Shown here piece after piece: positions 1 through 64,000 of a stretch of DNA of 64,000 nt. A program made the translations under genes and the position numbers. The stretch's first letter is position 1. Each line of letters begins with the position of its first letter. The stretch lies in the sequence record MN871447.1; one strand, given 5' to 3'. The notes below the pieces were generated by a model, which had not been told where the DNA came from, did no database searches, and saw nothing but the letters and a program-made list of their open reading frames with translations.

Positions 1-31
1 AAAAAAAAGAAAGGGGCGAACCCCTCTCTTT

Positions 32-397
32 TCAGCTGATCGGAACGATCTCGAGAAACCGCTTACTGACAGTAATACGGCTCCGTTTTCGTTTCGCCAA
101 CGCACGTTCCAGCACCGCCCGCAGTTTGATTGCTTGTAGCCGGGTTAAGTCCCAGACAATCTCTTTGCGCGTGACACATTTCCAGAACCCCCAGTAAGTG
201 CCCGTGGAGATACGGATGATATTGTTCTCAGAAGCGATGAGACGTTCTCTCAGCGTCGGTAAGTCCAATGTCAGTAAATGACCAGGGGTTTTGATAGAGT
301 CGGTTAGCTTGTCATTCAGCGCGTTATAGAGCGCTTTCATTTCACGGGGCTCGATAACCATATCTCGATACCCGTAAACTTGAATCTCAACGGCCAT
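32..397 (-). CDS. Hypothetical protein, tandem paralog of 387..752
   Basis: 121-aa ORF; shares W-x-LTRxQA-xx-L...E-xx-LAKR with its neighbour. Confidence 0.75.
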   Translation of the reverse strand: MAVEIQVYGYRDMVIEPREMKALYNALNDKLTDSIKTPGHLLTLDLPTLRERLIASENNIIRISTGTYWGFWKCVTRKEIVWDLTRLQAIKLRAVLERALAKRKRSRITVSKRFLEIVPIS

Positions 398-752
398 TTT
401 TATTTACCGCCATCAGCTGAATTTGAGAAAAACGCACTTGGTTAAAAGACATCACCAGTCGATCAGATTGACGTTTCGCTAAGAAAGCTTCGCAACGTAA
501 CATCAAACGAAACGCCTGACTGCGAGTTAGCTTCCAGTAGTGACGATTGCCTAACCAGATCTGAAGAAGACCGTCGTCAATATCGATGACACGGACCAGA
601 ATATCTTCGCCCTGATTTTCTTCAAGGTCAGCGGCGATAGTCGCCCGGAGCCTTTTGGCGTAGTGACGACTAAGAACCATCTTAGGGACAATAGTATTTT
701 CTTTTTCTTTCGCTGAGTCCCATTGTTTGGCAACGTTCTGAGTAAAGTTCAT
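387..752 (-). CDS. Hypothetical protein, tandem paralog of 32..397
   Basis: RBS AAGGA plus AACTAAAC box upstream; motif WKLTRSQAFRLMLRCEAFLAKR. Confidence 0.8.
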   Translation of the reverse strand: MNFTQNVAKQWDSAKEKENTIVPKMVLSRHYAKRLRATIAADLEENQGEDILVRVIDIDDGLLQIWLGNRHYWKLTRSQAFRLMLRCEAFLAKRQSDRLVMSFNQVRFSQIQLMAVNKNGR

Positions 753-820
753 TTTGAATTCCTTATTGGTTTAGTTAGCATAGTCCTTCGGTCAAACGAC
801 CGAAGGAAGTGTAAATAGGA

Positions 821-1210
821 TTAAGCGGCTTCAGCCATTTTGATACGAATTTCTGAAGGGAAATCGAAAGCAACTTCTTTCCCTGGGCGCAATGCTTCCT
901 GACGAGAAGCAACTTCGATGCGAACGTTTTTACGAATCTGAATACCAAAGCCCAGATCGGTTTTGTAACATTCGATGTCACGGTATTTATCGTTGGTGTT
1001 TTCAATGGCGTTCAGTAACAGCCATTTGATATCACCTTTACGGTCGAAGGCAATGTCTTGCAGCTGCGCATAAAGCGGGTAGTATTCGGTTTCGAAAAGA
1101 ATCTGTGCCGGAGTATCGACGAATTCAGTTTCGTGGTAAAGCGCTCTCAGTAAACCGGCGATGCGAGCAGCGGTGATAGCGAGGGTTTGTTTATCAGTGA
1201 AAGTGATCAT
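821..1210 (-). CDS. Hypothetical protein
   Basis: 129-aa ORF in a co-directional array, GGAG RBS. Confidence 0.75.
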   Translation of the reverse strand: MITFTDKQTLAITAARIAGLLRALYHETEFVDTPAQILFETEYYPLYAQLQDIAFDRKGDIKWLLLNAIENTNDKYRDIECYKTDLGFGIQIRKNVRIEVASRQEALRPGKEVAFDFPSEIRIKMAEAA

Positions 1211-1251
1211 TTTTGGATACTCCGGTAGAATTGTTGAGGTAAAAGAATGTC

Positions 1252-1572
1252 TTAGGAAATGTTTTTAACTAACCGTTTGAAGACGCCCGCATCGATAGTG
1301 AAGCAAACGATACTCGCGGGTTCGACGTAATGATTGGTCAGCGTGAAGATGTAGTCGTCGTAGGTTTGCAGTATCTTCAATGCCGCCTCGTAGACGCTAT
1401 GGTCTGCTTTACGAACTAATACAACGGTGTTGTACGAATCCCCGGGCAGGAGAAGGCGATCACCCAGCGCGTTGGCGTCATCGTGGGAAAAGATCAGCTC
1501 GATACTGCGGACGTCGTTTGATTCGATATCGTTCTCGAGAAAGACCACGGAGTTCATTTTTGAAAAGCGCAT
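1252..1572 (-). CDS. Hypothetical protein
   Basis: 106-aa ORF in array. Confidence 0.7.
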   Translation of the reverse strand: MRFSKMNSVVFLENDIESNDVRSIELIFSHDDANALGDRLLLPGDSYNTVVLVRKADHSVYEAALKILQTYDDYIFTLTNHYVEPASIVCFTIDAGVFKRLVKNIS

Positions 1573-1581
1573 GTTTAACCT

Positions 1582-2259
1582 CTATTGGTTGAAAACGGAA
1601 ATGAAGCGACTTACAACGCGAGTACGACCTTTACCCGGACCACGTTTAATTGGGCTCGACAGCGTGAGACGATATGCTTTTATTACATCGCCATCAAAAT
1701 CTACAAAGCCAGGGGCGCTAGGTCCTTTATTTGCATAAAGACCAATGACCGGACTACCAGAAATACCATAACCATTACTTGGCTCCGTAGAAAACATAGA
1801 GTGGTTGGTGGTTTGCTCCGAAAGTCGGAGTAATGCTGCGACATCTTTATCGTTGATTGTGTCAGCGTCTTCAAAAACAACGACTTTAGAATTATCGGGT
1901 GTGCCGTAGATATCTACCTGAGGAGTATCTTCGAGACGAACTACCTCAAACGGTTCTTCTGAAAGCGTAATAATTTCTTTCAATCCATCAATGATCGAAG
2001 ACGCCGCAATAAGGGTTAACTCTTCCCCAGATGGTGTTGAATCACGAATAGAACCTCGCGTTGTTGATACAGAAATTAGCATCCTTCTCACTGCGCTATT
2101 CATTATAAACACTTCGGTTAACGGTAGGTTGTAGAACACCTCTGCGCGCTGAATCAACTGGTAAGCAATTTCAATCCGGGAAATTTTCGTGTCCTTTACA
2201 GTGTCAAACCATGCCAGAATATCTTTAGCCGTTTCTACGGTTGTTTTTAAGTCAGTCAT
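1582..2259 (-). CDS. Hypothetical early protein
   Basis: 225-aa ORF, GAGG RBS, first gene after the promoter motif at 2318-2338. Confidence 0.8.
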   Translation of the reverse strand: MTDLKTTVETAKDILAWFDTVKDTKISRIEIAYQLIQRAEVFYNLPLTEVFIMNSAVRRMLISVSTTRGSIRDSTPSGEELTLIAASSIIDGLKEIITLSEEPFEVVRLEDTPQVDIYGTPDNSKVVVFEDADTINDKDVAALLRLSEQTTNHSMFSTEPSNGYGISGSPVIGLYANKGPSAPGFVDFDGDVIKAYRLTLSSPIKRGPGKGRTRVVSRFISVFNQ

Positions 2260-2317
2260 TTTCTTTTCCTCTAAGCTTAGTTATTCAGAAAGGTCTTTCC
2301 TTTCCTTCTTCACCTTG

Positions 2318-2338
2318 GCTATATATACATCAAAAAAA
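2318..2338 (-). promoter_or_regulatory. Putative early (virion RNAP) promoter
   Basis: Minus strand TTTTTTTGATGTATATATAGC; resembles the phiKZ early motif TATATTAC and recurs at other operon heads. Confidence 0.65.
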
Positions 2339-2399
2339 CTGCATTTCATTCTCTTAGAAAGTTTTTATGTTACCCATTCTAATTTTGAAGGACACTATT

Positions 2400-3653
2400 G
2401 TGGAAATCAAAAACCTTTTTGACGATCGTTTTAAGAACGTCGTTTACGATAGTCGCTTTGCCAGGGATGTCGCTGTTTTCACGAAGACCTTCGAAAACAA
2501 AGGCGAACATGCAAACTTCTTTGGTAGCGGTCTACTCGGTACCGTTAGGATTCGTTGGACAAACACTGAAACCAACGGGTTCTTTGATGACATTTTAAAA
2601 ATCGACCCCGATGACCTGAAAGCTGACATCGACGAACTGGATTGCATCGATCCAAGTCATATCGTGACTACGGACGCCTTTAACTTGATGATCGTCTACT
2701 GCGTCCATCGTGCGATGACCAGTGGTAAACTCTCAGCGGTACAACGAAAAGAAACCGCGATTAACCTGTTAAGAATTCTCCACTTTAAATTCATCTGCGG
2801 GATCATCACCCGTTACTTCCCGCATGGAACAGACGTACAGATCGCACTGCGAACGTATGAGGCCATGACTAACCGCTTCGACCTCAAGATCTACAAGACT
2901 TGGGGTAAACTCATTACGGCACGCGCCCAGTCAATTATTGAGCCTCACGGCATCCACGCGAAAACGATCCAGACCTTCACAGACGACGACGCTGTCAAGT
3001 ACATGCTCTCGGATATCCAGACCCGTATTCGAACCGTGATCAAAACGTTAACGGCGCTCTATTACCAGGTCAGAGAAAACGATGGTCGAGTTATCTCGGT
3101 CTCCAGTATGGTTGAGGTCGAGGGTAACCTCGAGCTGCGAGACGTTAAACGTGCCTTCCCGAAATACCGGCGTTACCTCTTTGAACAAATGACTGACCCG
3201 GCTAGTTTTATACGTTTGGAGTTAGTGGATATTCTGACAAAGAATGCCCCTTCGCAGAAAAAAGCGTTAATTGCCACGTTGCAATATACCAGCTTGCATG
3301 TCATTAACCCGGAAACGTTATTTAACACCAACCGTGGGAAAGAAGTTAAGCAGAGTAAAGAAACGCGTCAATTGGTTGAGTTTACGGAAAGAACGCTCGA
3401 ATATACTTTCGACTTTATTCACGGTAAGGGAATCAACCCACGCAACCTCGTCGAGTTAATCGGCAGCATCAAAGCGGTATTGAACGCCTCCCGTAACAAA
3501 GAACCGGAGGTCATGTACCTCAGAACCGAAGGCGATAAGATTGTGCGTGCAGCCACCGGTAAACGCGAACCTACGCCAGTCTCTGCGGAACGAACATCGT
3601 TTATCCTGTATTTGATCCTGCGTACCCTGACAATGAACTACTACCAAAATTAA
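2400..3653 (+). CDS. Jumbo-phage hypothetical protein on the late strand
   Basis: Track ORF 2367..3653; GAAGGA RBS points to an in-frame GTG at 2400; TATG at 2366-2369 upstream. Confidence 0.75.
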   Translation: MEIKNLFDDRFKNVVYDSRFARDVAVFTKTFENKGEHANFFGSGLLGTVRIRWTNTETNGFFDDILKIDPDDLKADIDELDCIDPSHIVTTDAFNLMIVYCVHRAMTSGKLSAVQRKETAINLLRILHFKFICGIITRYFPHGTDVQIALRTYEAMTNRFDLKIYKTWGKLITARAQSIIEPHGIHAKTIQTFTDDDAVKYMLSDIQTRIRTVIKTLTALYYQVRENDGRVISVSSMVEVEGNLELRDVKRAFPKYRRYLFEQMTDPASFIRLELVDILTKNAPSQKKALIATLQYTSLHVINPETLFNTNRGKEVKQSKETRQLVEFTERTLEYTFDFIHGKGINPRNLVELIGSIKAVLNASRNKEPEVMYLRTEGDKIVRAATGKREPTPVSAERTSFILYLILRTLTMNYYQN

Positions 3654-3660
3654 ACCAAAA

Positions 3661-3687
3661 AAAAGAGAGGGGTAACCCTCTCTTTTT
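3661..3687. terminator. Bidirectional intrinsic terminator
   Basis: AAAGAGAGGG-GTAA-CCCTCTCTTT with A and T tracts, between convergent genes. Confidence 0.85.
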
Positions 3688-3696
3688 ATATTTTCG

Positions 3697-4743
3697 TTAT
3701 AACCCGATTTGTTTCGCCAGTCGGCAATAACCACGATAGAACGCGTCGATCAGAAGATTCTCGAGAAGCGGAATGGAGGCGATACTCTGTCCAAAGACGT
3801 TGTAGTTCCAGGTGACGTGTTTGCGTACCGCACAGGTGTTCTCGGGTCGTGGGCCTTTCACCATATAGGCAATATCACCTACGCTGGAAGTTAATACCCA
3901 ACGCCCCTGATCTTCCCGGTATTCGACGTCCGTGATAAAGCGATCGGTTTTAAACTCTTCTTCGCTCAACGGTGAACCGATGATATCTTCCACTGCTTTT
4001 CGCATGTAAGAATCAATCAGCGGGATTTTCTCGACGTTTCCGTCGATATGGTAACCAAACCCCTTACCGAGTATTGACCCTACGTAGAAGCCTTCACAGG
4101 TGTCTTTATCGTTGGATCGATTAATGAGCTTTAGAACAAGGTCAGTTGTGCTGTCAAAGAACAGGGCAACGTTCGGGAGAAACTGGTATTCACCGCGGCG
4201 TTGACAAACCACTTTGTGCGCCCAGCTTAATTCGAAGTGTTCCCGCATGTACAGGATAAAATCTTCGCCCAGTTGTTTCTGCCAGGTACGGCCGTAAAAG
4301 TCACCGGTCCACGTACTCTTGTCGTCGGCCATGGTTCCGACTGCGATCGGGCGACCATTCATCAACAACGTCCGCTGCATGACATGAATTTTAAAACGAC
4401 AGTTGAGCATAAACCGTGCTCGCGCTTTCTGACCAATAAACCCTTGGAAAGCGTGTTGGATCGCCAGGAAACTAAACGGGCTTTTCGTTTCCTGAGTGAA
4501 ATGATACCGCGTAGTATCGCCGCCTTCGGTAACGAAGACAAGGTGTTTCATTTCTAAGGTAGGGTTAGTGCTAAACCGTAAAACAATATTGTCGTCCTTG
4601 TCCGTAAAGATAAATCCGTTTTCGTTACGATAACCAAAAAGACGATCCTTTTTACTGATCTCCAAAACTCCTTCGTAGTGAAAATCAGTCCCTGTTTTCT
4701 TATCGTAAACGGTACTGTAAACAAACGTTTCTATCGTTGCCAT
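3697..4743 (-). CDS. Hypothetical protein
   Basis: 348-aa ORF, AAGGAG RBS. Confidence 0.85.
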   Translation of the reverse strand: MATIETFVYSTVYDKKTGTDFHYEGVLEISKKDRLFGYRNENGFIFTDKDDNIVLRFSTNPTLEMKHLVFVTEGGDTTRYHFTQETKSPFSFLAIQHAFQGFIGQKARARFMLNCRFKIHVMQRTLLMNGRPIAVGTMADDKSTWTGDFYGRTWQKQLGEDFILYMREHFELSWAHKVVCQRRGEYQFLPNVALFFDSTTDLVLKLINRSNDKDTCEGFYVGSILGKGFGYHIDGNVEKIPLIDSYMRKAVEDIIGSPLSEEEFKTDRFITDVEYREDQGRWVLTSSVGDIAYMVKGPRPENTCAVRKHVTWNYNVFGQSIASIPLLENLLIDAFYRGYCRLAKQIGL

Positions 4744-4772
4744 GTCGTTCTCCTTTTAGTGTGGATAATAAA

Positions 4773-4802
4773 AAGAATGTCAGCAATAACGCCGACATTC
4801 TG
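4773..4802 (-). terminator. Terminator-like hairpin
   Basis: AGAATGTCGGC-GTTATT-GCTGACATTCT followed by TTTT on the minus strand. Confidence 0.65.
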
Positions 4803-4845
4803 TTGCGTATTTCAATAGAGTGATATATTCGTCTATTGTTTTCGA

Positions 4846-7020
4846 TTACCTATAGAAATTCGTCCCCATGTATTTTTGGAAGTCAGCGTGACGATTAGCG
4901 TTCATCTCCTCGATCTTACCTGCGACGTTAATCGGTTCCGCACCCGCCTCTTGTAAACACTCGTTAAGGTAATTGAGACGTCGTTCAAGCTTCATACTGA
5001 TAATTGGATTATCGGCATTTTCGATGGCTGACAATGTCTTTTCAATTTCACGGTGGAGGAAATCAATCTCTTCCTGCTGCTCGTCAATTTCCTGCGCATT
5101 CCCTGCCAACGCATCTACTGCCCCCGTCAATACCCTTCTGGAATCTAACCCGTAATAGTCTAAGTTCGACCCGTACAATAACAGATAGACGGTCAGAAGG
5201 TAGGCGATAACGGTATCGTCATGTCCACCCGGTGGATGGTCAATTCTTCCGTTCTTCTCGACCAACCCGGTCAATTCCGCAATGAGAATTTTATCATGAA
5301 GTCGTGTAGCCCCTTTCTGCATGGCGATCTTCAAAACGGTTTCGTAAAGCTGACGTCGGGTGGTGGTTCCCGTGCAGAAACCAAACTTCGTTTTACGACG
5401 AATATAGAATGCGTCATCACGACGGTTCATGTCACCCTGCAGCTCAAGGAACGCCGCGGTGTCCACTGACTTATTATCGACAATTAAGTTAAAGATTCGT
5501 TTGAACGGATCAATTCCCTTGCTGTGCAATATCAGACAGAGGTAATCAATAAACGTTTGTCCGGTGGATTTACGTTCTGGGATGAAGACAGCCTTAGGAT
5601 AAGAAATTAACAGATCACCTAAGAACTCAGCGTATTTAGGAATCAGTGCTTCGTTGATTACTGAAATCCCGATAACGTCCGCAGTATAAGGATCAAGGAA
5701 CACCAACGACAGCGCATCTCGTCCACCGCCTTCTGAGGTATCGGCCCCAATGACAAAGGTCATCGTCTTACGATTTGCATCCAGATATTCTTTGGAGACA
5801 TACCAGTGGACAATGTAACCGTTCCTGAAGATTTCGGAATAATCGGAATAACGCTGTGAGGCAATGGCTTTCGCTAACAGCTCTTTATCAATCGGGTTGT
5901 TCGTCCCTGCTGCGGTCCAGATGTTAAAGAAGTCACGGTCTGCTTCTGGGCCACGTGCCATAGCACGACGCATGTTCTCGTAATGCTGTTCGTCAGAGAC
6001 CCCAACCTGGTTGTGACTCCACGTTCCGTTGATTAAGAGTTTCGCATCAGAGGATTTCAGATTGCGCTGAACGATCTCACGAAGTTCTTCTTGACTCCCT
6101 GCGTCGTAAAAGTGCTCAGACCACCGAGCAGCTTCGTTCCACATTTTGAAAACAAAGCGACCATCACGAGACGTTTGGTCACCCGCGGTAGTGGTCATGA
6201 TACTGCCCCAGGGCATGTTTCTCGCTTTCGCTTTTTGAATCGCGGCGTTCATACCGGGCATTGCTGCTTTAAACGCAATTTCGATATAGTTGATGAAGGG
6301 GGTTTCATCCCAGCCTACCGTAGGCGAGGTGTTACCACGGCCGACCTTATTCGCACCACCTGGGTCAGAACGGGATACTGCTACCGCAAACAAGTTACCA
6401 CGGGTGTTATAGGTCACCTTCTCGTTAGCAATCGTGTCTGAACGGTCTGTTACTGTCAGATAAGGCGGCAAGTATTCACGGATACGACGTATCATCGTGG
6501 TTGTTTCAGAACGTAATTCGTCTGATTTGGTCACGAGTGAGATACGGGCCTTTGTATATCGCATATACAGCAGCCAGGAGTAAAGACAATAAGAGATAAG
6601 TGACTTACCAGTCTGACGGGGTTGTATCAACAGGTAATCGATATGGTTCATGTACGACCAGATCAAAGACATGTTCGCGCGGTTTGCCCTTAAAAGATCA
6701 CCTTCTTCACCGACAACCGGCGGAACGCGAAGACACTCTCTGAGATAATACCAGATGTTATATTCCGCTTCGATCTTAATTGCGATCATCTGTTCTTCAG
6801 TCAGATCGGGACTGAAAGGATCGACACCGACAAGGTCCGGGTTTAAAAGTGCAATCGGCCAGTGGTGGTTTTTAATTCCCATGTTTTGTAAGACACCGAC
6901 AAAACGTAGGAATTCTTTGTTTGGTGTATCCCAATCCGGGATAGCAGAGGGATGATAATCCCAATCGCTAAGGTGGAGAATAGGACGCGAGTCATTCTCT
7001 AGAATAATGGAGGAGGTCAT
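4846..7020 (-). CDS. terL: Terminase large subunit (phiKZ-type)
   Basis: Walker A QPRQTGKS, Walker B VGWDE, nuclease motifs IGADTSEG and GHDD; likely start is ATG 7020 after GAGGG (track start 7038). Confidence 0.93.
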   Translation of the reverse strand: MTSSIILENDSRPILHLSDWDYHPSAIPDWDTPNKEFLRFVGVLQNMGIKNHHWPIALLNPDLVGVDPFSPDLTEEQMIAIKIEAEYNIWYYLRECLRVPPVVGEEGDLLRANRANMSLIWSYMNHIDYLLIQPRQTGKSLISYCLYSWLLYMRYTKARISLVTKSDELRSETTTMIRRIREYLPPYLTVTDRSDTIANEKVTYNTRGNLFAVAVSRSDPGGANKVGRGNTSPTVGWDETPFINYIEIAFKAAMPGMNAAIQKAKARNMPWGSIMTTTAGDQTSRDGRFVFKMWNEAARWSEHFYDAGSQEELREIVQRNLKSSDAKLLINGTWSHNQVGVSDEQHYENMRRAMARGPEADRDFFNIWTAAGTNNPIDKELLAKAIASQRYSDYSEIFRNGYIVHWYVSKEYLDANRKTMTFVIGADTSEGGGRDALSLVFLDPYTADVIGISVINEALIPKYAEFLGDLLISYPKAVFIPERKSTGQTFIDYLCLILHSKGIDPFKRIFNLIVDNKSVDTAAFLELQGDMNRRDDAFYIRRKTKFGFCTGTTTRRQLYETVLKIAMQKGATRLHDKILIAELTGLVEKNGRIDHPPGGHDDTVIAYLLTVYLLLYGSNLDYYGLDSRRVLTGAVDALAGNAQEIDEQQEEIDFLHREIEKTLSAIENADNPIISMKLERRLNYLNECLQEAGAEPINVAGKIEEMNANRHADFQKYMGTNFYR

Positions 7021-7067
7021 AGAGTTTCCCTCTGACAACGAAAAGACAATATCATAGGGAATATAGC

Positions 7068-7097
7068 GGTACAGGAGGCCATTAAGCCTCCTGTACC
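7068..7097. terminator. Intrinsic terminator
   Basis: GGTACAGGAGGC-CATTAA-GCCTCCTGTACC. Confidence 0.8.
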
Positions 7098-7111
7098 AAG
7101 GGTTTGTACTT

Positions 7112-8821
7112 TTAACTCAGTGTTTGACGTATGATCAAACCGGAAGACGCAAGTTGTAAATCCACCCCGTTCACTGAACGTACCCAATGAACAAGCGCCA
7201 ATTCACCTACGTGCCCACCGGTTGCAATGGTAAACGTCGTGTTCCAGGCAGAGATCGGTTGTCTGACTCGAATGTTATCCACCTGAAGAATGAAGTGCGT
7301 CGGCATCGGCGCTTCCGTTTCTGTCTCAGTGTCAAACAACGGGTGAAGACGGTAGTATAACCGATCCAACCATTCGTTCTGTGTCTGGGCTCCCATGGTA
7401 AGGTCAGTCGACCAAACCTGAGACGAAATGTATTTCAGACGACATTCTAACGATCCGCCGTAGTCTTCGTCACCCAGTTCGTAGTTGACGTACCACGGAC
7501 TATCAACGCCCGATTCACCGTTGGCCATCAGGGTGATGTCGTTGCTCTGTACATGTCGATAGGAGCCAAACGAAGCAGAGACTTTGGAAATATCAAGCGC
7601 AAAGATCATGTGCTGTTTGGTGTTGTAAAGCGTAGGGTCCCAAACCGCCGAACCCGGCGACGCTTCGATGATATCGGTCACTTCGTACATCGCCAAACGA
7701 TCGAGAGAATACATAAAGTGACGGAGCTTAAACCCGTTACCGTTCCGCTGCCATTCCGGGAACATGAAGAGTTTAACCGCATAGGCATTCGGTAAAGTTA
7801 CAGTTTCGATCGTATAGGGAACCGTGATCGTTCCAGAAGCTGTCGTTGTCCCTTTAAAGCTCTCTGTCGTGTCGAGCTGATAGAAAAGCGTCAGTGGGCT
7901 GTTTTGACCCGATTGCGTCGGGATAAACTCCGCTAAACCAGACAGGTAGATCTTACTGCCGTCCACCGGTTTAATGACCGAGCTGCCATCAGTATACGTT
8001 ACCTTCGCGCTGACATCGATGGAGGTCATCAGAAGATTGACCGGAACATTCAGGCGGTTAGGGTCGGTTGCCGACAGGTAACTGCTGACCAAGGCGACCG
8101 AGTCAATAGAACGTTTCGCTGAATTCGATTGACGAATAATACCAGAGTCAACAACGGTCATTGTGAAACGGGACGTCGGTAACCCCGCAGCGTCGTAGAA
8201 CACCACCAGGACTGTCTCACCGTTGGTGATTTTACGCGTAGCGTTGGCAGTCACGGGAATACGGTAATTACCGGTTCCATCCCCTTCGATTGTCATCAGA
8301 GGGATTTTATCGCTTTCGAGTTCACCGGACTGATTGTAATACGCTGAAAGCACTTCGAGGTTACCAGTACTGGACATGTTAGAGAAAACTCGCACGTAAG
8401 TCGCAGTAGGTTGATAGGCTCTCATTAAACTGTCGAACGCCATCTCCGGTGGTGAAACGGTATTGTCGACATAAACGAAATAGCCAGGTTGTGGGTAACG
8501 GCTACCGACTCCCAGCAGAATATCGATGGAGTTATCAATCGTAGTAGGAACGTTGTACGCAATCCACTTAGAAAGTAACGTTGAGGTATCGACTTCGGTA
8601 ACGATATAGAGACCTGAAGTTTTGTCGAAGATACGGTTACCAACATTCGGCACAAACCGGCCTTTGTTACCGCTACCAATCCCTGCTGGTCCGACATAGA
8701 TCTCGGACATGTCCCATTCTTTCCATAATCCATTCGGGTTCCAAATGGGGACGTCAGACGGCGTACTGTCCGTTAACGCTAATGCGTAACGCACCCCACT
8801 ACTCGTGGTCGATGTGGTCAT
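7112..8821 (-). CDS. Virion structural protein, probable baseplate component
   Basis: 569 aa, beta-rich; sits between terminase and sheath as in phiKZ-like phages. Confidence 0.7.
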   Translation of the reverse strand: MTTSTTSSGVRYALALTDSTPSDVPIWNPNGLWKEWDMSEIYVGPAGIGSGNKGRFVPNVGNRIFDKTSGLYIVTEVDTSTLLSKWIAYNVPTTIDNSIDILLGVGSRYPQPGYFVYVDNTVSPPEMAFDSLMRAYQPTATYVRVFSNMSSTGNLEVLSAYYNQSGELESDKIPLMTIEGDGTGNYRIPVTANATRKITNGETVLVVFYDAAGLPTSRFTMTVVDSGIIRQSNSAKRSIDSVALVSSYLSATDPNRLNVPVNLLMTSIDVSAKVTYTDGSSVIKPVDGSKIYLSGLAEFIPTQSGQNSPLTLFYQLDTTESFKGTTTASGTITVPYTIETVTLPNAYAVKLFMFPEWQRNGNGFKLRHFMYSLDRLAMYEVTDIIEASPGSAVWDPTLYNTKQHMIFALDISKVSASFGSYRHVQSNDITLMANGESGVDSPWYVNYELGDEDYGGSLECRLKYISSQVWSTDLTMGAQTQNEWLDRLYYRLHPLFDTETETEAPMPTHFILQVDNIRVRQPISAWNTTFTIATGGHVGELALVHWVRSVNGVDLQLASSGLIIRQTLS

Positions 8822-8822
8822 T

Positions 8823-11381
8823 TCAGGATTCCTTTATAAAGAAATAGTTATTAAGCGACAGACGATTATTCAGGTAATACTGATTGACGTTCTGAAGGAA
8901 CTTCCAGCGCTTTGTAGTTACCGCGACGGCGGAGCTAAACGGGTGTGCGTCAATGAAAATGTAGTTTGTATTCCAGACGCTTCGGCACGGGTCAATATCG
9001 AGGTACTCGCTGTAGTTCTTCATGACACGGTCAAGCGAGACTTTGTCATTAACGTTCAACGGCTCAGTGATGGTTCCGTTATCGAGATCGAAGATCAGTC
9101 GTGTGATCACTACCGAGAACATCCGATAACGTTCGCTGATTGGGTTAGGGCCTGTTAAGACCTTCTCCGGGTACTTCAACGTCATGTAGTCACTGACACG
9201 TTTATCGCTCTCTGCACCCATCTGAATCAACTCAGCGTTCGCATTCGTCGATATCCCGTACAGCGGAACGAAAACCGTCTCTTCGCAGTAAGGTAAGCCG
9301 TTAGGGAGTAACGGGATTTGTTTTTCGTCAGCGTCTTCAATAAACGGCACTGTTGAAGGGTCAACCACTTTTCCGTCAATAATCGTACGTATAACCTTGT
9401 CGTCACGAATATCAAACGTACCGTTCACACTGACATAACCGTGATCTACGAATCCGATATTCAGCGGTCTTTTGTACTTCGCGCTTGGTGTTTCCCAACC
9501 TAAACAGGCAAAGGTAAAGTTTTGACTGTTACCTAACGTTTCATCGTAGTAACGATTGGTGATGACCGTTCCTTTATTTCCGTCCAGGATATAGTCGAGC
9601 CCTTCAATCAACGGATGGCCATTCATCCACACGCGCAGTTGTTGTGGCCGAATAGGAAGAATCGTCCCGAGCGTCTTACCGTAGGTCAGTGTAAAGCGGA
9701 AGATCCCGTCCGAACTCCCTACAACCTGATCGTATACAAGCGCCTCAGAGCTACTGAGGATCAGGCCCATGTTTCTGGCCTTGACGTGAATCCACGTGAC
9801 GACATTATTTAAGACCGTGTAATCCGTCCCTTCTACGGCAGGTACCCAGACGTCGGAGACAACTCCTTTGTTGATCGCCGCTTTAAAGAAGTAGTATTGG
9901 TACTTATCGTCCAGCGTGTAGTTGTTGTTACTGGGCGACCAGGTAATGGCTTTCTTACCCCACCCCATGAACCCCTCAACCAGCGCTGCCCGTTCATTCT
10001 TCACGAAGTAGCGTTCCGAGTAACCGTGCTGATTCCAGCCCAACAACACCCCGTCTTCGTCGTACTCAAAGAGCGTAGAACAGAGCGAGAGTCCAAAGGG
10101 TAGATCGACAAAACCACCGTTCGAGGAAGGCGTCACCTTCGTTGGGTTTAACGCAAAGAGTTTTGCTAATGCGTTGTAACCGTAAGCGTTGATGACGTCC
10201 GTCGCTGTAAACGAACCCCAGAAGTTTCGCATGATCGCCGTATAAAGAGAGTTTTCCAGGTTCTCTACACGCCACTCAGCCAACGTGGAATCGAGTCCAA
10301 TCATTGCTCTGAGAATGTCAGTGTCGCTTAAACGGTAAAGTGTTTCAATCCGATTCACCTCGTCAATGAGAGGGCGTTTAAAACCGGACTCACGAAGATG
10401 AAGACGAATATAAAGGTTGTCGTACGTTGTCCAGCCATCATTCAGATAAGCCGAAACATAACCCGTCGGAATACTGTAATCGGCGTGAGTTACGTTACGC
10501 AGACTGTTCTCTTTATTGCGGTGATAATAGCGACCTGAAACCGAATCATTCGCGCCGACTTTGTACATGAACAAATCGATATCGTCGACGTAATAGATTT
10601 CGTTATCGTGCGTATTTTTACTCGGGTGCAGCAGGTACTTCTTCAGGTTGTCTAACGTCGACGTATAGTCGTACAGCGACGAGACTTTGAAGTCCACTAC
10701 GTGACTCACCGCGGCATCGTAAACCGCCTCAACCAGGTCACCAATGGAAATATCAGTCGATTTGATTTCCGGCTTCCACACGCCATTATGGTAAATATTG
10801 GTTACACCGGTTAAGGTTTGCAGTGGCCGCAACCCATTAATAAACGCAGCGATATCGGTTTGCTTAGTAATCTCTCTGCCGATATAGCCCACTTTCTGAC
10901 CGATGTTATTACTTCGCTCTGAACGGAAAAAGGCGTTGTTGTAAATTCTGAGATACGCTTTCTTTTCACTTAACTCGCCAAAGATAGCGTGCTCTTTAAT
11001 CGCAATGATCAAATTGTCGTCGTAGGTACGAAGAACGTAACTGCTAAAGAGCGGGAGTTTAACGCCCGTTTCCAGATAGAGGTCAATGATCAGCGCAGTC
11101 GCTTCGCTGTAAGGTCCCAGCGCCATCCATTTTCCGCGAACGTCAGGGAGACCTGTACGCCAACGACTGTTTGCCCCGATCTGATAAAGATGATAGACGT
11201 CGCCTTCGGTAGGTAATGGGGTATCAACCCAGAGAATGGTACTGGAAACTTTCGCACCACTGTCTCGACTGATTCGCGTCAGATCGAGAATGACCTGACG
11301 ATCCTGGATAGGTGCACACCACAAATTCGTGCGTGCATGATCGAGAAGGAAACTTTCGGTTACGGAATTCATTACACGCAC
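8823..11381 (-). CDS. Virion structural protein, probable baseplate/tail component
   Basis: 852 aa; N-terminal ARTNLWCAPIQDRQ; syntenic with the phiKZ-like morphogenesis block. Confidence 0.7.
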   Translation of the reverse strand: MRVMNSVTESFLLDHARTNLWCAPIQDRQVILDLTRISRDSGAKVSSTILWVDTPLPTEGDVYHLYQIGANSRWRTGLPDVRGKWMALGPYSEATALIIDLYLETGVKLPLFSSYVLRTYDDNLIIAIKEHAIFGELSEKKAYLRIYNNAFFRSERSNNIGQKVGYIGREITKQTDIAAFINGLRPLQTLTGVTNIYHNGVWKPEIKSTDISIGDLVEAVYDAAVSHVVDFKVSSLYDYTSTLDNLKKYLLHPSKNTHDNEIYYVDDIDLFMYKVGANDSVSGRYYHRNKENSLRNVTHADYSIPTGYVSAYLNDGWTTYDNLYIRLHLRESGFKRPLIDEVNRIETLYRLSDTDILRAMIGLDSTLAEWRVENLENSLYTAIMRNFWGSFTATDVINAYGYNALAKLFALNPTKVTPSSNGGFVDLPFGLSLCSTLFEYDEDGVLLGWNQHGYSERYFVKNERAALVEGFMGWGKKAITWSPSNNNYTLDDKYQYYFFKAAINKGVVSDVWVPAVEGTDYTVLNNVVTWIHVKARNMGLILSSSEALVYDQVVGSSDGIFRFTLTYGKTLGTILPIRPQQLRVWMNGHPLIEGLDYILDGNKGTVITNRYYDETLGNSQNFTFACLGWETPSAKYKRPLNIGFVDHGYVSVNGTFDIRDDKVIRTIIDGKVVDPSTVPFIEDADEKQIPLLPNGLPYCEETVFVPLYGISTNANAELIQMGAESDKRVSDYMTLKYPEKVLTGPNPISERYRMFSVVITRLIFDLDNGTITEPLNVNDKVSLDRVMKNYSEYLDIDPCRSVWNTNYIFIDAHPFSSAVAVTTKRWKFLQNVNQYYLNNRLSLNNYFFIKES

Positions 11382-11389
11382 CTTCTACT

Positions 11390-12328
11390 TTAATAAGTTT
11401 TCTCGTGATGATTCGCCGTCAATGCGATCAGGTCGTTAACACGAGCAACGAAATCGTCGGTTTTCAGATTACGACCTTCACGGTCAATCAACTGCGTTAA
11501 CCATGCTTTACGGTATTGTTTTTCACCGGCACACGCTGAATAAATCATGGCAATAAACATCGGTGGGTATTCGAGCGCCACGGCCAATTGCTCACGGACT
11601 TCTGAACTACCAAACCAGCTGGTTGATGTCAACGTCCAGAGAATGCGTTTGTCAATTCGTTTCAGTGATAAGCTCTCACCGAATTCAGCTAACGCTTTGC
11701 AATAGTCATCGAGGTTCGCCATGTAACCAACTGGACGCAACCACAGATCCAGTTTCTGATAAGGGATATTCAGGATGCGACTGATCTTCACGCAGAAGAC
11801 CTCGTGACGACGATCGTTAAAGTCTTTCGCATCGCAGTGTAAGCAGTAGTAATAATAAGCAGTGATTGCTTTGAGTTTTTCTGCAACCAGCTCATTCAGG
11901 TTCAGTTTGTTTTTGAGCAGCCCAGTTAACCATTTAGCAAAGATTGCCAACGGGACATCAACGTTGAAATAGAACGCATCGATATTCCCTTCCGACCAAG
12001 CCATCTCCAGAACAGCACGGCGGAAAATGATCCCGACAGAACCTTCATTAACAAAGTCTGTGGTACCGTCTGCATTTAATTTTAACGTCCCGCGGTAAGG
12101 GCGAAGATCAATATATGTATACGGTATACTTTGAACTTCTTGAGAAAGGGGATGACGAAAGACAGGAATGGCTTCCAATTCTGGGGTTTTCTCCAGTACC
12201 GCGAACAGCCCTTTAAAGTGGTTAATTGGGGTTAATGCACCTTCTGCGTTCGCCACCAACATCTTCCCGGGTAGACTCGCAGGAAAAATAGAACTGCCGG
12301 CTGAGGTGTCAAAACTGTGTTTAAACAT
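11390..12328 (-). CDS. Putative virion structural protein
   Basis: 312 aa, divergent from the sheath gene as in the phiKZ-like block. Confidence 0.6.
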   Translation of the reverse strand: MFKHSFDTSAGSSIFPASLPGKMLVANAEGALTPINHFKGLFAVLEKTPELEAIPVFRHPLSQEVQSIPYTYIDLRPYRGTLKLNADGTTDFVNEGSVGIIFRRAVLEMAWSEGNIDAFYFNVDVPLAIFAKWLTGLLKNKLNLNELVAEKLKAITAYYYYCLHCDAKDFNDRRHEVFCVKISRILNIPYQKLDLWLRPVGYMANLDDYCKALAEFGESLSLKRIDKRILWTLTSTSWFGSSEVREQLAVALEYPPMFIAMIYSACAGEKQYRKAWLTQLIDREGRNLKTDDFVARVNDLIALTANHHEKTY

Positions 12329-12491
12329 TGCTTAATTCTCCGATAATGACCGTGACCTATAGAATGTTAATATGACGACGTTTCCGTATTACCGGTAAAC
12401 TATGGTTTAAAAACCACCCAAGCTTGGATTTAGCGTCATCAAGTAGCTACATAATTTATGCGGTACCCACTCTTTTTAAGAGGCAAAAGAC

Positions 12492-14561
12492 ATGTCAGAA
12501 CAAATTACGGGATCAACACCCAGAATTTATTACCGCGGTACGAAGGATATTTCGTTCACCCGTTCTACGGGTTCAACGACGACCCTGGCTCTTCATCGAC
12601 CGCTCATCATGTTCTTCGGCCAGAAAGGTCCAACTGTCCCTACCTGGATCGATCCGGTAAAATTCGAAGACATTTACGGTAGCGAAACTACCAACCTTTC
12701 CGGCGTTTATGCGACCCACAGTACTCCTTTTATTAAGGAAGCGATTGCAGCGGGTAACCAGTTCCTGGCCTTGCGTCTGGAACCGGCAGATATCCCTGAC
12801 GTCGCCACGCTGGGTCTCTCCGTCGATTGGGTAAAAACCAAAATCGACGACTATGAGCGTAACGACGACGGAACTTATAAAACCGATACCAACGGTGACA
12901 AAATTCCGCTGGCCACGCAAGTAGACGGGATCAAATTCCGCTTTGTTCTCTCTAAAATTGAGACGGACGAGTCGGGCGTTTCCCAGTACAAAAAACGTAC
13001 CGCTTCTGCGGGGACAATCGGTACCGCTGAGAACCCGTCAACGATCACGCCACTGGCCGATTTCCGTTGCCGTTATAAATCGTCTCTCGGTGCGAATACA
13101 GCGATCCGTATTTGGGCACCGACTGTCAATTCGACTCAGGCCGCTGATGCCGATCTGCAAGAACGTATCAAATCGTTCCTGTACCGCTTCCAGCTCCTGA
13201 CCCGTACCGATAAAAACAGTTCACCAACTATTTTTGAGACGATCTATAATGAAGCGTCTCTGTCGGTCGGTTTCGGTGAGAACTTAGTCGATCCGCAGAC
13301 CGAAGTGGTTTACGATTTCGCGGAACGTATCGAAAGTCGTTACAACGACGAAGATCCATCGACTTACCTGATGTCGCCGATCGATGCGCCGTACCTGTAT
13401 CAGTCCAACATTGATACCGTCCTGAAAGCAGTACAGTCGGTGGAATCCACCTTCGGTACGGTTTCTGACGATGAAGCGGATCTCTACACAATTAACCTGT
13501 TCGGTGCGCAGACGGTAGAGGGTGTACCGTATCACGCTGTTCAGATTATGGGCGTACTGGATGGTGGCGTCACGCTGACAGAAACCTCCACCAACTACCT
13601 GCAAGGCGGTGGTGACGGTACGCTGGGTAACGCCAGTTTCAACGCTGCCGCTAACCTGGTGCTGTCCAACATGTCCAGCGGCGCATCTTTCAATATCGGT
13701 AACTACGCGCGTTATCCGTTCAATGCGTTCTGGGATTCCGGTTTCGACCTGAAGACCAAACAACTGATTCCGCAATTGATCGGTCTGCGTGCAGACACCT
13801 GGATCGCCCTGTCGACTCAGGACATCAGCCTCGACTTCAACAGCAATGAAGAAGAAGAATCGATCGCGCTGTCCCTGATGTCTCGCGTAAACGCTTTCCC
13901 GGACTCCTCTGATTTCGGTACCCCGGCGTTCCGCGGTATGATCGTAGGTGGTGCAGGTTATTACACGGAAACTACGCGTAAGCTGGCGGTCCCGCTGACC
14001 CTCGACCGTTTCCGTGCTTACTGCCAGTATGCCGGCGCTTCTGACGGTGTACTCAAACCGGAATACGCGGTGGATGAAGGTGAGAACCGGAAAGTCCAGG
14101 TGGTTAAAAATATTAACAACCTCGATAAATCCTGGCGCGTTCGTCGTGCGCAGTGGAACAACAACCTGGTTTACGTAGAAGACTACGATACCGGTTCGCA
14201 GTTCTACCCGGGCCAGCAGTCGTTCTACAGCGAACAAGGTTCCGTACTGAAGGCGGCTATCGTGGGTCTGTGCGTGGCTAACCTGAACCGTTTCGCTTTC
14301 GAAGCGTGGCGTGACCTGAGCGGTACTCAGAAACTCACCGACGATCAGTTGATTGAGCGCTCTGACGAAATCGTGAGCACCCGCGGTGCCGGTGCCTTCG
14401 ATAACCGCCTGATCTTCACGCCGCATTCTGAGATTACCCAGGCCGATAAAGAACGTGGTTATTCTTGGTCTATGCGCATTGACTTCGGTGCTAACGCGTT
14501 CCGTACCGTAATGGATATGTCTTCTGTCGCATACACCAGAGAGGAATTAGCAAATGGCTAA
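12492..14561 (+). CDS. Tail sheath protein
   Basis: 689 aa; FFGQKGP and YPFNAFWDSGF motifs, C-terminal RGYSWSMRIDF; strong codon bias; precedes the tube gene. Confidence 0.9.
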   Translation: MSEQITGSTPRIYYRGTKDISFTRSTGSTTTLALHRPLIMFFGQKGPTVPTWIDPVKFEDIYGSETTNLSGVYATHSTPFIKEAIAAGNQFLALRLEPADIPDVATLGLSVDWVKTKIDDYERNDDGTYKTDTNGDKIPLATQVDGIKFRFVLSKIETDESGVSQYKKRTASAGTIGTAENPSTITPLADFRCRYKSSLGANTAIRIWAPTVNSTQAADADLQERIKSFLYRFQLLTRTDKNSSPTIFETIYNEASLSVGFGENLVDPQTEVVYDFAERIESRYNDEDPSTYLMSPIDAPYLYQSNIDTVLKAVQSVESTFGTVSDDEADLYTINLFGAQTVEGVPYHAVQIMGVLDGGVTLTETSTNYLQGGGDGTLGNASFNAAANLVLSNMSSGASFNIGNYARYPFNAFWDSGFDLKTKQLIPQLIGLRADTWIALSTQDISLDFNSNEEEESIALSLMSRVNAFPDSSDFGTPAFRGMIVGGAGYYTETTRKLAVPLTLDRFRAYCQYAGASDGVLKPEYAVDEGENRKVQVVKNINNLDKSWRVRRAQWNNNLVYVEDYDTGSQFYPGQQSFYSEQGSVLKAAIVGLCVANLNRFAFEAWRDLSGTQKLTDDQLIERSDEIVSTRGAGAFDNRLIFTPHSEITQADKERGYSWSMRIDFGANAFRTVMDMSSVAYTREELANG

Positions 14562-15429
14562 GAAAGATCCGAACACAGTCATGAGTGCTAATAGTTCGTA
14601 CGCTAACGGGGCCAATGGTCCCGTGACGAACTTGGAAATCCCAGCACCCTATGGCTATACCCCTGACTTCCGTTATTACCACGCTGCGGCCGATTATACT
14701 CGTCGCCCGACCATCGCGTTTCTGATGGAGTTGCCTAACTGCTTCAAAGACACCGATGACCCGGAAAAATGGGGCGGTTCACTGAAAGCGCTAATCGAGA
14801 TGCACGCTCGTACGATCGACGGTATCGATTACACGCTGGAAGTAGAACACGTTGAAACCCCGTTCGGTGGCGGCGGCGAAATGATGCAAACGCTGTCCAA
14901 GGTTCGTCGCGCTCGTTCTGTCCCGGTCTTTACCTGGGTAGAAAAAGTAGGGATGCCGGTTTCCCGTTACTGGAACAACTACATCCTGTACTTCATGGGC
15001 GAACCTAACTCCAACGTCGCAGGGATTATTGGTAAAGGTGGTATTACCCCGGCTGCAACTTACCCGGATTACAACACCTTCTCTATCCTGTTTGTGGAAC
15101 CGGATCCGACCGAACGTTACGCGTTGCGTTCTACGCTGATCACTAACATGCAACCGACCGGCCAAGGCCCAGAAATGCGCATGTCAAAAGATCAGACCTC
15201 TTCACCGGAACAGCTCCAGGTATCCTTGACGATGACCGGTCTGCAGATGGTAGGTCGCGGCGTTGATAAACTCGGTCAGATGATGTTGGACCGCGCGTCC
15301 CAGACGGGTATCGATCTTAACGCCCAACCTGCCTTCTTGAGCGATCGTGAAGCAGACGTGGCGGCAAGAGACGACGGGTATATCGAACAATTAGTTTCGA
15401 GCCTGTCTAAACCTGGCGTGGCGATCTAA
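14554..15429 (+). CDS. Tail tube protein
   Basis: 291 aa directly after the sheath; HARTIDG and WVEKVGMPV motifs typical of phiKZ-like tubes. Confidence 0.85.
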   Translation: MAKKDPNTVMSANSSYANGANGPVTNLEIPAPYGYTPDFRYYHAAADYTRRPTIAFLMELPNCFKDTDDPEKWGGSLKALIEMHARTIDGIDYTLEVEHVETPFGGGGEMMQTLSKVRRARSVPVFTWVEKVGMPVSRYWNNYILYFMGEPNSNVAGIIGKGGITPAATYPDYNTFSILFVEPDPTERYALRSTLITNMQPTGQGPEMRMSKDQTSSPEQLQVSLTMTGLQMVGRGVDKLGQMMLDRASQTGIDLNAQPAFLSDREADVAARDDGYIEQLVSSLSKPGVAI

Positions 15430-15455
15430 GTTATCAACACCTTAGTAAATAGATT

Positions 15456-15490
15456 CCTCAAGGAACCTTCGGGTTCCTTGAGGTTTATTC
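15456..15490 (+). terminator. Intrinsic terminator after the tube gene
   Basis: CCTCAAGGAACC-TTCG-GGTTCCTTGAGG then TTTATT. Confidence 0.9.
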
Positions 15491-15556
15491 TCTTAAGTTT
15501 TTTATTTTACCAACCTGCAATAATCATCCTATGAAAGAATAGTTGAGAGGTGAATT

Positions 15557-16201
15557 ATGTTTGATAAAAACGCAGCATTAAAATTACAGCAGTCGTTAAA
15601 GAACGCGGGTTTCGATCCGAAAGGCGTTGATGGTTTATGGGGTAAGAACTCGCAAGCGGCACTTGATGCTTCTTTCGAGAAGTATGACATCGCGTGGAGT
15701 GCAATCCCCTCACTGGAGTTCGTCAACAAGACGAAAGACATCGTGGCAAAATTAGGCGGTGATCCGAGTCATTTGATGTCGTGCATGGCGTTTGAAACCG
15801 GCCGTACCTTTAGCCCCACAATTAAAAACGGTGCAGGCGCGCCTTACTGGGGAATCATTCAGGGCGGTGCCGCATTCTGCAAAGACGTCGGGATCACACT
15901 TGATCAGTGGAAGTCCATGACCAACGTACAACAGCTAGACTACGTGTATAAATGGTATATCCCTTATAAAGGGAAACTGAACGATCTGCCGTCTTGGTAT
16001 TTAAGAATTCTCTGGCCCGTTGCCGTGACCAAACCGGATTCTTACGTCATGTGGGACAGTAAAACGCGTCCGACGACTTATCTCCAGAACAAGGGTCTCG
16101 ACGTGAACAAAGATGGGTTGATTACGCGTGGGGAAGTGGCTAAAGTTATTTACAACATGTATGCGGAAGGTTGTTTAATCGAAAAACGCCGACCGCTTTA
16201 A
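15557..16201 (+). CDS. Modular endolysin: peptidoglycan-binding domain plus lysozyme/SLT-like domain
   Basis: LQQSLKNAGF...VDGLWGKNS (PG-binding), MAFETG with catalytic Glu, YLQNKGLDVNKDG. Confidence 0.85.
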   Translation: MFDKNAALKLQQSLKNAGFDPKGVDGLWGKNSQAALDASFEKYDIAWSAIPSLEFVNKTKDIVAKLGGDPSHLMSCMAFETGRTFSPTIKNGAGAPYWGIIQGGAAFCKDVGITLDQWKSMTNVQQLDYVYKWYIPYKGKLNDLPSWYLRILWPVAVTKPDSYVMWDSKTRPTTYLQNKGLDVNKDGLITRGEVAKVIYNMYAEGCLIEKRRPL

Positions 16202-16211
16202 GCGAGGCGAT

Positions 16212-16337
16212 ATGGGTGTGAGTACTCTTACCGGTGTTGACGTTATAATTATTTGCACCGGTATTCTTGTCACCATGGCTACAACAGCGTTTGTTATTTC
16301 TATCCTGTTTGATGACAAAAATAAAAAAGATGAATAA
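16212..16337 (+). CDS. 41-aa single-TM peptide after the endolysin (not in track)
   Basis: GAGG RBS; MGVSTLTGVDVIIICTGILVTMATTAFVISILFDDKNKKDE; ends just before a terminator. Confidence 0.6.
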   Translation: MGVSTLTGVDVIIICTGILVTMATTAFVISILFDDKNKKDE

Positions 16338-16339
16338 TT

Positions 16340-16371
16340 AAAAGAGAGAGTCCAAATGGACTCTCTCTTTG
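16340..16371. terminator. Bidirectional terminator
   Basis: AAAGAGAGAGTCC-AAAT-GGACTCTCTCTTT. Confidence 0.85.
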
Positions 16372-16375
16372 TGTT

Positions 16376-16975
16376 TTACCCTAAATGCTTCACCGCGAGA
16401 TCGAAGACTTTTTGCTTCACGTCATCGAAGGTGAACAGACGTTCGTAAGCGGTTTCTTTCTGGTTCCACAACTTGTCCATCAAAAAGACGTTACTGACTT
16501 CGTTGCGATCAGTACCATTCCAGTGCGGGTTATCGTCAAAGAGGTAATACTGATACCCCTTAAGGTTCTGGTCTAACCACGTCTTTTTACACGGCACAAT
16601 GGCAGGGTCAAGGAAAACTCCTTCCATCTCAATGCCCAGACGATCAAACTGTTTCTGCGTAAACTCTGCTGCGCGAGAATGATACCCGCGGTGCGTGGCG
16701 AACATCGTTTGAATGCGAGACCCAAAGACCGTTTGCATTTCGTTAATGAGCGAAGGGAGTTGCTCAAAGCCCGAAACCCATTCTGCTTCTTCCATGAAAT
16801 GGCCGTCTTCTAAAACCGCCTTGAGGTAAGGCGCTTCAAACGGATCGGTTCTCGAGAGACGGTTCTTCCAAACCAGACCACAGTTGAAGGTCCGATTGAT
16901 CCAATTAGTCATCGCCACTTCAGTTTCGAATTTAGTGTCATCTAAATCGAAAACGAACATCAATTTTTCCATCAT
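16376..16975 (-). CDS. HAD-superfamily hydrolase, 5'(3')-nucleotidase-like
   Basis: Motif I FDLDDT, motif IV LFDDNP. Confidence 0.7.
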   Translation of the reverse strand: MMEKLMFVFDLDDTKFETEVAMTNWINRTFNCGLVWKNRLSRTDPFEAPYLKAVLEDGHFMEEAEWVSGFEQLPSLINEMQTVFGSRIQTMFATHRGYHSRAAEFTQKQFDRLGIEMEGVFLDPAIVPCKKTWLDQNLKGYQYYLFDDNPHWNGTDRNEVSNVFLMDKLWNQKETAYERLFTFDDVKQKVFDLAVKHLG

Positions 16976-17472
16976 TTACCTTTACGTTGAATATAGAGTT
17001 CCAGCGACTCTTTGAGATTCTCAAGGAAGCTTTGGTTTTGACTGGTCAACTTAAAAGTTCCGCCGCTCCCGGAAATGACCAGAGTTTGCCAGAATAAAGA
17101 AATGGCGTTAAACTTCCTCAGATCGATGTGGAGCGTATGAGGTCCCCAATATACCATTATCTCAAGGTCTTGAATAAAACGCGTTCTAGGGTGTTCTGAG
17201 GAGTTCTCAAAGACCCCTTCGTGAAGAAGATAGTCCGACCACTGCGAGATGATATATTTAAAGACGGTTTCCGCCTCTACAAGGTCAAGTGTTTGGATGT
17301 TAGTGATGTTGTTATCCTGGTCGATAACCGAGACAAAAGTTTTCGGATAGAGCGTACCTAAACTCTGCGCTTTATCAACGTTTTTGATTCGGTTAAGGTC
17401 AACGTAGTAAACACCCTTGGTCGTCGAGATAAACAGTTTATCCGACTGTATCCGTTGTAAAAGAGTTTCCAT
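16972..17472 (-). CDS. Hypothetical protein
   Basis: 166-aa ORF overlapping the next gene by 4 nt. Confidence 0.75.
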   Translation of the reverse strand: METLLQRIQSDKLFISTTKGVYYVDLNRIKNVDKAQSLGTLYPKTFVSVIDQDNNITNIQTLDLVEAETVFKYIISQWSDYLLHEGVFENSSEHPRTRFIQDLEIMVYWGPHTLHIDLRKFNAISLFWQTLVISGSGGTFKLTSQNQSFLENLKESLELYIQRKGK

Positions 17473-17477
17473 CAGTT

Positions 17478-18440
17478 TTACCCTTTGTTATTTGTACCCA
17501 GTTCACTGTATTGATCGAGTAAAAAGTTAAGATACGCCTCATGGGGATCAGTGCGGAAAATCATCTCATGAAGCACGGTAAAAGGTACAGGATGGTCAAA
17601 GACCCCGCCAGCAGCCTCAGCGTGCCCTCCACCGTTAAATCGCACCGCGGCTTGTTGTGCCAAACCTGTCCCTTTGCGTGACCGGAACGACAAACCGAGA
17701 CCGTTCCGGTTTAACGTTACGTTCACGACCAGATTAACTTTGTCGTCTTGGGCCATGATTGTACTGGCCGCTTCAGAAGCGTAATAATACGGAGCAGAAA
17801 TATACGCCACTGAGAAAGGACTTTCTGCCGCCTCTTCAATAATGACTGCTTTATTCAGGTGAAACGCAATATTTTTATCCCGACCTTTTACTAACAGTTC
17901 GGCCTGCGGGCGGAGAATTTCTTCAACTTGTTCTTTGCTGTATTTAAACAACTCAATGAAAGGTGGGAAAATTTCATCCTTATCCCCCTTCTTCAAATAC
18001 TGAACAAAGAGTTCGTGGTAATTCCGTTCGCTCTCTTCTGCAATCCAGAGGTCGCGGTTATTGATTAAACGAATCACTTCTGGCATAGGGGTAGAATTAA
18101 CATATTTCCATGCTAAACCCGCCCCTGAAAGTTCTGTGTCGAAATAAACAACCGTCGCCCCGAAGAATTTTTGGATCTTATCACATTCTTCTTTTTTGTC
18201 TGCATGATGATCGAGGATCACGATAGACCGTATACGTGTCGCGTTCTTCTCAACCCATTCAAACGGTGGGGTGAAATCGACAAAAACAATATGCACCGGC
18301 TCCTCATTTTCTAAGTCCGGCATAGCACGGTAGTTTACCGGGATGAAAGTCTGCAGCCTTGTATATTGATACATGATTGCCGCTGCCGCGAAACCGTCCA
18401 TGCAAAGGTCGTGGTAATAAACGATTATTTCATTATTCAT
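17478..18440 (-). CDS. DHH/DHHA1 phosphoesterase
   Basis: YHDLCMDG, FVDF, ILDHH, NNRDLW, SFRS...GGGHAEAAG. Confidence 0.9.
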   Translation of the reverse strand: MNNEIIVYYHDLCMDGFAAAAIMYQYTRLQTFIPVNYRAMPDLENEEPVHIVFVDFTPPFEWVEKNATRIRSIVILDHHADKKEECDKIQKFFGATVVYFDTELSGAGLAWKYVNSTPMPEVIRLINNRDLWIAEESERNYHELFVQYLKKGDKDEIFPPFIELFKYSKEQVEEILRPQAELLVKGRDKNIAFHLNKAVIIEEAAESPFSVAYISAPYYYASEAASTIMAQDDKVNLVVNVTLNRNGLGLSFRSRKGTGLAQQAAVRFNGGGHAEAAGGVFDHPVPFTVLHEMIFRTDPHEAYLNFLLDQYSELGTNNKG

Positions 18441-18487
18441 AAATTCTCCAAAAAAATAAAAGAGGGGAATTTTCCCCTCTGTGATAG

Positions 18488-18739
18488 TTAGGCCAGGATT
18501 TTTAAAATCTGACGACCGTAGAACGTTTGGGTTAAGACGTTCAATTTAAACTCGGCCTTTTCAGGATAAACAATGAATTGTTCGCAGATATTTTTCGTCT
18601 CGTCAAAACGAAGACGTTTAAAAATCCGTTCCGCGACCCGTTTCATGATTTTTGCTTTTCCGTTGTGTTCGCGAAAGGCTATGGCTAATGTAACGAGCAG
18701 ATCGATCATCTCGTGATCAATTAAACGTCTATCGCTCAT
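18488..18739 (-). CDS. Hypothetical protein
   Basis: 83-aa helical ORF overlapping the upstream gene. Confidence 0.7.
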   Translation of the reverse strand: MSDRRLIDHEMIDLLVTLAIAFREHNGKAKIMKRVAERIFKRLRFDETKNICEQFIVYPEKAEFKLNVLTQTFYGRQILKILA

Positions 18740-19083
18740 CCCGCGACATCCAGATTAGTGTAAAGTACAGAACAAGTGTCATCTCCGTCAAAAACAACAC
18801 CGCTTTCATTCAACCAACGAACAGTTTCCTTTTTCTGCGTGAAAGAGACCGTACTGTAAACTTTATACCCTGGCGTCTGCGCCTCGCCTTCCATGGCAGA
18901 AAGCGAAGAAGGCTTAGCACGCATAAAGGTGACATGAACGGTTTTAGGGTTAACGCCAGGGAACAACGTCACCGCGTTTTTAACCTCAGTGTTGACGCGA
19001 TCGATACAAGCGCTATTCGGCGCAGCTTGGGCGGTCGTAGCAGTGAACAGTAGAGCGATGGCCATCAAAGTAATCTTTTTCAT
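18736..19083 (-). CDS. Exported hypothetical protein
   Basis: Signal peptide MKKITLMAIALLFTATTAQA; two Cys; GGAG RBS. Confidence 0.8.
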   Translation of the reverse strand: MKKITLMAIALLFTATTAQAAPNSACIDRVNTEVKNAVTLFPGVNPKTVHVTFMRAKPSSLSAMEGEAQTPGYKVYSTVSFTQKKETVRWLNESGVVFDGDDTCSVLYTNLDVAG

Positions 19084-19183
19084 TTTCTTCTCCTTCTAAA
19101 ACGCGGTTCTTTTGTTCGTTGTCTAAGTGAATCCCGATTTCGCTCATAGCGGCAAAGAAATCGTCGTCGGTGAAATTTTTCAT
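19013..19183 (-). CDS. Possible 56-aa acidic protein
   Basis: ATGA overlap with the upstream stop at 19180-19183, but overlaps the next gene by about 70 nt. Confidence 0.4.
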   Translation of the reverse strand: MKNFTDDDFFAAMSEIGIHLDNEQKNRVLEGEENEKDYFDGHRSTVHCYDRPSCAE

Positions 19184-19581
19184 TCTGTTACGATAAAACC
19201 AAAATTGTTTAACGGTCGGAAAGACCCGTGATCGATAAAACGAGAATAGTTGGAAAGCGTTTCGTACCATCTCAAAATTGAGGGTGTGAGATTGTAGTAC
19301 TCAATTCCCTCAATGATAGTTAACCAACTGGTCTCAGTTTGAATATCCAGTAAATATCCCTCATAATCGCAATTTAAAATATCGTAGAGCGTTTCTACGA
19401 ACAATTCGGTATCTACATCAGAAAGGTGAAGATCACTTCTGGAGAGTGTTTGTAGCGCTTTAAAGATAGGGCCCAGCGTTTCAAAAACTTCCATCCCATG
19501 ATAACTCGCGAGTATCCGGATGAATGGCGGATACTCAACGAAAAATCGGCTACGCGACCCCCGGATAATATCGTAAGTCAT
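19180..19581 (-). CDS. Hypothetical protein
   Basis: 133-aa ORF in array. Confidence 0.7.
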   Translation of the reverse strand: MTYDIIRGSRSRFFVEYPPFIRILASYHGMEVFETLGPIFKALQTLSRSDLHLSDVDTELFVETLYDILNCDYEGYLLDIQTETSWLTIIEGIEYYNLTPSILRWYETLSNYSRFIDHGSFRPLNNFGFIVTE

Positions 19582-19783
19582 CAGGGCGACGCTCCTTGAG
19601 TTCGCGGACTAAAACTTTCAATGGCGCCGGCGAGAGTGTCACTTTCATCAGCCAGTTATAACAGTCAATTTCTTTGACTTTAGTCGCCATTAACCGGGCG
19701 GCTGTTTTGATAGCCGTTTGAGTTTTGTGCTCGCTGTACGCCAGTTGTAACGTGAGAAGAATGTGATCCCATTCAGTTTCCAT
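19550..19783 (-). CDS. Hypothetical protein
   Basis: 77-aa ORF, GGAG RBS. Confidence 0.65.
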   Translation of the reverse strand: METEWDHILLTLQLAYSEHKTQTAIKTAARLMATKVKEIDCYNWLMKVTLSPAPLKVLVRELKERRPDDLRYYPGVA

Positions 19784-19785
19784 GA

Positions 19786-20208
19786 TTAGCTCCGTGTGAA
19801 AATGTCTACCCCAAAGAATCCTGGGGCGTCTTTGTAACTGTCACCCAACTTCCAATAGTCATTGAAGGCGCGGCGTTTAAGGGTTATCACCCCTTCGTAT
19901 TCGATCAAGGTTTTATCCGTAATGGCGATATCAGCTTTGATCCCTTTATCGGTCAGTCTGAAATTACCGATGAAGTGAGAAGGCGTCACGATCTTTCTAA
20001 AACGTGCGAAGAATTCGTTAGTATTTTCCCAAGCGAGTTTAGTTAATTGAGGATTAAGTTCACCCTCAAGAACTTGTCTGGTTTTAAACGCCCTTGATAA
20101 CCGTTCGATATCGGCAGCGCGCAGGTAGTTCGGTAAGGGGAGATAAATATTAACTAGTTTACTAACATTAGCCGGTTTAAACACGTTGAATACCCTTTCA
20201 TGAAACAA
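19786..20208 (-). CDS. Hypothetical protein, possible degenerate prohead-protease-like fold
   Basis: GEL..P..., SHFIGNF, LKRRAF, GVDIF pattern. Confidence 0.5.
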   Translation of the reverse strand: MFHERVFNVFKPANVSKLVNIYLPLPNYLRAADIERLSRAFKTRQVLEGELNPQLTKLAWENTNEFFARFRKIVTPSHFIGNFRLTDKGIKADIAITDKTLIEYEGVITLKRRAFNDYWKLGDSYKDAPGFFGVDIFTRS

Positions 20209-20213
20209 AACAA

Positions 20214-20234
20214 ATAAGGGCGAAAACGCCCTTA
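20214..20234 (-). terminator. Intrinsic terminator
   Basis: AAGGGCG-TTTT-CGCCCTT followed by ATTTGTTTTGTTT on the minus strand. Confidence 0.75.
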
Positions 20235-20237
20235 GAA

Positions 20238-20405
20238 TTAAATTTTACATGCCCCGCCTTCGCAGTCATCGCTGGCTTCGATTTCGGGTTGTTCTTCGAT
20301 AAACGCTTCGGCTTTCGCTAACGCCGATTCCGCTTCTTCTTCGCTCAGAGTGAATGAATCAAAATCCAGACTTTCGTCTTTCTTTTCAGGGGTGGTTTGT
20401 GACAT
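20238..20405 (-). CDS. 55-aa acidic peptide ending in an NrdA-like redox tail (not in track)
   Basis: AAGGA RBS; MSQTTPEKKDESLDFDSFTLSEEEAESALAKAEAFIEEQPEIEASDDCEGGACKI; terminators on both sides. Confidence 0.85.
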   Translation of the reverse strand: MSQTTPEKKDESLDFDSFTLSEEEAESALAKAEAFIEEQPEIEASDDCEGGACKI

Positions 20406-20484
20406 GGTAACGCTATCCTTTCTTTATTCTAGGCGGCTTGCCTCAAAGAAAGACAGAATAAACTTAAAAAAGAAAAAGATCTAG

Positions 20485-20512
20485 GGGTGGAGAGGGTTTA
20501 CCCTCTCCACCC
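20485..20512 (-). terminator. Intrinsic terminator
   Basis: GGGTGGAGAGGG-TTTA-CCCTCTCCACCC with a T-tract on the minus strand. Confidence 0.85.
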
Positions 20513-20518
20513 ACTTGT

Positions 20519-20989
20519 TTAGTCGAGATAGAAGCAATTACCGCCTTTATTTTCGGCGACGATTTTCTTGAGCCCGTTGGTTGAGAAAACAACGAAGGTC
20601 TCCGGATGATCTTGTACGTAAACCTTAACGGTTTTTGCTTTGGTTTTCTTAACGCCTTCGAAGAACAAGCGCCAGTTACTTGCCCCAACGGTAGAAGCAG
20701 GAGAGATCATCTGGTACTTCTGACCGGCCATTTCGATAACCAGCGCGTAGCGATCATCATCGCTGGAAAGCGAGTTGCCGTTAGTACCGTTCAGAAACAG
20801 CGCTTGAACCGGCCATTGGTCGCCAGTATCGCGGCAAGAGAATGCGAGCGAAAAACCGTCGCTGTTTTCGGTGTAGAATTCCAGAGTACCCTGCTGATAA
20901 GATTCGGTCCAATTATTGACGATGGCCATGGCATTGAAGGACGCGATAGAGGACAGGGCGATGAGTGAAGCAGCAATGAATTTTTTCAT
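20519..20989 (-). CDS. Exported hypothetical protein
   Basis: Signal peptide MKKFIAASLIALSSIASFNAMA; two Cys. Confidence 0.8.
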   Translation of the reverse strand: MKKFIAASLIALSSIASFNAMAIVNNWTESYQQGTLEFYTENSDGFSLAFSCRDTGDQWPVQALFLNGTNGNSLSSDDDRYALVIEMAGQKYQMISPASTVGASNWRLFFEGVKKTKAKTVKVYVQDHPETFVVFSTNGLKKIVAENKGGNCFYLD

Positions 20990-21053
20990 GGGATAGACCT
21001 TATTAAGTTAATGTAAATAGATAGTTGAACGACAAGGAAACTGCGTCAGTGGA

Positions 21054-21362
21054 CTAGTACCAGTAATTACGGGAATGAAACGATTCTCTTGCTACCGCTT
21101 CTCTTGTTTTCTGATAAACGAGACCTTCGAAGACAGCGCGCATGATCCAGAAAGCGACATGACTGATCAGGTAGCCGATTTTACTTAAGAAACAAGTCCA
21201 ATCACGGAGTTTTCTTATCGAGCGACCTTTCCAGGAATTATCGTAAAGGACTTCTGGTGTTGCGCACTTTGCAGTTAACTTTTTGTTAGCGATGTAGGTT
21301 AAGAAAGTGATCATCGCCAGGACAGCAAAAGTAACAACAGAAATGAACAGATAGAATTCCAT
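21054..21362 (-). CDS. Membrane protein
   Basis: N-terminal TM helix plus a second hydrophobic segment; GAGG RBS. Confidence 0.75.
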   Translation of the reverse strand: MEFYLFISVVTFAVLAMITFLTYIANKKLTAKCATPEVLYDNSWKGRSIRKLRDWTCFLSKIGYLISHVAFWIMRAVFEGLVYQKTREAVARESFHSRNYWY

Positions 21363-21382
21363 GGAGTAGTCCTCGGTTTGTC

Positions 21383-21688
21383 TTAAAGTGGTTGGTAGTC
21401 AGCATCATCAAATTTGTCGTGCCACGTGCGGCGGTTCTTGCCGGACACGCGATGGCGGTTACGATGACGTTTGTGTTTTTCTTTTTGTCTTTCCGTTGGT
21501 TCACCGTAGAAAAGAACATCGTTAACAGCAGGTTCTTCGTTAACAATTTCTTCAGTACCACAAACTGCTTCGGTCGTTACCTCTTCGGTAACGACGTCAG
21601 CGGCTGTATTTTGAGTACGCGAAGTAAAGAGGTAACCAATTACAAAAGAGACAATGAAAATAACAATGAAAAGTAGCGCCGTAAACAT
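21383..21688 (-). CDS. Membrane-anchored protein with acidic then basic tail
   Basis: N-terminal TM; EEVTTE..EEIVNEE then KEKHKRHRNRHR. Confidence 0.75.
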   Translation of the reverse strand: MFTALLFIVIFIVSFVIGYLFTSRTQNTAADVVTEEVTTEAVCGTEEIVNEEPAVNDVLFYGEPTERQKEKHKRHRNRHRVSGKNRRTWHDKFDDADYQPL

Positions 21689-21717
21689 AGATACACCTTT
21701 TGGTTAAGAAGATAGCC

Positions 21718-22317
21718 TCACGAGAGGACATGTCCCATCTCGTCGAGTCCTGTTTCTTTATACGTATTAAATTTTTCAGTACGGTCTTTAGTGCAATATT
21801 TTCCTTCTCTCCTTAAATTATTACGTTCGTTACGTTTAGCCATAAGGAGTTCGCGGAAGGCCAAGAGACTAAAGTTAGAAACAATAATACTGAGATTAAC
21901 TAGTAGAATGCTCGCGGAGATAATTATTCCCACAGGGTGTCTGTTAGTAATACAAGTCAAAAGACCAATTATACTTGTACCAGTAGTTATTGATAAAATA
22001 AAACCGTATTTTTTCAAAATGCGAGTGACGAACGATTTAGTGAGTATTGTACGAAAGAATTTAATGTCCGAACTGGTCATCTTACTCCGATGTTTTAACA
22101 GACATTTAGACCATACTCGTAACTTGTAAGTGATGAATTCCGCCCATTCTTCGTTGGAGCAGTCTTGATTTATTTTATCAAAAAAATCAATGACTTCTCT
22201 TACTTGACCGACCACGTTTAAAACTTTACTAAGTTGAGCAATGCCAGATTCCCACATTTTACGCTCTTCGCTTTTATTTTTATTATTTTTCGAACCATTT
22301 TCTTTTTTAGAAGTCAT
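21718..22317 (-). CDS. AT-rich two-TM membrane protein
   Basis: 199 aa, two hydrophobic segments, AAGGA RBS. Confidence 0.7.
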   Translation of the reverse strand: MTSKKENGSKNNKNKSEERKMWESGIAQLSKVLNVVGQVREVIDFFDKINQDCSNEEWAEFITYKLRVWSKCLLKHRSKMTSSDIKFFRTILTKSFVTRILKKYGFILSITTGTSIIGLLTCITNRHPVGIIISASILLVNLSIIVSNFSLLAFRELLMAKRNERNNLRREGKYCTKDRTEKFNTYKETGLDEMGHVLS

Positions 22318-22335
22318 TTTTATTTCCTTTATAAA

Positions 22336-22623
22336 TTAATTATTTTTTTTTGATGTATTCAAACTACCATAAAACATCAAACCGATGATTCCGGTAAGGA
22401 TAGTTAAAGTTAACAGTTCGATGTTGAAAATAACTGCCCCAATAATAGAGAGGATGAAAATGGCTGAAATGACAGCATAAAGTACTTTAGTATCTTTATT
22501 ACTCTTACCTTTTTCTTCTTCGGTTTTTGCATTCTTGATGGCCAATTTGTTCATTCCAATGGCCGTCCAAAGAACAAAACTTATAACGAAGGTTAATGCA
22601 ATAATGATGATGGAAGTTAACAT
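22336..22623 (-). CDS. Three-TM membrane protein
   Basis: 95 aa, strongly hydrophobic, AAGGA RBS. Confidence 0.75.
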   Translation of the reverse strand: MLTSIIIIALTFVISFVLWTAIGMNKLAIKNAKTEEEKGKSNKDTKVLYAVISAIFILSIIGAVIFNIELLTLTILTGIIGLMFYGSLNTSKKNN

Positions 22624-22957
22624 ATTTTTTTCCTTTACTTTAAGAGTAGACTTAGACGTGAGAGAGTTGTTTGCGTTATAAGAGTCGCATACGACGATGT
22701 CCAGAACCAGACGGCGAAGCCTGTCATTTGTTCTGCAACTACCGAACCAGTAAGAGGGTTTACTGCTATTGTACCTGAACTCTGATCTTTCCTCGATTTC
22801 GGAAGAGTCAGTAGGTACAACGCCACAGCCTCGATTACAGGTGTCGGGTGGGTAACGAGAAATATCGTCTTATAACGGTTTGAGAGTGTGAGAATTTAAT
22901 TTAGCTTATCGTAAGGCGTTTCCTTCTTATCTCGTGTGCCAAGGGTGAGGTGACGAC
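22624..22957 (-). ncRNA. Candidate structured non-coding RNA
   Basis: 10-bp closing inverted repeat (22674-22683 / 22868-22877) enclosing several hairpins, in a 330-nt gap with no RBS-supported ORF. Confidence 0.45.
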
Positions 22958-23245
22958 TTAAGCGGTTACCGCTGCGTCAGAGACGTCGGTCTCGCCTGCG
23001 TCAGTCGCAGTCTCGCCGTCAGTGGCAGGAGAAATGACGGTTTTGAGGTTGTTGTAGCTATCGTGAATATAGCTGAAGATAACCAAGACCGCAAAAGCGT
23101 AGGCTGCCACTTCCATGGCAGTAGCCATGCAGAACGCGGCGAAGATTGCCAGCGCGGCAACGATCAGGGTGTCGGTGATGAAAGCAAAGATTGCTTTGGT
23201 TTTCTCAGTGAAAGAGAAAGAGAAGAACGCTTTGATTTTTTCCAT
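22958..23245 (-). CDS. Two-TM membrane protein with acidic tail
   Basis: 95 aa; AAAGG RBS; ATDGET/ATDAGET repeat. Confidence 0.8.
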   Translation of the reverse strand: MEKIKAFFSFSFTEKTKAIFAFITDTLIVAALAIFAAFCMATAMEVAAYAFAVLVIFSYIHDSYNNLKTVISPATDGETATDAGETDVSDAAVTA

Positions 23246-23325
23246 GATAATTTACCTTTTGAATTGAATAATTTAACTACGGGTGAGAGTGCACTACTCA
23301 CGCTGTTGAGAGGCAGCGCTTACTA

Positions 23326-23445
23326 CTATTTGACCGCTTTTAAGTAACCCCCTACGGCGACGGCGAAAACGCAGGCCGGGAGTAAAGCCAGGTCAAGAAT
23401 AAGTACCGAGGAAATAATCCCCAGTACCACGAAAGACGTTTTCAT
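23326..23445 (-). CDS. 39-aa hydrophobic peptide (not in track)
   Basis: MKTSFVVLGIISSVLILDLALLPACVFAVAVGGYLKAVK; GGAGG RBS; TAATG overlap with the upstream stop. Confidence 0.7.
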   Translation of the reverse strand: MKTSFVVLGIISSVLILDLALLPACVFAVAVGGYLKAVK

Positions 23446-23615
23446 TACAACGCCTCCGGTGAATGAGTTGCGTTGAAATTGGCTTTGTTAAACTGCTCTT
23501 CTGAAAGCGCTCCAATAACTCCCGCGGCGAACGCTACCAGAACTGCTGGGATGATAGTCAGTTCAAAGAAGGTGCAGATCAGCAGAGTGAGAATTAACGT
23601 GATGAAGTAAGACAT
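23445..23615 (-). CDS. 56-aa hydrophobic peptide (not in track)
   Basis: MSYFITLILTLLICTFFELTIIPAVLVAFAAGVIGALSEEQFNKANFNATHSPEAL; GAGGGAG RBS. Confidence 0.75.
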   Translation of the reverse strand: MSYFITLILTLLICTFFELTIIPAVLVAFAAGVIGALSEEQFNKANFNATHSPEAL

Positions 23616-23630
23616 GATGATTTCTCCCTC

Positions 23631-23789
23631 TTAGGATAAATAGGTAACGGAGACTAACAGAGCGAACGGCGAAACAATATACCAGACGAGCACAGAGACG
23701 AACCCGTAAAGGATGGCCATCGGTAACGATACGCCGAAACAAAGCAATGCAATGAGAGTGACAATTAATAAAAGTATACTTTCTTTCAT
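23631..23789 (-). CDS. 52-aa hydrophobic peptide (not in track)
   Basis: MKESILLLIVTLIALLCFGVSLPMAILYGFVSVLVWYIVSPFALLVSVTYLS; GAGG RBS; first gene after a promoter. Confidence 0.75.
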   Translation of the reverse strand: MKESILLLIVTLIALLCFGVSLPMAILYGFVSVLVWYIVSPFALLVSVTYLS

Positions 23790-23853
23790 TTTACTTTACC
23801 TCTTATTGGTTTAGTTATTTGGAAAAGACTTTTTCCTTTCCTATTTCACCTTA

Positions 23854-23874
23854 GCAATATATACATCAAAAAAA
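23854..23874 (-). promoter_or_regulatory. Putative early promoter
   Basis: Minus strand TTTTTTTGATGTATATATTGC; nearly identical to 2318-2338. Confidence 0.7.
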
Positions 23875-23930
23875 CTGCATTTCGATTTATTGAAGTTTTT
23901 ATGAAACATCTACCTTGGGGATTGAATACG

Positions 23931-24470
23931 ATGAAGAAAATTACGCTTTGGGGACATCCTGTTCCGTTATTGGGCTTCTTGCATTGGCTGAGTTTTTTAT
24001 TGATCTACTTCGCAGCGTTGATCATTTGCATCATTGTCACACCGTTTCTACCGGCCTTTGCGACGAAGGACGGTAAACTACCGAAATGGCTGAAATGGTT
24101 CGACACACCGGACAATAGTTTAGACGGGGATTCCGGTTGGAAAGAGAAACACTCCCTCTGGGTAAAGGTACTCCCTGAATGGGCGCAAACTTACGTCGCC
24201 CGTATCTTTTGGTTATACCGCAATCCATTGTACGGTTTTTCTATTAGCGTGTTAGGTGCACCAAAAGACAAATTCCGTCAACCTGTTTTAGAGGGTAAAG
24301 GGTTTGATGTTAAAGGCACCTATAAGTCCCATTACTGGATGGTCTACTTCATGCGTGACGACCACGTGAAGAAACGCCGGTTTAAGGTTTACATTGGATG
24401 GAAACTGAAAGCAGAAGGATTTGAGAAATACCAGTTTGCATTTCTGATCAACCCGTTCCAAACGCCGTAA
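23931..24470 (+). CDS. Phage membrane protein on the late strand
   Basis: Track 23901..24470, likely ATG 23931; N-terminal TM; WFDTPDNSLDGD and WLYRNPLYGF motifs seen in other phage proteins. Confidence 0.75.
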   Translation: MKKITLWGHPVPLLGFLHWLSFLLIYFAALIICIIVTPFLPAFATKDGKLPKWLKWFDTPDNSLDGDSGWKEKHSLWVKVLPEWAQTYVARIFWLYRNPLYGFSISVLGAPKDKFRQPVLEGKGFDVKGTYKSHYWMVYFMRDDHVKKRRFKVYIGWKLKAEGFEKYQFAFLINPFQTP

Positions 24471-24483
24471 AAGAAACAAAAAA

Positions 24484-24510
24484 AAGAGAGGGCAAACGCC
24501 CTCTCTTTTT
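24484..24510. terminator. Bidirectional terminator
   Basis: AAAGAGAGGGC-AAAC-GCCCTCTCTTT. Confidence 0.85.
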
Positions 24511-24929
24511 TATACGCGTTTTAGCGATTCAATTTCGATTATCGCTTCAATCTCGAAAAACATTCGGACAAAGAAAGTAGCGATAGACAGAATACCTAAT
24601 AAGTACTCATGGTGAACACAGAGCAGAATGAATAGCGCCACAGCCACGATTAAACGCAGCATAACGTTCATCCCGCCAGTGAAAGTCAGATGCTTCTCTA
24701 TTTTTTGGCGAAGTTTACTTTTGTTCTCTGGCGTCAGCGATATTCTTGAGAGGTCAGGGAAGGAGAAGAACTGGAAACCCAGCCAGAGTAAGCGTATTGT
24801 GATCAACGTGATCACCCAGTAAATTACTGCATCCTCTAATAACGGGATTTTCGCAATAATAAGAATAGCCAGGGCGAAGCAGGAGAACAAAGAGAGTATT
24901 TTGGAAAGTAGGGTCAGCGAGTAAAACAT
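24510..24929 (-). CDS. Four-TM membrane protein
   Basis: 139 aa with four hydrophobic segments. Confidence 0.75.
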   Translation of the reverse strand: MFYSLTLLSKILSLFSCFALAILIIAKIPLLEDAVIYWVITLITIRLLWLGFQFFSFPDLSRISLTPENKSKLRQKIEKHLTFTGGMNVMLRLIVAVALFILLCVHHEYLLGILSIATFFVRMFFEIEAIIEIESLKRV

Positions 24930-24996
24930 TTTATATCTTCCTTAACGTTAACGTTTTAGAACGTCTCCGGTTCAGAGAATCGGAGACAGGGGTAGA

Positions 24997-25491
24997 TTAG
25001 TTTTCGCAGGTCAGGACAACTTTGCCCTGGATGTGAGTAGTGCCCAGCGGCATCTCTTGTGCGTCGAGATTGATTTTCGGCGCGATAGCCAGCGTTTTGC
25101 TGTTACCCTGGATCTGCTGATTTTGAGCAGCGGCGGACCACGCGTATTCCTGGTTGTTGATGAATACGGAAGTTTGCGAACGATCGCTGATGGTCATGAG
25201 GTTATCGGCGAAGGCGAAGCGCCCGGTGTTTTGGGTCAGTTTGGCTTCGGTCAGTTTCCAGCTCTGGCGAGCGGTGTTACTTTTCAGTACGAAGTTAACC
25301 GCCTTTTGATTATCGGTACCTTGCTCGCCTTTCAGAAGGATCCCGCCGGTCTGCTGACCATTGGCAAAATCGATCCCACATGACATTTGAGTTTGGGTGT
25401 ATTCTGCATCCCACACCATTTCCTGCGCAGCGAACGCAGTAGAAGACAGAGACAGTACCAGAGCAGCCACAGCGAATTTTACGTTTTTCAT
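24997..25491 (-). CDS. Exported beta-rich protein, fimbrial-subunit-like
   Basis: Signal peptide ending AFA/A; Cys near each end; C-terminal alternating strand IQGKVVLTC; strong codon bias. Confidence 0.6.
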   Translation of the reverse strand: MKNVKFAVAALVLSLSSTAFAAQEMVWDAEYTQTQMSCGIDFANGQQTGGILLKGEQGTDNQKAVNFVLKSNTARQSWKLTEAKLTQNTGRFAFADNLMTISDRSQTSVFINNQEYAWSAAAQNQQIQGNSKTLAIAPKINLDAQEMPLGTTHIQGKVVLTCEN

Positions 25492-25535
25492 TTGTTTTCC
25501 AAAAGTGAGATTGAGTTAAGGTTTTTTACTACAAC

Positions 25536-25940
25536 TTACGGATCGACACGCATCGCACGTTGAGAATCCATTTGCTGATTCTGTTCCATGCGTTCCATTT
25601 CCATCTCTAAACGACGGATCTGTAATTCTTTTTGGCGACGACTAAGATCAGCTAACCGCTCGCAGCTTTCGGCCATCTTATCGTCACCGCCTAAGGGGAT
25701 ACTTATACTAACATACCCGCCTTTATCGTTATCTGCATAACGATACTGACTACCATTATTTCCGTACGCCCCGACGTTAATCGTTGCTTGCGGGCGGCTG
25801 ACCTCACAGCTGATATCACCGTTCTGTACGCGGCCACGGTTTTCAGCTGTGTTGTTCATGATGTAAGGCGCATCGGCAAAAGCCATTGTTGAACAAGCCA
25901 GTGTAACTGCAAAGAGTAAGACTTTATTCAACATGGACAT
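25536..25940 (-). CDS. Exported protein with SISIPLG motif and C-terminal coiled coil
   Basis: Signal peptide ending AFA/D; two mature Cys; RRQKELQIRRLEMEMERMEQ. Confidence 0.7.
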   Translation of the reverse strand: MSMLNKVLLFAVTLACSTMAFADAPYIMNNTAENRGRVQNGDISCEVSRPQATINVGAYGNNGSQYRYADNDKGGYVSISIPLGGDDKMAESCERLADLSRRQKELQIRRLEMEMERMEQNQQMDSQRAMRVDP

Positions 25941-26295
25941 TGAAGCACACCTCGGGTTGGAACTGCACGTTGGGTATTACCTGCATTGCGCAGATAGGGA
26001 CGTATTTCTGTCCATTATCGTGCTGCTGGATAAATTTGTTATTGATGGTCATCGGAAAGGTCGCTCTTTCACCACCGAAAACATATTTTTTGTAGGGGAT
26101 CCCTTTCTTATCCGCAATGACCTTATTCCCAACCCGAAAAACAAAATCACCGGATTCTTTCGTATCGATGTACATCTCAATTTGAGAATAGCCGTCCATG
26201 CCGATAGAGTTAGTTTGGTTAACTGGACCGAAGTAGTGGGCAGAGGCATTCGCCGCAAAGAAGGCAATCCCTATTAAAGCAAAGCGTGGTTTCAT
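25924..26295 (-). CDS. Exported beta-rich protein
   Basis: Signal peptide ending ASA/H; C-terminal ICA...VC pair. Confidence 0.7.
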   Translation of the reverse strand: MKPRFALIGIAFFAANASAHYFGPVNQTNSIGMDGYSQIEMYIDTKESGDFVFRVGNKVIADKKGIPYKKYVFGGERATFPMTINNKFIQQHDNGQKYVPICAMQVIPNVQFQPEVCFNVHVE

Positions 26296-26306
26296 TTTAG
26301 TTTCTC

Positions 26307-26717
26307 TTATTTACGGCGACGTTGATGGTTGTTGTTGAATTTGTTGGCGAGGGTATTAAATGATTCCTTTGAGATTTTATTTTCTTTCAAGGAGCTGATC
26401 TCGACGACATTGCGTTTATCGTTGCAAGGCCATAAAGACTCAATCAATTCTGCGGTGTCGTCTTTTTCAAGACCACGATAAATCTCTTCTAGTATATAGT
26501 AGTCGCAGAAGGCCGCCGCATCTAAAATGAGATTTGACATTTTAGCCCCTTTGAAAGGATACAGCTGACTAGCAACTAATTCGCCGTCTAAAATGTAAAG
26601 CGCCACCGAAATTTTTGGTGTGGTATAAATAGCTTTGACTTTAATCTCTTTAACAGTATAAGAATTTTTATTAATAGCTTTTTGTACGTTTTCGATAGTT
26701 TTCGCAGTCAGTAACAT
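26307..26717 (-). CDS. Hypothetical early protein
   Basis: Track 26307..26726; ATG 26717 after GGAG and an AACTAAAC box. Confidence 0.7.
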   Translation of the reverse strand: MLLTAKTIENVQKAINKNSYTVKEIKVKAIYTTPKISVALYILDGELVASQLYPFKGAKMSNLILDAAAFCDYYILEEIYRGLEKDDTAELIESLWPCNDKRNVVEISSLKENKISKESFNTLANKFNNNHQRRRK

Positions 26718-26784
26718 TAATAGCACTCCAATAGGTTTAGTTATTTTATTTACGGAAAGGTTTTATCTTTCCTAAATCACTGTA

Positions 26785-26806
26785 GCTATATAGATGTTAA
26801 AAAAAT
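26785..26806 (-). promoter_or_regulatory. Putative early promoter
   Basis: Minus strand TTTTTTTAACATCTATATAGC-TACA-GTGA. Confidence 0.6.
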
Positions 26807-26834
26807 TGGAGATGGGTTCATCTCCAATTGTCTG

Positions 26835-27197
26835 TTATTTCGAATAGCTGTTACGAACGGTAGTCAGGTATTGCCCACCATTAGGAAAGTTCCCTTTCCC
26901 GTCGACGTAATCAAATGTGATTTCATGACTAGGAATAGTCGAAAGAAATCCGCGCTGGTTCGCCACGATCAGTTGTTTGATGACGTTTTGAATTCGTTTC
27001 GTCAACACCGTCAATCGAGCATTACCAGGACAAACGTTAGTGTAAATTTCGTTATAACGTTTCCCAATCAGTGACAACCTGGCAGGTGCTCGGAAAAGCA
27101 CGCGCACCCCTTCTTTTTCGTAAATTTCTTTCTCGAGCTCCCACAGACCAAAAGTCTCCATGGTATCCGGTTGTACAGGAACATCTTGCTTAGTCAT
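26835..27197 (-). CDS. Hypothetical protein
   Basis: EIYEKEGVRVLFRAP...VDGKG...TVRNSY; GAGG RBS. Confidence 0.75.
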   Translation of the reverse strand: MTKQDVPVQPDTMETFGLWELEKEIYEKEGVRVLFRAPARLSLIGKRYNEIYTNVCPGNARLTVLTKRIQNVIKQLIVANQRGFLSTIPSHEITFDYVDGKGNFPNGGQYLTTVRNSYSK

Positions 27198-27243
27198 TTT
27201 CTTTCCTCTGAAAAGTAGGCGGGGATTAGCCCCGCCTACTGTG

Positions 27244-27507
27244 TTAGTCTTTTTCTGACAGACCTAATGCAATGTCTGCCTTTTCTCGCGCTACAATTTC
27301 GCTATGGGTAAGCCCGTGCCCTTTACGTTGATGACCGCACATCCAGCAACTACAGTTACAAGGTGTGGTCGCTACACGACCGATAATGCCTTTATCGGTT
27401 TGGGGTTTCATCCCATTAAAATAGACATTGGCGTTCCAATAGTGAGAAACTTTCTTTTTCTTCATAGCACGTTTGAAACGGCGAAAAGCGCGGTCACGAA
27501 TAGCCAT
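27244..27507 (-). CDS. Basic protein with CxCxxC cluster
   Basis: RDRAFRRFKR...TTPCNCSCWMCGHQRK; likely ATG 27507 after GAGGA. Confidence 0.7.
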   Translation of the reverse strand: MAIRDRAFRRFKRAMKKKKVSHYWNANVYFNGMKPQTDKGIIGRVATTPCNCSCWMCGHQRKGHGLTHSEIVAREKADIALGLSEKD

Positions 27508-27591
27508 CGTTTTAAATCCTCTGAGTTCACCCGTAGAGAACATCTCTACGGGCAGAATATGATCTCAGAGTGGCGGTAGTACCGCAGAGCG

Positions 27592-28029
27592 TTAGGCCGC
27601 ATAGGCTTTTTCAACTCCCAATAAAATTTCACCGAGTTTCTCGCCGGAGATATCACCTAACCCGCCAATAAAGGATTGAAGGGTATTGACACCTAATTTG
27701 AGATTGCGAGAAGGCCCAGCCCAGTAGTTAATGGAAAGTGAAATATAAAAACACTCTGGACTGAAGCAAATACCAGTACTTTTTACACCAGGTGTGACAT
27801 GGAACAGAGGAACATACGGCGCTTTATTTTTCTCTGCTCCATTGTCAATGCTACTGTCCGCTGGAAACAGGTCATGAAAATGAATAACAACGGAACGGTC
27901 TTTGGCCTTGACAAACAGCCCGAAATTGATTCGTAGTTTATCATCGCCACTGACCTGAATAAATTCCCCGAAGTCAGCCTTGTTACGTTTGGTCCAAATC
28001 CCTTTACGCCCTTTAAATGTAGTGATCAT
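27592..28029 (-). CDS. Hypothetical protein
   Basis: 145-aa ORF, GAGG RBS. Confidence 0.75.
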   Translation of the reverse strand: MITTFKGRKGIWTKRNKADFGEFIQVSGDDKLRINFGLFVKAKDRSVVIHFHDLFPADSSIDNGAEKNKAPYVPLFHVTPGVKSTGICFSPECFYISLSINYWAGPSRNLKLGVNTLQSFIGGLGDISGEKLGEILLGVEKAYAA

Positions 28030-28032
28030 CTT

Positions 28033-28365
28033 TTATTCCTCCGGCCATTGAATGAGAATGGCGTTACCTGTCCGCCGAGAGTATAACTCAGCTTCTTTGG
28101 ACTTAATACAACGTTGAACATACCCAACAGAATAATCACCGTAGTGCGCGATCTCTTCGTCGCGTATCCCGCGTAAATGTGCTTCGTAAATTCCCGTCTG
28201 ACGGAGATCCATTTGGATAAGTTCACGAAGATGGTATTCTTCCTCACGAAGCGCGTTTAGTGCTTTCTCTACCGAACTTTGAGCGATGATATTTGCTTTA
28301 AGTTCAAAAAGGCGCTGTCTTTGATGAGTAGAAATTGCCTCAGAATCATTTAAAAAGCAGTCCAC
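28033..28365 (-). CDS. Hypothetical protein
   Basis: 110-aa ORF in array. Confidence 0.65.
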   Translation of the reverse strand: MDCFLNDSEAISTHQRQRLFELKANIIAQSSVEKALNALREEEYHLRELIQMDLRQTGIYEAHLRGIRDEEIAHYGDYSVGYVQRCIKSKEAELYSRRTGNAILIQWPEE

Positions 28366-28576
28366 GACAGACCTCCGCTTCTTCAGTGTTCGCTGTCAAA
28401 TGAAAACCGTTAAGGGTGGTCAGATCACAACCCACCACTAACCCTAATCTGGTTATATCGAAAAGGGTATCGAAAATAGGTTCATCGAGATCCGTTACCT
28501 CAACCCCTTCGACCTGCTCTAACTCCGTTTTAATTTTGGCGTTAGCGTACCGCAATAGATTGCCTTCGTACATCAT
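28346..28576 (-). CDS. Hypothetical protein
   Basis: 76-aa ORF, GGAGG RBS, abuts the upstream stop. Confidence 0.65.
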   Translation of the reverse strand: MMYEGNLLRYANAKIKTELEQVEGVEVTDLDEPIFDTLFDITRLGLVVGCDLTTLNGFHLTANTEEAEVCRGLLFK

Positions 28577-28987
28577 TTACCTCCAGCAAACATCGAACGT
28601 GATGATATCAAAACGGTAACTACCGTCTTGATTTCGCTTACGAAGAATTCGCGGGACAAATTCGAAAGGAAGTGTTTCCTTCATCAGCGCCCCCGCTACT
28701 TTCTCGGAACGAATAGGGCTGTAGTTTGTGATACTCGTAATGAGATTCCCTTCACTGTCCCACTTGTAGTTCTTCGTCACAAAGTGACATTGGTCGCGGT
28801 TAACCGTCACATAACGTTGGAAGTCCTCTTTGGACATCGGACCTTTCGGCCTCTCCAATACCCCTAATTCCAAAAACGAGTGTTTACGTTCAAAGAATTT
28901 CCTGACCGCATCCGGGGAGTACTTATCGACATCGTCCTTTTTCAGAATGATTATTTCCCGAATGAATCTGCTTAAATCATTGTTCAT
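28577..28987 (-). CDS. Hypothetical protein, possible degenerate prohead-protease-like fold
   Basis: LGVLERP...HFVTK...FVPR...DIITFDV pattern. Confidence 0.5.
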   Translation of the reverse strand: MNNDLSRFIREIIILKKDDVDKYSPDAVRKFFERKHSFLELGVLERPKGPMSKEDFQRYVTVNRDQCHFVTKNYKWDSEGNLITSITNYSPIRSEKVAGALMKETLPFEFVPRILRKRNQDGSYRFDIITFDVCWR

Positions 28988-29483
28988 TATCGGCCCCTTT
29001 CAGATACCCCGTTAAACGATCAACGTGCGGTTGTACCCACTCTATCGAATCGAACTCGTCGATGTGTTCGGCCACGTAACGGATTTTCTCCGGGATAGGC
29101 TGTTTAAAGTGCTCGAGGAAGAGTTTAGCGAAACTGCACCCCAGGGCATCGATCTCCAGATACCCGTCGATGAGCTCTTCAACGGTTACTTCATTCGCCC
29201 GATCTGCGCTATATTGAGAAAGGAGTTTCTCCAACTCAATACCGTGGGGATTAGCCGTGTCGATAATAACGTCGGAGAGGCTTACAAAAGCATGGTTCCC
29301 GCAATCGTAAAAGATCACCTCATGTCCCCACTGCTTCGCTACCAAACCAATACATACTGCCGCCGTCCCGCAATCCCCGGAGTTAATCCGTTTAATCGCA
29401 TCTTCTTTCGATTCACGGGAAAAATAGACCCGGTAAAAATCAACAAACTTATCAACAAGATTCAGGATTGATTCGGTAGGCAT
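28977..29483 (-). CDS. Putative transglutaminase/papain-like Cys-His-Asp protein
   Basis: GDCGTAA, NHAFV, IIDT in the expected order; likely ATG 29483 after AAGGAG. Confidence 0.5.
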   Translation of the reverse strand: MPTESILNLVDKFVDFYRVYFSRESKEDAIKRINSGDCGTAAVCIGLVAKQWGHEVIFYDCGNHAFVSLSDVIIDTANPHGIELEKLLSQYSADRANEVTVEELIDGYLEIDALGCSFAKLFLEHFKQPIPEKIRYVAEHIDEFDSIEWVQPHVDRLTGYLKGADNEQ

Positions 29484-30156
29484 TTTCAAACTCCTTGCGG
29501 TTGTTATCATCTAAGAAAAATTCCATGGCATCACGGTACCGGTGCCAGCATTGCGTATCACGGAAATGATAGATTTTATCAAGCTCAGTAATACGGTCAG
29601 TGACAAGTTTGTGAAGATGTGCGTAGTAACGTCCTTTCGGAAGAAACTGCGTAAAGATATCTTTTTCCGTGAGCCAAATTTTAAGGAAGGTGACTTCTAT
29701 CCCTTCAACGTCTTTTAGGTTGTCGAGGATATCTGCCAATTTCACCGCCCACGCGTCAGGGTTAGCGGAGTTAAGGAGTTTAGTCGCCTCTAACATCGTT
29801 CGGTCTTTCCGGTTCGCTTGTATGGCTTTAGTTGTGTAGCGATCCGTAACCCAATCAACGAGTTTCAGTGTCTCATCAACCAGTTGGGTGTAATTACCGT
29901 CTATGCTATCAAACGTAAACAGCATAAAACGGAGATCCTCTAAAGAGATCTCGGTATCCTCAACCACGTCATGTAACAGACCTGCGCAGACTACGGTGAT
30001 AGGGTAGTCATTTTCCTTGAGCGTTTCACTGACGGAAAACGGATGGATGTAATAAGGTTTGTTAGACCCTTTTCTTTTTTGCCCGGTGGCAGAATGCGTT
30101 GACATCGCCACCAAATTACAAACAGAATATAATTTTCTTTCCGCTTCAGTTTTCAA
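29452..30156 (-). CDS. HD-domain RelA/SpoT-type hydrolase (Mesh1/SAH-like)
   Basis: H..GQKRK...PYYIHP, AGLLHDVVEDT, VKLADILDN. Confidence 0.85.
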   Translation of the reverse strand: MKTEAERKLYSVCNLVAMSTHSATGQKRKGSNKPYYIHPFSVSETLKENDYPITVVCAGLLHDVVEDTEISLEDLRFMLFTFDSIDGNYTQLVDETLKLVDWVTDRYTTKAIQANRKDRTMLEATKLLNSANPDAWAVKLADILDNLKDVEGIEVTFLKIWLTEKDIFTQFLPKGRYYAHLHKLVTDRITELDKIYHFRDTQCWHRYRDAMEFFLDDNNRKEFENAYRINPESC

Positions 30157-30188
30157 TCCTAAGGCCCTCTAGGTAAGCTTTCAATAAA

Positions 30189-30212
30189 GTGATATAGTCT
30201 TCAAATAAATTC
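30189..30212 (-). promoter_or_regulatory. Putative early promoter, second subtype
   Basis: Minus strand AATTTATTTGAAGACTATATCACTTTATTG; matches the 38939 site. Confidence 0.6.
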
Positions 30213-30231
30213 CACAGCACGTAAAATAGAA

Positions 30232-30261
30232 AGAGAGGAGGGCAGCTGCCCTCCTCTCTCT
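30232..30261 (-). terminator. Intrinsic terminator
   Basis: AGAGAGGAGGGC-AGCT-GCCCTCCTCTCT. Confidence 0.8.
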
Positions 30262-30265
30262 GTGC

Positions 30266-30889
30266 TTAATAAATCCGAATTTCGTACTGACCTTGCTGAA
30301 CGAAGGTCATACCCAACCCCATATTTGAAGGCCAGTTAATCAGGATTTTCCCGACCATAGCTTCCTTCTCAACGATGGCTGAAGACATCTCAATTGCTTC
30401 GCTCGCTAACCCTTTCTTTACCACGTACTCACCGAAGATATTAGGGTAGGTCAAGTTCGTCGCAATGATACGATGATAGCCTGTGGTACCGATTAAACGA
30501 CTCGGAATAGTGATCGACTCGTTTGCCATAGCAGTGTAGCGGAACACTACCCCGGTCGCGGAACTGGTGATCGGAATTTCAATCGCCTTACCGGATTCAG
30601 TAAGTAACTGAGCTAACGTGTTACCGTCGAATTTGAAGATGTTCGCCGAGGAGCGAGTGAAGTCCGACCAGATTAGTGCATAATCGCCAGCTTTGAGATC
30701 GGCTAACGCTTTAGCGCTGTCGTCGTAAACTGTCGGGTTAGCCATAATCATTCGTAGGATAGCGACGGAGACAGCTTGGGTACTTTCTGCTCCGTCCACT
30801 AACGAAGTAGAGAAAGGAATAATATCTTTCTCAGCGATGGTATTGACTCGATTGAGTTCTGAGATCTTAACGGAAATATCGTCTGCCAT
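30266..30889 (-). CDS. Probable virion fibre/adaptor protein
   Basis: N-terminal KISELN motif shared with the tailspike at 39028; TATG 29 nt upstream. Confidence 0.5.
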   Translation of the reverse strand: MADDISVKISELNRVNTIAEKDIIPFSTSLVDGAESTQAVSVAILRMIMANPTVYDDSAKALADLKAGDYALIWSDFTRSSANIFKFDGNTLAQLLTESGKAIEIPITSSATGVVFRYTAMANESITIPSRLIGTTGYHRIIATNLTYPNIFGEYVVKKGLASEAIEMSSAIVEKEAMVGKILINWPSNMGLGMTFVQQGQYEIRIY

Positions 30890-30938
30890 GTTGACACCTT
30901 TTAAACGCGATTGTTAACATAGCAAACCATCCGGAGAA

Positions 30939-32168
30939 TTACGCTGGATCAGCGTTAGCGGATGTAAACGTTTGATCGATGACGGCGACTTTCTCCTTAG
31001 GGTGTTTGATCTTAAACCGCCTACGCATCTGATAAAGGTAATTCTCATCATCACCGACGTATTTTACCTCATAGCCTACCCGATCAAAATAGGTGATCTC
31101 GTCAGGTTTATCCGACTCCTTGACTAACGACACCACTACTTTATCATTAAAACGCTTAGAGGTAACTTCGACCCAAGATTGGAATTTTTGCGACGGGAAC
31201 ATAGGTTTTGTGAAATTAATCACGAAACGCGCCCCTCTAAACCAAACGAGTTCATCTCCAGCCAATTTCGCGTCCAGTGGAATCATTGCGATCAGTCGGG
31301 TCAAAGGTGCCACTAGTGTACGGGGGAGAGTTTCACCACGGAACATTCCACCGATAGGGACATTTTCGTTACCGTTTTCGTAATCGTCTGTCCAATAAAC
31401 GTTATCTAAACTCATGAGCGCTCTTTTACGGGTCTTGTGATCAAAGGTACCCATCAGCTTAATAAACCGAGTAAAAAGCGCACTGAGTGCTTCCTGTTGG
31501 CCTTTATGAATAAAGAATGATTCAAGATTGATATAGTCACCGTTAATAAACCCCGCGGCTTGTGTAACAGCACGGGTGTCGGAAATTGCGGCGGCGTGTT
31601 CAGGGGATATTTCTAACGCACCATCACGATCGGCATAAAAGTGTTTCTCGATATCATCGGGCTGGACCCACGGGAAGGTCACTTCTACCGACGAATAAAA
31701 ATTGTGGTAACCAATAAAGTCACTGCTGTAGGAAGAAGGAGTGTAGAAAATTCTACCGTCTAAAAAACGCGCAATTCCGTCATCGTCCATGAAGACGGCG
31801 CTACAACGTTTGTTCTGTTTGGAGCCATAGCTGTGTTCGGCCCATTCGTCCTCTTCACCTGTCAGTGGTGTTAATGGACGATAGCTCACCAGGGTAATGA
31901 ATTGCCCCAGTAGCTGATCACGTTTAGCGCCATCAAGAGTGGGGTTCTCAAACAACAAGCGACTGAAACCGGAAAGTAATGAACTGTTATCGTCGATAGG
32001 AGTCAGCGATTTTCGCCAGGCTTTGAGGGAACCGATTAAAATCCCGGCACTGCCACCGGAGTGCCCTTGATCATGCCAGATATCAAACGCTGCACGTAAA
32101 ATGGAACGACTTTCTTCATCGAGCTTAGCGAATTCAAATTCCGCTTCGAAGTGGGACTGTAAATTCAT
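30939..32168 (-). CDS. Phage hypothetical protein
   Basis: QGHSGGSA and PLTPLTGEEDEW...QNKRC motifs that recur in phage proteins. Confidence 0.75.
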   Translation of the reverse strand: MNLQSHFEAEFEFAKLDEESRSILRAAFDIWHDQGHSGGSAGILIGSLKAWRKSLTPIDDNSSLLSGFSRLLFENPTLDGAKRDQLLGQFITLVSYRPLTPLTGEEDEWAEHSYGSKQNKRCSAVFMDDDGIARFLDGRIFYTPSSYSSDFIGYHNFYSSVEVTFPWVQPDDIEKHFYADRDGALEISPEHAAAISDTRAVTQAAGFINGDYINLESFFIHKGQQEALSALFTRFIKLMGTFDHKTRKRALMSLDNVYWTDDYENGNENVPIGGMFRGETLPRTLVAPLTRLIAMIPLDAKLAGDELVWFRGARFVINFTKPMFPSQKFQSWVEVTSKRFNDKVVVSLVKESDKPDEITYFDRVGYEVKYVGDDENYLYQMRRRFKIKHPKEKVAVIDQTFTSANADPA

Positions 32169-32351
32169 CTTTATTTCCTTAGCTTATTTTCGATTAGTTG
32201 ATTGTATAAAGCGTATTCTCTGTGCGTTTTAATAACGACTTTCTTCTTATTATCAGACTAAAGGCGAAGTGCGTAAAAAGATCTCTGAGTAAAGTATATC
32301 TTATGTTACGAACGCCCGTATTATCACCCTTTGCAAAGGTTATGACCCAAA

Positions 32352-33647
32352 ATGAAACATACTCGTAAAGTACTCGAAGCCCTTGCTTCTACCCCCTCTT
32401 TGGAAGCCCAGGCGTTTATCGATCTCCCGGAAGGCGACGCCAGTGAGTTAGGTTTACTGGCCCTCGAAGCCTATGAGCTGACCAGTGAGGTGGTCGATCA
32501 ACTCGATGAATCTGCGATTCTCGATGACAAATCCGAACGCGGTGAACTCCTGAAAGATTTTATCAGTAGTGAAGTCGTAGGCGAAGATCGTATCGCCACT
32601 CCGGCTGAAATTGCGCTTATCGAACAAGCGACCGACGCCGTAGTTGACGGCACCGGTGAAACCGTAGAAACTGTCATCCCTTCACTGGAAGCATTTGAAA
32701 TCAAAGGCGCGTCTGAACCTGCTCTCGAAGCGCTCGGAGAAACCATCAGCAATTTCATGAAAGGCGCAGTTCAGTTAGTCAAGAACGCCGGCGAGTCTTT
32801 CAAGAAATATGTGAAAGGACTGTTCTCTCGTTTGGAAGCTCTGAAGAATCTGGTGTCTTCCGTCGAGAAGAAAGCGGCTGATGCAGAGTTTAAAGACAGT
32901 GTTCCGGTCAGTGAATCTTCCTCGGTTTACGTTGCGTGGGAAAATAACAGTTTCGCAACGACGTTTGACAAAGCCGTATCCGGTTTTGAGACTATCGCCA
33001 AGAAAACTGCCGAACTCTCCGGCCCGTATTCCCAGAAAGTCCTGACCAAGCATGATGAATTCGTTAACCTGGTACAGAAGACTTTTGATACCTCGTTAGG
33101 TCGCGGCGATGCCAAAGCAAACAGCCGTAATGATCTCGCGAAAAAGTTCATCGCTAATGCTGAGGCGTTAGACGCACTGTTCCAGAGTACCTTTACCGAT
33201 GGTAAAGCGTTCGGCGGGATTTATATTTCTAACGGCGAAAGACTGGAAAAGAGCGAAGACTTCCGCGCTGTCTCGAAAAGCATTGGCGAGTCCGTACCGG
33301 ATATCTACTTAGCCGGGAACACCGACGGTCGCGCCTTTGAAATGACCGGCGTAAACAAAGAATCTGTGCGCCGTCTTTGCCAGATGGTCAAAGGGACGAT
33401 GGGAAGTCTCTCCCGTACCAAAGTGACCGGCACCATGTTTAACGTTGATTTCTTTACTACGCACACCGACTTTGGTTTGGCAAGTTCTATCGTATTCGGG
33501 ATCAGTAGCACCCAGTATCAAACCGCGATTAATCGCGTTAACCGGGCGTACATCAAAGCTTACACGAAACCGTTGATGCAATTCATCAACCACTTCTTCC
33601 GTGTGGCCGAAGCCCAGCTGAATGTGGCCAAAAAAGCAATGAAATAA
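32352..33647 (+). CDS. Head (internal/ejection) protein with a protease-processed acidic propeptide
   Basis: Acidic N-terminal ~125 aa with repeated SLEA/ALEA, matching phiKZ-type S/A-x-E prohead protease sites; late strand. Confidence 0.75.
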   Translation: MKHTRKVLEALASTPSLEAQAFIDLPEGDASELGLLALEAYELTSEVVDQLDESAILDDKSERGELLKDFISSEVVGEDRIATPAEIALIEQATDAVVDGTGETVETVIPSLEAFEIKGASEPALEALGETISNFMKGAVQLVKNAGESFKKYVKGLFSRLEALKNLVSSVEKKAADAEFKDSVPVSESSSVYVAWENNSFATTFDKAVSGFETIAKKTAELSGPYSQKVLTKHDEFVNLVQKTFDTSLGRGDAKANSRNDLAKKFIANAEALDALFQSTFTDGKAFGGIYISNGERLEKSEDFRAVSKSIGESVPDIYLAGNTDGRAFEMTGVNKESVRRLCQMVKGTMGSLSRTKVTGTMFNVDFFTTHTDFGLASSIVFGISSTQYQTAINRVNRAYIKAYTKPLMQFINHFFRVAEAQLNVAKKAMK

Positions 33648-33650
33648 AAG

Positions 33651-33682
33651 TACTCCTCTCTCCGCTAAGGCGGAGAGAGGAG
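33651..33682. terminator. Terminator between convergent genes
   Basis: CTCCTCTCTCCGC-TAAG-GCGGAGAGAGGAG. Confidence 0.85.
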
Positions 33683-33706
33683 CTATGAGTAGTTTTATCA
33701 GGTAAG

Positions 33707-34072
33707 CTATTTAACCACTTTCCCGTTGAGGAGATCCACGACAAAGGCGCGCTTCTTCGTGTCTTCGATACCCGGAAGTACAACAGCTTGAATAGCTGCC
33801 GGTACCGAACGATAGAGTTCTACGTCAATGTCTTTGGCGCCTTTCTCGATGCGACTATCGGAATACCCAATGATCGTGGATTCGATCTCTTTGACGATAA
33901 CTTCCAAAGGGACCGTTAATGTTTTCCAACGATCTTTCGCACCGTCGTAGATACGTTGTAACGTATTCGCTTCGCTACTGTTCAGGTAGAGCAGATCGGT
34001 GAAATAGGTCAGGACCTGTTTATTCTGAACAAGGCGATTAAACAACTCGTTGTCGAAATCTTTGAGGTACAT
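33707..34072 (-). CDS. Hypothetical protein
   Basis: 121-aa ORF, AGGA RBS. Confidence 0.75.
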   Translation of the reverse strand: MYLKDFDNELFNRLVQNKQVLTYFTDLLYLNSSEANTLQRIYDGAKDRWKTLTVPLEVIVKEIESTIIGYSDSRIEKGAKDIDVELYRSVPAAIQAVVLPGIEDTKKRAFVVDLLNGKVVK

Positions 34073-34077
34073 AATCT

Positions 34078-34464
34078 CTATCCTTTATGTTTACCATATA
34101 CCCGACCGTATTTGTCGGTATGCGTCACAAAATACTGCGTGTTCAGTTGAAGGAACGATTCCAGTTGCATTAGCATCCGATCAAAATCATTACTGATAGA
34201 AGCAATAGTGATGTTTCTCATCACCCCCTGAGAGTAACGACTAGGTTCATCAATCAACGTGTTGACTTCGCAACGGAGCATGAAGAAGTTCGAACCGTCG
34301 GGTTCTGCATTCCCGTCGAGAATATACTCTTTCACGCCGTAAGAGGAACGCATAATAGCCTGCCAACCCCTCAACGCTTCTTTAGAACTGATCGGAGTAA
34401 CATCAATCTCATTGATGCGAACAACGCTCTGTGCGATCAGGTTCAATCTTTTGGTCGTATCCAC
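34078..34464 (-). CDS. Hypothetical protein
   Basis: 128-aa ORF in array. Confidence 0.7.
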   Translation of the reverse strand: MDTTKRLNLIAQSVVRINEIDVTPISSKEALRGWQAIMRSSYGVKEYILDGNAEPDGSNFFMLRCEVNTLIDEPSRYSQGVMRNITIASISNDFDRMLMQLESFLQLNTQYFVTHTDKYGRVYGKHKG

Positions 34465-34478
34465 TGAAATCCCTTCTG

Positions 34479-35132
34479 TTAGTCTTGTGACTCGTTAGAT
34501 TCGAACTGAGTGCGTTTAATCGCTAACCAGGCTTCGGCGTGCTCAGGAAACTCCAGCAGTGTCGAACTGGCGATTTTATCCTCTATTGCCCCACGACCAT
34601 CCCACGGCTCGGCGTAGTAGTATTGCGGATGGACATTGGTCAGCGGGTTAATCGGGAACTCATCCGCGCGCACCAGCCGGGCCGTACTGTAACCTTGCCA
34701 GTATTTGAACTGAGGTTTAGGAAAGTGATGAATAGCGTCATTGAAATAAATCGGGCCATCAATTTCATATCTGATCAACCGGTGGCAACCACGGTGTACG
34801 TAATGGTCGTAATAATTCGACCACTTCCAATCAGCCAAGGTATTGGTTAATGGTCGCGGAGATTGGTTGATCGAGAGTAACTCAATCGCCCTGACAACCT
34901 TAGGCGACAGTTCGAGAAGGTTCGCTTTTTCTTGCGCCTGCCTGATAAAATTCATCAACAACAATTGCGCATTGTTCGCAGAGTAGAAGTCGTTTTGTTT
35001 TAAGAAAGAGGAGAAACGACTGAGTACTATCGCCGGTAATTTACTGTTGAGAAAAGGCGTGACTTCGTGAATAAATTGCTTTTCTTTTTCGGTGAGATCT
35101 GCACCGTCTAAATGGATTTTGTTTTTATTCAT
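34479..35132 (-). CDS. Hypothetical protein
   Basis: Track start 35255 overlaps the upstream gene; ATG 35132 after GGGG is more likely. Confidence 0.7.
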   Translation of the reverse strand: MNKNKIHLDGADLTEKEKQFIHEVTPFLNSKLPAIVLSRFSSFLKQNDFYSANNAQLLLMNFIRQAQEKANLLELSPKVVRAIELLSINQSPRPLTNTLADWKWSNYYDHYVHRGCHRLIRYEIDGPIYFNDAIHHFPKPQFKYWQGYSTARLVRADEFPINPLTNVHPQYYYAEPWDGRGAIEDKIASSTLLEFPEHAEAWLAIKRTQFESNESQD

Positions 35133-35158
35133 TTTAACCCCCGTAGATTTGTTTTTAA

Positions 35159-35722
35159 TTAAACGCCATTGAAAAGGCCGCGGGTAAAGTCCCGTTCGGC
35201 GTCCACCGTCGTGAGACCCGATGTACAAAGAACACCCTGTACGAAACCCAGCCAACGGTGTTTCTTGGAGAGACTCTGTTCCAGGTCATCGCGTAGGGTC
35301 TCTAGCATCGACAGTAAATGCGACGCAGAGAAATAACCCTCTCCTAACTTGTCGGCGTTACTCTCAATCATTTTACGATACCGGTCTAGTATCGCGGGAT
35401 AGAATGTTTTTGGAACCAAACCAATATCGCCCAAAAGGTTATGAAGATAACAATCCCCATTAATGACAGTGTCCTTCTTAACAACCCTCCGCTCGTCTAA
35501 AAGAAGTTCTTCAATCTCTTCTTCTGGATGGGCCGTCACCACGATGTCGATAGGAGTAGGAATACCGTTGCTACTTGTCCCGTCAATGAGCGTTAAGAAC
35601 ATGAACCCTGCTAACGAAAGGGCTTCTTCCTTCGTTCCCGTATTGCGGTTACAGTATCGAAGTATTTGTTTAATGTCAGAGAGGAACATCTCTCTGAGTG
35701 TTTCAGCGGTATGTTCTGACAC
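35159..35722 (-). CDS. Phage hypothetical protein
   Basis: C-terminal KKHRWLGFVQG...ERDFTR motif common in phage proteins. Confidence 0.75.
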   Translation of the reverse strand: MSEHTAETLREMFLSDIKQILRYCNRNTGTKEEALSLAGFMFLTLIDGTSSNGIPTPIDIVVTAHPEEEIEELLLDERRVVKKDTVINGDCYLHNLLGDIGLVPKTFYPAILDRYRKMIESNADKLGEGYFSASHLLSMLETLRDDLEQSLSKKHRWLGFVQGVLCTSGLTTVDAERDFTRGLFNGV

Positions 35723-35723
35723 G

Positions 35724-36005
35724 TTATAACCTCACGAATAAGAGTGACCAGCTCATCATGGTCAGAGCGATGATCAGGTACAGGTAGCACCAGTTGAAAA
35801 CGTACCTAGATGGGGATTTACGTTGACCTTCTCGTTTCAGGAGAAAAGAGAAAATCAATGACAATATCAGACCCCCAAGTAAAAAGCACCCCGCCACTGA
35901 AGGCGGGAGGCGTATACCAGTAAAAATTTTGAACAGGAAACCAACCAGGATCAGAATGAACAAGAATACGAAGGAAACATTAGTACTGGGTGAAAATCGC
36001 TTCAT
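35724..36005 (-). CDS. Three-TM membrane protein
   Basis: 93 aa, hydrophobic. Confidence 0.7.
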   Translation of the reverse strand: MKRFSPSTNVSFVFLFILILVGFLFKIFTGIRLPPSVAGCFLLGGLILSLIFSFLLKREGQRKSPSRYVFNWCYLYLIIALTMMSWSLLFVRL

Positions 36006-36007
36006 GA

Positions 36008-36598
36008 TTATTCAACGTCCGGATTACGAGGTTGTTGTAATGCCCAATGTTTAGAACAGACAGAAACATACTGGTCATTGCCACCCACGAGTACCTGAGG
36101 GCCGACCACTATAACATTACCTTCACCATCCAAACGCAGAACAAATCTGGCTTTTACCCCGCACCAACAAATTGTCGGTATCTCTTCGAGTTTATCGGCT
36201 ATGGCTAAAAGAATCGCACTGGCCGGGAAAGTGTTCCGTTGAAAATCTGTCCGCAGCCCGTAACACAGAACGGTGACGTCGTAAAGGTCAACGAGCGATC
36301 GAAGTTCGTAAACGTGGAATGGTTCGAGGAATTGGGCTTCGTCGACCAAAATGACTTTAGGGTAATTACGATCCTTGTAAATGTCGTTTAGGAAAGAATC
36401 GTTTTTTCCTAGCATGACACAATTACCTTCTAACCCAATACGAGAAACAACTTTACCCACTTTATCTCGAGTATCAATCGTCGGTTTGTAGACATGAACC
36501 GACATCCCCCTTTCTCGGTAGTTGTACGCAGTTTGCAGTAGATTTGAAGATTTACTGGAATTCATACTGCCAAATCGGAACACTAGTGCTGACATCAA
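36008..36598 (-). CDS. tdk: Thymidine kinase
   Basis: GSMNSSKS P-loop, YKPTIDTR, ILVDEAQFL, YGLRTDF, Zn-binding CWCG...CSKH. Confidence 0.95.
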   Translation of the reverse strand: MMSALVFRFGSMNSSKSSNLLQTAYNYRERGMSVHVYKPTIDTRDKVGKVVSRIGLEGNCVMLGKNDSFLNDIYKDRNYPKVILVDEAQFLEPFHVYELRSLVDLYDVTVLCYGLRTDFQRNTFPASAILLAIADKLEEIPTICWCGVKARFVLRLDGEGNVIVVGPQVLVGGNDQYVSVCSKHWALQQPRNPDVE

Positions 36599-36874
36599 TT
36601 ACACCCCTGCTGCTACTAAAGTTAATATCACAACCAACCCAGAGATCACGGCGGTGAAATAATACCATCGCCGCTGATTTTCTTTTTTGTTGTTTTTACC
36701 TACGGCATCAACACGCCATACGCAGAAAATCAATGAAAGAAGACCCACCCCCACTATCGTAAAAACCGCCCATAGACTGGGGTTGAGTTGGTGTATTTTT
36801 TCGGATAACACCGCGATAGTGAGGATAACGAAAAACATCACAAACGAGAAATACGTACTGGGTGCCCAAGTCAT
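36599..36874 (-). CDS. Three-TM membrane protein
   Basis: 91 aa, hydrophobic. Confidence 0.7.
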   Translation of the reverse strand: MTWAPSTYFSFVMFFVILTIAVLSEKIHQLNPSLWAVFTIVGVGLLSLIFCVWRVDAVGKNNKKENQRRWYYFTAVISGLVVILTLVAAGV

Positions 36875-36888
36875 CTTTTTTCCTTACT

Positions 36889-37497
36889 TTAACCGTAATA
36901 ATCTACGCATTCAATGACCCATGCGTGAAACGCAATGGCCGCGCTCTCTGTTTGAAAGGTAATTTCTTTATCGTCGATAAAAACGGTCGTATCATTTCGT
37001 GCGACGAGATTGACAGCTTTCCAGCGCACGTAAACAACCGCGCCGCCGGCGGCACCGGTCTCATGATAACTGAAACTGAATTTGTTTTCGTCGGCATTAT
37101 CTTCAACCTCAGAGAAGAATTCAATGTCTTTTTCTGAGAATGGTTCCGCGTCTTCACCAATAAAATAACTGGAAGGAGACGGCATAGGCTTACTATCATC
37201 AACGATCCCGTATGACTTCAACCAAAGGTCGCTAATGATATCTTTTGCCAGCGCTGCGCAACGGTCAGTGGGGAATTGTAAAAAAGCTTCTTTCTCACCT
37301 AAAGCAAGAGCGACCGCCTGAGACCAAGGTAAACTTATCCCGGTCAATTCGGTGAAAGAGACAATTTCCAAATTATTTTTTGATCTGAGTGCGATGCCGC
37401 TGCGACCAAGATCGTTAAAAAGTTCAAGAAGCGAATTAACTTCAATAGCAGTTAATTCCGCATCGTCAGGGAGGTATTTATTGAGGGTGGCGTTCAT
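36889..37497 (-). CDS. Hypothetical protein
   Basis: 202-aa ORF, AGGAG RBS. Confidence 0.75.
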   Translation of the reverse strand: MNATLNKYLPDDAELTAIEVNSLLELFNDLGRSGIALRSKNNLEIVSFTELTGISLPWSQAVALALGEKEAFLQFPTDRCAALAKDIISDLWLKSYGIVDDSKPMPSPSSYFIGEDAEPFSEKDIEFFSEVEDNADENKFSFSYHETGAAGGAVVYVRWKAVNLVARNDTTVFIDDKEITFQTESAAIAFHAWVIECVDYYG

Positions 37498-37509
37498 ATC
37501 ACTAAACTC

Positions 37510-37875
37510 CTATTTTGCATTTCGTTTAAACAAGAATATGATAAGTCCAGGGTCCAACTCTGAAGATCCCTGGTATTCATACTCCGGATCAATCTCTTTC
37601 AGTAACTCGCCGATACGTTGACGCAGAAGATTAATTTGGGTTGCCAAGACAAATCGATAATTGACTTCGCTGCCACCCCAAATAAAACGATTATTACTTT
37701 TAATCTGCACGATCAACCTACCGTTGTCGAGGTCTACTGCCACAGTATTATTTAATGAAGCAGAATCGACATCCGACCCATTCTGTTTGCGGTCAAACAG
37801 TTTACGTAAAATATCAAAAATGCGGTCGGATGTTTTTTGATATTCAATTGAACGTAATAAGGGCGAAGTCGTCAT
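37510..37875 (-). CDS. Hypothetical protein, tandem paralog of 37872..38246
   Basis: Shared pattern V..D..L.I.I...W...LL...PE..Y...P..I.F..R.N. Confidence 0.7.
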   Translation of the reverse strand: MTTSPLLRSIEYQKTSDRIFDILRKLFDRKQNGSDVDSASLNNTVAVDLDNGRLIVQIKSNNRFIWGGSEVNYRFVLATQINLLRQRIGELLKEIDPEYEYQGSSELDPGLIIFLFKRNAK

Positions 37876-38246
37876 AGCGCAGCGCCCGCCGTGTTCTTAC
37901 GCACAGTGAAAGAAATCACGGAAGGTTCAACAACGCTTTCCGTTTTATAGCCGTTTTCCGGTAAGAAGGCGACCAATAAATCTTTCAACTTTTCGACGTC
38001 TGCTGCGAGGGTGGCTGGATCATCCGTCCAATACGTTCCGTCAGGGTGAGTGATGTTGATACGCAACGCATCTGCTGACACCTCGGCGGCGACTTCGTAA
38101 TGTCCTGCCCATCCGTACATTTGGGTATTTTCATTATTTTCAGCGTAAGCTTTGTAGACCGCGCTGGCATCGGAAAACTCTCGTTTAAATTCTTCGATTA
38201 AATGTTTGGCGATCATCGTGAACTCCCCATTGTTTTTTCTAACCAA
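37872..38246 (-). CDS. Hypothetical protein, tandem paralog of 37510..37875
   Basis: Same pattern; true start may be the internal Met in MIAKHL. Confidence 0.7.
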   Translation of the reverse strand: MVRKNNGEFTMIAKHLIEEFKREFSDASAVYKAYAENNENTQMYGWAGHYEVAAEVSADALRINITHPDGTYWTDDPATLAADVEKLKDLLVAFLPENGYKTESVVEPSVISFTVRKNTAGAAL

Positions 38247-38800
38247 TCAAAGACGATCTGGTGAGAAAGGTCGTAGATGTTGATGCAAGGGATATCACGA
38301 TCCCTTGCAATTTTAAAGGCAGACCGAGTACCGCCTTTCGGAAGCCCTTCAGAGTCCTCTGGCGCACACGCGATCAAAAATGCTGACGGCGATTCAACGT
38401 CTTCGCCAAGAATCTGAAAGACGTTGCGAATATGGAAACGCTTTTGGCCGTCAGTTAAACGATCCCAGACCGGGTGAACGGTCGAGATAATAGCCTCTGC
38501 TTTCGCAATGCTTTCCGGGCTGTAGTCGTAACGATCGTAGCGATCAGAGACAAAGACGTTGTCACGCTCGAAGGTTTTCCACGGAAGAAAGATCTGTGGG
38601 TCACGAATATAGTCCGCTGCTGAAAGCGAGTTCTCAAAACCAGATTGAAACGCTTGGTCGGCACCCGGTGCTTTCCCGGAGCGGATTGAGAACCCCTGTT
38701 CGCAAAGAAAGAATCCTAACTCTTTACAGAACGAAAAGTGCGCCTGTCCTAAGTCAGTGGATCCTATCGTTGTCACGTAAGCAAATTCGGTCTTTTCCAT
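38213..38800 (-). CDS. Single-domain SLOG (DprA/Smf-like) protein
   Basis: TTIGS, RSGKAPGADQAF, IFLPW, RNVFQILG, GGTR motifs. Confidence 0.75.
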   Translation of the reverse strand: MEKTEFAYVTTIGSTDLGQAHFSFCKELGFFLCEQGFSIRSGKAPGADQAFQSGFENSLSAADYIRDPQIFLPWKTFERDNVFVSDRYDRYDYSPESIAKAEAIISTVHPVWDRLTDGQKRFHIRNVFQILGEDVESPSAFLIACAPEDSEGLPKGGTRSAFKIARDRDIPCINIYDLSHQIVFDWLEKTMGSSR

Positions 38801-38812
38801 ACTCCCTCCAAA

Positions 38813-38893
38813 TTATTCATCGTCATCGTCATCGCTGTCGTCGTTGCTTTGACCCAGTAAAACCAAAACCAGTAAATCGAGTAAATCAGACAT
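38813..38893 (-). CDS. 26-aa amphipathic/poly-acidic peptide (not in track)
   Basis: AAGGTGA RBS; MSDLLDLLVLVLLGQSNDDSDDDDDE; first ORF after the promoter at 38939. Confidence 0.65.
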   Translation of the reverse strand: MSDLLDLLVLVLLGQSNDDSDDDDDE

Positions 38894-38938
38894 TGTTTAA
38901 TCACCTTATTTTTTGTTAATGATGTTAACTGCAATAGG

Positions 38939-38962
38939 GTGATATAGTTTTCAAACTAATTG
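38939..38962 (-). promoter_or_regulatory. Putative early promoter, second subtype
   Basis: Minus strand AATTAGTTTGAAAACTATATCACCCTATTG. Confidence 0.6.
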
Positions 38963-39027
38963 GAACGGTAGTGAAAAGAGAACAGTAATTTTCCTATGAC
39001 AATAACCCCATGAGAAAGGTAACGGTA

Positions 39028-41247
39028 ATGAGTGACTTCGGGAATAAGATCAGTGAATTAAACAGTTTGACTAGCGGGAATATGGCAGGAGAGTTACCGC
39101 TAAGTCTGACGTTATCTAGCGGTACTTTGGCGACGAATAAGATCACGTTGAGTCAGGTTCGGGATCTTTTTGATTTTGACCATGCCTTTGAGACAGTGGA
39201 GGAAGGGATTGCTGCAACGGTAGAAAACCAACTCTTCTACGTTTATGTCGACAGTAACAAATTATCAGTCAACGAATACGTCCGAACTAACATTGGCGCG
39301 AATGCGGTCATCGGTAAAAGCGGAACTAAGAAAATTATTTATATTCCCGCGTTATTAAAACACATTCAAATTCAAGTCGATAACTTTTCAGAGATCAGTT
39401 CTGTTCAACCCTCCTTTGAAGGACAGGTTATTTTTTTGAGGGGTTATTATTCAGGGAACAGCCGAGGGGGTGGTAACTTCAAAGCTATTCGTAACAGTAC
39501 GGTAGAAAACGACAATGGTGCGCATGTTAGATACGACGATCAATGGGTCTGGCAACGAGTACCGGATAAAGGTATTTTTTCAGTCTATGATTTTGGCGCT
39601 AAAGGAGACGGTGTTACTGACGATTACTTCGCCTTCCAAGGGGCCACGTACGGTACCTATCAATTCGGTGGCGGCATTATAAACGTACCATCTCCCGATG
39701 TAGCCTTTCGGATTACTTTCCCGGTTTTCTTTTTCCATAAGACGAAAATGATTGGACAAGGTATGGGAAGTAAGGTCATTTTTGAGAACCCTTTGTTATC
39801 GGCTAAAGGCCGCGGTGGGTTTGTAATGGGAAGTTCCCGCGAAGCTAACCGTGTAAAAGGAATGTCGGTATGGCGATCCGGAACAGTCGTCGGCGGAAAT
39901 GTTGCAGATAACACCTTCGTTAACCCTGGACAGAAACAGTATCTCCGCGATAATCAAAACTTGGCGCAGTGCACAAACTGCTCTATTTCCAATTTATATT
40001 TAGTTGCTGTTTATACAGGGAGTAACCTGAACGGTGGTTATGGGATAAACTTAAACAACGCAATGGATATAGAGATCAAAAACATTTATGGCGAAGGGTG
40101 GACAGAGATAGTTAACGTAGGCTCTGATACTATCCCTGAAACCCCGTCTTGCTACCGCGTTAACATCCATAACCTGTACTGTTTAAATCCTAACCAAGAT
40201 AAAACATTCTATAGTCTTGTTTTTGTTGCAAACTCTACTGATGTCACAGTAGATACGGCGATTCAGTATAAACCATTAAAAGACGGTACATTAAATGGTT
40301 CAGGGATAGCGACGAATCTCTGCGAGGATGTAACGTTTACGAATATTCAGATTAATAACCTCGGTCGCTCAGCGTCCTCTGAAGGGGTGTTAATTAATAA
40401 TACAAAAGGTTGTATTGTTCGTGGCCTCTATGTCAATAACGCGAAGAACGGACTGAGTACTTTCTATTCCGATGCCAGTTTCAACGATGCAAGTAAACCG
40501 AATATTTTCAGCGACATCGAGGTGAATAATTCGGATAACGGAATCAGTATTGCAGGTAAGTACGGGATATTCAGTGATTTGAAAGTGAACAACGTAATAT
40601 ACGACGTTTACTTTAGGACCTCAAATGCCCAATTTAATGTACTCAAATTTAAACCGCAAAAACCTTTCTATCGAGAAACACAAACCCCATTTGGTTTCTT
40701 CCAAAACAATACAATTCGCGGGTATAAAATCGGTTATTTGTATTTTACCCCTACGGCGTATCTTGTTACCCCGGCAGCCGATTTATTAAGATACGACGGA
40801 AGGTTTATCGCGACGGGCGTAAATGATGTTATCATGCGAATACCTATCCCGTCATACGTTAACGGAGTTGTAGATGTCCGCGCATTTTTAACTTTTAATA
40901 AGAATAGCCTTGCAGGAAATGCTAATGGACCAACTTCATTTAGCATGACTCTTCGTAGATTACCATCCTGGGATGGTAACATCGGTAATCCGATGCTCAT
41001 GGAATTGACGAACAATAAAATATCAGCTGTCGACAATACAATGAATCCGCAAGACACAACGTTAGTTTGCCAGCCTTCTTCTAACACAGCAAACTCTTCC
41101 GCTGAGGCTTACGCTAACGGTTACGTAACTATGCGTGGATCTTCAAACGGAATGGATAATGCACTAGAGTTATTGGTCATTATGGCAAATAATGTTAACA
41201 ATAACTACATTAAAGAAATTAGAATAGGTGTACTAGTAGATGAATAA
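39028..41247 (+). CDS. Tailspike / beta-helix polysaccharide depolymerase
   Basis: Track start 39010, likely ATG 39028; SVYDFGAKGDGVTDD (pectate-lyase-3-like) followed by Asn-rich beta-helix repeats. Confidence 0.85.
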   Translation: MSDFGNKISELNSLTSGNMAGELPLSLTLSSGTLATNKITLSQVRDLFDFDHAFETVEEGIAATVENQLFYVYVDSNKLSVNEYVRTNIGANAVIGKSGTKKIIYIPALLKHIQIQVDNFSEISSVQPSFEGQVIFLRGYYSGNSRGGGNFKAIRNSTVENDNGAHVRYDDQWVWQRVPDKGIFSVYDFGAKGDGVTDDYFAFQGATYGTYQFGGGIINVPSPDVAFRITFPVFFFHKTKMIGQGMGSKVIFENPLLSAKGRGGFVMGSSREANRVKGMSVWRSGTVVGGNVADNTFVNPGQKQYLRDNQNLAQCTNCSISNLYLVAVYTGSNLNGGYGINLNNAMDIEIKNIYGEGWTEIVNVGSDTIPETPSCYRVNIHNLYCLNPNQDKTFYSLVFVANSTDVTVDTAIQYKPLKDGTLNGSGIATNLCEDVTFTNIQINNLGRSASSEGVLINNTKGCIVRGLYVNNAKNGLSTFYSDASFNDASKPNIFSDIEVNNSDNGISIAGKYGIFSDLKVNNVIYDVYFRTSNAQFNVLKFKPQKPFYRETQTPFGFFQNNTIRGYKIGYLYFTPTAYLVTPAADLLRYDGRFIATGVNDVIMRIPIPSYVNGVVDVRAFLTFNKNSLAGNANGPTSFSMTLRRLPSWDGNIGNPMLMELTNNKISAVDNTMNPQDTTLVCQPSSNTANSSAEAYANGYVTMRGSSNGMDNALELLVIMANNVNNNYIKEIRIGVLVDE

Positions 41248-41255
41248 AAATAAAT

Positions 41256-41284
41256 AAAGGGTGGGCCAGATGGCCCACCCTTTA
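41256..41284. terminator. Bidirectional terminator
   Basis: AAAGGGTGGGCC-AGAT-GGCCCACCCTTT. Confidence 0.85.
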
Positions 41285-41542
41285 TTTTCTCTTTAATGCC
41301 ACCACTACCAAACCCAACACAGGATCCGCAGAATCAGTGCGCACTAACCCGTAACGAGGAAGTTCAATTACTAGTTGAGTGATACGATGTTTTTCTTGTT
41401 CACTTAACGCACTTAAATCTAAAGCGTGAAAATCCTCTACTACCTTAACATCGTCATCGGAGTAAGGGAAAGACCATTCGAGTTTGTTCTGTTCTTTATT
41501 CCCCGGCAAATAAAGGACATGCACCTTTTTGTATACGTTCAT
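41282..41542 (-). CDS. Hypothetical protein
   Basis: 86-aa ORF overlapping the upstream stop. Confidence 0.65.
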   Translation of the reverse strand: MNVYKKVHVLYLPGNKEQNKLEWSFPYSDDDVKVVEDFHALDLSALSEQEKHRITQLVIELPRYGLVRTDSADPVLGLVVVALKRK

Positions 41543-41943
41543 TCTCTTACTACCTTTTTAAACTCGGAAACAAATTCATGTTCAGGAATCGTCACTGCTT
41601 CACGTACTAACGAAACGTAAGCCCCTACCACAGACCATTGGACAGGGAAATTGTTAGTCATTACGCGATTAAACCCTTGGAAAAGGCGCTGGGTCTTGAT
41701 GCAAAAATAATAGGCATGAGGATCAATGTCTTTAACGTCCGCTAAACGTAAATTTCTTTCTGGTCTGTACGTTAATTGATACAGGTCGTCAGGTATTGCT
41801 TTTACTTTCTTTTCCACCAAAGAAAACAAATAATGCAACTTACAACCCCCGTCGAAATCTCCACTGCGTAAGTATAAGAAAATATCTCCAAGTGTATTAT
41901 CCTTGACAAATACCGCGGGGTCATTGCGTTTACTTTTAAACAT
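41539..41943 (-). CDS. Hypothetical protein
   Basis: 134-aa ORF, AAGGAG RBS. Confidence 0.7.
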   Translation of the reverse strand: MFKSKRNDPAVFVKDNTLGDIFLYLRSGDFDGGCKLHYLFSLVEKKVKAIPDDLYQLTYRPERNLRLADVKDIDPHAYYFCIKTQRLFQGFNRVMTNNFPVQWSVVGAYVSLVREAVTIPEHEFVSEFKKVVRE

Positions 41944-41997
41944 ACGCCATGCTCCTTTTAATAGAATGGAGAGTGGCTTTTACCACTCTCCATAGAT

Positions 41998-42819
41998 TCA
42001 TTCTGCGTAGATCGCTAAGGCGGTTTGGCAAATCGGGGAACGTACGCAGTCAGCATCGGTAAAGTTAATTACCGGGATATCTAACTGTTTACGCTCTATC
42101 CGTTCAAGGAGGTCTGCTAACCCCGACTTGACGCCTTTAGGAAGATCGCACTGCTTTAAGTCGCCGTTAATGATGACTGTGGAATTGTCACCAACACGGG
42201 TCAGGAAGAGACGCATCTGGTTGACAGTAACGTTCTGGGCTTCGTCAAGAATAATCACTGCATCGTCAAAGGTTCGTCCGCGCATAAAACTGAATGGTGC
42301 AACTTCGATCTTCTCGATCTCAGGACGAAGACAATACTGAAGGAAGCTTGGTCCCATCCGGCGACGGAGAATATCATAGACCGGACGGAAGTAGGGCAGG
42401 AACTTCTCGTATTGCGTTCCCGGAAGGAAACCCATCTCTTCCTCCGCTGTCAACATCGGCCGGGTCACAACGATTTTTTCAACGCTTTTCTCGCTGAGCT
42501 GATCGACCGCATAGACTGTGGCCAAAAGCGTTTTACCCGACCCTGCAGATCCTGTAGCGACGATCAAATCCCGACTCTGTAATGCATCCATATAGAGACC
42601 CTGATTGACGTTACGGGCTTCTATCGGGCTACGATCACGCTTTTCTTTCTCCATCCCAATATGAGTAACAGGGAAGCTGTTCCCTCTGTTATCAAACTGA
42701 AAAAGTTCCGCTGTTTCTTCATTCGATAGCGAGCGTTGCTGATTGAGTTTACGGCGAGACTCACGACGAACTTCGCGATCCAATTTAGCGTTACTCTTTT
42801 GACGTCCCATCGATACCAC
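41998..42819 (-). CDS. phoH: PhoH family ATPase, enterobacterial-like
   Basis: GSAGSGKT, VVTRP, GFLPG, FMRGRTF, ILDEAQN, GDLKQCD; N-terminal MGRQK as in E. coli PhoH. Confidence 0.95.
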   Translation of the reverse strand: MVSMGRQKSNAKLDREVRRESRRKLNQQRSLSNEETAELFQFDNRGNSFPVTHIGMEKEKRDRSPIEARNVNQGLYMDALQSRDLIVATGSAGSGKTLLATVYAVDQLSEKSVEKIVVTRPMLTAEEEMGFLPGTQYEKFLPYFRPVYDILRRRMGPSFLQYCLRPEIEKIEVAPFSFMRGRTFDDAVIILDEAQNVTVNQMRLFLTRVGDNSTVIINGDLKQCDLPKGVKSGLADLLERIERKQLDIPVINFTDADCVRSPICQTALAIYAE

Positions 42820-42915
42820 CTTAGCAGAGTTTAAAGAGGCTCACCGGATAGTGAGCTTTTTCTTGGTATGCAAAATAAACCACAGTTGTACGTTCATAAA
42901 AAGTCAACGGAATCT

Positions 42916-43257
42916 TTATTTTCGAATGAGGGGTTTAAATCCCCAACTGAACCCAGAGAAAATTCGTATCCAGAAGGGCGCTTTTGGTTTATAACGATAA
43001 AAGAGTTTGATCCCCGATAACCAGCCGTAATAGCGGACCGTTTTAAACCAATTGCTTTTTACCTCAGCGAAAATACCCTGTAGCCAGTAATCGATAGTTT
43101 CACGATAAGGTTCTAGTTCAGGGTCATTATCGATCAGTCGATTGAGGAAATCAGTATAAAGGATATTAGGGTCATAATGTTCCAGTTTGTATTGCTTGTT
43201 GAGGACGAGACGGTCCTTATCCTCGATCAAGATTTCAAGAACGTGTTGTTTCTCCAT
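42916..43257 (-). CDS. Hypothetical protein
   Basis: 113-aa ORF, GAGG RBS. Confidence 0.7.
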   Translation of the reverse strand: MEKQHVLEILIEDKDRLVLNKQYKLEHYDPNILYTDFLNRLIDNDPELEPYRETIDYWLQGIFAEVKSNWFKTVRYYGWLSGIKLFYRYKPKAPFWIRIFSGFSWGFKPLIRK

Positions 43258-43339
43258 CGTTTAAAACCCTCGAGGTGAAAAAAAAAGAAATTACATAGGG
43301 ATGGTCTGAAGGAGGCGTTTGCCTCCTTCAGTAGATGTT

Positions 43340-43687
43340 TTATCTTACCGTTTTAATTTGGGTATACGGGACTTCCATTGTAGAAACGTATTTACCCATA
43401 CGGTTGTAGAATAACCCTAATACCGCCACCTGCTCGTTGTCATGGTTTTCTAAGACCAACTGGTAGTCATCGCTGTTACAACTCCATTTATATTGACTAC
43501 CTTGCTGGCCCATATACTGGCAGCCTATATTAGTCCCGCCAAAAACACCGAAAGCCCTGTCGCCAGATACCGTTACACGATTATAACCGCTACGAAAAGT
43601 TTCAGTCACCGCCTGTGCAGAGAAGGTAGTGAAAACGGCTAAGAGAACTGCCGAACAAATGAGAAAAAACTTTTTCATGTTGAGCAC
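43340..43687 (-). CDS. Exported hypothetical protein
   Basis: Signal peptide ending AQA; two mature Cys; beta-rich. Confidence 0.75.
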   Translation of the reverse strand: MLNMKKFFLICSAVLLAVFTTFSAQAVTETFRSGYNRVTVSGDRAFGVFGGTNIGCQYMGQQGSQYKWSCNSDDYQLVLENHDNEQVAVLGLFYNRMGKYVSTMEVPYTQIKTVR

Positions 43688-43690
43688 CTT

Positions 43691-44047
43691 TTAAGAACTG
43701 GAGAGAGAACGGAATTGGTTTTTGTTTACCAGCTTTTCAATGACCACTTTTTCACGTTTACCGTCGTAAATACGTAAAAGGAATAAATTGGTTTTGTTAT
43801 AGCTTTTCAGTGCGAAGTAAAAACGATCCCCGCAAACGTAGGTGTCGGCGGAGTAAACAAAACCATCGTTATCGACCTGGTCATTGACGATTTCTGGATC
43901 GGTGCAGATGTACTTCTTGCCGTTCGCAAAGATGACCGCGCGGTTATCAGTGATCGTCCATTTAGAGTTTTGATCCTCGAACATAATCGCTGTTGCATTA
44001 GCGAAGAAAGGGAAAACCAACGTTAAAATAAGAATGATCTTTTTCAT
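43691..44047 (-). CDS. Exported hypothetical protein
   Basis: Signal peptide ending ANA; two Cys; beta-rich. Confidence 0.75.
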   Translation of the reverse strand: MKKIILILTLVFPFFANATAIMFEDQNSKWTITDNRAVIFANGKKYICTDPEIVNDQVDNDGFVYSADTYVCGDRFYFALKSYNKTNLFLLRIYDGKREKVVIEKLVNKNQFRSLSSS

Positions 44048-44061
44048 GTTTATAACACCAA

Positions 44062-44388
44062 TTAATGGAAAGAATTAGAGAGCCAGAAACGACATTCGTC
44101 TTGCTGCGTTGCTTCTAGTTTGGTTTTCATCTCAGTGAAACATTTGATGTCGTCACGATGTTTACTGGCGATTTCAGGATCAAGAACTTCTGCCAGTTCC
44201 GCCAGAAAAGTTAAACTCTGAATCGTACGATCAAGGAGTTCAATGGCGCGACTCGTTAACAGAGGACGTTCAATGAGGTCATGCTCGTCTTTAATCGAAA
44301 AGAGCGACTGGAAGACTGTTGAGAGTTCGTTGATTGTAGCGTCGTTATCAGCAAATGACATATTGATTCTCCTTTTATTAAAAAACAA
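44062..44388 (-). CDS. Hypothetical protein
   Basis: Helical ORF; likely start at MSFADND after AGGAG. Confidence 0.7.
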   Translation of the reverse strand: MFFNKRRINMSFADNDATINELSTVFQSLFSIKDEHDLIERPLLTSRAIELLDRTIQSLTFLAELAEVLDPEIASKHRDDIKCFTEMKTKLEATQQDECRFWLSNSFH

Positions 44389-44426
44389 AATAAGAGGAGA
44401 GGGTTACCTCCCCTCTCCCAGCGGTA

Positions 44427-44894
44427 TTATTTCTTTAAAATGTCACTACCGTTAAAGTAGAGTCTCAGTCCAGCGAGACCGAGTTTCTCTACGGCTTCAT
44501 CAACGCCCACCGCCAGTCTTTCAATGACGGTATGTTCCCTACCGCGTAAGAACATAGGCTCGAAGTCATCACTGAAGACACCGTCCAGATGAATCAACAT
44601 CCAAATCTCACCGGTCTCTTTCATACAGACTTCCGACTTACCCAGGTCATTGATGCGCTCAAGACCCAGATCACGTAATATCAGGATAGCTGAACCGCAT
44701 TCATCGCCGAGAATCCAATTATCTTCATCGAAATTTTCTAACTCTTCAAGCAGAACCCCGGCATGATGAAGGACGATATCGTTAACGGCATTGACCATTG
44801 CCGCCGCAGCGTCACGGAATTTCTGTTCGCGTTCTTCACGGCTGTATTTCAGATTAGCAAAAACGCTTAAAGCAGTAGATTTTAAAAATGACAT
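44427..44894 (-). CDS. Hypothetical protein
   Basis: Track start 45101 overlaps the upstream gene; ATG 44894 has a GAGG RBS and an AACTAAAC box. Confidence 0.75.
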   Translation of the reverse strand: MSFLKSTALSVFANLKYSREEREQKFRDAAAAMVNAVNDIVLHHAGVLLEELENFDEDNWILGDECGSAILILRDLGLERINDLGKSEVCMKETGEIWMLIHLDGVFSDDFEPMFLRGREHTVIERLAVGVDEAVEKLGLAGLRLYFNGSDILKK

Positions 44895-44961
44895 TTGACT
44901 TTCCTCTATAAGTTTAGTTGTATAAATGGCAGAGGAACTCCTCTGCCAGGTAAGTGCTTGA

Positions 44962-45594
44962 TTAGTTAAAGAACGGCGCCATGTTCGCACTGAATTTAAT
45001 ATCTTCAGCGTGTTTGAATTTGATCGTTGTAACAGTGATCGGTTCATAGTCGGCCATGTTAACAATCGACAATGTTTTATCGAGGTAGATAACGTTGTCA
45101 CGAATGATCATGTGATAATGCTCACGTTCCCCGCTTTGTGTTTTAGCTACTTCGTCAATGAAGATATCCGTTTCCGGATTATAACTGAAGTCGCTCGGCA
45201 TAACTTTCACAGGGTTCTGTTCGCGATAACGCTTAACATTAAGGATAACCTCTTCTACTCCGTAGACGATAGAAAGAATGTCCATGTCTTCTTCGAAGTC
45301 TGCGAGTTCATCAGGGGTAAGAATCGTGCTGTCGAGGTATTCGCGTTTGTACGGCCAGTTGGCCAGGAATTCTGGCTCGTCGCACATCGTGGAAAACGCC
45401 TCTCCGTTTTCGCGGTACAGCCAAAAACGATCACCTGTACTCATACGAGTTTCCACGATTAAATCTGCCGTTTCCGGGATAGAATTTTCAAAATCGAAGC
45501 GCGGCGTGAATGTGGCGAAATTCTCGGACAGGGTGTCTGGTGTTAAATCGAAGTTAGCGTCTTTAGCGAAAACAGTAATAGCGAAAGTAGTCAT
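44962..45594 (-). CDS. Acidic early protein
   Basis: 210 aa; first gene after the promoter at 45661; AAGG RBS plus AACTAAAC box. Confidence 0.8.
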   Translation of the reverse strand: MTTFAITVFAKDANFDLTPDTLSENFATFTPRFDFENSIPETADLIVETRMSTGDRFWLYRENGEAFSTMCDEPEFLANWPYKREYLDSTILTPDELADFEEDMDILSIVYGVEEVILNVKRYREQNPVKVMPSDFSYNPETDIFIDEVAKTQSGEREHYHMIIRDNVIYLDKTLSIVNMADYEPITVTTIKFKHAEDIKFSANMAPFFN

Positions 45595-45660
45595 GATATA
45601 TTCCTTATTTGTTTAGTTAAAAGTATGATAAAAGGGTTATTCTTTTCTTTTATCACTCGG

Positions 45661-45681
45661 GCAATATATACATGAAAAAAA
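45661..45681 (-). promoter_or_regulatory. Putative early promoter
   Basis: Minus strand TTTTTTTCATGTATATATTGC-CCGA-GTGA. Confidence 0.7.
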
Positions 45682-45734
45682 TTGGAGATTAATCTTATGA
45701 CTTTTTCACTGAACATAACCAGGTTGAATACTCT

Positions 45735-47192
45735 ATGGACGTAATCATTGATGGTAAACGTTATATACCAGAAGAACAAGCAGAGAAGAAAATTGGGATA
45801 GCGATCTCCACGCGTAACCGCCACGACGTCCTTAAACGAACGTTAGAACAACACGAAAAGTTTCTACCACCTAACGCCGCGGTTTACATTGTCGACGACG
45901 GGTCTGATACCCCAGTTAAAGGTCCTGAATGGGCTCAGGTACACCGTCACGAGAAAAGTGAAGGGATTGTTGCGGTAAAGAATACTTCGCTTCAGCTTTT
46001 GATTGATGCCGGCTGTGAGCATCTTTACCTCTGGGACGACGACGCCTTCCCTATTGCAGAGAATTGGTGGGTGCCGTATATGGAATCCCCTGAACCGCAT
46101 CTAGGTTATCAATTTAAAGACCTCGCCGGTAAACGGAAAATCAACGATACTATCGAAGTCTTCAATGATGGCAAACATTTCGCGCTTTCGGGTCAGCGTG
46201 GTGTAATGTTGTACTACCATAAATCCGCAATTGATAAAGTCGGTGGTTTTGATCCTATTTACCAACGCGGGATGTATGAACACGTTGACTTAGCATTAAG
46301 AATTCACAATGCTGGGTTAACAACATTTCCTTTTGGCGACGTCGTTGGTAGTAACAAACTTATCTACTCACTCGATGAACATGAAGAAGTGACGCGTTCA
46401 GTCCCGCCAGCTGATCGCCAACAACAGGTCGAACGTAACGTCAAGATTTATAGCGCCAGGCGGAGAGCGCGTTATAGTGGTTTCGCTCCGTACCGTAAAC
46501 CGCGTCGGGTGGTAATGACTTGTCTGCTCACTGGTTGTGTAGACCCGCAGCGTAATCAGCACATGCAGGCGACCCCCGCTTTATTACAAGCGTGGGCGAA
46601 CAGTATTAAGGGCGCAGAGAAAATTGTCTTTGCTGATCAACTCTCAGCGATGACGGGTGTGAATCTGATTAAGGTTCCCGAAGTCAGCAATCTTTCCCCT
46701 TACTTCTTACGCTGGCTGCACATCTACCAATACCTCCGCGATAACCCGGATATTGAACAGGTCTGGTGCACAGACGGAACTGACGTTATCATGTTGAGAG
46801 AACCATGGGAAAGTATGGAGCCCGGTAAACTGTACGTCGGTAACGAACACACCACTTACAGTAACCCGTGGTTTGATAAAGTCAATCACCAGAAATACCT
46901 GAAAAAGTTTATTCAGGAAAATAAAGATCAGCAGGTTGTCAACGCTGGGATTATTGGTGGTTCACGTGAAGACGTCATGAAAGTGGCACACGGGATGATC
47001 GCGCAAGTCTGGAAAATGAAATCAGAAATTTTCTGGCGAGAAGAAACCGGTCCTGAATCAGCGACAGATATGGTAATGTTCGGAATCGAAGTCTTCAAAT
47101 TTGGTGAGAACCTGGTACACGGCCCGATCGTCAACACCGTCTTCAAAGGAAACGGTCACGGCAATGACATCGCTTTCTGGCAGCACAAGTAG
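45735..47192 (+). CDS. Two-domain glycosyltransferase (GT2/GT-A)
   Basis: IAISTRNR, VDDGSD, LWDDD, EHVDL; second domain with WCTDGTDV DxD-like motif and NAGIIGG. Confidence 0.85.
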   Translation: MDVIIDGKRYIPEEQAEKKIGIAISTRNRHDVLKRTLEQHEKFLPPNAAVYIVDDGSDTPVKGPEWAQVHRHEKSEGIVAVKNTSLQLLIDAGCEHLYLWDDDAFPIAENWWVPYMESPEPHLGYQFKDLAGKRKINDTIEVFNDGKHFALSGQRGVMLYYHKSAIDKVGGFDPIYQRGMYEHVDLALRIHNAGLTTFPFGDVVGSNKLIYSLDEHEEVTRSVPPADRQQQVERNVKIYSARRRARYSGFAPYRKPRRVVMTCLLTGCVDPQRNQHMQATPALLQAWANSIKGAEKIVFADQLSAMTGVNLIKVPEVSNLSPYFLRWLHIYQYLRDNPDIEQVWCTDGTDVIMLREPWESMEPGKLYVGNEHTTYSNPWFDKVNHQKYLKKFIQENKDQQVVNAGIIGGSREDVMKVAHGMIAQVWKMKSEIFWREETGPESATDMVMFGIEVFKFGENLVHGPIVNTVFKGNGHGNDIAFWQHK

Positions 47193-47203
47193 AGGTAACT
47201 AAT

Positions 47204-47794
47204 ATGCGTATTGCGGTAGTAGGCCACGTATCAAGGAAGATGGCTATTGAGAAACTCACGAGCGTGCTCCCTTGCGAAGTGTTTCTTGACACAGTAGGGA
47301 CAGGGGCGTTGGCTAACCACATCAAGGCTTTGGAATGGGCAGTCCAACAGGATGAACGCGTTGTTATCATGGAAGACGATGCTATTCCGGTTGAGGGCTT
47401 TATTGAAAAAGCAGAAAAGTGGTTTACTGTTTACCCGGAACAATTCGTCAGTTTTTATCTAGGGACGAGCCGACCACCGCAGTACCAGGAAATAGTAACG
47501 CACTCAATTCTTAACGCTAAACGGTTAGGGCGCGAAGCGATCCGATTAAATCAATTGATTCACGGTGTCTGTTATTCGCCCGCCCCGGGTTCTATTGAAA
47601 AGATCCTAAAGGGAATAGATATGCGAAAACCGGCGGACTTCGCTATCGGGAGTGCGTGGGGTGACCCCGTCTATTACCCCATTAAATCGCTAGTAGAACA
47701 CCGTGACGGTCGTTCAGTGGAAAAGCATACTGACGGTAGGAAAAGTTCAGGGAAACGCGTAGCGCGCTTCTTGGACGGTAATTTGATGTACTAA
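47204..47794 (+). CDS. Glycosyltransferase-like protein (GT25-like)
   Basis: HIKAL...VVIMEDDAIP, HGVCY, PAD, LVEHRD. Confidence 0.65.
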   Translation: MRIAVVGHVSRKMAIEKLTSVLPCEVFLDTVGTGALANHIKALEWAVQQDERVVIMEDDAIPVEGFIEKAEKWFTVYPEQFVSFYLGTSRPPQYQEIVTHSILNAKRLGREAIRLNQLIHGVCYSPAPGSIEKILKGIDMRKPADFAIGSAWGDPVYYPIKSLVEHRDGRSVEKHTDGRKSSGKRVARFLDGNLMY

Positions 47795-47815
47795 AAAAGA
47801 AAGATACGACATAGA

Positions 47816-47850
47816 GTCTCTCCCTTCCTGCCAATGCAGGAAGGGAGAGG
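47816..47850. terminator. Terminator between convergent genes
   Basis: CTCTCCCTTCCTGC-CAAT-GCAGGAAGGGAGAG. Confidence 0.85.
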
Positions 47851-47851
47851 A

Positions 47852-48265
47852 TTATTCTACTAACGTGACGCCTTCAAAGCCATCCACCGTGTAACCGCGA
47901 CATTTAACGAAGGTGATATCAAAAGCGATTTTTCCTAAGTTAAAGAGCGCGTCACCTAAGTCGATCTGTTCAACTTCGATCACGCACGATGCTTCAAATG
48001 TGTAAACCGGCATTTTCTTTTCCGCGACAAAGACAATACGTTTCCCGGAAAGTTCCGCGTCCTTTTTCACTGACTTGATTTTCTCCATCAAGTCTTTCGC
48101 GTTTAAGTCGCCGTACTCGCTGTGAATGAAAAGGATGACCTCCTCTTTCAATTCAGGGGCGACCGCTTTCAAGAAAAGCTCCGCTGCATCCGACGTCTCA
48201 GCGATAATCGATAAGGTATGCTGAGATTTTAAGAACTGAATAAGTAGCTGTTTAACGGGGGTCAT
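47852..48265 (-). CDS. Hypothetical alpha/beta protein, paralog family
   Basis: Pattern similar to 49699, 50064 and 50861. Confidence 0.7.
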   Translation of the reverse strand: MTPVKQLLIQFLKSQHTLSIIAETSDAAELFLKAVAPELKEEVILFIHSEYGDLNAKDLMEKIKSVKKDAELSGKRIVFVAEKKMPVYTFEASCVIEVEQIDLGDALFNLGKIAFDITFVKCRGYTVDGFEGVTLVE

Positions 48266-48463
48266 CTAGAAATCCTTGATAAACGTAATTAAGCTTAGAT
48301 AATGCAACCAGCCGAAGACGACGACACAAACTAACGACTGTAAAACCGCCATCATTTTCTTTTTCAGACCGTCCCGTATTGCAATCCACAGAAAAGCGAA
48401 AATCAGGTTACCGCTCAATAAGACCAATAACCAAAGTAAGGTATTAAGGACGTATGCCATCAA
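48266..48463 (-). CDS. Two-TM membrane protein
   Basis: 65 aa, hydrophobic. Confidence 0.7.
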   Translation of the reverse strand: MMAYVLNTLLWLLVLLSGNLIFAFLWIAIRDGLKKKMMAVLQSLVCVVVFGWLHYLSLITFIKDF

Positions 48464-48582
48464 CAGCCCCGGTAATAGTTTCGAGTTTCCAGAATAACTC
48501 CTTCCCTTCTCGTTTATCAGGGGCAGGGAGTTTCCCTTTACTGACGCGAATACGAACAGCGGATTGGGAGATGCCTAACATT

Positions 48583-49050
48583 TTAGCGACGTCTTTTGTG
48601 TTTTTCAACGGGTTCGTTCCTTATTGAACTGTCTTTGGTAAAGGTGAAGTCAAACGCTTCGATTGATTCTATCTGGGCGATTCTACCGTAGTCAGAATTA
48701 ATGATAAGGGACTGACTACGCATAGCAAAACCAGAAAGGTCTGGAAAAAGATTTCTGAATCCGATCGCCTCGGGGGAAAGCGCAATGTCAGCATAAAGCC
48801 AGATGGCGCCACTGGAACAATTGTTAACGATCTCGTATCCTACCAGATACCCTGCACTTTGATTCCGCGAAAAGGACTTTTCCCAATCATCGGCTTGTGC
48901 GAACGTGACGTAACCAATACTGCCAAAGTTCAGGATCTTCTGCATTTGGGCTTCCAGTCGATCAAGTGTAATGTTGTACTGATCAGCATTACGAAAATCA
49001 CTGGGCGCATTGAAATTCATTAACTCTAAATTCCGTATCAACTCTGACAT
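48583..49050 (-). CDS. Hypothetical protein, possible degenerate prohead-protease-like fold
   Basis: FAMRS...IESIEAFDF C-terminal pattern like 28577. Confidence 0.45.
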   Translation of the reverse strand: MSELIRNLELMNFNAPSDFRNADQYNITLDRLEAQMQKILNFGSIGYVTFAQADDWEKSFSRNQSAGYLVGYEIVNNCSSGAIWLYADIALSPEAIGFRNLFPDLSGFAMRSQSLIINSDYGRIAQIESIEAFDFTFTKDSSIRNEPVEKHKRRR

Positions 49051-49068
49051 TGGCTTTACCCCACGATT

Positions 49069-49596
49069 TTATCCTCCGAAAGAATGGGAGGAAAAAGAAG
49101 AATGCGAACGAGATGTCGAACCAAATCCCGAACGGGTCACTGTTTTCACACCTGAGAAACCATTAGAGGTTCGTGTAGGCGCGAATTCTGTACCGCTACG
49201 AGAACGAAAGGTTTCGCTATTTCGTGATCGATAGAAAGGCTGTGCGTAGCTCCCTGTACCGCCATAGGAATAATAATGCGGGTATGGGTAGAAATGCGAC
49301 CCACCATGGGACGTGTATTCACAGCGATTGTTGTCGTTATCTTTCTCACATTCTTCTTTGGTACGATAGGGTTTTCCTGTCACCTTTGCGTTATCAACTG
49401 CTGACTTATACGCGTTGGTGCAATTAGCAGAATAGTCGTTGAGTGTCTTCTGACATTCTGAGATCGAACCGTATGGGCGATAAGTGTCGTCAGAGACATC
49501 GCACCCAGATAAGAAAGCGCTGGCGATAATCACCCCGCCCGCCAGAATAATTCTTTTACGGAATCTCGCCTTAGAGATATTTTTTGTTCTTTTCAT
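49069..49596 (-). CDS. ygiB: YgiB/DUF1190 family lipoprotein-like protein
   Basis: MKRTKNI...FRK, LSGCD, ECQ...C..AY, ECE...RC, VTRSGFG, Ser/Gly tail, as in E. coli YgiB. Confidence 0.8.
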   Translation of the reverse strand: MKRTKNISKARFRKRIILAGGVIIASAFLSGCDVSDDTYRPYGSISECQKTLNDYSANCTNAYKSAVDNAKVTGKPYRTKEECEKDNDNNRCEYTSHGGSHFYPYPHYYSYGGTGSYAQPFYRSRNSETFRSRSGTEFAPTRTSNGFSGVKTVTRSGFGSTSRSHSSFSSHSFGG

Positions 49597-49698
49597 TACG
49601 CCATCCTTTAAAAGTAAATAATCAAATAAATTCAGCAGTATAAAAAAATAGACAGGGCTACCCCTGTCTACAGTGTAATCGTTTGTTAACGTAGGCGA

Positions 49699-50067
49699 TC
49701 AGTCAGAACGTCGCGCGACCGTCCAGGCAAATCCCCCGCTACCTTTTTGTACTTTGATAACAATATCGGCAGCGAATTTTGTTTTGTTAGTGAGTGCCCT
49801 TACATCTAACGTCAACCATAATTGTCGATTAGCTGCGAGTACCGGTTGCGGTTGAGAAGGGTGTGACAACAGAGTCACGCTATCGAACGTTCCCGTTGAC
49901 GGTATCCCAGGTAAAGAATCAGAAAAAAGTTTCTTTACAGATCTTCCCGTGATCGGTCCAAATTGGTCTTCTGCGAAGGTGAGTAGATCATCCTCAAGTT
50001 CCCCGATGACCAGGACAATTTTATTTTCCTGCCACATCACCGCATTCAACGTATCTTGACAAGTCAT
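49699..50067 (-). CDS. Hypothetical alpha/beta protein, paralog family
   Basis: IVLVIG...LWLTL...FAADIVIKV. Confidence 0.7.
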   Translation of the reverse strand: MTCQDTLNAVMWQENKIVLVIGELEDDLLTFAEDQFGPITGRSVKKLFSDSLPGIPSTGTFDSVTLLSHPSQPQPVLAANRQLWLTLDVRALTNKTKFAADIVIKVQKGSGGFAWTVARRSD

Positions 50068-50513
50068 TCATTTTCTCCACTAAGTTTAGCTAAGCCGCTT
50101 TTTCTTTCAGAACGGTCAAAACCGAAAGTCGTTAAGTGCCCGTTGCTTAACTCGAAATGCGCGATGATGTCCGCTACAAATAATGTTTTGGCCGGGAAAG
50201 CGTAATCTTGATAGAATCCCTGCGCAAATGAACCTTCGGAGAGAAATAATACCGACCCTTTTCTCTTACCAATAGAAGGGAAAATCTGTGAAAGCTGTCT
50301 CGATGTACTAATGAAACGATCGTCCGGATTATAATAGATCGCCATGTCAAAACCGGCATGGCGTTCAATGAGCTGATTTTTACGATTATGGTCTATAGGA
50401 TCTAACCCCAATTCCTTTAATCCCATCAACAACGCTTTTTCATTATTACCTGTAACGAGAACGAATTTTTCATTAGCGTTACTTATTAAAATTTTCAATG
50501 TCTCGATATTCAT
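50064..50513 (-). CDS. Hypothetical alpha/beta protein, paralog family
   Basis: ATG 50513 after GAGGAG; FVLVTG...VLFLS...FVADIIAHF. Confidence 0.7.
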   Translation of the reverse strand: MNIETLKILISNANEKFVLVTGNNEKALLMGLKELGLDPIDHNRKNQLIERHAGFDMAIYYNPDDRFISTSRQLSQIFPSIGKRKGSVLFLSEGSFAQGFYQDYAFPAKTLFVADIIAHFELSNGHLTTFGFDRSERKSGLAKLSGENE

Positions 50514-50568
50514 GATGTTTCTCCTCTGTTTAAAATATAAGTAAGGGGTATTTATACCCCTTACCGTT

Positions 50569-50868
50569 TTATTTGCGATACGCTTTCGTGCCGTTGTCTG
50601 TCTTCTGAGTGTACTTGTTCTCAGAAGGGCAATACGGATCACGGGCAGCATAATCTCCCCCTAAGACAGGCGCAATACTTCTCCCTTCTACGTAGAAGTA
50701 CTCACAACCAGTCGCGTGATCGACGATAATCCGTAAATAACCATCATCCATAGACTTCTTCTCGAAGCGCCCCGCATAGTTATTATCGGGGTCATCCCAC
50801 ACCGTAATAGTGTCAGCTAACGCCCCGTGCGAGAACAACAGTATAAGAACAAGAAAAAGTTTATTCAC
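50569..50868 (-). CDS. Exported small protein (DUF6440-like)
   Basis: Signal peptide; IIVDHATGCEYFY...SIAPVL. Confidence 0.6.
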   Translation of the reverse strand: MNKLFLVLILLFSHGALADTITVWDDPDNNYAGRFEKKSMDDGYLRIIVDHATGCEYFYVEGRSIAPVLGGDYAARDPYCPSENKYTQKTDNGTKAYRK

Positions 50869-51316
50869 TTAACATTACCCCCGAGATACCAAATTTGTTT
50901 CGCCAGACAGAGAAGGAGATTCCTTTCTCAGTGCGTTTAGCTTCTAACAAAACAGATGAAAAGTATTTAATTTCGTCACCTGAACCCCCTACCGAAAGCC
51001 ACAATTTCTTGCCATTAGAAGAATTCGACGAGCGAATGGCTTTCATGACAGAATGAGCAGAATCGATATAACTTGAAATCGGGGACGTTAATTTTTGTTC
51101 GCCTAATCGGTTCTCCCAAAACGTTACGCTGTCAACTTCCCCGTAGCAGAACTTTGTCATGTTCCGTTGCAATAGCGCAATCTGGGCGACATTGGTGACT
51201 TTGTTACTAAAAAGCATGTCAACTGCAGAGAGGAGTAGATCCTCATCTTTAGCGATCACTAGCATTGATGCTTTTTCTTCTTTAAGAAAACTTCCAACAA
51301 TGGATTCTAAATTCAT
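50861..51316 (-). CDS. Hypothetical alpha/beta protein, paralog family
   Basis: MLVIAK...LWLSV...FSSVLLEAK. Confidence 0.7.
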   Translation of the reverse strand: MNLESIVGSFLKEEKASMLVIAKDEDLLLSAVDMLFSNKVTNVAQIALLQRNMTKFCYGEVDSVTFWENRLGEQKLTSPISSYIDSAHSVMKAIRSSNSSNGKKLWLSVGGSGDEIKYFSSVLLEAKRTEKGISFSVWRNKFGISGVMLSE

Positions 51317-51325
51317 TGGATCACC

Positions 51326-51523
51326 TTACTCAATAAATGCAACGAAGATACAGGCTAAGGCGAGCGTACCTGCAGTGAGCGCAGCGTAGACTCCTAACTC
51401 AGGAATGGTTCCACCCACCCCACAAGAGATTAAAGCCAAAAAGCCCATAACTACTATTGCTAATAATCGGAATTTTATTTCTGTTTGCACTTTAATTGGA
51501 CCCTTTTGATTTCCAATTACCAA
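51326..51523 (-). CDS. Two-TM membrane protein
   Basis: 65 aa, hydrophobic hairpin. Confidence 0.65.
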   Translation of the reverse strand: MVIGNQKGPIKVQTEIKFRLLAIVVMGFLALISCGVGGTIPELGVYAALTAGTLALACIFVAFIE

Positions 51524-51555
51524 TTCCTTGGATGGGTTCCATAGCGACCTTCTTG

Positions 51556-52458
51556 CTAGAGTTTACGGTAAACATACCAGTCGTCGTGAATGCCCTCAAA
51601 AGAGACATTTCCCTGACGAAGAAGTTTCGTTAGTTCTTCATCCTCTTCAAATTCCTCATCGACTAACTGGAAGAAATCGTCATCCGCCGTACAACCCCGA
51701 TATTCCCCTTGGCAGAAAAGAAGTTGTCCGGCGTGCATTCGTTTGGCGACATTCGCCAACATAGGCGAGCCAAGCGGTGCCCAAACTGAGATGATCGCAT
51801 CGTAAGGGCCGATCTCGATATCGTCTACGGATGCTTTCAAAAACCATTCTGGTAATTCATCAGTCCACCACTGAGAAGAATAGTTCCCTTCGCAATTATC
51901 TACCGCAATAATGCTGATATCATTATCAAAAAGTTTCTTTGATAACAAACCTTTACCAGCGCCCACTTCACAGACTTTCTTCCCTTTTAAAATATTAACT
52001 AATTGAACCTCCGTTTCTTTACTGAAAGGGACGAACCCATAGAGCTCAATAAATAAATCTCGTTGAGCCCTTCTAAATTCGTAGTTGTCTAAACAATATC
52101 CTTCAGGATAAACTTCAGTAATTTCCTTTTTAGAAGGGAACTCGCCGTCCGCATAAAGGTCTATCAACAATGGCACATCAAAGATATGCCAGAGTTTGGC
52201 CACCGCTATATCCAGAATTCCAGAGAACCATTCAGGGAAACCATCTTTGGATATTTTCTGATAAAACATTAAAGTCGTTAAATAAAAGTAGGACCGTAAC
52301 AGTACCCCTGTTTCCGAAGTCTTGAATAAAGTAAACCGGCGCTCGTTATAATAGACACTCACTCCGTTATACTCACCCAAAAGCATTCCATCCGTGACGT
52401 TAATCCCTTCTACCCCCGCAGGATGCCATTCATTGCCGTAAATAAAGTCTCGAAACAT
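51556..52458 (-). CDS. Protein with C-terminal class I SAM-dependent methyltransferase-like domain
   Basis: VCEVGAGKGLL (motif I), IIAVDN, YDAIISVW. Confidence 0.65.
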   Translation of the reverse strand: MFRDFIYGNEWHPAGVEGINVTDGMLLGEYNGVSVYYNERRFTLFKTSETGVLLRSYFYLTTLMFYQKISKDGFPEWFSGILDIAVAKLWHIFDVPLLIDLYADGEFPSKKEITEVYPEGYCLDNYEFRRAQRDLFIELYGFVPFSKETEVQLVNILKGKKVCEVGAGKGLLSKKLFDNDISIIAVDNCEGNYSSQWWTDELPEWFLKASVDDIEIGPYDAIISVWAPLGSPMLANVAKRMHAGQLLFCQGEYRGCTADDDFFQLVDEEFEEDEELTKLLRQGNVSFEGIHDDWYVYRKL

Positions 52459-53037
52459 TTAAACTCCTTTATTGTTCAACAGGGCTATTTCCATAACGTT
52501 GTTAATTCTATTCCTTTCCGCCAAAGCGACAGCTTGCTTCACGTCATTTAACGCCACCAGAGAAATAAGACCGTCTACATTGAAAAGAATGGCCTCCGCA
52601 TTTCTCGGGCCCGTAAATGATTCAAGAAGAGACGGATTTTTCTTCGGCCGCAGGGTCAGTAGCTTTTCTTCCGCTGCGCTTTTAACTTCGGGGGCGTAAG
52701 AATACCCCATTTCTTCCAACGCGCTAAAATACTCTTTCAATTCATTAATATTGAAAATTGGAAGGATCGTATTGTTAGAAGGGATAAAATGTAGGCGTTT
52801 GTAGAACGCCGTTGTTTTTTCGATCAAGGTAAAACGCGGAACTATTTTATCTTGACTCAACAGGATTTCAAAAAACTCTTCTTCTAAACGAGAATAGATT
52901 TTATCAGGTTCAGAAGCTTTAGCGTAAATAACGGTAGTCTTCCCATTGCGACAATTATCGGCGCAGGTTGCTACGTTATTAACAATGTAAATTTCGCCTT
53001 TATAATGCTTATATACCTGCCCGATAGATATGGTCAT
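52459..53037 (-). CDS. DUF1653-domain protein
   Basis: GQVYKHYKGEIYIV...VIY...YSR..EEF...PRF at the N-terminus. Confidence 0.7.
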   Translation of the reverse strand: MTISIGQVYKHYKGEIYIVNNVATCADNCRNGKTTVIYAKASEPDKIYSRLEEEFFEILLSQDKIVPRFTLIEKTTAFYKRLHFIPSNNTILPIFNINELKEYFSALEEMGYSYAPEVKSAAEEKLLTLRPKKNPSLLESFTGPRNAEAILFNVDGLISLVALNDVKQAVALAERNRINNVMEIALLNNKGV

Positions 53038-53399
53038 TTCCCCGCCTTAAATTCATTAATTTCGATTCCGTAAACTTCGCAACTGATTTCGTTGTATGCT
53101 ACGGCCGCATTGACAGTGAAGCTATTACTATTCCTGTCCATTGCCAATAATCCCAGTGGCAACACTTTAACGTGTTCTTTCACCCTGACACCACCCTGGT
53201 AATAGGCTCCTACCGGTTCGAGAGGACCCGTTACCTCTACCCATTTGTGGTAGGCAAGGTTTTCCACAGAACCCCCGTTAAGAAGTTTCTCTGAGAAATA
53301 TTCACCCATCACAGATTTGAGATGGCCACGGCAATCGACAGCGACCGCATTAAGAGAAACACCCGCCAGTAAAACTGCTAAAATCATCTTTTTCATGTT
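53034..53399 (-). CDS. Exported hypothetical protein
   Basis: Likely start MKKMILAVLLAGVSLNAVA (signal peptide); track start 53420. Confidence 0.7.
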   Translation of the reverse strand, partial: NMKKMILAVLLAGVSLNAVAVDCRGHLKSVMGEYFSEKLLNGGSVENLAYHKWVEVTGPLEPVGAYYQGGVRVKEHVKVLPLGLLAMDRNSNSFTVNAAVAYNEISCEVYGIEINEFKAGK

Positions 53400-53401
53400 T
53401 G

Positions 53402-54043
53402 TTACTCCCAAAACTCCCAATTAATTCCTTTACAAATTTCTTCGATGGTTTCTTTATAAGTTTCACCTAGTGGTCTACGAGAAGAATCGAAGGAAAAAGA
53501 TCCTTCTTCGTTAAAATGATATCGTCGGTCTTCGTCTGTATCAAAATAAAGAACAACTCCGTCTTTAACGAAACGACGTTCTTCAAGACCATCACGCGGG
53601 TAAAGAAATTCACGCCAGCTCGGTTCACGAACGTAACCTTTCCGGGCTGCTAAATGATCAAGTGAAATTTCAGTAACTCTCCATTGTATTTCTGGTCGAG
53701 GGTCACTGTACCCCAAATCGACGAAGAACTGAATGAAGTCGGATACGGCGATATTTGGAATTATACCTTTGAATATCGCCGATTGGAAGAGGATATTTCC
53801 ATCTTTGATTTCTACCGTCAGATCACTCGGTGTAAATATTTGAGTGTTATTTTCGACTTTTAAGTGCGCGAAAATACGAAACGCAAATGAACCTGTTACA
53901 TTCTCTTCGTTGATAGATAAGAATTCTAACAGTTTAGAAATGTACTTCCCTTTCGTTAAACGATTGAATTCGAATGCCAAAGAAAGATTTCCTTCGACCA
54001 ATTCAAAGCGCACCTCTTCCCACTTTAAATTAAACTTACCCAT
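53402..54043 (-). CDS. Hypothetical protein
   Basis: 213-aa ORF, GGAG RBS. Confidence 0.75.
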   Translation of the reverse strand: MGKFNLKWEEVRFELVEGNLSLAFEFNRLTKGKYISKLLEFLSINEENVTGSFAFRIFAHLKVENNTQIFTPSDLTVEIKDGNILFQSAIFKGIIPNIAVSDFIQFFVDLGYSDPRPEIQWRVTEISLDHLAARKGYVREPSWREFLYPRDGLEERRFVKDGVVLYFDTDEDRRYHFNEEGSFSFDSSRRPLGETYKETIEEICKGINWEFWE

Positions 54044-54070
54044 TTGATTTACTCCAATTCATCTAAAAAG

Positions 54071-54093
54071 AAAAGGGCGGAAACCGCCCTTTA
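54071..54093 (-). terminator. Intrinsic terminator
   Basis: AAAGGGCGG-AAA-CCGCCCTTT with a T-tract on the minus strand. Confidence 0.8.
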
Positions 54094-54096
54094 TCG

Positions 54097-55647
54097 TTAC
54101 TGACCAATAGCCTGGTTCAGTTTCTCAATCACCAGCCCCAACGCCGCCTGCGCGTCAATCTGCGCGTCAATGGCTTTCTGCGCTTCGGCGAAACGCACGA
54201 CGATTTCATCACGTAACGGTTTGATAGCAGCAATCAACGCCTCGTTACGCTCTTTCTGTTCCAGCTCAATCGCAACGCGTTCGAGTTCCAGAATCTGTTT
54301 ACGGACGTCAGTGGATGTTGTAGGTGCCATAGTTTGCTCTTTAAACTCGATCGGTGTGATAGGGTCTGGTACAGAGTTGGCCATTTCAGGGAGTGTTGCT
54401 AAGTTCACCTGTCTAGCCTCTAAATGCGCCAACCGGTTAGGGTATTTCGAAGCATTAGTTTCCACCGTAGATTCCCCTTCTTTCGGTCCTTTTTGTAACG
54501 CTTCCATCACCGCCACCGCCATTGCAGTTGGTGCTTCAGTTTTCGTCCGATGAACAATCCCTACCGCATCCCCTTCTTCATTGAGTTTAATCCAGTTAAC
54601 GTGACAGCCCGGTTTGTTAGGGTGATCATCGCTGTAGATGGAGACGATACCCTTTTCTACTAACGGGTTCAAAATGGCGAAACGTGTTTCTTTACTCAGT
54701 TCCGGCAAGTTAGGGAGATAGTTCCAGACCTGGTAGATCGGAAGTAAACTCTTAGACGCCTTCAGTAATTCTACGATCATGCCCCTGATCGCGTCTTTAT
54801 TTAAAGGGAATTCCGAAGAAGTAGGTACCGTCATGTCCGTATTTTGGTAGACAGACGAACGATGGTCGCTTCCGCTTGTCTGAGTATCATCCAACGCCAG
54901 TGTTGAAGCCGAGTGGTCGAAAGATAGCTCAGACGCAGGGAGAGGTTTGGAGAAGTCAGGGTGAACAAAACGCCCTACCGGATACTTATATTTCTCCGGC
55001 TGCCATTCTTTCTCTACTACGCCTTCGTAGGTTTTCAGGTAGGAAAGAACTTGTTGACGAGGCGCCCCTTTCAGGTAGCGATACTCTTTGACCGACTCAT
55101 CAATTTCAGTACGAGTAAAGCCTTTCGGGTCAGTGAGGAGAAAGGCTTTGATTTTATCGGCCGCGTTAATCAGTTTTACATCGACCAGGTGTTCGGCGCG
55201 GAGAGATTCAAAATCAACGACAGCTTTGGTTGTAACCGGTTTTTCTTGGGTGGTCATTTCTTTCTCCTCTTTGATAGGCGGGATAATGCGTTCCAGACGA
55301 CTGCGTTTCTTAGTGACAATGGTCTGTTTACCTGCGCCGGTGATATGAACCACCGAACCAGACGGACGTTCTTTCTCTGGCTGTGCGAGGACGTTAATCG
55401 GCGCCGTAAACATTTTGTGGCGAAGCAGCGGTGCACACTTGACGCCTTTTTGCGTTATCTCTGTTACGACGATTCTGTTTTTCTCAATGACGTACTTGAG
55501 TAAGATATCCAGTTCTTTCTTCTTCAGTGAGCGTAGAGAAGGAATTTTAGACTGGAGCAGGTCATAGGTCATTCCTTCAGGTAAACGCTCCAGAAAGCGA
55601 CTCAGTTCTTCATACGGCAGATATAAGTTTTCTTGTAAACGGATCAT
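54097..55647 (-). CDS. Multi-domain protein: putative winged-helix repeats plus C-terminal coiled coil
   Basis: 516 aa; three ~60-aa helical repeats separated by low-complexity linkers; AAGGAG RBS plus AACTAAAC box. Confidence 0.7.
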   Translation of the reverse strand: MIRLQENLYLPYEELSRFLERLPEGMTYDLLQSKIPSLRSLKKKELDILLKYVIEKNRIVVTEITQKGVKCAPLLRHKMFTAPINVLAQPEKERPSGSVVHITGAGKQTIVTKKRSRLERIIPPIKEEKEMTTQEKPVTTKAVVDFESLRAEHLVDVKLINAADKIKAFLLTDPKGFTRTEIDESVKEYRYLKGAPRQQVLSYLKTYEGVVEKEWQPEKYKYPVGRFVHPDFSKPLPASELSFDHSASTLALDDTQTSGSDHRSSVYQNTDMTVPTSSEFPLNKDAIRGMIVELLKASKSLLPIYQVWNYLPNLPELSKETRFAILNPLVEKGIVSIYSDDHPNKPGCHVNWIKLNEEGDAVGIVHRTKTEAPTAMAVAVMEALQKGPKEGESTVETNASKYPNRLAHLEARQVNLATLPEMANSVPDPITPIEFKEQTMAPTTSTDVRKQILELERVAIELEQKERNEALIAAIKPLRDEIVVRFAEAQKAIDAQIDAQAALGLVIEKLNQAIGQ

Positions 55648-55678
55648 TGTATTTCTCCTTCTTCTTTTACTGGTTTAG

Positions 55679-56050
55679 TTATTTGACTAACATTTGTAAT
55701 GAGGCAATAACCGCTTTCAGTTCCTCATTATTGAGAACAAGGTAGGTCGAGTCTTTTTCAAATAAGCCATCGCGGCTCGTTGCGAAAAGATCCATGGGAA
55801 TATCAGAGGAAATGTCACACGTTTTCATTTCCCCCTGGATGAAATCATTGAGTTCATCTCGTTCTTCTGAGGATCTGACTTCAATGTCAATTAAAGGTCT
55901 AAACACAAAGTCATCGCGTAGCGATTCGTATTTAACATTTAGAGCTAGATAACCCGGCTCTAGTTGCCCCTCCGTCCAATCCACCGGTCCAAATACAAAA
56001 AGTGTCCCGGAAGGCAATTTAAGAAATTCTTCTTTAGAATAAAGTTTCAT
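55679..56050 (-). CDS. Phage hypothetical early protein
   Basis: ATG 56050 after AGGAG; EEFLKLPSGTLF motif. Confidence 0.75.
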   Translation of the reverse strand: MKLYSKEEFLKLPSGTLFVFGPVDWTEGQLEPGYLALNVKYESLRDDFVFRPLIDIEVRSSEERDELNDFIQGEMKTCDISSDIPMDLFATSRDGLFEKDSTYLVLNNEELKAVIASLQMLVK

Positions 56051-56119
56051 TGTATTTCTCCTATAGTAGACTGATAAAAATGAAATCGAATTTAATACAT
56101 TCAACTATCTTGCATAACG

Positions 56120-56140
56120 GAGATATATACATGAAACAAA
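56120..56140 (-). promoter_or_regulatory. Putative early promoter
   Basis: Minus strand AATTTGTTTCATGTATATATCTC. Confidence 0.55.
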
Positions 56141-56148
56141 TTGCATAA

Positions 56149-56179
56149 TTCCCTACAGCACGCAGGTGCTGTAGGGAAA
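56149..56179 (-). terminator. Intrinsic terminator after the Nampt-like gene
   Basis: TTCCCTACAGCAC-GCAG-GTGCTGTAGGGAA. Confidence 0.8.
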
Positions 56180-56194
56180 GGTTATGTCTTTAAA

Positions 56195-57976
56195 TTACAA
56201 CCACTGCGTCGCACGTTGACGAATAGTACGAAGACTTTCCAGTACTTTCACGTCGCCGTTCAGGTACACAGTCCGCATCGCGTCAACCTCACTACCGCGA
56301 AGCGCTTCATACTCTTCACGGGTCAGGTTATCACGCAGTTCGAGTTTTCCGTTCTCGCCCTTCGCAACGATCAGGTAACCTTTTGCCGATTTCTTGGTGC
56401 CGTCATCGGTTTTCGGGTTTTTCGCGATAGAGTAATGTTTACCTTTAACCTTCCCAGCGGTCGCCTTCATGGCGATGCCCAGGGTGTCACGGGTAACATA
56501 CTGGAATTCGAAACTGCCCACACCAAAGACCACGTTGGAACTACAGAACCCATTCGCTTTCAAACGAGAAAGGATCTGAGTCATGCGAGTCAATGTGATT
56601 GCATCCCCGTAAATCAAACCGACGTGAGAATCCAGTTCTTTGTAACCCGCAGCATTGGTTGTTCCGCCGAAGATTTCAAAAAGGATTTGCACGGCTCCTT
56701 TTTTCTCTTCCAAAGAAATAGGTTTACCGCTTTCAGTCGAATAGAAAACGTTGTCGATACAATAGCACTCGTATCCGTTTTCAATAGAAAAACGACGAAG
56801 GAACTCTTCCGTCTTTTCTCGACCTATTTCGGAGTAGAGCGTTTTTCCACCAATTCGGGGGTCGGGATAAATGCCAGCAGAAAGGTGATTATCGCCATCC
56901 CAAGTATAGCCGCAGAGGATGTGATACGGATTACCGCTATCCGGGCGATAGACCAGTTTACCGTCACGCGCCATAATCGCATCTTTATTAGCGATGGCTT
57001 TGGTGGTGATGGTATCGAAGAAGTCGTTAGTATCGCTGACGAAGCTGAAAACGCCAGACGGATAAACTTCAGTGATCAGTCGACGTTGGAAAAGTTCTTC
57101 CGCTTTCGACAGCAGTTCCGCTTCAGTCGCATTCTTGTACCCCGGAGTAGCTTGTAACTGCTCGACATAGACTGCGATGTTCAGACAGGTTACACTGTGC
57201 TCTGTAGCTGGCACACTCCCGGCGATTTCTGAGATCGGCATATCGCCTTCTGGGTTATAGAAGCGATTCGCTGTCCAGACCGAAGGGAAGCTATCGCTCC
57301 CTTTGAAGTAGATCAACTGACCGACTGAACTGTTGGCATCATCGAACATCCCCGACATACCGCGCAGAGCGAAGTTATGAGATTGGTAGTCGATAAAGGC
57401 TTTTGCCGCACCCGTTTCGTTGGCGTACTGCTCTAACACTCGACGGAAGTGCAACGCTTTCGTTGCCAGCACACACGGCTTCCAGAGTTCGTTACTCCAG
57501 AGATCTTCGAAGTAACCCGTCAACCACCCGAAGCCATCCACTGTGTTTTCAATCGTCAGGAACGGAACACGAATAGGGACGAGTGAGCCTTCTGGTACCG
57601 CACGGATTTCCAGTGGGAGATAACCCAGCTTGTGAAGTGCTTTCAGGTGAGCGGATTTTACCACACCTTTACCCAGAACACCGTCCATATACTGGAGATA
57701 CTCCGCTTCCGATTCGTTGAACGGCGCTTTAAAGAAGTTATCGAAACTCCCTACCAACCAACGCAGAACAAGCCGCTGCATTCCCATGAACACCGAACCG
57801 TCGAAGTCCAGAGGCGTATTGAAGTACGTATGGCTACGTGCCGTCAGGTTTTCAAAGAAGCTGTCAGTGCCCAGAGGTTGTTGGTTGATGTGCCCAGTTT
57901 TGTAGGCATCGCACAGCAGGAAAACCAGCGGATCTTCAGTATAGAACTTTGGGTCTTTCAGTAAAGGGTTGGTCAT
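56195..57976 (-). CDS. Nicotinamide phosphoribosyltransferase-like enzyme (Namat of NARP1, or Nampt)
   Basis: DAYKTGH, HNFALRG, FKGSD, VPATEHS, VSDT.D, RPDSG, GLIYGDAIT, FGVGS, KSAKG. Confidence 0.9.
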   Translation of the reverse strand: MTNPLLKDPKFYTEDPLVFLLCDAYKTGHINQQPLGTDSFFENLTARSHTYFNTPLDFDGSVFMGMQRLVLRWLVGSFDNFFKAPFNESEAEYLQYMDGVLGKGVVKSAHLKALHKLGYLPLEIRAVPEGSLVPIRVPFLTIENTVDGFGWLTGYFEDLWSNELWKPCVLATKALHFRRVLEQYANETGAAKAFIDYQSHNFALRGMSGMFDDANSSVGQLIYFKGSDSFPSVWTANRFYNPEGDMPISEIAGSVPATEHSVTCLNIAVYVEQLQATPGYKNATEAELLSKAEELFQRRLITEVYPSGVFSFVSDTNDFFDTITTKAIANKDAIMARDGKLVYRPDSGNPYHILCGYTWDGDNHLSAGIYPDPRIGGKTLYSEIGREKTEEFLRRFSIENGYECYCIDNVFYSTESGKPISLEEKKGAVQILFEIFGGTTNAAGYKELDSHVGLIYGDAITLTRMTQILSRLKANGFCSSNVVFGVGSFEFQYVTRDTLGIAMKATAGKVKGKHYSIAKNPKTDDGTKKSAKGYLIVAKGENGKLELRDNLTREEYEALRGSEVDAMRTVYLNGDVKVLESLRTIRQRATQWL

Positions 57977-58836
57977 TTCACGCGTCCATCTTTAGCAGTT
58001 AAATAAGATTGGGTTGGTAACCCGTCGTCAGTGATATTTTCCCACCACACGTTGGTTGAGAAAATCTGATCAAAAGCGATAGAGAGTTCGCCTAGGCCCT
58101 TGGAAAAAATTCCATGGGTCACGAAGAGACTGAGCGATTTCGGGTTTTGGGTATTGAGTTTTTTCGCCAGCTCAGTGAAAGTCCACCCACCATCGCAGAT
58201 GTCGTCGACAACCAACAAATTACGACCTTCGATATTGTCATTGTCCAATAACGTAATGTCGAGGATGTTGCCGGTTTTAGTGTCGCGCTTTTTGTTTGCG
58301 TAAACGATAGGTGCGCCGCCGAGTAGTTTTGCCAACTCTTCAGTTTTCTTCGCCGCACCACCGTCCGGGGAAACTAACACGACGTTATTTTCCCGAATCC
58401 AATTAGCCAATAAATTGTAGACAATTTTTGACTGTTCCAGGACGACGAGATTTTTGATCAGTGCCGGAGTAACGTTAGAATGCGGATCGTGTATCAACAC
58501 ACGGTCTGCTTTCAGGCTGTTGAACAGTTCAGCAAAAACGCCGAGCGAAAACGATTCGCCTGCATTACAGACACGGTCCTGCCGCGCATACGGGAAATAA
58601 GGCACGACTAAATGGAGTTCTGTTTTCGCCGTGTATTTCCCAATACGACGAATAGCATCGACCAGTAACAGTAGACGCACTGCCTCGGTGGAAGATTTGA
58701 TACTTCCTTCTATTTTAACAACACCGATATCATGAGGCGGTAGGCCATGACGACTAATGGCGATATGTTCCTCGCCACCCGGGAAAGTTAAATTTTCATA
58801 AAGGACTGGTTGGTCATCAAACGTAACTTTAAACAT
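57973..58836 (-). CDS. Ribose-phosphate pyrophosphokinase-like enzyme (Adps of NARP1, or Prs)
   Basis: FPGGE, PYFPYARQDR, DPHS, VSPDGGA, VVDDICDGG, THGIFS; overlaps the Nampt-like gene by 4 nt. Confidence 0.9.
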   Translation of the reverse strand: MFKVTFDDQPVLYENLTFPGGEEHIAISRHGLPPHDIGVVKIEGSIKSSTEAVRLLLLVDAIRRIGKYTAKTELHLVVPYFPYARQDRVCNAGESFSLGVFAELFNSLKADRVLIHDPHSNVTPALIKNLVVLEQSKIVYNLLANWIRENNVVLVSPDGGAAKKTEELAKLLGGAPIVYANKKRDTKTGNILDITLLDNDNIEGRNLLVVDDICDGGWTFTELAKKLNTQNPKSLSLFVTHGIFSKGLGELSIAFDQIFSTNVWWENITDDGLPTQSYLTAKDGRVK

Positions 58837-58884
58837 TGTAACCCCTTTCAAAGTGTTAAAGCTTAATCTTCAAAATAAATATTA

Positions 58885-59424
58885 TCAGCGTGTTATTGGA
58901 TTCTGTATTTTCACGAACGTAGAGAAACGACATCCCTCGTCTTCCCCGAATTCATGCGACTCAAGGGTCCAACCACGGTGAACGGTAGTATAAGAGAACA
59001 ATTTACTGAGTTCTTGGATAAGATCAATGTCGAGCGGAACATTCCCTTTGGAGCGAATAGGGATTTCCGTCACGTAAAGCTTCTGTACCCGATCTAATAG
59101 TTGTTTGTAGATACTTACCCCTCCGCAGATAACAATCTCGTTGTAGCCTTTTCTAGAGGCGTCTACAGCGATATCTTCAAATGAGCTATACGCGAGGAGT
59201 TCGGGGGTGTTTTCAAACTGACTGGGATCAGAGGTCAAAACGTAATGGGCTCGTCCAGGTAAAGCCCGGCCAATACCTTTAGCCGTGGTCGATCCCATGA
59301 CGATGGCTTTGTTTTTGGTTTTCCTTACAAACCAAGAAAGGTCTTCTTTGGATTTCCAAGCAAGTTTATCATCTTGACCAATAATGAAATCAAGATCGTG
59401 TGCAACGATGAGAGAGAAAATCAT
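58885..59424 (-). CDS. Dihydrofolate reductase
   Basis: LIVAHD...IG...LAW...EDL..F, VMGSTT, RALPGR, ICGGVSIY, LYVTEI. Confidence 0.92.
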   Translation of the reverse strand: MIFSLIVAHDLDFIIGQDDKLAWKSKEDLSWFVRKTKNKAIVMGSTTAKGIGRALPGRAHYVLTSDPSQFENTPELLAYSSFEDIAVDASRKGYNEIVICGGVSIYKQLLDRVQKLYVTEIPIRSKGNVPLDIDLIQELSKLFSYTTVHRGWTLESHEFGEDEGCRFSTFVKIQNPITR

Positions 59425-59570
59425 AATGGGTTACCTGTTAGTGAGTTCAAACTAAAAAGTATATACGTGATAATATACTTCGTTGTTGATATTGTTTTCC
59501 AATTAGCACCACAACAGTGCGTTTCTTGTGACAAGAATCAACCTATTAGCCCGATCGGGCAGGAGATGAA

Positions 59571-61826
59571 ATGAGCACCAATTTTATATCTATGCCAAAT
59601 AGTCAATTCAAACTATCCGATGGAGCGAGGAACGCTAATTTCGGTAAATTGTACGTAGGTAAAGCCAATACCGACCCTACCGTTGCGGCTAATCAAATCC
59701 CGGTAACCGGTGTTGCTACCGACGGTACGAGTACTACGTTAACGCAACCAGTGAATCTGGACAGTCGGGGCTTTCCGGTGGACGCCTCGGGTAAAACCGT
59801 AACACTATCTGTAGACTCTCACTACAGTCTCGCTATATTCGATGCGTACGATAAGTTACAACAATCTGTCAGCGCAGTGGAAACAAAAGAAGTGAGCTCG
59901 TTCGCGGAGCTCAGATCACTCCCTGTACTTCGCGACGGACAGTCAGTAAAAGTTTTAGGTGTCGGCTATGGAGATTTCGTCGGTAAAAAGGGAACAGGCG
60001 TCGATGACGGTTTTACCATTGCTGCCGGGCCTGGTTATTACTGGCAACGCATTGATATTCCTTTTTACAGCGCTAAAAGTGGATCCAGTACGCTGCGGAG
60101 TATTCAAAATAAGCTTCGTGAGATTCCTTCAATATACGATTGGGATAGCGACAGTGCAAATGACGACTCGACGCGTTTTACGAAAGCACTCAATTCTAAC
60201 GCAGATAATATTTTCATTCCAAGTAATACGGAAATAGGGACACTGAAAATTGCGAATATTAACGTTACTCGCAATATTCACTTTTGGGGAACTGCCATTG
60301 CGGGTTACCGTCAAGTTGGCGCATCGCTCGTTATCCTCGACGGTGCCGACTATGGATTTAATTTCAGTGGGTCAGGTAATGGGACCACCGGAAACGGTAG
60401 CCGCTTGATTGGCGGAGGAATGACGGGGATTTCATTACTCGGTCAAACCACGGCGAATAAATCAGACTTTATACGAGTCAGTCATGCTTCCAGTTTAGAG
60501 TTCTCAAACGTATCCCTACGTCAGTCCGCTGGAGCGGGGTTTGTTCTACAGGACTTTATGGAAAGTAGAATTGTTAACTGCTACTTTAACAGTGTCGGCG
60601 GAGAAACTAAAAACGTCATTCATCTTGGCGATTACATGGACAGCGCACCTTGGAACGTTAATAACTTGCACATTGAAGGTTGCACTTTTGGCTCTTGCGG
60701 CGGATACTTAATTTATGCTTCAGAGAACGCCAATGCCGATCTCATTTGGATTAGTAGTAACAAATTCGAATGGGACAGTGATTCGCTTAACCCGAATACG
60801 ACAGATAAGTCAGTTATTTATTTAGGGAAGGTGGAGCGGGTTAATATTGATAATAATGGCTTTGTGTATTATTACCCGGCACACAGTCGTTACACGTCGA
60901 TACTTGAATTGAGCCAGAATGCTAACTACGGGGTACAGTTTAAAGGGAACAGTGCGTGGGGTTGCACGAATGCGAATTACTGGAAGGTTTCTGGCGGCTC
61001 ATTACTGGCTGCGAATAACCGCAGTAACGCCACAATGACAACTGTAGTAACAAGTCCGTATAGCCAAGATATCGAAGCACCTGCTATTCGTACGTCGACA
61101 GGTAATCGACCGACGTCGTACGCAGCAAAACCTTTCTATTCTGATTTTATTCCGGCACATAGACTTACCGGACCTAACGACAGTAACAACTTCGTGACTG
61201 ACCCAGATGCAACGGTTAATGGTACGTGTCAGCAAGCGACCGTAGGGCAGGAAATTCGTCGACTCTTGATCCCAAAAGACATGATGGTTTCCGGTAGGGT
61301 ATTAAAAGTCTCAGCGCGAGTGAAAAGTACGGATACGGTTACCGACGGGAATATTCAAATTGTCCTCGATGGAAATATCATCACTAACAATACCCACTCT
61401 TTAGTGACCAATTCCAATTTTTTAACGGTTCCTGCTAACAGTGGTTGGACTCAGGTAGATTGGTTTATCACGCCGACTTTATTGGGCTCCGGCGCTGGCT
61501 CAATAATATTTAAAAATGTCGGGACGAATACTTTTCTTTTTGACGGGGTTAGTATAAAGTACGCAGATTATTTCGATGTTACTGTACCGTGGACGCCAGG
61601 TACTATTGCGGCAAATACCATGGTTAACACAACGATTACGAGTAGTCGTTTCTCTGCGTTTGTAACCGGTGTCAGTGGCGTTCGGACTGACCAAAGTCTG
61701 GGTGGTGCATTTTCGTCTGCTTATTTTAATGCTGCGAATAATCAGCTAGTTATTCAGCTGCGTACATTTGAAAGTCAGGCTGCGACGTCGGCGACATCCT
61801 TCCGAGTAAGATTATTTTTGAAATAG
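59571..61826 (+). CDS. Tailspike with P22-type head-binding N-terminus and beta-helix body
   Basis: GKLYVGKANTDPTVAANQIPV...QPVNL...YSLAIFD resembles the P22 tailspike head-binding domain; DDSTRFTKAL starts the beta-helix. Confidence 0.85.
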   Translation: MSTNFISMPNSQFKLSDGARNANFGKLYVGKANTDPTVAANQIPVTGVATDGTSTTLTQPVNLDSRGFPVDASGKTVTLSVDSHYSLAIFDAYDKLQQSVSAVETKEVSSFAELRSLPVLRDGQSVKVLGVGYGDFVGKKGTGVDDGFTIAAGPGYYWQRIDIPFYSAKSGSSTLRSIQNKLREIPSIYDWDSDSANDDSTRFTKALNSNADNIFIPSNTEIGTLKIANINVTRNIHFWGTAIAGYRQVGASLVILDGADYGFNFSGSGNGTTGNGSRLIGGGMTGISLLGQTTANKSDFIRVSHASSLEFSNVSLRQSAGAGFVLQDFMESRIVNCYFNSVGGETKNVIHLGDYMDSAPWNVNNLHIEGCTFGSCGGYLIYASENANADLIWISSNKFEWDSDSLNPNTTDKSVIYLGKVERVNIDNNGFVYYYPAHSRYTSILELSQNANYGVQFKGNSAWGCTNANYWKVSGGSLLAANNRSNATMTTVVTSPYSQDIEAPAIRTSTGNRPTSYAAKPFYSDFIPAHRLTGPNDSNNFVTDPDATVNGTCQQATVGQEIRRLLIPKDMMVSGRVLKVSARVKSTDTVTDGNIQIVLDGNIITNNTHSLVTNSNFLTVPANSGWTQVDWFITPTLLGSGAGSIIFKNVGTNTFLFDGVSIKYADYFDVTVPWTPGTIAANTMVNTTITSSRFSAFVTGVSGVRTDQSLGGAFSSAYFNAANNQLVIQLRTFESQAATSATSFRVRLFLK

Positions 61827-61840
61827 ATTAAAATGAGATA

Positions 61841-61871
61841 AGGGAGAGGAGGGTTCATCCCTCCTCTCCCT
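61841..61871 (+). terminator. Intrinsic terminator
   Basis: AGGGAGAGGAGGG-TTCAT-CCCTCCTCTCCCT. Confidence 0.8.
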
Positions 61872-62076
61872 GTGTGTTTTATACTTCCGAATTACTACGT
61901 TCTGTAGCGTTAATCAACATGGGCTGTGTAGTGACAGGAACATCTTTCTGTTAATGATAAATGAATATCTTTTCCTCATTACGATATTGGACACAAACCA
62001 AAGAAAAAAGTTATAGACCATAGACCTAGGAGAACCCGAAGGTTCTCCTAGGCTACAATCGCGCCGTAAAGCGGAA

Positions 62077-62802
62077 TTATTTAAACGCCGGGTGCAGCTT
62101 GATCGTTTTCACTTCGGCGGCCAGCTCTTTATCAGCTTTGGCTTCAGCGAGGTCAACCGCTTGCTGGAGATTAACCCAGAATTCGACGGTGGTTTTGGTA
62201 GCCTTTGCCAGGCGGTGCGCGGTGCGGATCGTCAGTTTGGTTTTACCGTTGATCAGGCGAGACAGCGTTGCTGTCGCCAGGCCGATATGCGCAGCGAAAT
62301 CAGTCGGGGAAATTTCTTTCGGTTCCAGGTATTCTTTCAAAAGAATTTCGCCCGGCGTAGAAGGTTTGCGTGCTTTTGCCATTTTCGGTTTTTCCTTTGG
62401 TTTTTCAGGAGGTTGTGTACCATTACTGTTATTGCATAATACTACTTCTTGACGTGAAAGATTACCGAGGAACAGAATCGAGCCAACAGTGAAAATCGAC
62501 TGTTTTACGCCGTCTGGCGTATTACGGAAAAGGGAGACCTGATTTTTATTTTTCTGCAGAAGATCAATGAGCAAATTAACGTGATAATCTGCCGGATTAT
62601 TCAGATCGCGGAAGAGCAGTGCTTCAGCTTCTGTAAAACTGATCTTCTTCTCCTGTACCATCGCCATCTGAAGAGGGAATTTTAACTTATGAACCAAGAT
62701 CCGATACGGTAATGAAACTACCGTTTTCAAATTACCCTCTTTATCGAGAATGAATCGGTTGAGCTCTTCGTCTGTGATGTCATTGTTAACGTAGTGAATC
62801 AT
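62077..62802 (-). CDS. higA: Protein with C-terminal HigA-family HTH antitoxin domain; probable internal start at 62382
   Basis: PSTPGEILLKEYLEP...LSRLINGK...AHRLAKA...EFWVNLQQAVDL; AAGGA upstream of ATG 62382 gives a 101-aa HigA. Confidence 0.75.
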   Translation of the reverse strand: MIHYVNNDITDEELNRFILDKEGNLKTVVSLPYRILVHKLKFPLQMAMVQEKKISFTEAEALLFRDLNNPADYHVNLLIDLLQKNKNQVSLFRNTPDGVKQSIFTVGSILFLGNLSRQEVVLCNNSNGTQPPEKPKEKPKMAKARKPSTPGEILLKEYLEPKEISPTDFAAHIGLATATLSRLINGKTKLTIRTAHRLAKATKTTVEFWVNLQQAVDLAEAKADKELAAEVKTIKLHPAFK

Positions 62803-62822
62803 TTTATTCTCCCGTTTTATCT

Positions 62823-63245
62823 TTAACCGATAGTGATGAGGCGCTCTTCAAATCTGAGCGGGTTAGGAATGTTGATGTTATCCATTTCTGAGAGGTAGTA
62901 CGCAGCGACCTCTCGTTTAAGGAGGGTCACGCCGGTATTAGTACGCGCCAGTTCATCGGCTACTCGAATTACCGGGTCGTTCCAATAGTTACTTTTTACA
63001 ATAACTTTCAGCGTGGGGAATTTTCCATCGGCAATGAAATCCGTGTCGTATTCAAAATCCATATTGTCACTGCAACCGTGATCGGCTTCAATATGCAAAT
63101 TCAAAAGCCATGCCTTTAGTCGCTCTTCCGGATACGATTGCATAACCACGCAAAGGTCAATGTCCTTCCCTTCAGCATCGCTAAGAATGAAAATCATTTG
63201 TTGGACATTCATTTTTATTCCCCGTCTTATGGCATCGCAACCCAA
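62823..63245 (-). CDS. Hypothetical protein
   Basis: Likely start MNVQQM after GGGGA. Confidence 0.7.
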   Translation of the reverse strand: MGCDAIRRGIKMNVQQMIFILSDAEGKDIDLCVVMQSYPEERLKAWLLNLHIEADHGCSDNMDFEYDTDFIADGKFPTLKVIVKSNYWNDPVIRVADELARTNTGVTLLKREVAAYYLSEMDNINIPNPLRFEERLITIG

Positions 63246-63592
63246 TAAGGATCGTCGAGATTATCGGCACACCAGCGTGCAATTTTTAGAAATTCTTCAA
63301 AGCCAGAAAAACCAATGTTACTGCGTTGTGTTTCTGTCATTGGCCATCGGGTCAGTAATTGAAGTTTCTCCAGGAAAAAGTCATCTATTTTACCGTAGAG
63401 AATACCCTCTTTTTCTTGTCCACTGAAAACAATATTGAGATAATTGTTAGTGAAATTGACCACCGAATGATAATTGGAGTGGGTAACGAATAACGAGTTA
63501 TCCAGAGGACAAGTATTGGGAACCTGTGCGAAAGGTTTATTACCGTCCTCTCTGTCTTCTTTGAGTTCGCCGAATTGGAATAAGATCGCCAT
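63227..63592 (-). CDS. Hypothetical protein
   Basis: 121-aa ORF, AAGGA RBS. Confidence 0.7.
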   Translation of the reverse strand: MAILFQFGELKEDREDGNKPFAQVPNTCPLDNSLFVTHSNYHSVVNFTNNYLNIVFSGQEKEGILYGKIDDFFLEKLQLLTRWPMTETQRSNIGFSGFEEFLKIARWCADNLDDPYWVAMP

Positions 63593-63705
63593 TTATTTTA
63601 TCCTTTATAGCGTAGGTCCTGGGAGAGACTATCTCCCAGGACGATGAGGTCATTAAACGTTTTTATTTTTCTCTTGGGTTGTTATTGCTTCCTGTCCAAG
63701 AGAAA

Positions 63706-64000
63706 TTAAATTCTCTCTACCACGGCTTTTAACCAGGCTTTAACGATGTCCTGATTCAGCAAAGAAAGTTCATTGCTACCAAACCCCGGTTCAACGATGT
63801 GTAACCGATAATTCTGATCGAGGTTATCCAGCCCTACGGCAGGGGAAATCGTATAAACTCGGTTTGAATTAAAACCAAATGAAGGACCGTTTTCTGAGTT
63901 AAAACTAACACCCGCCTTTAACATTACCCTCGTTTTAATTCCGGCAAAAAGCGCGTAGAAGACGACAGAGATTTTTGGTTTCAGGACGACCCCACCTTCG
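63706..64000 (-). CDS. Hypothetical protein, possibly truncated by the window edge
   Basis: Frame stays open upstream of the track ATG at 63924 to the window end. Confidence 0.55.
   Translation of the reverse strand, partial: EGGVVLKPKISVVFYALFAGIKTRVMLKAGVSFNSENGPSFGFNSNRVYTISPAVGLDNLDQNYRLHIVEPGFGSNELSLLNQDIVKAWLKAVVERI

Follow-up and report, generated by a model that had tools for sequence, protein, structure and literature searches.

A probable new functional RNA with a conserved five-helix fold between membrane-protein genes of Klebsiella jumbo phages

The stretch of DNA analysed here, 64,000 nucleotides in length and referred to below as the window, was identified at 100% identity as part of the 305-kb genome of Serratia phage KpLz_1_41 (MN871447.1), whose isolation host is Klebsiella pneumoniae. 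KpLz_1_41 is a jumbo phage near genus Siatvirus in the family Chimalliviridae, and nine more records, including that of Klebsiella phage KpLz-2_45 (genus Siatvirus), contain the same stretch at 98-99% identity. Siatvirus and its sister genus Maaswegvirus have been assigned to the Chimalliviridae (PMC12451628), and FBKp24, a Maaswegvirus phage, has genes for the tubulin and nuclear-shell proteins of jumbo phages that form a nucleus (10.1101/2021.03.02.433402). A gap of 334 nt (22624-22957) separates two minus-strand genes of KpLz_1_41, located at 22958-23245 and 22336-22623. In a preliminary description of the window this gap, given as about 330 nt, was counted among the longest, and on a crude ORF map it ranks third. 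The nested pairings listed there are all present, with the 10-bp repeat and the arms at 22769-22820 exact and the remainder readable in the sequence. Other long stretches without an ATG-started ORF are located at 44362-44961, 19784-20237, 28988-29291 and 61827-62076 (600, 454, 304 and 250 nt, respectively), and several of these four overlap strongly structured loci. The features of the locus, in the direction of the minus strand, are as follows.

23854-23873, minus strand: early-promoter-like motif, a T-run and then ATGTATATATTGC, about 1 kb upstream of the element and recurring at other operon starts
22958-23245, minus strand: upstream gene for a 95-aa membrane protein, conserved with the RNA and 44% identical in amino acids to FBKp24 gp278
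22878-22957, minus strand: 5' flank with the conserved blocks CACCCUYGGCACAC (22934-22947), GAAGGAA..CUUAYGAU and CUCACWCUCUC (22882-22894)
22674-22877, minus strand: core domain of about 205 nt, consisting of closing stem P1 and arms P2-P5, as derived from the MFE structure, independent folds of relatives and compensatory pairs
22868-22877, minus strand: 5' arm of P1, CGUUAUAAGA, part of an exact 10-bp inverted repeat
22855-22868, minus strand: P2, a small hairpin stacked on P1; FBKp24 has a hairpin with a bigger loop in the equivalent position
22742-22847, minus strand: P3, a long interrupted arm of about 37 bp in eight sub-helices, which includes the 52-nt hairpin noted in the preliminary description; matched helix by helix in FBKp24
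22827-22835, minus strand: AUCGAGGCU, at the conserved internal loop of P3, with AGUAAAC..CUCU on the opposite strand; invariant in all three lineages
22792-22799, minus strand: AAAUCGAG, apical loop of P3; invariant
22699-22739, minus strand: P4 arm, CAGAAC/GUUCUG around GAC-GGC/GCC-GUC, with four compensatory pairs; 100% of the cells of its basal helix are paired
22685-22697, minus strand: P5 hairpin, register UCG(C/U)/GCGA with a 5-nt loop; conserved in register and invariant in sequence
22674-22683, minus strand: 3' arm of P1, UCUUAUAACG, part of the same exact 10-bp inverted repeat
22635-22826, minus strand: 63-codon ORF, judged not to be a gene, lacking true relatives and interrupted in FBKp24
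22624-22673, minus strand: 3' flank, little conserved except for the RBS AAGGA (22631-22635) and the start of the next gene
22336-22623, minus strand: downstream gene for a 95-aa membrane protein, a swappable cassette; three unrelated genes are found here in three lineages

A promoter had previously been proposed at position 23854, and an early-promoter-like motif lies exactly there; none was found inside the gap. The combination of T-run and ATGTATATATTGC recurs at four or five other places in the window, with copies at 45661-45680, 2318-2337 and 56120-56139 (all on the minus strand) and a looser one near 26790; a small hairpin stands after each copy, and TAACTAAAC comes next, approximately 20 nt before the RBS. 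The copies are probably early (virion RNA polymerase) promoters with a conserved 5' leader. The motif in the window fits the AT-rich early-promoter motifs described for jumbo phages with RNA polymerases of their own (PMC7598289). The minus strand carries 83 of the 95 crude ORFs, and the next promoter-like motif downstream of the element is approximately 21 kb away. Since the element is located about 1 kb downstream of such a motif, it would be part of an early polycistronic transcript.

The downstream cassette was compared among the lineages. Its versions (22336-22623 in the window, 2739-3011 in L001 and 3253-3567 in L013, which is FBKp24) are all small membrane-protein genes that are mutually unrelated, and all three start with ATGTTAA behind a common RBS. 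Even among the ten near-identical phages, half have the downstream gene replaced by an unrelated one, with the junction at its first codons. This swap junction is about 50 nt from the element, which itself ends some 40-50 nt before the RBS. Conserved blocks are found in the 5' flank, and the spacer from P1 to the RBS is not conserved. When the full gap was folded the core remained intact, and no conserved helix formed over the RBS.

The 212-nt core was folded on both strands and compared with shuffled sequences. On the minus strand the MFE was -68.9 kcal/mol (z -4.1), with none of 200 shuffles equally good, while on the plus strand it was -69.5 kcal/mol (z -3.2). The full 334-nt gap folded no better than its shuffles (z -1.5 and -1.2), so that folding beyond shuffled controls, which had been put forward as a check for the gap, holds for the core and fails for the gap as a whole. 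An RNALfold z-score scan of the whole window placed the core at rank 39 among the 86 loci that reached z <= -3, counting non-overlapping loci of 150 nt or more. A shuffled copy of the window contained 41 loci with z <= -3, four of them with z <= -3.8, compared to 39 loci with z <= -3.8 in the real window. A regression scan likewise showed that the core is no outlier within the KpLz_1_41 genome. The core fold is better than chance, at roughly p 0.03 for one gap, and is not exceptional in this structure-rich genome. As its z-score is ordinary for the genome, folding alone is weak evidence and could not settle the matter. Loci with z-scores of -5.6 to -7.1, stronger than that of the core, were recorded at 41135-41330 (+), 13068-13255 (-), 47687-47865 (-), 7017-7211 (-), 56016-56197 (+), 41945-42149 (-) and 61869-62093 (+), located partly in gaps and partly within coding sequence.

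Relatives of the locus were then compared. In the ten phages of the KpLz_1_41 type (98-100% identity) the core varies at only four sites, which is not enough to support any test. Two of the four seemed to break pairs, and one of these was later accounted for by the conserved register of P5; in that register the window's own C-to-U change gives a U.G pair. A U-to-G change in five of seven close relatives disrupts one pair of the 9-bp helix of P3. When the neighbouring 189-aa protein was used as a tblastn query, it picked out FBKp24 and Centimanus, at 87% aa identity, and, further removed, Serratia phages of the Moabite-like group. This protein, encoded opposite the operon at 23901-24470 (+), has relatives in over 600 phage records, unlike the orphan genes around it; these include T4-like Aeromonas phages and phages of Escherichia, Klebsiella, Salmonella and other hosts, and a metagenomic homolog contains Pfam DUF7338. 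Beside it, the 32 nt between convergent genes at 24480-24511 match contigs from several metagenome and RNA runs that then diverge into unrelated sequence on both sides, which suggests a short repeat or terminator common to many loci or phages.

FBKp24 and Centimanus, both of genus Maaswegvirus, have the same gene order as the window and a 393-nt gap at the syntenic place. Between two genes that are adjacent in FBKp24 (L013), Centimanus carries an extra gene annotated as an endonuclease (L014 6118-7086), which looks like an insertion of the homing-endonuclease type. BLASTN gave no link between the gap of the window and that of FBKp24 and Centimanus. In a global alignment the cores of the window and FBKp24 are approximately 48% identical, which is not above the flanking genes, and since nucleotide identity is no higher in the core than in its neighbours, the fold is what is kept. 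The FBKp24 core (L013 3619-3833, minus strand), folded alone, has the same architecture of closing stem, small hairpin, long interrupted arm with eight sub-helices, third arm and terminal hairpin, with most of the helix sequences different. A covariance model, R1, was built from window-type sequences and the window MFE structure only, and it recovered FBKp24 and Centimanus over their full length, with scores of 45 and 44 bits (E about 3e-11 and 7e-11); when sequence alone was modelled from that alignment, no relatives were found. In the model alignments (A6 and A8), which were fitted to the structure by the model and are therefore biased towards it, 26 of 69 pairs had changed on both sides with pairing kept, and 89-92% of cells were paired. 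In a control in which the 3' partner was slid by 1-3 columns, 2-8 double-changed pairs were kept and 34-44% of cells paired. The consensus energy for the two lineages was -49.5 kcal/mol (SCI 0.73), as against -10.6 +/- 3.6 for column shuffles.

A third sublineage was obtained on two Logan (metagenomic) contigs using a profile of the upstream protein. Its core differs from that of FBKp24 at 28 of 221 columns and adds independent compensations, namely UA to AU, GC to AU, AU to GC and a block change in basal P3. Folded alone, this core (L025) assumes the shape seen in the window and FBKp24, and the three single-sequence folds are free of the bias of the fitted alignments. Unaided prediction with RNAalifold recovered P1-P5 with 28 compensatory pairs, which stem from three lineages and hence from few independent events; four pairs, all in P3, show three to four pair types (alignment columns 42-140, 66-113, 78-98 and 82-93). 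The compensatory change in homologs that the preliminary description had called for is thus abundant, as 26-28 double-changed pairs still pair, and a spacer evolving neutrally, with identity down to about 48%, would not retain so many pairs by way of double changes. The element is known from 12 phage genomes, at one locus in all of them, and from a few metagenomic contigs. A search with R1 did not find it in the Moabite-like phages, which do have the neighbouring 189-aa gene, and a motif pattern scan of viral sequences matched only FBKp24 and KpYy_2_45. The one match to the motif pattern in a metagenome scan lies inside a dxr-like gene and was rejected as chance. By these searches, the element appears to be restricted to two Chimalliviridae genera of Klebsiella phages, Siatvirus and Maaswegvirus.

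The individual helices were examined for sequence change. Four of nine pairs of P1 are compensatory relative to FBKp24. Within P3, TTGTACCT and AGGTACAA (22769-22776 and 22813-22820) form an exact inverted repeat, and the 9-bp helix reads GUUGUACCU/AGGUACAAU in the window and GCGAUUCA/UGAAUCGU in FBKp24. No variation is seen in AUCGAGGCU, AAAUCGAG of the apical loop, AGUAAAC, UGCA or any part of P5, all of them unpaired or fixed in sequence. Inspection by eye revealed no conserved loop-loop pseudoknot. An alternative pairing with a third copy of CGTTATAAG (22580-22588, inside the downstream gene) was rejected, as this copy is due to a SNP of a single phage and is absent from all relatives; all three copies of CGTTATAAG in the 64 kb fall within 300 nt. 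The functional unit is the 205-nt core with the conserved 5'-flank blocks rather than the whole 334 nt.

Folding energies, whether of the core MFE or of the consensus folds, do not separate the two strands. The minus strand is supported by two internal U.G pairs present in all lineages, by two within-lineage C-to-U changes that preserve pairing on this strand only, and by the neighbouring genes, which are on the minus strand; two helix-end positions are better suited to the plus strand. A count of 13 G.U against 0 A.C pairs was set aside as strand evidence, since it is biased by the derivation of the structure from the minus strand and each strand's own fold is equally G.U-rich. A conserved 63-codon ORF would have spoken against a non-coding reading. 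This ORF has no relatives in 1.84 billion representative proteins, three matches being translated tandem-repeat artefacts, and the FBKp24 gap is without a counterpart, its only sense ORFs being of 37 and 30 codons and located elsewhere. The changes in close relatives, read by eye, comprise one synonymous and three non-synonymous. The ORF is not conserved and is absent from the homologs, so the non-coding reading stands. Within the conserved 5' flank of FBKp24 (L013 3878-3913), AGGAAG resembles an SD sequence and precedes an ORF of 11 codons that opens with AUGAUG; this mini-ORF is not conserved, the window having ACG there.

The window was also compared with known RNA families. None of the 4227 models of Rfam 15 matched at gathering score anywhere in the window, and at E <= 10 the window and FBKp24 gave only eukaryotic snoRNA/miRNA noise located outside the core or touching its edge. 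No known ribozyme class was matched in the Rfam search, and ARAGORN detected no tRNA or tmRNA in the window. The gap contains no sense-strand intrinsic terminator: P1 is followed by CGCAAACAAC, and the sole terminator-like site, at 22710-22725, is on the plus strand with a weak tail. The earlier statement that the gap has no U-tract, tRNA, tmRNA or member of a known RNA family was thereby upheld.

These results indicate that the core is very likely a new functional RNA. It is highly probable that it constitutes a conserved, autonomously folding domain of about 205-220 nt, in which P1 encloses P2, P3, P4 and P5 and which carries invariant motifs. A novel phage ncRNA or cis-regulatory RNA, as originally suggested for the gap, is therefore supported by the conserved fold, by the lack of an Rfam family and by the absence of the ORF from homologs. 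To the best explanation taken as a whole, the conserved domain together with a proposed role in processing or stabilising the transcript between cistrons, we assign a probability of roughly 0.5. What has been observed is the fold and the fact that it is conserved; that the element is transcribed, is processed and binds a partner is what we infer.

As to mechanism, we suggest tentatively that the element functions at the RNA level, as a module placed between cistrons and coupled to the conserved block of genes upstream of it. Its long P3 arm, together with the domain closed by P1, would form a processing and/or stability element, either as a target of an RNase, double-strand-specific or otherwise, or as a structure protecting a 3' end, and this would set the conserved upstream cistrons apart from the variable cassette that follows. 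Contacts for a protein or for a tertiary fold may be provided by the invariant AUCGAG motifs and by P5. The P3 arm, with a comparable arm in FBKp24, provides at least about two turns of irregular double-stranded RNA between cistrons, as is characteristic of an RNase III-type site. Intercistronic processing or stability is the most economical mechanism given the linkage to the upstream gene, the independence from the downstream gene and the long double-stranded arm. A five-helix domain with invariant loops nevertheless exceeds known RNase III sites in complexity, and it fits a trans-acting or ligand- or protein-binding RNA equally.

It is possible, if less probable, that a stable trans-acting ncRNA is cut from the early transcript, perhaps with its 5' flank, and serves as a protein sponge, scaffold or decoy. 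The invariant loops and five-helix complexity make such an excised, partner-binding ncRNA a close second: the closed architecture is complex, the loop and internal-loop sequences and P5 are invariant, and the element is independent of the identity of the downstream gene. The expression of non-coding RNAs has been reported for phiKZ-type phages (PMC13282480), which also favours this explanation. On the other hand, a promoter and terminator of its own were not found, and the conserved motifs of the core are not enriched elsewhere in the 305-kb genome, which leaves no obvious target set. The sequence is present in public sequencing runs: two 151-nt contigs of a wastewater metatranscriptome touch the gap, one of them running on into the alternative downstream gene, and two other RNA runs gave thin coverage of the neighbouring genes; no discrete species is evident in the metatranscriptome contigs. 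The contigs touching the gap are compatible with read-through transcription and equally with DNA carry-over.

A more speculative and rather doubtful reading is that the element represents a new functional RNA class of nucleus-forming jumbo phages, be it a ribozyme, a ligand or protein sensor, or an RNP scaffold on the early transcript. If this were true, it could have a role in the mode of infection, for example in handling or marking early mRNAs made before the phage nucleus exists, in recruiting ribosomes or host factors, or as a decoy against RNA-directed host defence.

Control of translation, action on the polymerase and roles at the level of DNA are less likely than either the processing module or an excised ncRNA. 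A cis-regulator of the next cistron's translation, in the form of a riboswitch-like or protein-operated 5' UTR element, is unlikely. Its position would be suitable, as the domain ends shortly before the RBS and neither the RBS nor the opening codons ATGTTAA vary between lineages, but three unrelated genes would have to be under its control, conservation is absent from the stretch between P1 and the RBS and is found in the 5' flank, and the full-gap folds contain no conserved RBS-sequestering helix. No riboswitch expression platform was conserved either, as judged from full-gap folds and comparison of the 3' flank.

It is still less probable that the RNA acts on the transcribing polymerase by processive antitermination, as do HK022 put and Bacillus EAR, in order for the early polymerase to read through a long operon. 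The promoter-proximal, intergenic position within a long same-strand run of genes would agree with such an action; against it, the element resembles neither EAR nor any other Rfam family, and this is the sole operon of the phage to carry the element, which is present once in 305 kb.

A DNA-level element, whether an insertion of the MITE type, a site of recombination bordering the variable cassette, a cruciform or an origin, appears very improbable. The core does end in an exact 10-bp terminal inverted repeat (22674-22683/22868-22877), a MITE-like trait, abutted by a 5-bp direct repeat, GTTTG (22669-22673 and 22878-22882), that resembles a target duplication, and the equal folding of both strands and the nearby gene-swap junction could be read in the same way. 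FBKp24, however, has no flanking direct repeat, compensatory change extends across all internal helices and is not restricted to the ends, and the element occupies the same syntenic place in lineages that are about 50% diverged. No second copy was found in the 64-kb window or in the other 241 kb that make up the genome. Searches of phages, plasmids, E. coli genomes, viral contigs and 185,579 species genomes likewise gave no other copy. Four matches to the inverted-repeat pattern in the scan of those 185,579 genomes proved to be unrelated chance matches. A MITE or transposon remnant was rejected on the grounds that the element is single-copy and at the same locus in 12 of 12 phages. Finally, the lack of any function, either as a decaying spacer with an incidental fold, for which the ordinary z-score and the one pair broken in most close relatives might speak, or as a small protein gene, with the stop codon of the 63-codon ORF 14 nt before the next start, can practically be dismissed in view of the covariation at about 48% identity and of an ORF that is missing from FBKp24 and without relatives.

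To our knowledge, hardly any work has been devoted to structured RNAs in nucleus-forming jumbo phages, and the element may bear on how these phages process, stabilise and translate their early transcripts. It is a well-delimited, covariation-supported candidate in cultivable phages (KpLz_1_41 relatives and phiKp24), and its helices can be mutated and restored. It also marks the border between a conserved block and a cassette in which small membrane-protein genes are exchanged, and may thereby bear on the expression and shuffling of the accessory region. Should it be only an RNase site, it would still make a useful annotation and a new Rfam family.

Among known systems, the early operon of phage T7 contains RNase III processing hairpins, R0.3-R1.3, which are single hairpins of about 50-60 nt between cistrons. 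The element resembles these as a structured intercistronic RNA in what we take to be an early polycistronic phage transcript, as a long irregular hairpin with internal loops (P3), and in a presumed role in separating or stabilising cistrons. It differs in being a 205-nt closed domain of five helices with invariant loops, and in that its transcript would presumably be made by a multisubunit polymerase of the phage, whereas the T7 early transcript is made by that of the host. The Rfam family EAR sits between the second and third genes of the Bacillus eps operon. Like HK022 putL/putR and EAR, which act in cis on a long transcription unit, the element is a structured RNA inside an operon; unlike them, it has another architecture, matches no Rfam sequence or structure, and occurs once per genome. 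Many orphan structured RNA motifs from comparative genomics are Rfam families of unknown function. The element is similar to those orphan motifs from phage and metagenome intergenic regions in being defined by covariation, in its phage context and in having no known function, and differs from those in Rfam by matching 0 of 4227 models and by its very narrow range. The ncRNAs of phiKZ (PMC13282480) come from the same family, Chimalliviridae, and are likewise phage-encoded RNAs of unknown roles, but the element is restricted to two genera of Klebsiella phages and no homology would be expected. The nearest analogies, T7 RNase III sites, put/EAR and the phiKZ ncRNAs, are functional only, and the element belongs to no known family.

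What the first reader, a model, noticed from the sequence alone, without database searches (positions are those of the whole stretch)
24510..26806. Early operon of three exported proteins resembling a minimal pilin/chaperone-like module
Seen: after the 26785 promoter come one cytoplasmic ORF, three consecutive Sec-signal proteins (123, 134 and 164 aa, each with a Cys pair) and a four-TM protein. The 164-aa protein is beta-rich, ends in an alternating strand (IQGKVVLTC) and has high-expression codon bias. The 134-aa protein has an outer-membrane-like strand (YVSISIPLG) plus a coiled coil. The 123-aa protein looks like a beta-sandwich. Inference: a phage-encoded periplasmic or surface assembly (filament subunit, anchor or pore, chaperone) for superinfection exclusion, adhesion or receptor masking. 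No usher is present.
Basis: inference. Interest (0 to 1): 0.65.

Follow-up and report, generated by a model that had tools for sequence, protein, structure and literature searches.

The report
Phage cassette with pilin-like exported protein
A Klebsiella jumbo phage and several unrelated large phages share a three-gene cassette whose small proteins carry export signals; one of them is predicted to fold like a bacterial pilus subunit, although the phage has no pilus-assembly machinery, and its function is unknown.

Summary
On the minus strand, between two terminator hairpins (26829-26804 and 24511-24480), lie five ORFs: one with no export signal, three with Sec signals (123, 134 and 164 aa, each with a conserved Cys pair) and one with four TM segments.

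Only the three exported genes form a conserved unit. They recur in the same order, abutting or overlapping, in Maaswegvirus, Miamivirus, Eowynvirus, Henunavirus and at least three metagenomic phage lineages, always with different flanks. The first and last ORFs are Maaswegvirus-specific.

The pilin idea is partly right. The AF2 model of the 164-aa protein (pLDDT 83) has chaperone-usher pilin domains as its nearest PDB neighbours. In an exhaustive comparison with 48,161 chains, only 10 scored Z>=5, and all ten were such pilins. Z is modest (5-6.3), and no sequence homology is detectable.

The 123-aa protein is a generic closed Ig-like sandwich, not PapD-like. The 134-aa protein gives only sub-threshold TolC/OEP-like signals. 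A complete close-relative genome has no usher and no PapD chaperone.

The family is small and was found only in phage records and phage-like contigs. Binding among the three, expression timing and function remain untested. My best guess is an usher-independent envelope complex with an accessory role such as superinfection exclusion.

The parts
26804..26829 (-). Terminator-like hairpin ending the upstream unit.
   Evidence: 11-pair stem plus T run; sequence. No sigma-70 consensus was found here. A software-predicted promoter is annotated at the equivalent place in FBKp24.
26307..26726 (-). First ORF of the unit, 136-139 aa, with no signal peptide or TM segment. It is Maaswegvirus-specific and not part of the conserved cassette.
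   Evidence: A homologue was found only in FBKp24 (62% identity), not beside the trio in other lineages. No Pfam, PHROG or NCBIfam family.
25924..26295 (-). p123: Sec-exported protein of about 104 mature residues. It is a closed seven-strand Ig-like beta-sandwich with a conserved C102-C117 pair and a conserved F-x-P near the mature N-terminus. Its stop overlaps the start of p134 by 17 nt.
   Evidence: alignments; AF2 pLDDT 85; generic Ig-like neighbours, best Z 8.4; overlap and signal peptide in 8 lineages.
25536..25940 (-). p134: Sec-exported protein of about 112 mature residues. It has a highly conserved mature N-terminus (D-A-P-Y-I-x-N-N), two amphipathic beta segments (the second is YVSISIPLG), a conserved C45-C93 pair and a C-terminal amphipathic helix of about 35-40 residues. 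It matches phrog_37374 (function unknown).
   Evidence: alignments; phrog_37374 in 8 of 8 members, best E 1.9e-10; PF02321 OEP at 10.2-18.6 bits against a cut-off of 22, in the same register in 4 members; Atlas model pTM 0.38; TolC and YadA-anchor neighbours at TM about 0.5; hhalign gave no support.
24997..25491 (-). p164: Sec-exported protein of about 143 mature residues with a chaperone-usher-pilin-like Ig fold. A conserved 15-residue N-terminal segment (E-Q-V-W-D-A-E) precedes the first strand. The last strand (GTTHIQGKVVLTC) is invariant, and C38-C162 form a conserved pair.
   Evidence: alignment; AF2 pLDDT 83; Foldseek: CfaB, CS17, CS20, FimA, PapA, CooA; VIA Z 5-6.3; all 10 chains with Z>=5 of 48,161 are CU pilins; Atlas: SEF14, CS1, SCPU and DUF4402 neighbours; only 9 family representatives in 1.84 billion proteins.
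24510..24929 (-). Last ORF of the unit, 139 aa with four predicted TM segments. It is Maaswegvirus-specific and not part of the conserved cassette.
   Evidence: hydropathy peaks; homologue only in FBKp24, 53% identity; no family hits.
24480..24511 (-). Strong intrinsic-terminator-like hairpin (14 pairs plus T run) that ends the unit.

Best explanation
Shown: the window is a Maaswegvirus (FBKp24-like, about 305 kb) virulent Klebsiella jumbo phage. The conserved functional unit is the three middle genes only. It is a small mobile accessory cassette found in several unrelated lineages of large phages of Enterobacterales. Each of its three proteins carries a Sec signal peptide, so they are predicted to be exported to the periplasm, and each has a conserved Cys pair that could form a disulfide there. 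The last and best-conserved protein (p164) is predicted to fold like the subunit domain of chaperone-usher pili. The first (p123) is a plain closed Ig-like sandwich. The second (p134) has a beta-hairpin-rich head followed by a long amphipathic helix.

Inferred: the three act together at the envelope of the infected cell as a small hetero-complex or short oligomer. Because the cassette has neither usher nor PapD-type chaperone, assembly would have to be usher-independent, probably by beta-strand complementation of the pilin-like subunit. The strand could be its own conserved N-terminal segment or one from a partner. p134's helix would then serve as an oligomerising or anchoring element.

Inferred: these phages are virulent and the cassette behaves like a moron, inserted next to tRNA genes, tk, a helicase and so on. 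Its role is therefore more likely an accessory envelope function, such as blocking a second infection or masking or occupying a surface or periplasmic structure, than adhesion.
For: - Identity of the phage: 100% to MN871447; FBKp24, Maaswegvirus.
- Cassette conservation: tblastn finds all three proteins in the same 21-24 phage records of four genera. The order is the same and the flanks differ in Miami, Eowyn, pEp_SNUABM_01 and FBKp24. The same holds in metagenomic contigs L009, L010, L011, L018 and L021.
- Gene 1 and gene 2 overlap or abut (-17 to +10 nt), and all 24 proteins carry signal peptides.
- The flanking ORFs are not conserved with the trio.
- Purifying selection: p164 dN/dS is about 0.11 against FBKp24.
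- Pilin-like fold of p164: Foldseek's top hits are CfaB, CS17, CS20, FimA, PapA and CooA. An exhaustive VIA search gives only 10 of 48,161 chains at Z>=5, all CU pilins or pilin domains, and the top 16 hits are all CU pilins. Protein-language-model neighbours include SEF14, CS1, SCPU and DUF4402 fimbrial families.
- The alignments run from the model's first strand to its last residue against pilin strands A to F. The conserved residues 22-36 are matched only in polymer forms, where the pilin N-terminal extension is present.
- No usher and no PapD_N in the complete relative genome.
- Phage-restricted: only 9 representatives in 1.84 billion proteins, one stray 592-bp contig in 185,579 species genomes and none in plasmids.
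Against: - No evidence here that the three proteins touch one another. The single complex job gave no verdict (see Tried and rejected).
- The fold match is modest (best Z 6.3, TM about 0.4-0.5). It has no sequence support from Pfam, NCBIfam, a PDB profile search or hhalign.
- It is unresolved whether the p164 fold is open (needing a donor strand) or closed. A weak hhalign match of its C-terminal strand to the FimA N-terminal donor strand (probability 9.5%) could mean that it is naturally self-complemented and monomeric.
- The tail after the last strand varies from 2 to about 24 residues, unlike classical pilins.
- A distant homologue (P0044) stands without the two partners.
- No expression-timing data exist.
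- The exclusion or masking role is pure inference from context.
Confidence: 0.38

Rival explanations
1. A true minimal fibre system. p164 polymerises by donor-strand exchange into a periplasmic or surface filament, p123 acts as a one-domain chaperone or cap, and p134 oligomerises into a TolC-like outer-membrane hairpin-helix pore or anchor that replaces the usher.
For: - Specific pilin-like fold plus a conserved N-terminal segment with an alternating W-x-A-x-Y/I face before the first strand.
- Other neighbours are usher-free donor-strand fibres: TasA, archaeal cannulae and bundling pili.
- p134 matches PF02321 OEP in the same register (profile positions about 33-105, covering the hairpin and the following helix) in 4 divergent members, and it has TolC and YadA-anchor structural neighbours.
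- p164 has the highest CAI of the unit.
Against: - OEP scores are all below the cut-off (at most 18.6 against 22 bits), and hhalign against eight E. coli OEP repeats gives probability 0.35%.
- The Atlas model of p134 is poor (pTM 0.38).
- p123 has no chaperone-specific likeness.
- There is no evidence of polymerisation.
- A virulent phage has no obvious use for an adhesive fibre.
- The C-terminal tail of p164 varies in length.
Confidence: 0.15
2. A pilin mimic aimed at the host. p164 is taken up by, or jams, the host's own chaperone-usher machinery (Klebsiella type 1, type 3 or other fimbriae), capping or blocking fimbrial assembly. p123 and p134 assist or have separate targets.
For: - The closest structural neighbours include the terminator or inhibitor subunits FimI and PapH as well as FimA.
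- All known hosts of the carrying phages are Enterobacterales, a group known to be rich in chaperone-usher fimbriae.
- There is no cognate chaperone or usher in the phage.
Against: - The fixed C-terminus and penultimate aromatic residue that classical pilins use to dock in PapD-like chaperones are absent.
- No sequence similarity to host pilins beyond a 25-column match of low probability.
- It does not explain the strict linkage with two more exported proteins.
- Not tested with any host protein.
Confidence: 0.08
3. Three linked but independently acting periplasmic proteins, for example inhibitors or binders of different host envelope enzymes or of rival phages' entry proteins. The pilin-like and Ig-like folds would be stable binding scaffolds only, with no mutual complex.
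For: - Ig-like sandwiches are common binding scaffolds.
- One distant p164 homologue occurs alone.
- The three families evolve at very different rates: mean pairwise identity 0.32, 0.46 and 0.50.
Against: - Strict co-occurrence, fixed order and translational coupling persist across lineages that have shuffled everything around the cassette.
- Pairwise divergences of the three families are correlated (r 0.69-0.78). Linkage alone would also give this.
Confidence: 0.25
4. A lysis-related accessory such as a spanin-like, antiholin-like or lysis-timing module.
For: - Exported proteins with a C-terminal helix lie next to a small multi-TM protein in this phage.
- In contig L009, endolysin-type genes (Hydrolase_2, Peptidase_M15_4) lie 2-3 kb downstream.
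Against: - The TM protein is not conserved with the trio.
- There is no lipobox: C16 is not conserved.
- No lysis genes are annotated within about 12 kb in the closest annotated relative.
- The neighbours differ in every lineage.
Confidence: 0.05

Closest known systems
Chaperone-usher pilus subunits (FimA, FimI, FimG and the PapG pilin domain of type 1 and P pili; CfaB, CS17, CS20 and CooA of class 5 fimbriae; CsuA/B of archaic pili)
   Same: A Sec-exported protein of about 140-150 mature residues with an Ig-like fold aligning from strand A to the C-terminal strand F, a disulfide, and an N-terminal segment ahead of the first strand. These are the only PDB folds reaching Z>=5.
   Different: No sequence-level membership. 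There is no PapD-like chaperone and no usher in the cassette or in the phage. The C-terminal tail varies in length and has no penultimate aromatic residue. The protein is encoded by virulent phages, and the family is found only in phage records and phage-like contigs.
Usher-independent donor-strand fibres (Bacillus TasA; archaeal cannulae CanA and Pyrobaculum bundling pili)
   Same: Beta-sandwich subunits that polymerise by strand donation without an usher. They appear among the structural neighbours (8aur Z 4.7, 7uii Z 5.7, 9h8b Z 4.8, 7ueg Z 4.1). This is the nearest precedent for how a pilin-like protein could assemble without CU machinery.
   Different: They score lower than CU pilins, at large rmsd (about 10 A). 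No polymerisation has been shown here, and the organisms and cell compartments are different.
Exported superinfection-exclusion or receptor-masking proteins of virulent phages (T4 Spackle and Imm, T5 Llp; named from general knowledge, not tested here)
   Same: Small phage-encoded proteins sent to the host envelope by virulent phages. They are accessory, non-structural and gained or lost as cassettes.
   Different: No sequence or fold relation was found. Those act as single proteins, not as a conserved trio. An exclusion function is only inferred here.
TolC/OEP outer-membrane factor repeat (PF02321), as a comparison for p134
   Same: A beta-hairpin ending in an s-I-P-L-type strand is followed by a long helix. 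Four family members match the same part of the Pfam profile, and there is one Atlas structural neighbour.
   Different: All scores fall below Pfam's cut-off. The protein is about 112 residues against about 450 with two repeats. hhalign gives no support, and there is no reliable 3D model.

Membership tests
Chaperone-usher pilin (Pfam Fimbrial PF00419, Fimbrial_CS1 PF04449, SCPU PF05229, SEF14 PF06443) | Significant sequence match to a pilin family model | tested here: not met
   No Pfam hit at E<=1. NCBIfam matches only the signal peptide. A PDB profile search finds 0 hits at E<=10. hhalign against FimA/I/F/G gives probability 9.5% over 25 columns.
Chaperone-usher pilin | Pilin-type Ig fold (strands A to F) with pilins as the nearest structural neighbours | tested here: met
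   AF2 pLDDT 83. Foldseek's top hits are CfaB, CS17, CS20 and FimA, with probability 0.9-1.0 and best E 9e-4. All 10 chains with Z>=5 of 48,161 are CU pilins. Z is only 5-6.3, so this is likeness of fold, not proof of homology.
Chaperone-usher pilin | Open fold lacking strand G, completed by a donor strand (N-terminal extension); polymerisation | tested here: inconclusive
   A conserved 15-residue segment lies before the first strand. The alignments end on pilin strand F. Model coordinates could not be inspected, no homo-oligomer prediction was possible, and the weak one search match hints at possible self-complementation.
Chaperone-usher pilin | C-terminus fixed at the end of strand F, with a conserved penultimate aromatic residue for docking in the chaperone cleft | tested here: not met
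   In alignment A1, 1 to about 24 residues follow the conserved C162 (TCN, TCEN, TCGGAVAEN, a long tail in P0011), and none has a penultimate Tyr.
Chaperone-usher system (operon level) | PapD-like two-domain periplasmic chaperone (PF00345 plus PF02753) | tested here: not met
   p123 has a single domain of about 104 residues and no Pfam hit. It has generic Ig-like neighbours, and no pilus chaperone is among the top 50. PF00345 is absent from the complete relative genome G001.
Chaperone-usher system (operon level) | Outer-membrane usher (PF00577, about 800 aa) | tested here: not met
   No ORF in the unit exceeds 164 aa. PF00577 is absent from G001, while the E. coli control is positive.
TolC/OEP outer-membrane factor (PF02321), for p134 | Score above Pfam's gathering threshold; two repeats in a protein of about 450 aa | tested here: not met
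   Best score 18.6 bits against a cut-off of 22. The window's own protein has no hit. hhalign against 8 E. coli OEP repeats gives probability 0.35%. The protein has about 112 mature residues.
Sec/signal-peptidase-I exported proteins | Positively charged n-region, hydrophobic h-region and an A-x-A cleavage motif | tested here: met
   Read from the sequence in all three proteins and in all 24 orthologues. No dedicated predictor was available, and export itself has not been shown.
Lipoprotein / o-spanin | Conserved lipobox Cys at the end of the signal peptide | tested here: not met
   C16 of p134 (T-L-A-C) is absent from all homologues outside the window's closest relatives. p123 and p164 have no Cys in the signal peptide.

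The most novel reading that the evidence does not exclude
Virulent jumbo phages carry a self-sufficient, usher-independent pilus-like assembly system. It would consist of a pilin-fold subunit, an Ig-like helper and a mini TolC-like hairpin-helix protein, and would build a fibre or plug in or through the envelope of the infected cell. Alternatively, it is a pilin mimic that hijacks the host's chaperone-usher machinery. Either would be a new class of phage-encoded envelope machinery and a new, minimal route to donor-strand assembly.
Probability: 0.15. Interest if true: 0.85.

Novelty: new variant of a known kind. Interest (0 to 1): 0.58.

Why it matters
What large virulent phages do to the host envelope from the inside is little studied. 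Here a compact cassette has been kept intact while moving between at least four phage genera. It contains a protein whose only structural relatives are pilus subunits, yet it lacks the chaperone and usher that such subunits are thought to need.

If the three proteins assemble, this would be a three-gene system in which to study usher-independent strand-complemented assembly. It would also be a candidate mechanism for superinfection exclusion or receptor masking in Klebsiella jumbo phages that are being considered for therapy. If they do not assemble, it still defines three unannotated exported protein families found only in phage records and phage-like contigs (one already catalogued as phrog_37374), each with a clear test.

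Tried and rejected
- Lipoprotein or spanin reading of p134: rejected, because the signal-peptide Cys is not conserved.
- N-terminal His 'histidine brace' or copper-chaperone idea for p123: it was prompted by the GbpA and Cu(I)-chaperone fold hits. I rejected it because the His at mature position 1 is missing in the FBKp24-type and L010-type proteins, and the GbpA match lies in a non-LPMO domain.
- Sequence routes to function all came back empty or unnamed: Pfam, PHROGs and NCBIfam and PDB profile searches for all three families.
- Searches for cellular or plasmid relatives: genome contigs gave one 592-bp contig in an actinobacterial assembly, probably contamination. Plasmids gave none. The whole-library profile search gave only 9 representatives.
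- hhalign of p164 against E. coli Fim pilins and of p134 against E. coli OEP repeats: no significant match.
- BFVD: two unnamed viral structural relatives only.
- Literature: nothing on these proteins.
- Sequencing runs: only metagenomes hold the stretch, with no infection time course, so read laying was not used and expression timing stays open.
- Promoter motif: no recurrence in the window above chance.
Full report
**What the DNA is.** The stretch 24400-26900 is 100% identical to 'Serratia phage KpLz_1_41' (305 kb, host Klebsiella pneumoniae). It is 98-99% identical to five further jumbo phages of about 300 kb. The annotated relative vB_KpM_FBKp24 places the group in the genus Maaswegvirus. 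The region is a long run of small minus-strand genes, all 'hypothetical' in the annotated relatives. A RelA-like gene and thymidine kinase lie some kilobases away, and no lysis genes are annotated within about 12 kb.

**Checking the observation.** All five ORFs are present as described. The unit is bracketed by terminator-like hairpins at 26829-26804 and 24511-24480 on the minus strand.
- The first ORF (26307-26726; the likelier start is the ATG at 26717, behind a GGAG) has no hydrophobic segment.
- The last ORF (24510-24929) has four hydropathy peaks.
- The three middle proteins have textbook Sec/SPase-I N-termini with ASA|H, AFA|D and AFA|A sites.
- Each keeps one conserved Cys pair: C102/C117, C45/C93 and C38/C162. 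The extra Cys in the signal peptide of the 134-aa protein is not conserved, so it is not a lipoprotein.

Two side claims are weak:
- No sigma-70-like promoter is found at about 26785, and its motif does not recur. The only support is a PhagePromoter prediction at the equivalent place in FBKp24, so 'early' is untested.
- The codon bias of the 164-aa gene is modest: CAI 0.805 against 0.762 +/- 0.025.

**The real module is the trio.** tblastn of each of the three proteins against 50,697 phage records finds the same 21-24 records in four genera: Maaswegvirus, Miamivirus, Eowynvirus (all jumbo) and Henunavirus (147 kb, Vequintavirinae).
- In each genus the three genes lie in the same order. In Henunavirus the first gene is too diverged for tblastn but aligns with the conserved F-x-P and both Cys.
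- Metagenomic contigs add at least three more lineages with the full trio: L009, L010/L021 (a 375-kb contig) and L011. The short contig L018 holds the last two genes.
- Across eight contexts, all 24 proteins have signal peptides, and genes 1 and 2 overlap or abut (-17 to +10 nt).
- The flanks differ every time: a tRNA array, tk, a PIF1 helicase, an S1-domain gene. The window's first and last ORFs have homologues only in FBKp24.
- The cassette is therefore a mobile, co-inherited three-gene unit. It is under purifying selection (p164 dN/dS about 0.11 against FBKp24; dS is saturated for the others).
- It was found only in phage records and phage-like contigs. A full profile search of 1.84 billion representative proteins finds just 9 family representatives. 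A scan of one genome per 185,579 prokaryote species finds one stray 592-bp contig. Plasmids give nothing. The relative genome holds a single copy.

**p164 (24997-25491).** No Pfam, PHROG, NCBIfam or PDB sequence match was found.
- The AF2 model (13-sequence alignment, pLDDT 83) is all-beta, with strands at 38-42, 65-71, 75-87, 107-111, 114-116, 133-140 and 153-163.
- Foldseek against the PDB returns almost only chaperone-usher pilins: CfaB at E 9e-4, then CS17, CS20, FimA, PapA, CooA and the PapG and FimH pilin domains. Other donor-strand fibres follow, such as TasA and archaeal pili.
- An aligner independent of Foldseek was run against 48,161 PDB representatives. It finds only 10 chains with Z>=5, and all ten are CU pilins or pilin domains. 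The top 16 hits are all of that kind (re-ranking).
- By contrast, the p123 model has 567 chains at Z>=5 spread over every kind of Ig domain. The p164 signal is therefore specific, though modest (best Z 6.3, below the tool's own 'trust' level of 8).
- A protein-language-model search independently lists SEF14, CS1, SCPU and DUF4402 fimbrial clusters among the neighbours.
- The alignments run from the model's first strand to its last residue against pilin strands A to F. The conserved segment 22-36 (E-Q-V-W-D-A-E, with a W-x-A-x-Y/I face) is matched only where a pilin N-terminal extension is present.
- This fits an open pilin fold with an N-terminal extension, but I could not inspect the coordinates.
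- Two points argue against simple membership. The tail after the last strand varies from 1 to about 24 residues and has no penultimate aromatic residue. The only hhalign match to E. coli Fim pilins puts p164's C-terminal strand (G-T-T-H-I-Q-G-K-V-V..C) on FimA's N-terminal donor strand (G-T-V-H-F-K-G-E-V-V..C) at 9.5% probability. That is a lead at most, but it could mean a naturally self-complemented, non-polymerising domain.

**p123 (25924-26295).** The AF2 model (pLDDT 85) is a closed seven-strand sandwich. Its neighbours are generic: macroglobulin, FnIII and Ig domains, GH-family accessory domains and GbpA domain 3, with a best Z of 8.4. No PapD/FimC-type chaperone appears in the top 50. 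This is the fastest-evolving member (mean pairwise identity 0.32).

**p134 (25536-25940).** All eight tested members match phrog_37374, whose function is unknown.
- The mature N-terminus (D-A-P-Y-I-x-N-N), two amphipathic beta segments and a C-terminal amphipathic helix of about 35-40 residues are conserved.
- Four divergent members match Pfam OEP (TolC family) in the same register. Profile positions of about 33-105 cover the hairpin, whose strand ends in S-I-P-L, and the helix after it. The scores of 10.2-18.6 bits are below the cut-off of 22.
- The Atlas's own low-confidence model (pTM 0.38) has TolC and YadA-anchor neighbours at TM about 0.5.
- A profile-profile test against eight E. coli OEP repeats gave no support.
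The 'outer-membrane hairpin plus helix' idea stays a lead.

**What is absent.** A search of the complete 302-kb close relative finds no usher (PF00577) and no PapD_N (PF00345), while the E. coli control is positive. This is therefore not a chaperone-usher system.

**Interpretation.** Shown: the trio is a conserved, mobile cassette of large Enterobacterales phages whose three proteins carry export signals, and one of them has a pilin-like fold. Inferred: they work together at the envelope, with assembly independent of an usher and perhaps by strand complementation of p164. Because the carriers are virulent phages and the cassette behaves like a moron, the role is more likely accessory (superinfection exclusion, receptor or structure masking) than adhesion. 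I give this combined reading about 0.38. The rivals are:
- three independent binders, 0.25;
- a true minimal fibre system with p134 as pore or anchor, 0.15;
- a pilin mimic acting on host fimbrial machinery, 0.08;
- a lysis accessory, 0.05.

**Limits.** No infection transcriptome exists for timing. No paper in the library mentions these proteins. Earlier notes of this scan on other jumbo phages describe different exported two-cysteine families in apparently early operons. They are unrelated in sequence and fold to this trio, but they suggest that exported envelope-directed proteins recur in jumbo phages. I did not test those notes.

Noticed in passing
window 23901-24470 (+): A DUF7338 / phrog_2143 protein (189 aa, E 4e-43) is encoded on the opposite strand, convergent with the operon and ending just beyond its terminator. 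It is 88% identical in FBKp24, so it is much better conserved than its neighbours.
   Followed up: partly
L017 1588-2094: A distant p164 homologue (P0044, 168 aa, E 6e-9 to the family profile) has its own signal peptide, a P-P-P-P stretch and the same C-terminal ...HGKVSITCS strand. It sits on a 2.6-kb contig with about 1 kb of ORF-poor DNA upstream and no p123 or p134 partner.
   Followed up: partly
window 24997-25050 (C-terminal strand of p164) vs L023 1116-1664 (E. coli fimA): The invariant last strand of p164 (G-T-T-H-I-Q-G-K-V-V-L-T-C) resembles the N-terminal donor strand plus first Cys of FimA (G-T-V-H-F-K-G-E-V-V-N-A-A-C). hhalign gives 25 columns at 32% identity with probability only 9.5%. 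This could be chance, natural self-complementation or a circular permutation.
   Followed up: partly
L003 1361-6501 (Erwinia phage pEp_SNUABM_01): In this Vequintavirinae phage the trio is embedded inside the tRNA gene array, with tRNA genes directly on both sides. That is an unusual place for protein-coding genes, and it is consistent with insertion as a cassette.
   Followed up: no
L013 (592-bp contig of a Herbiconiux daphne assembly): This is the only hit for the p134 family among one genome per 185,579 prokaryote species. It is a tiny contig in an actinobacterial assembly, and phage contamination is the most likely cause.
   Followed up: no
Hits H28, H54, H72 (OR529409.1): 'Stenotrophomonas phage BUCTxx100' (252 kb) carries trio proteins with the same identities to the query as the Klebsiella Miami-like phages. 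The host label looks odd for a Miamivirus-like genome.
   Followed up: no
window 22336-23789 (-): Several small ORFs (52-95 aa) with strongly hydrophobic segments lie just downstream on the same strand. They suggest a cluster of small membrane proteins next to the unit.
   Followed up: no
BFVD entries A0A2I7S9Y1 and A0A482ID09: Two unnamed viral proteins (157 and 176 aa) are structural relatives of the p164 model at E 2e-7 and 7e-4 with 13-19% identity. The fold may therefore be present in further phage groups that the sequence searches missed.
   Followed up: no
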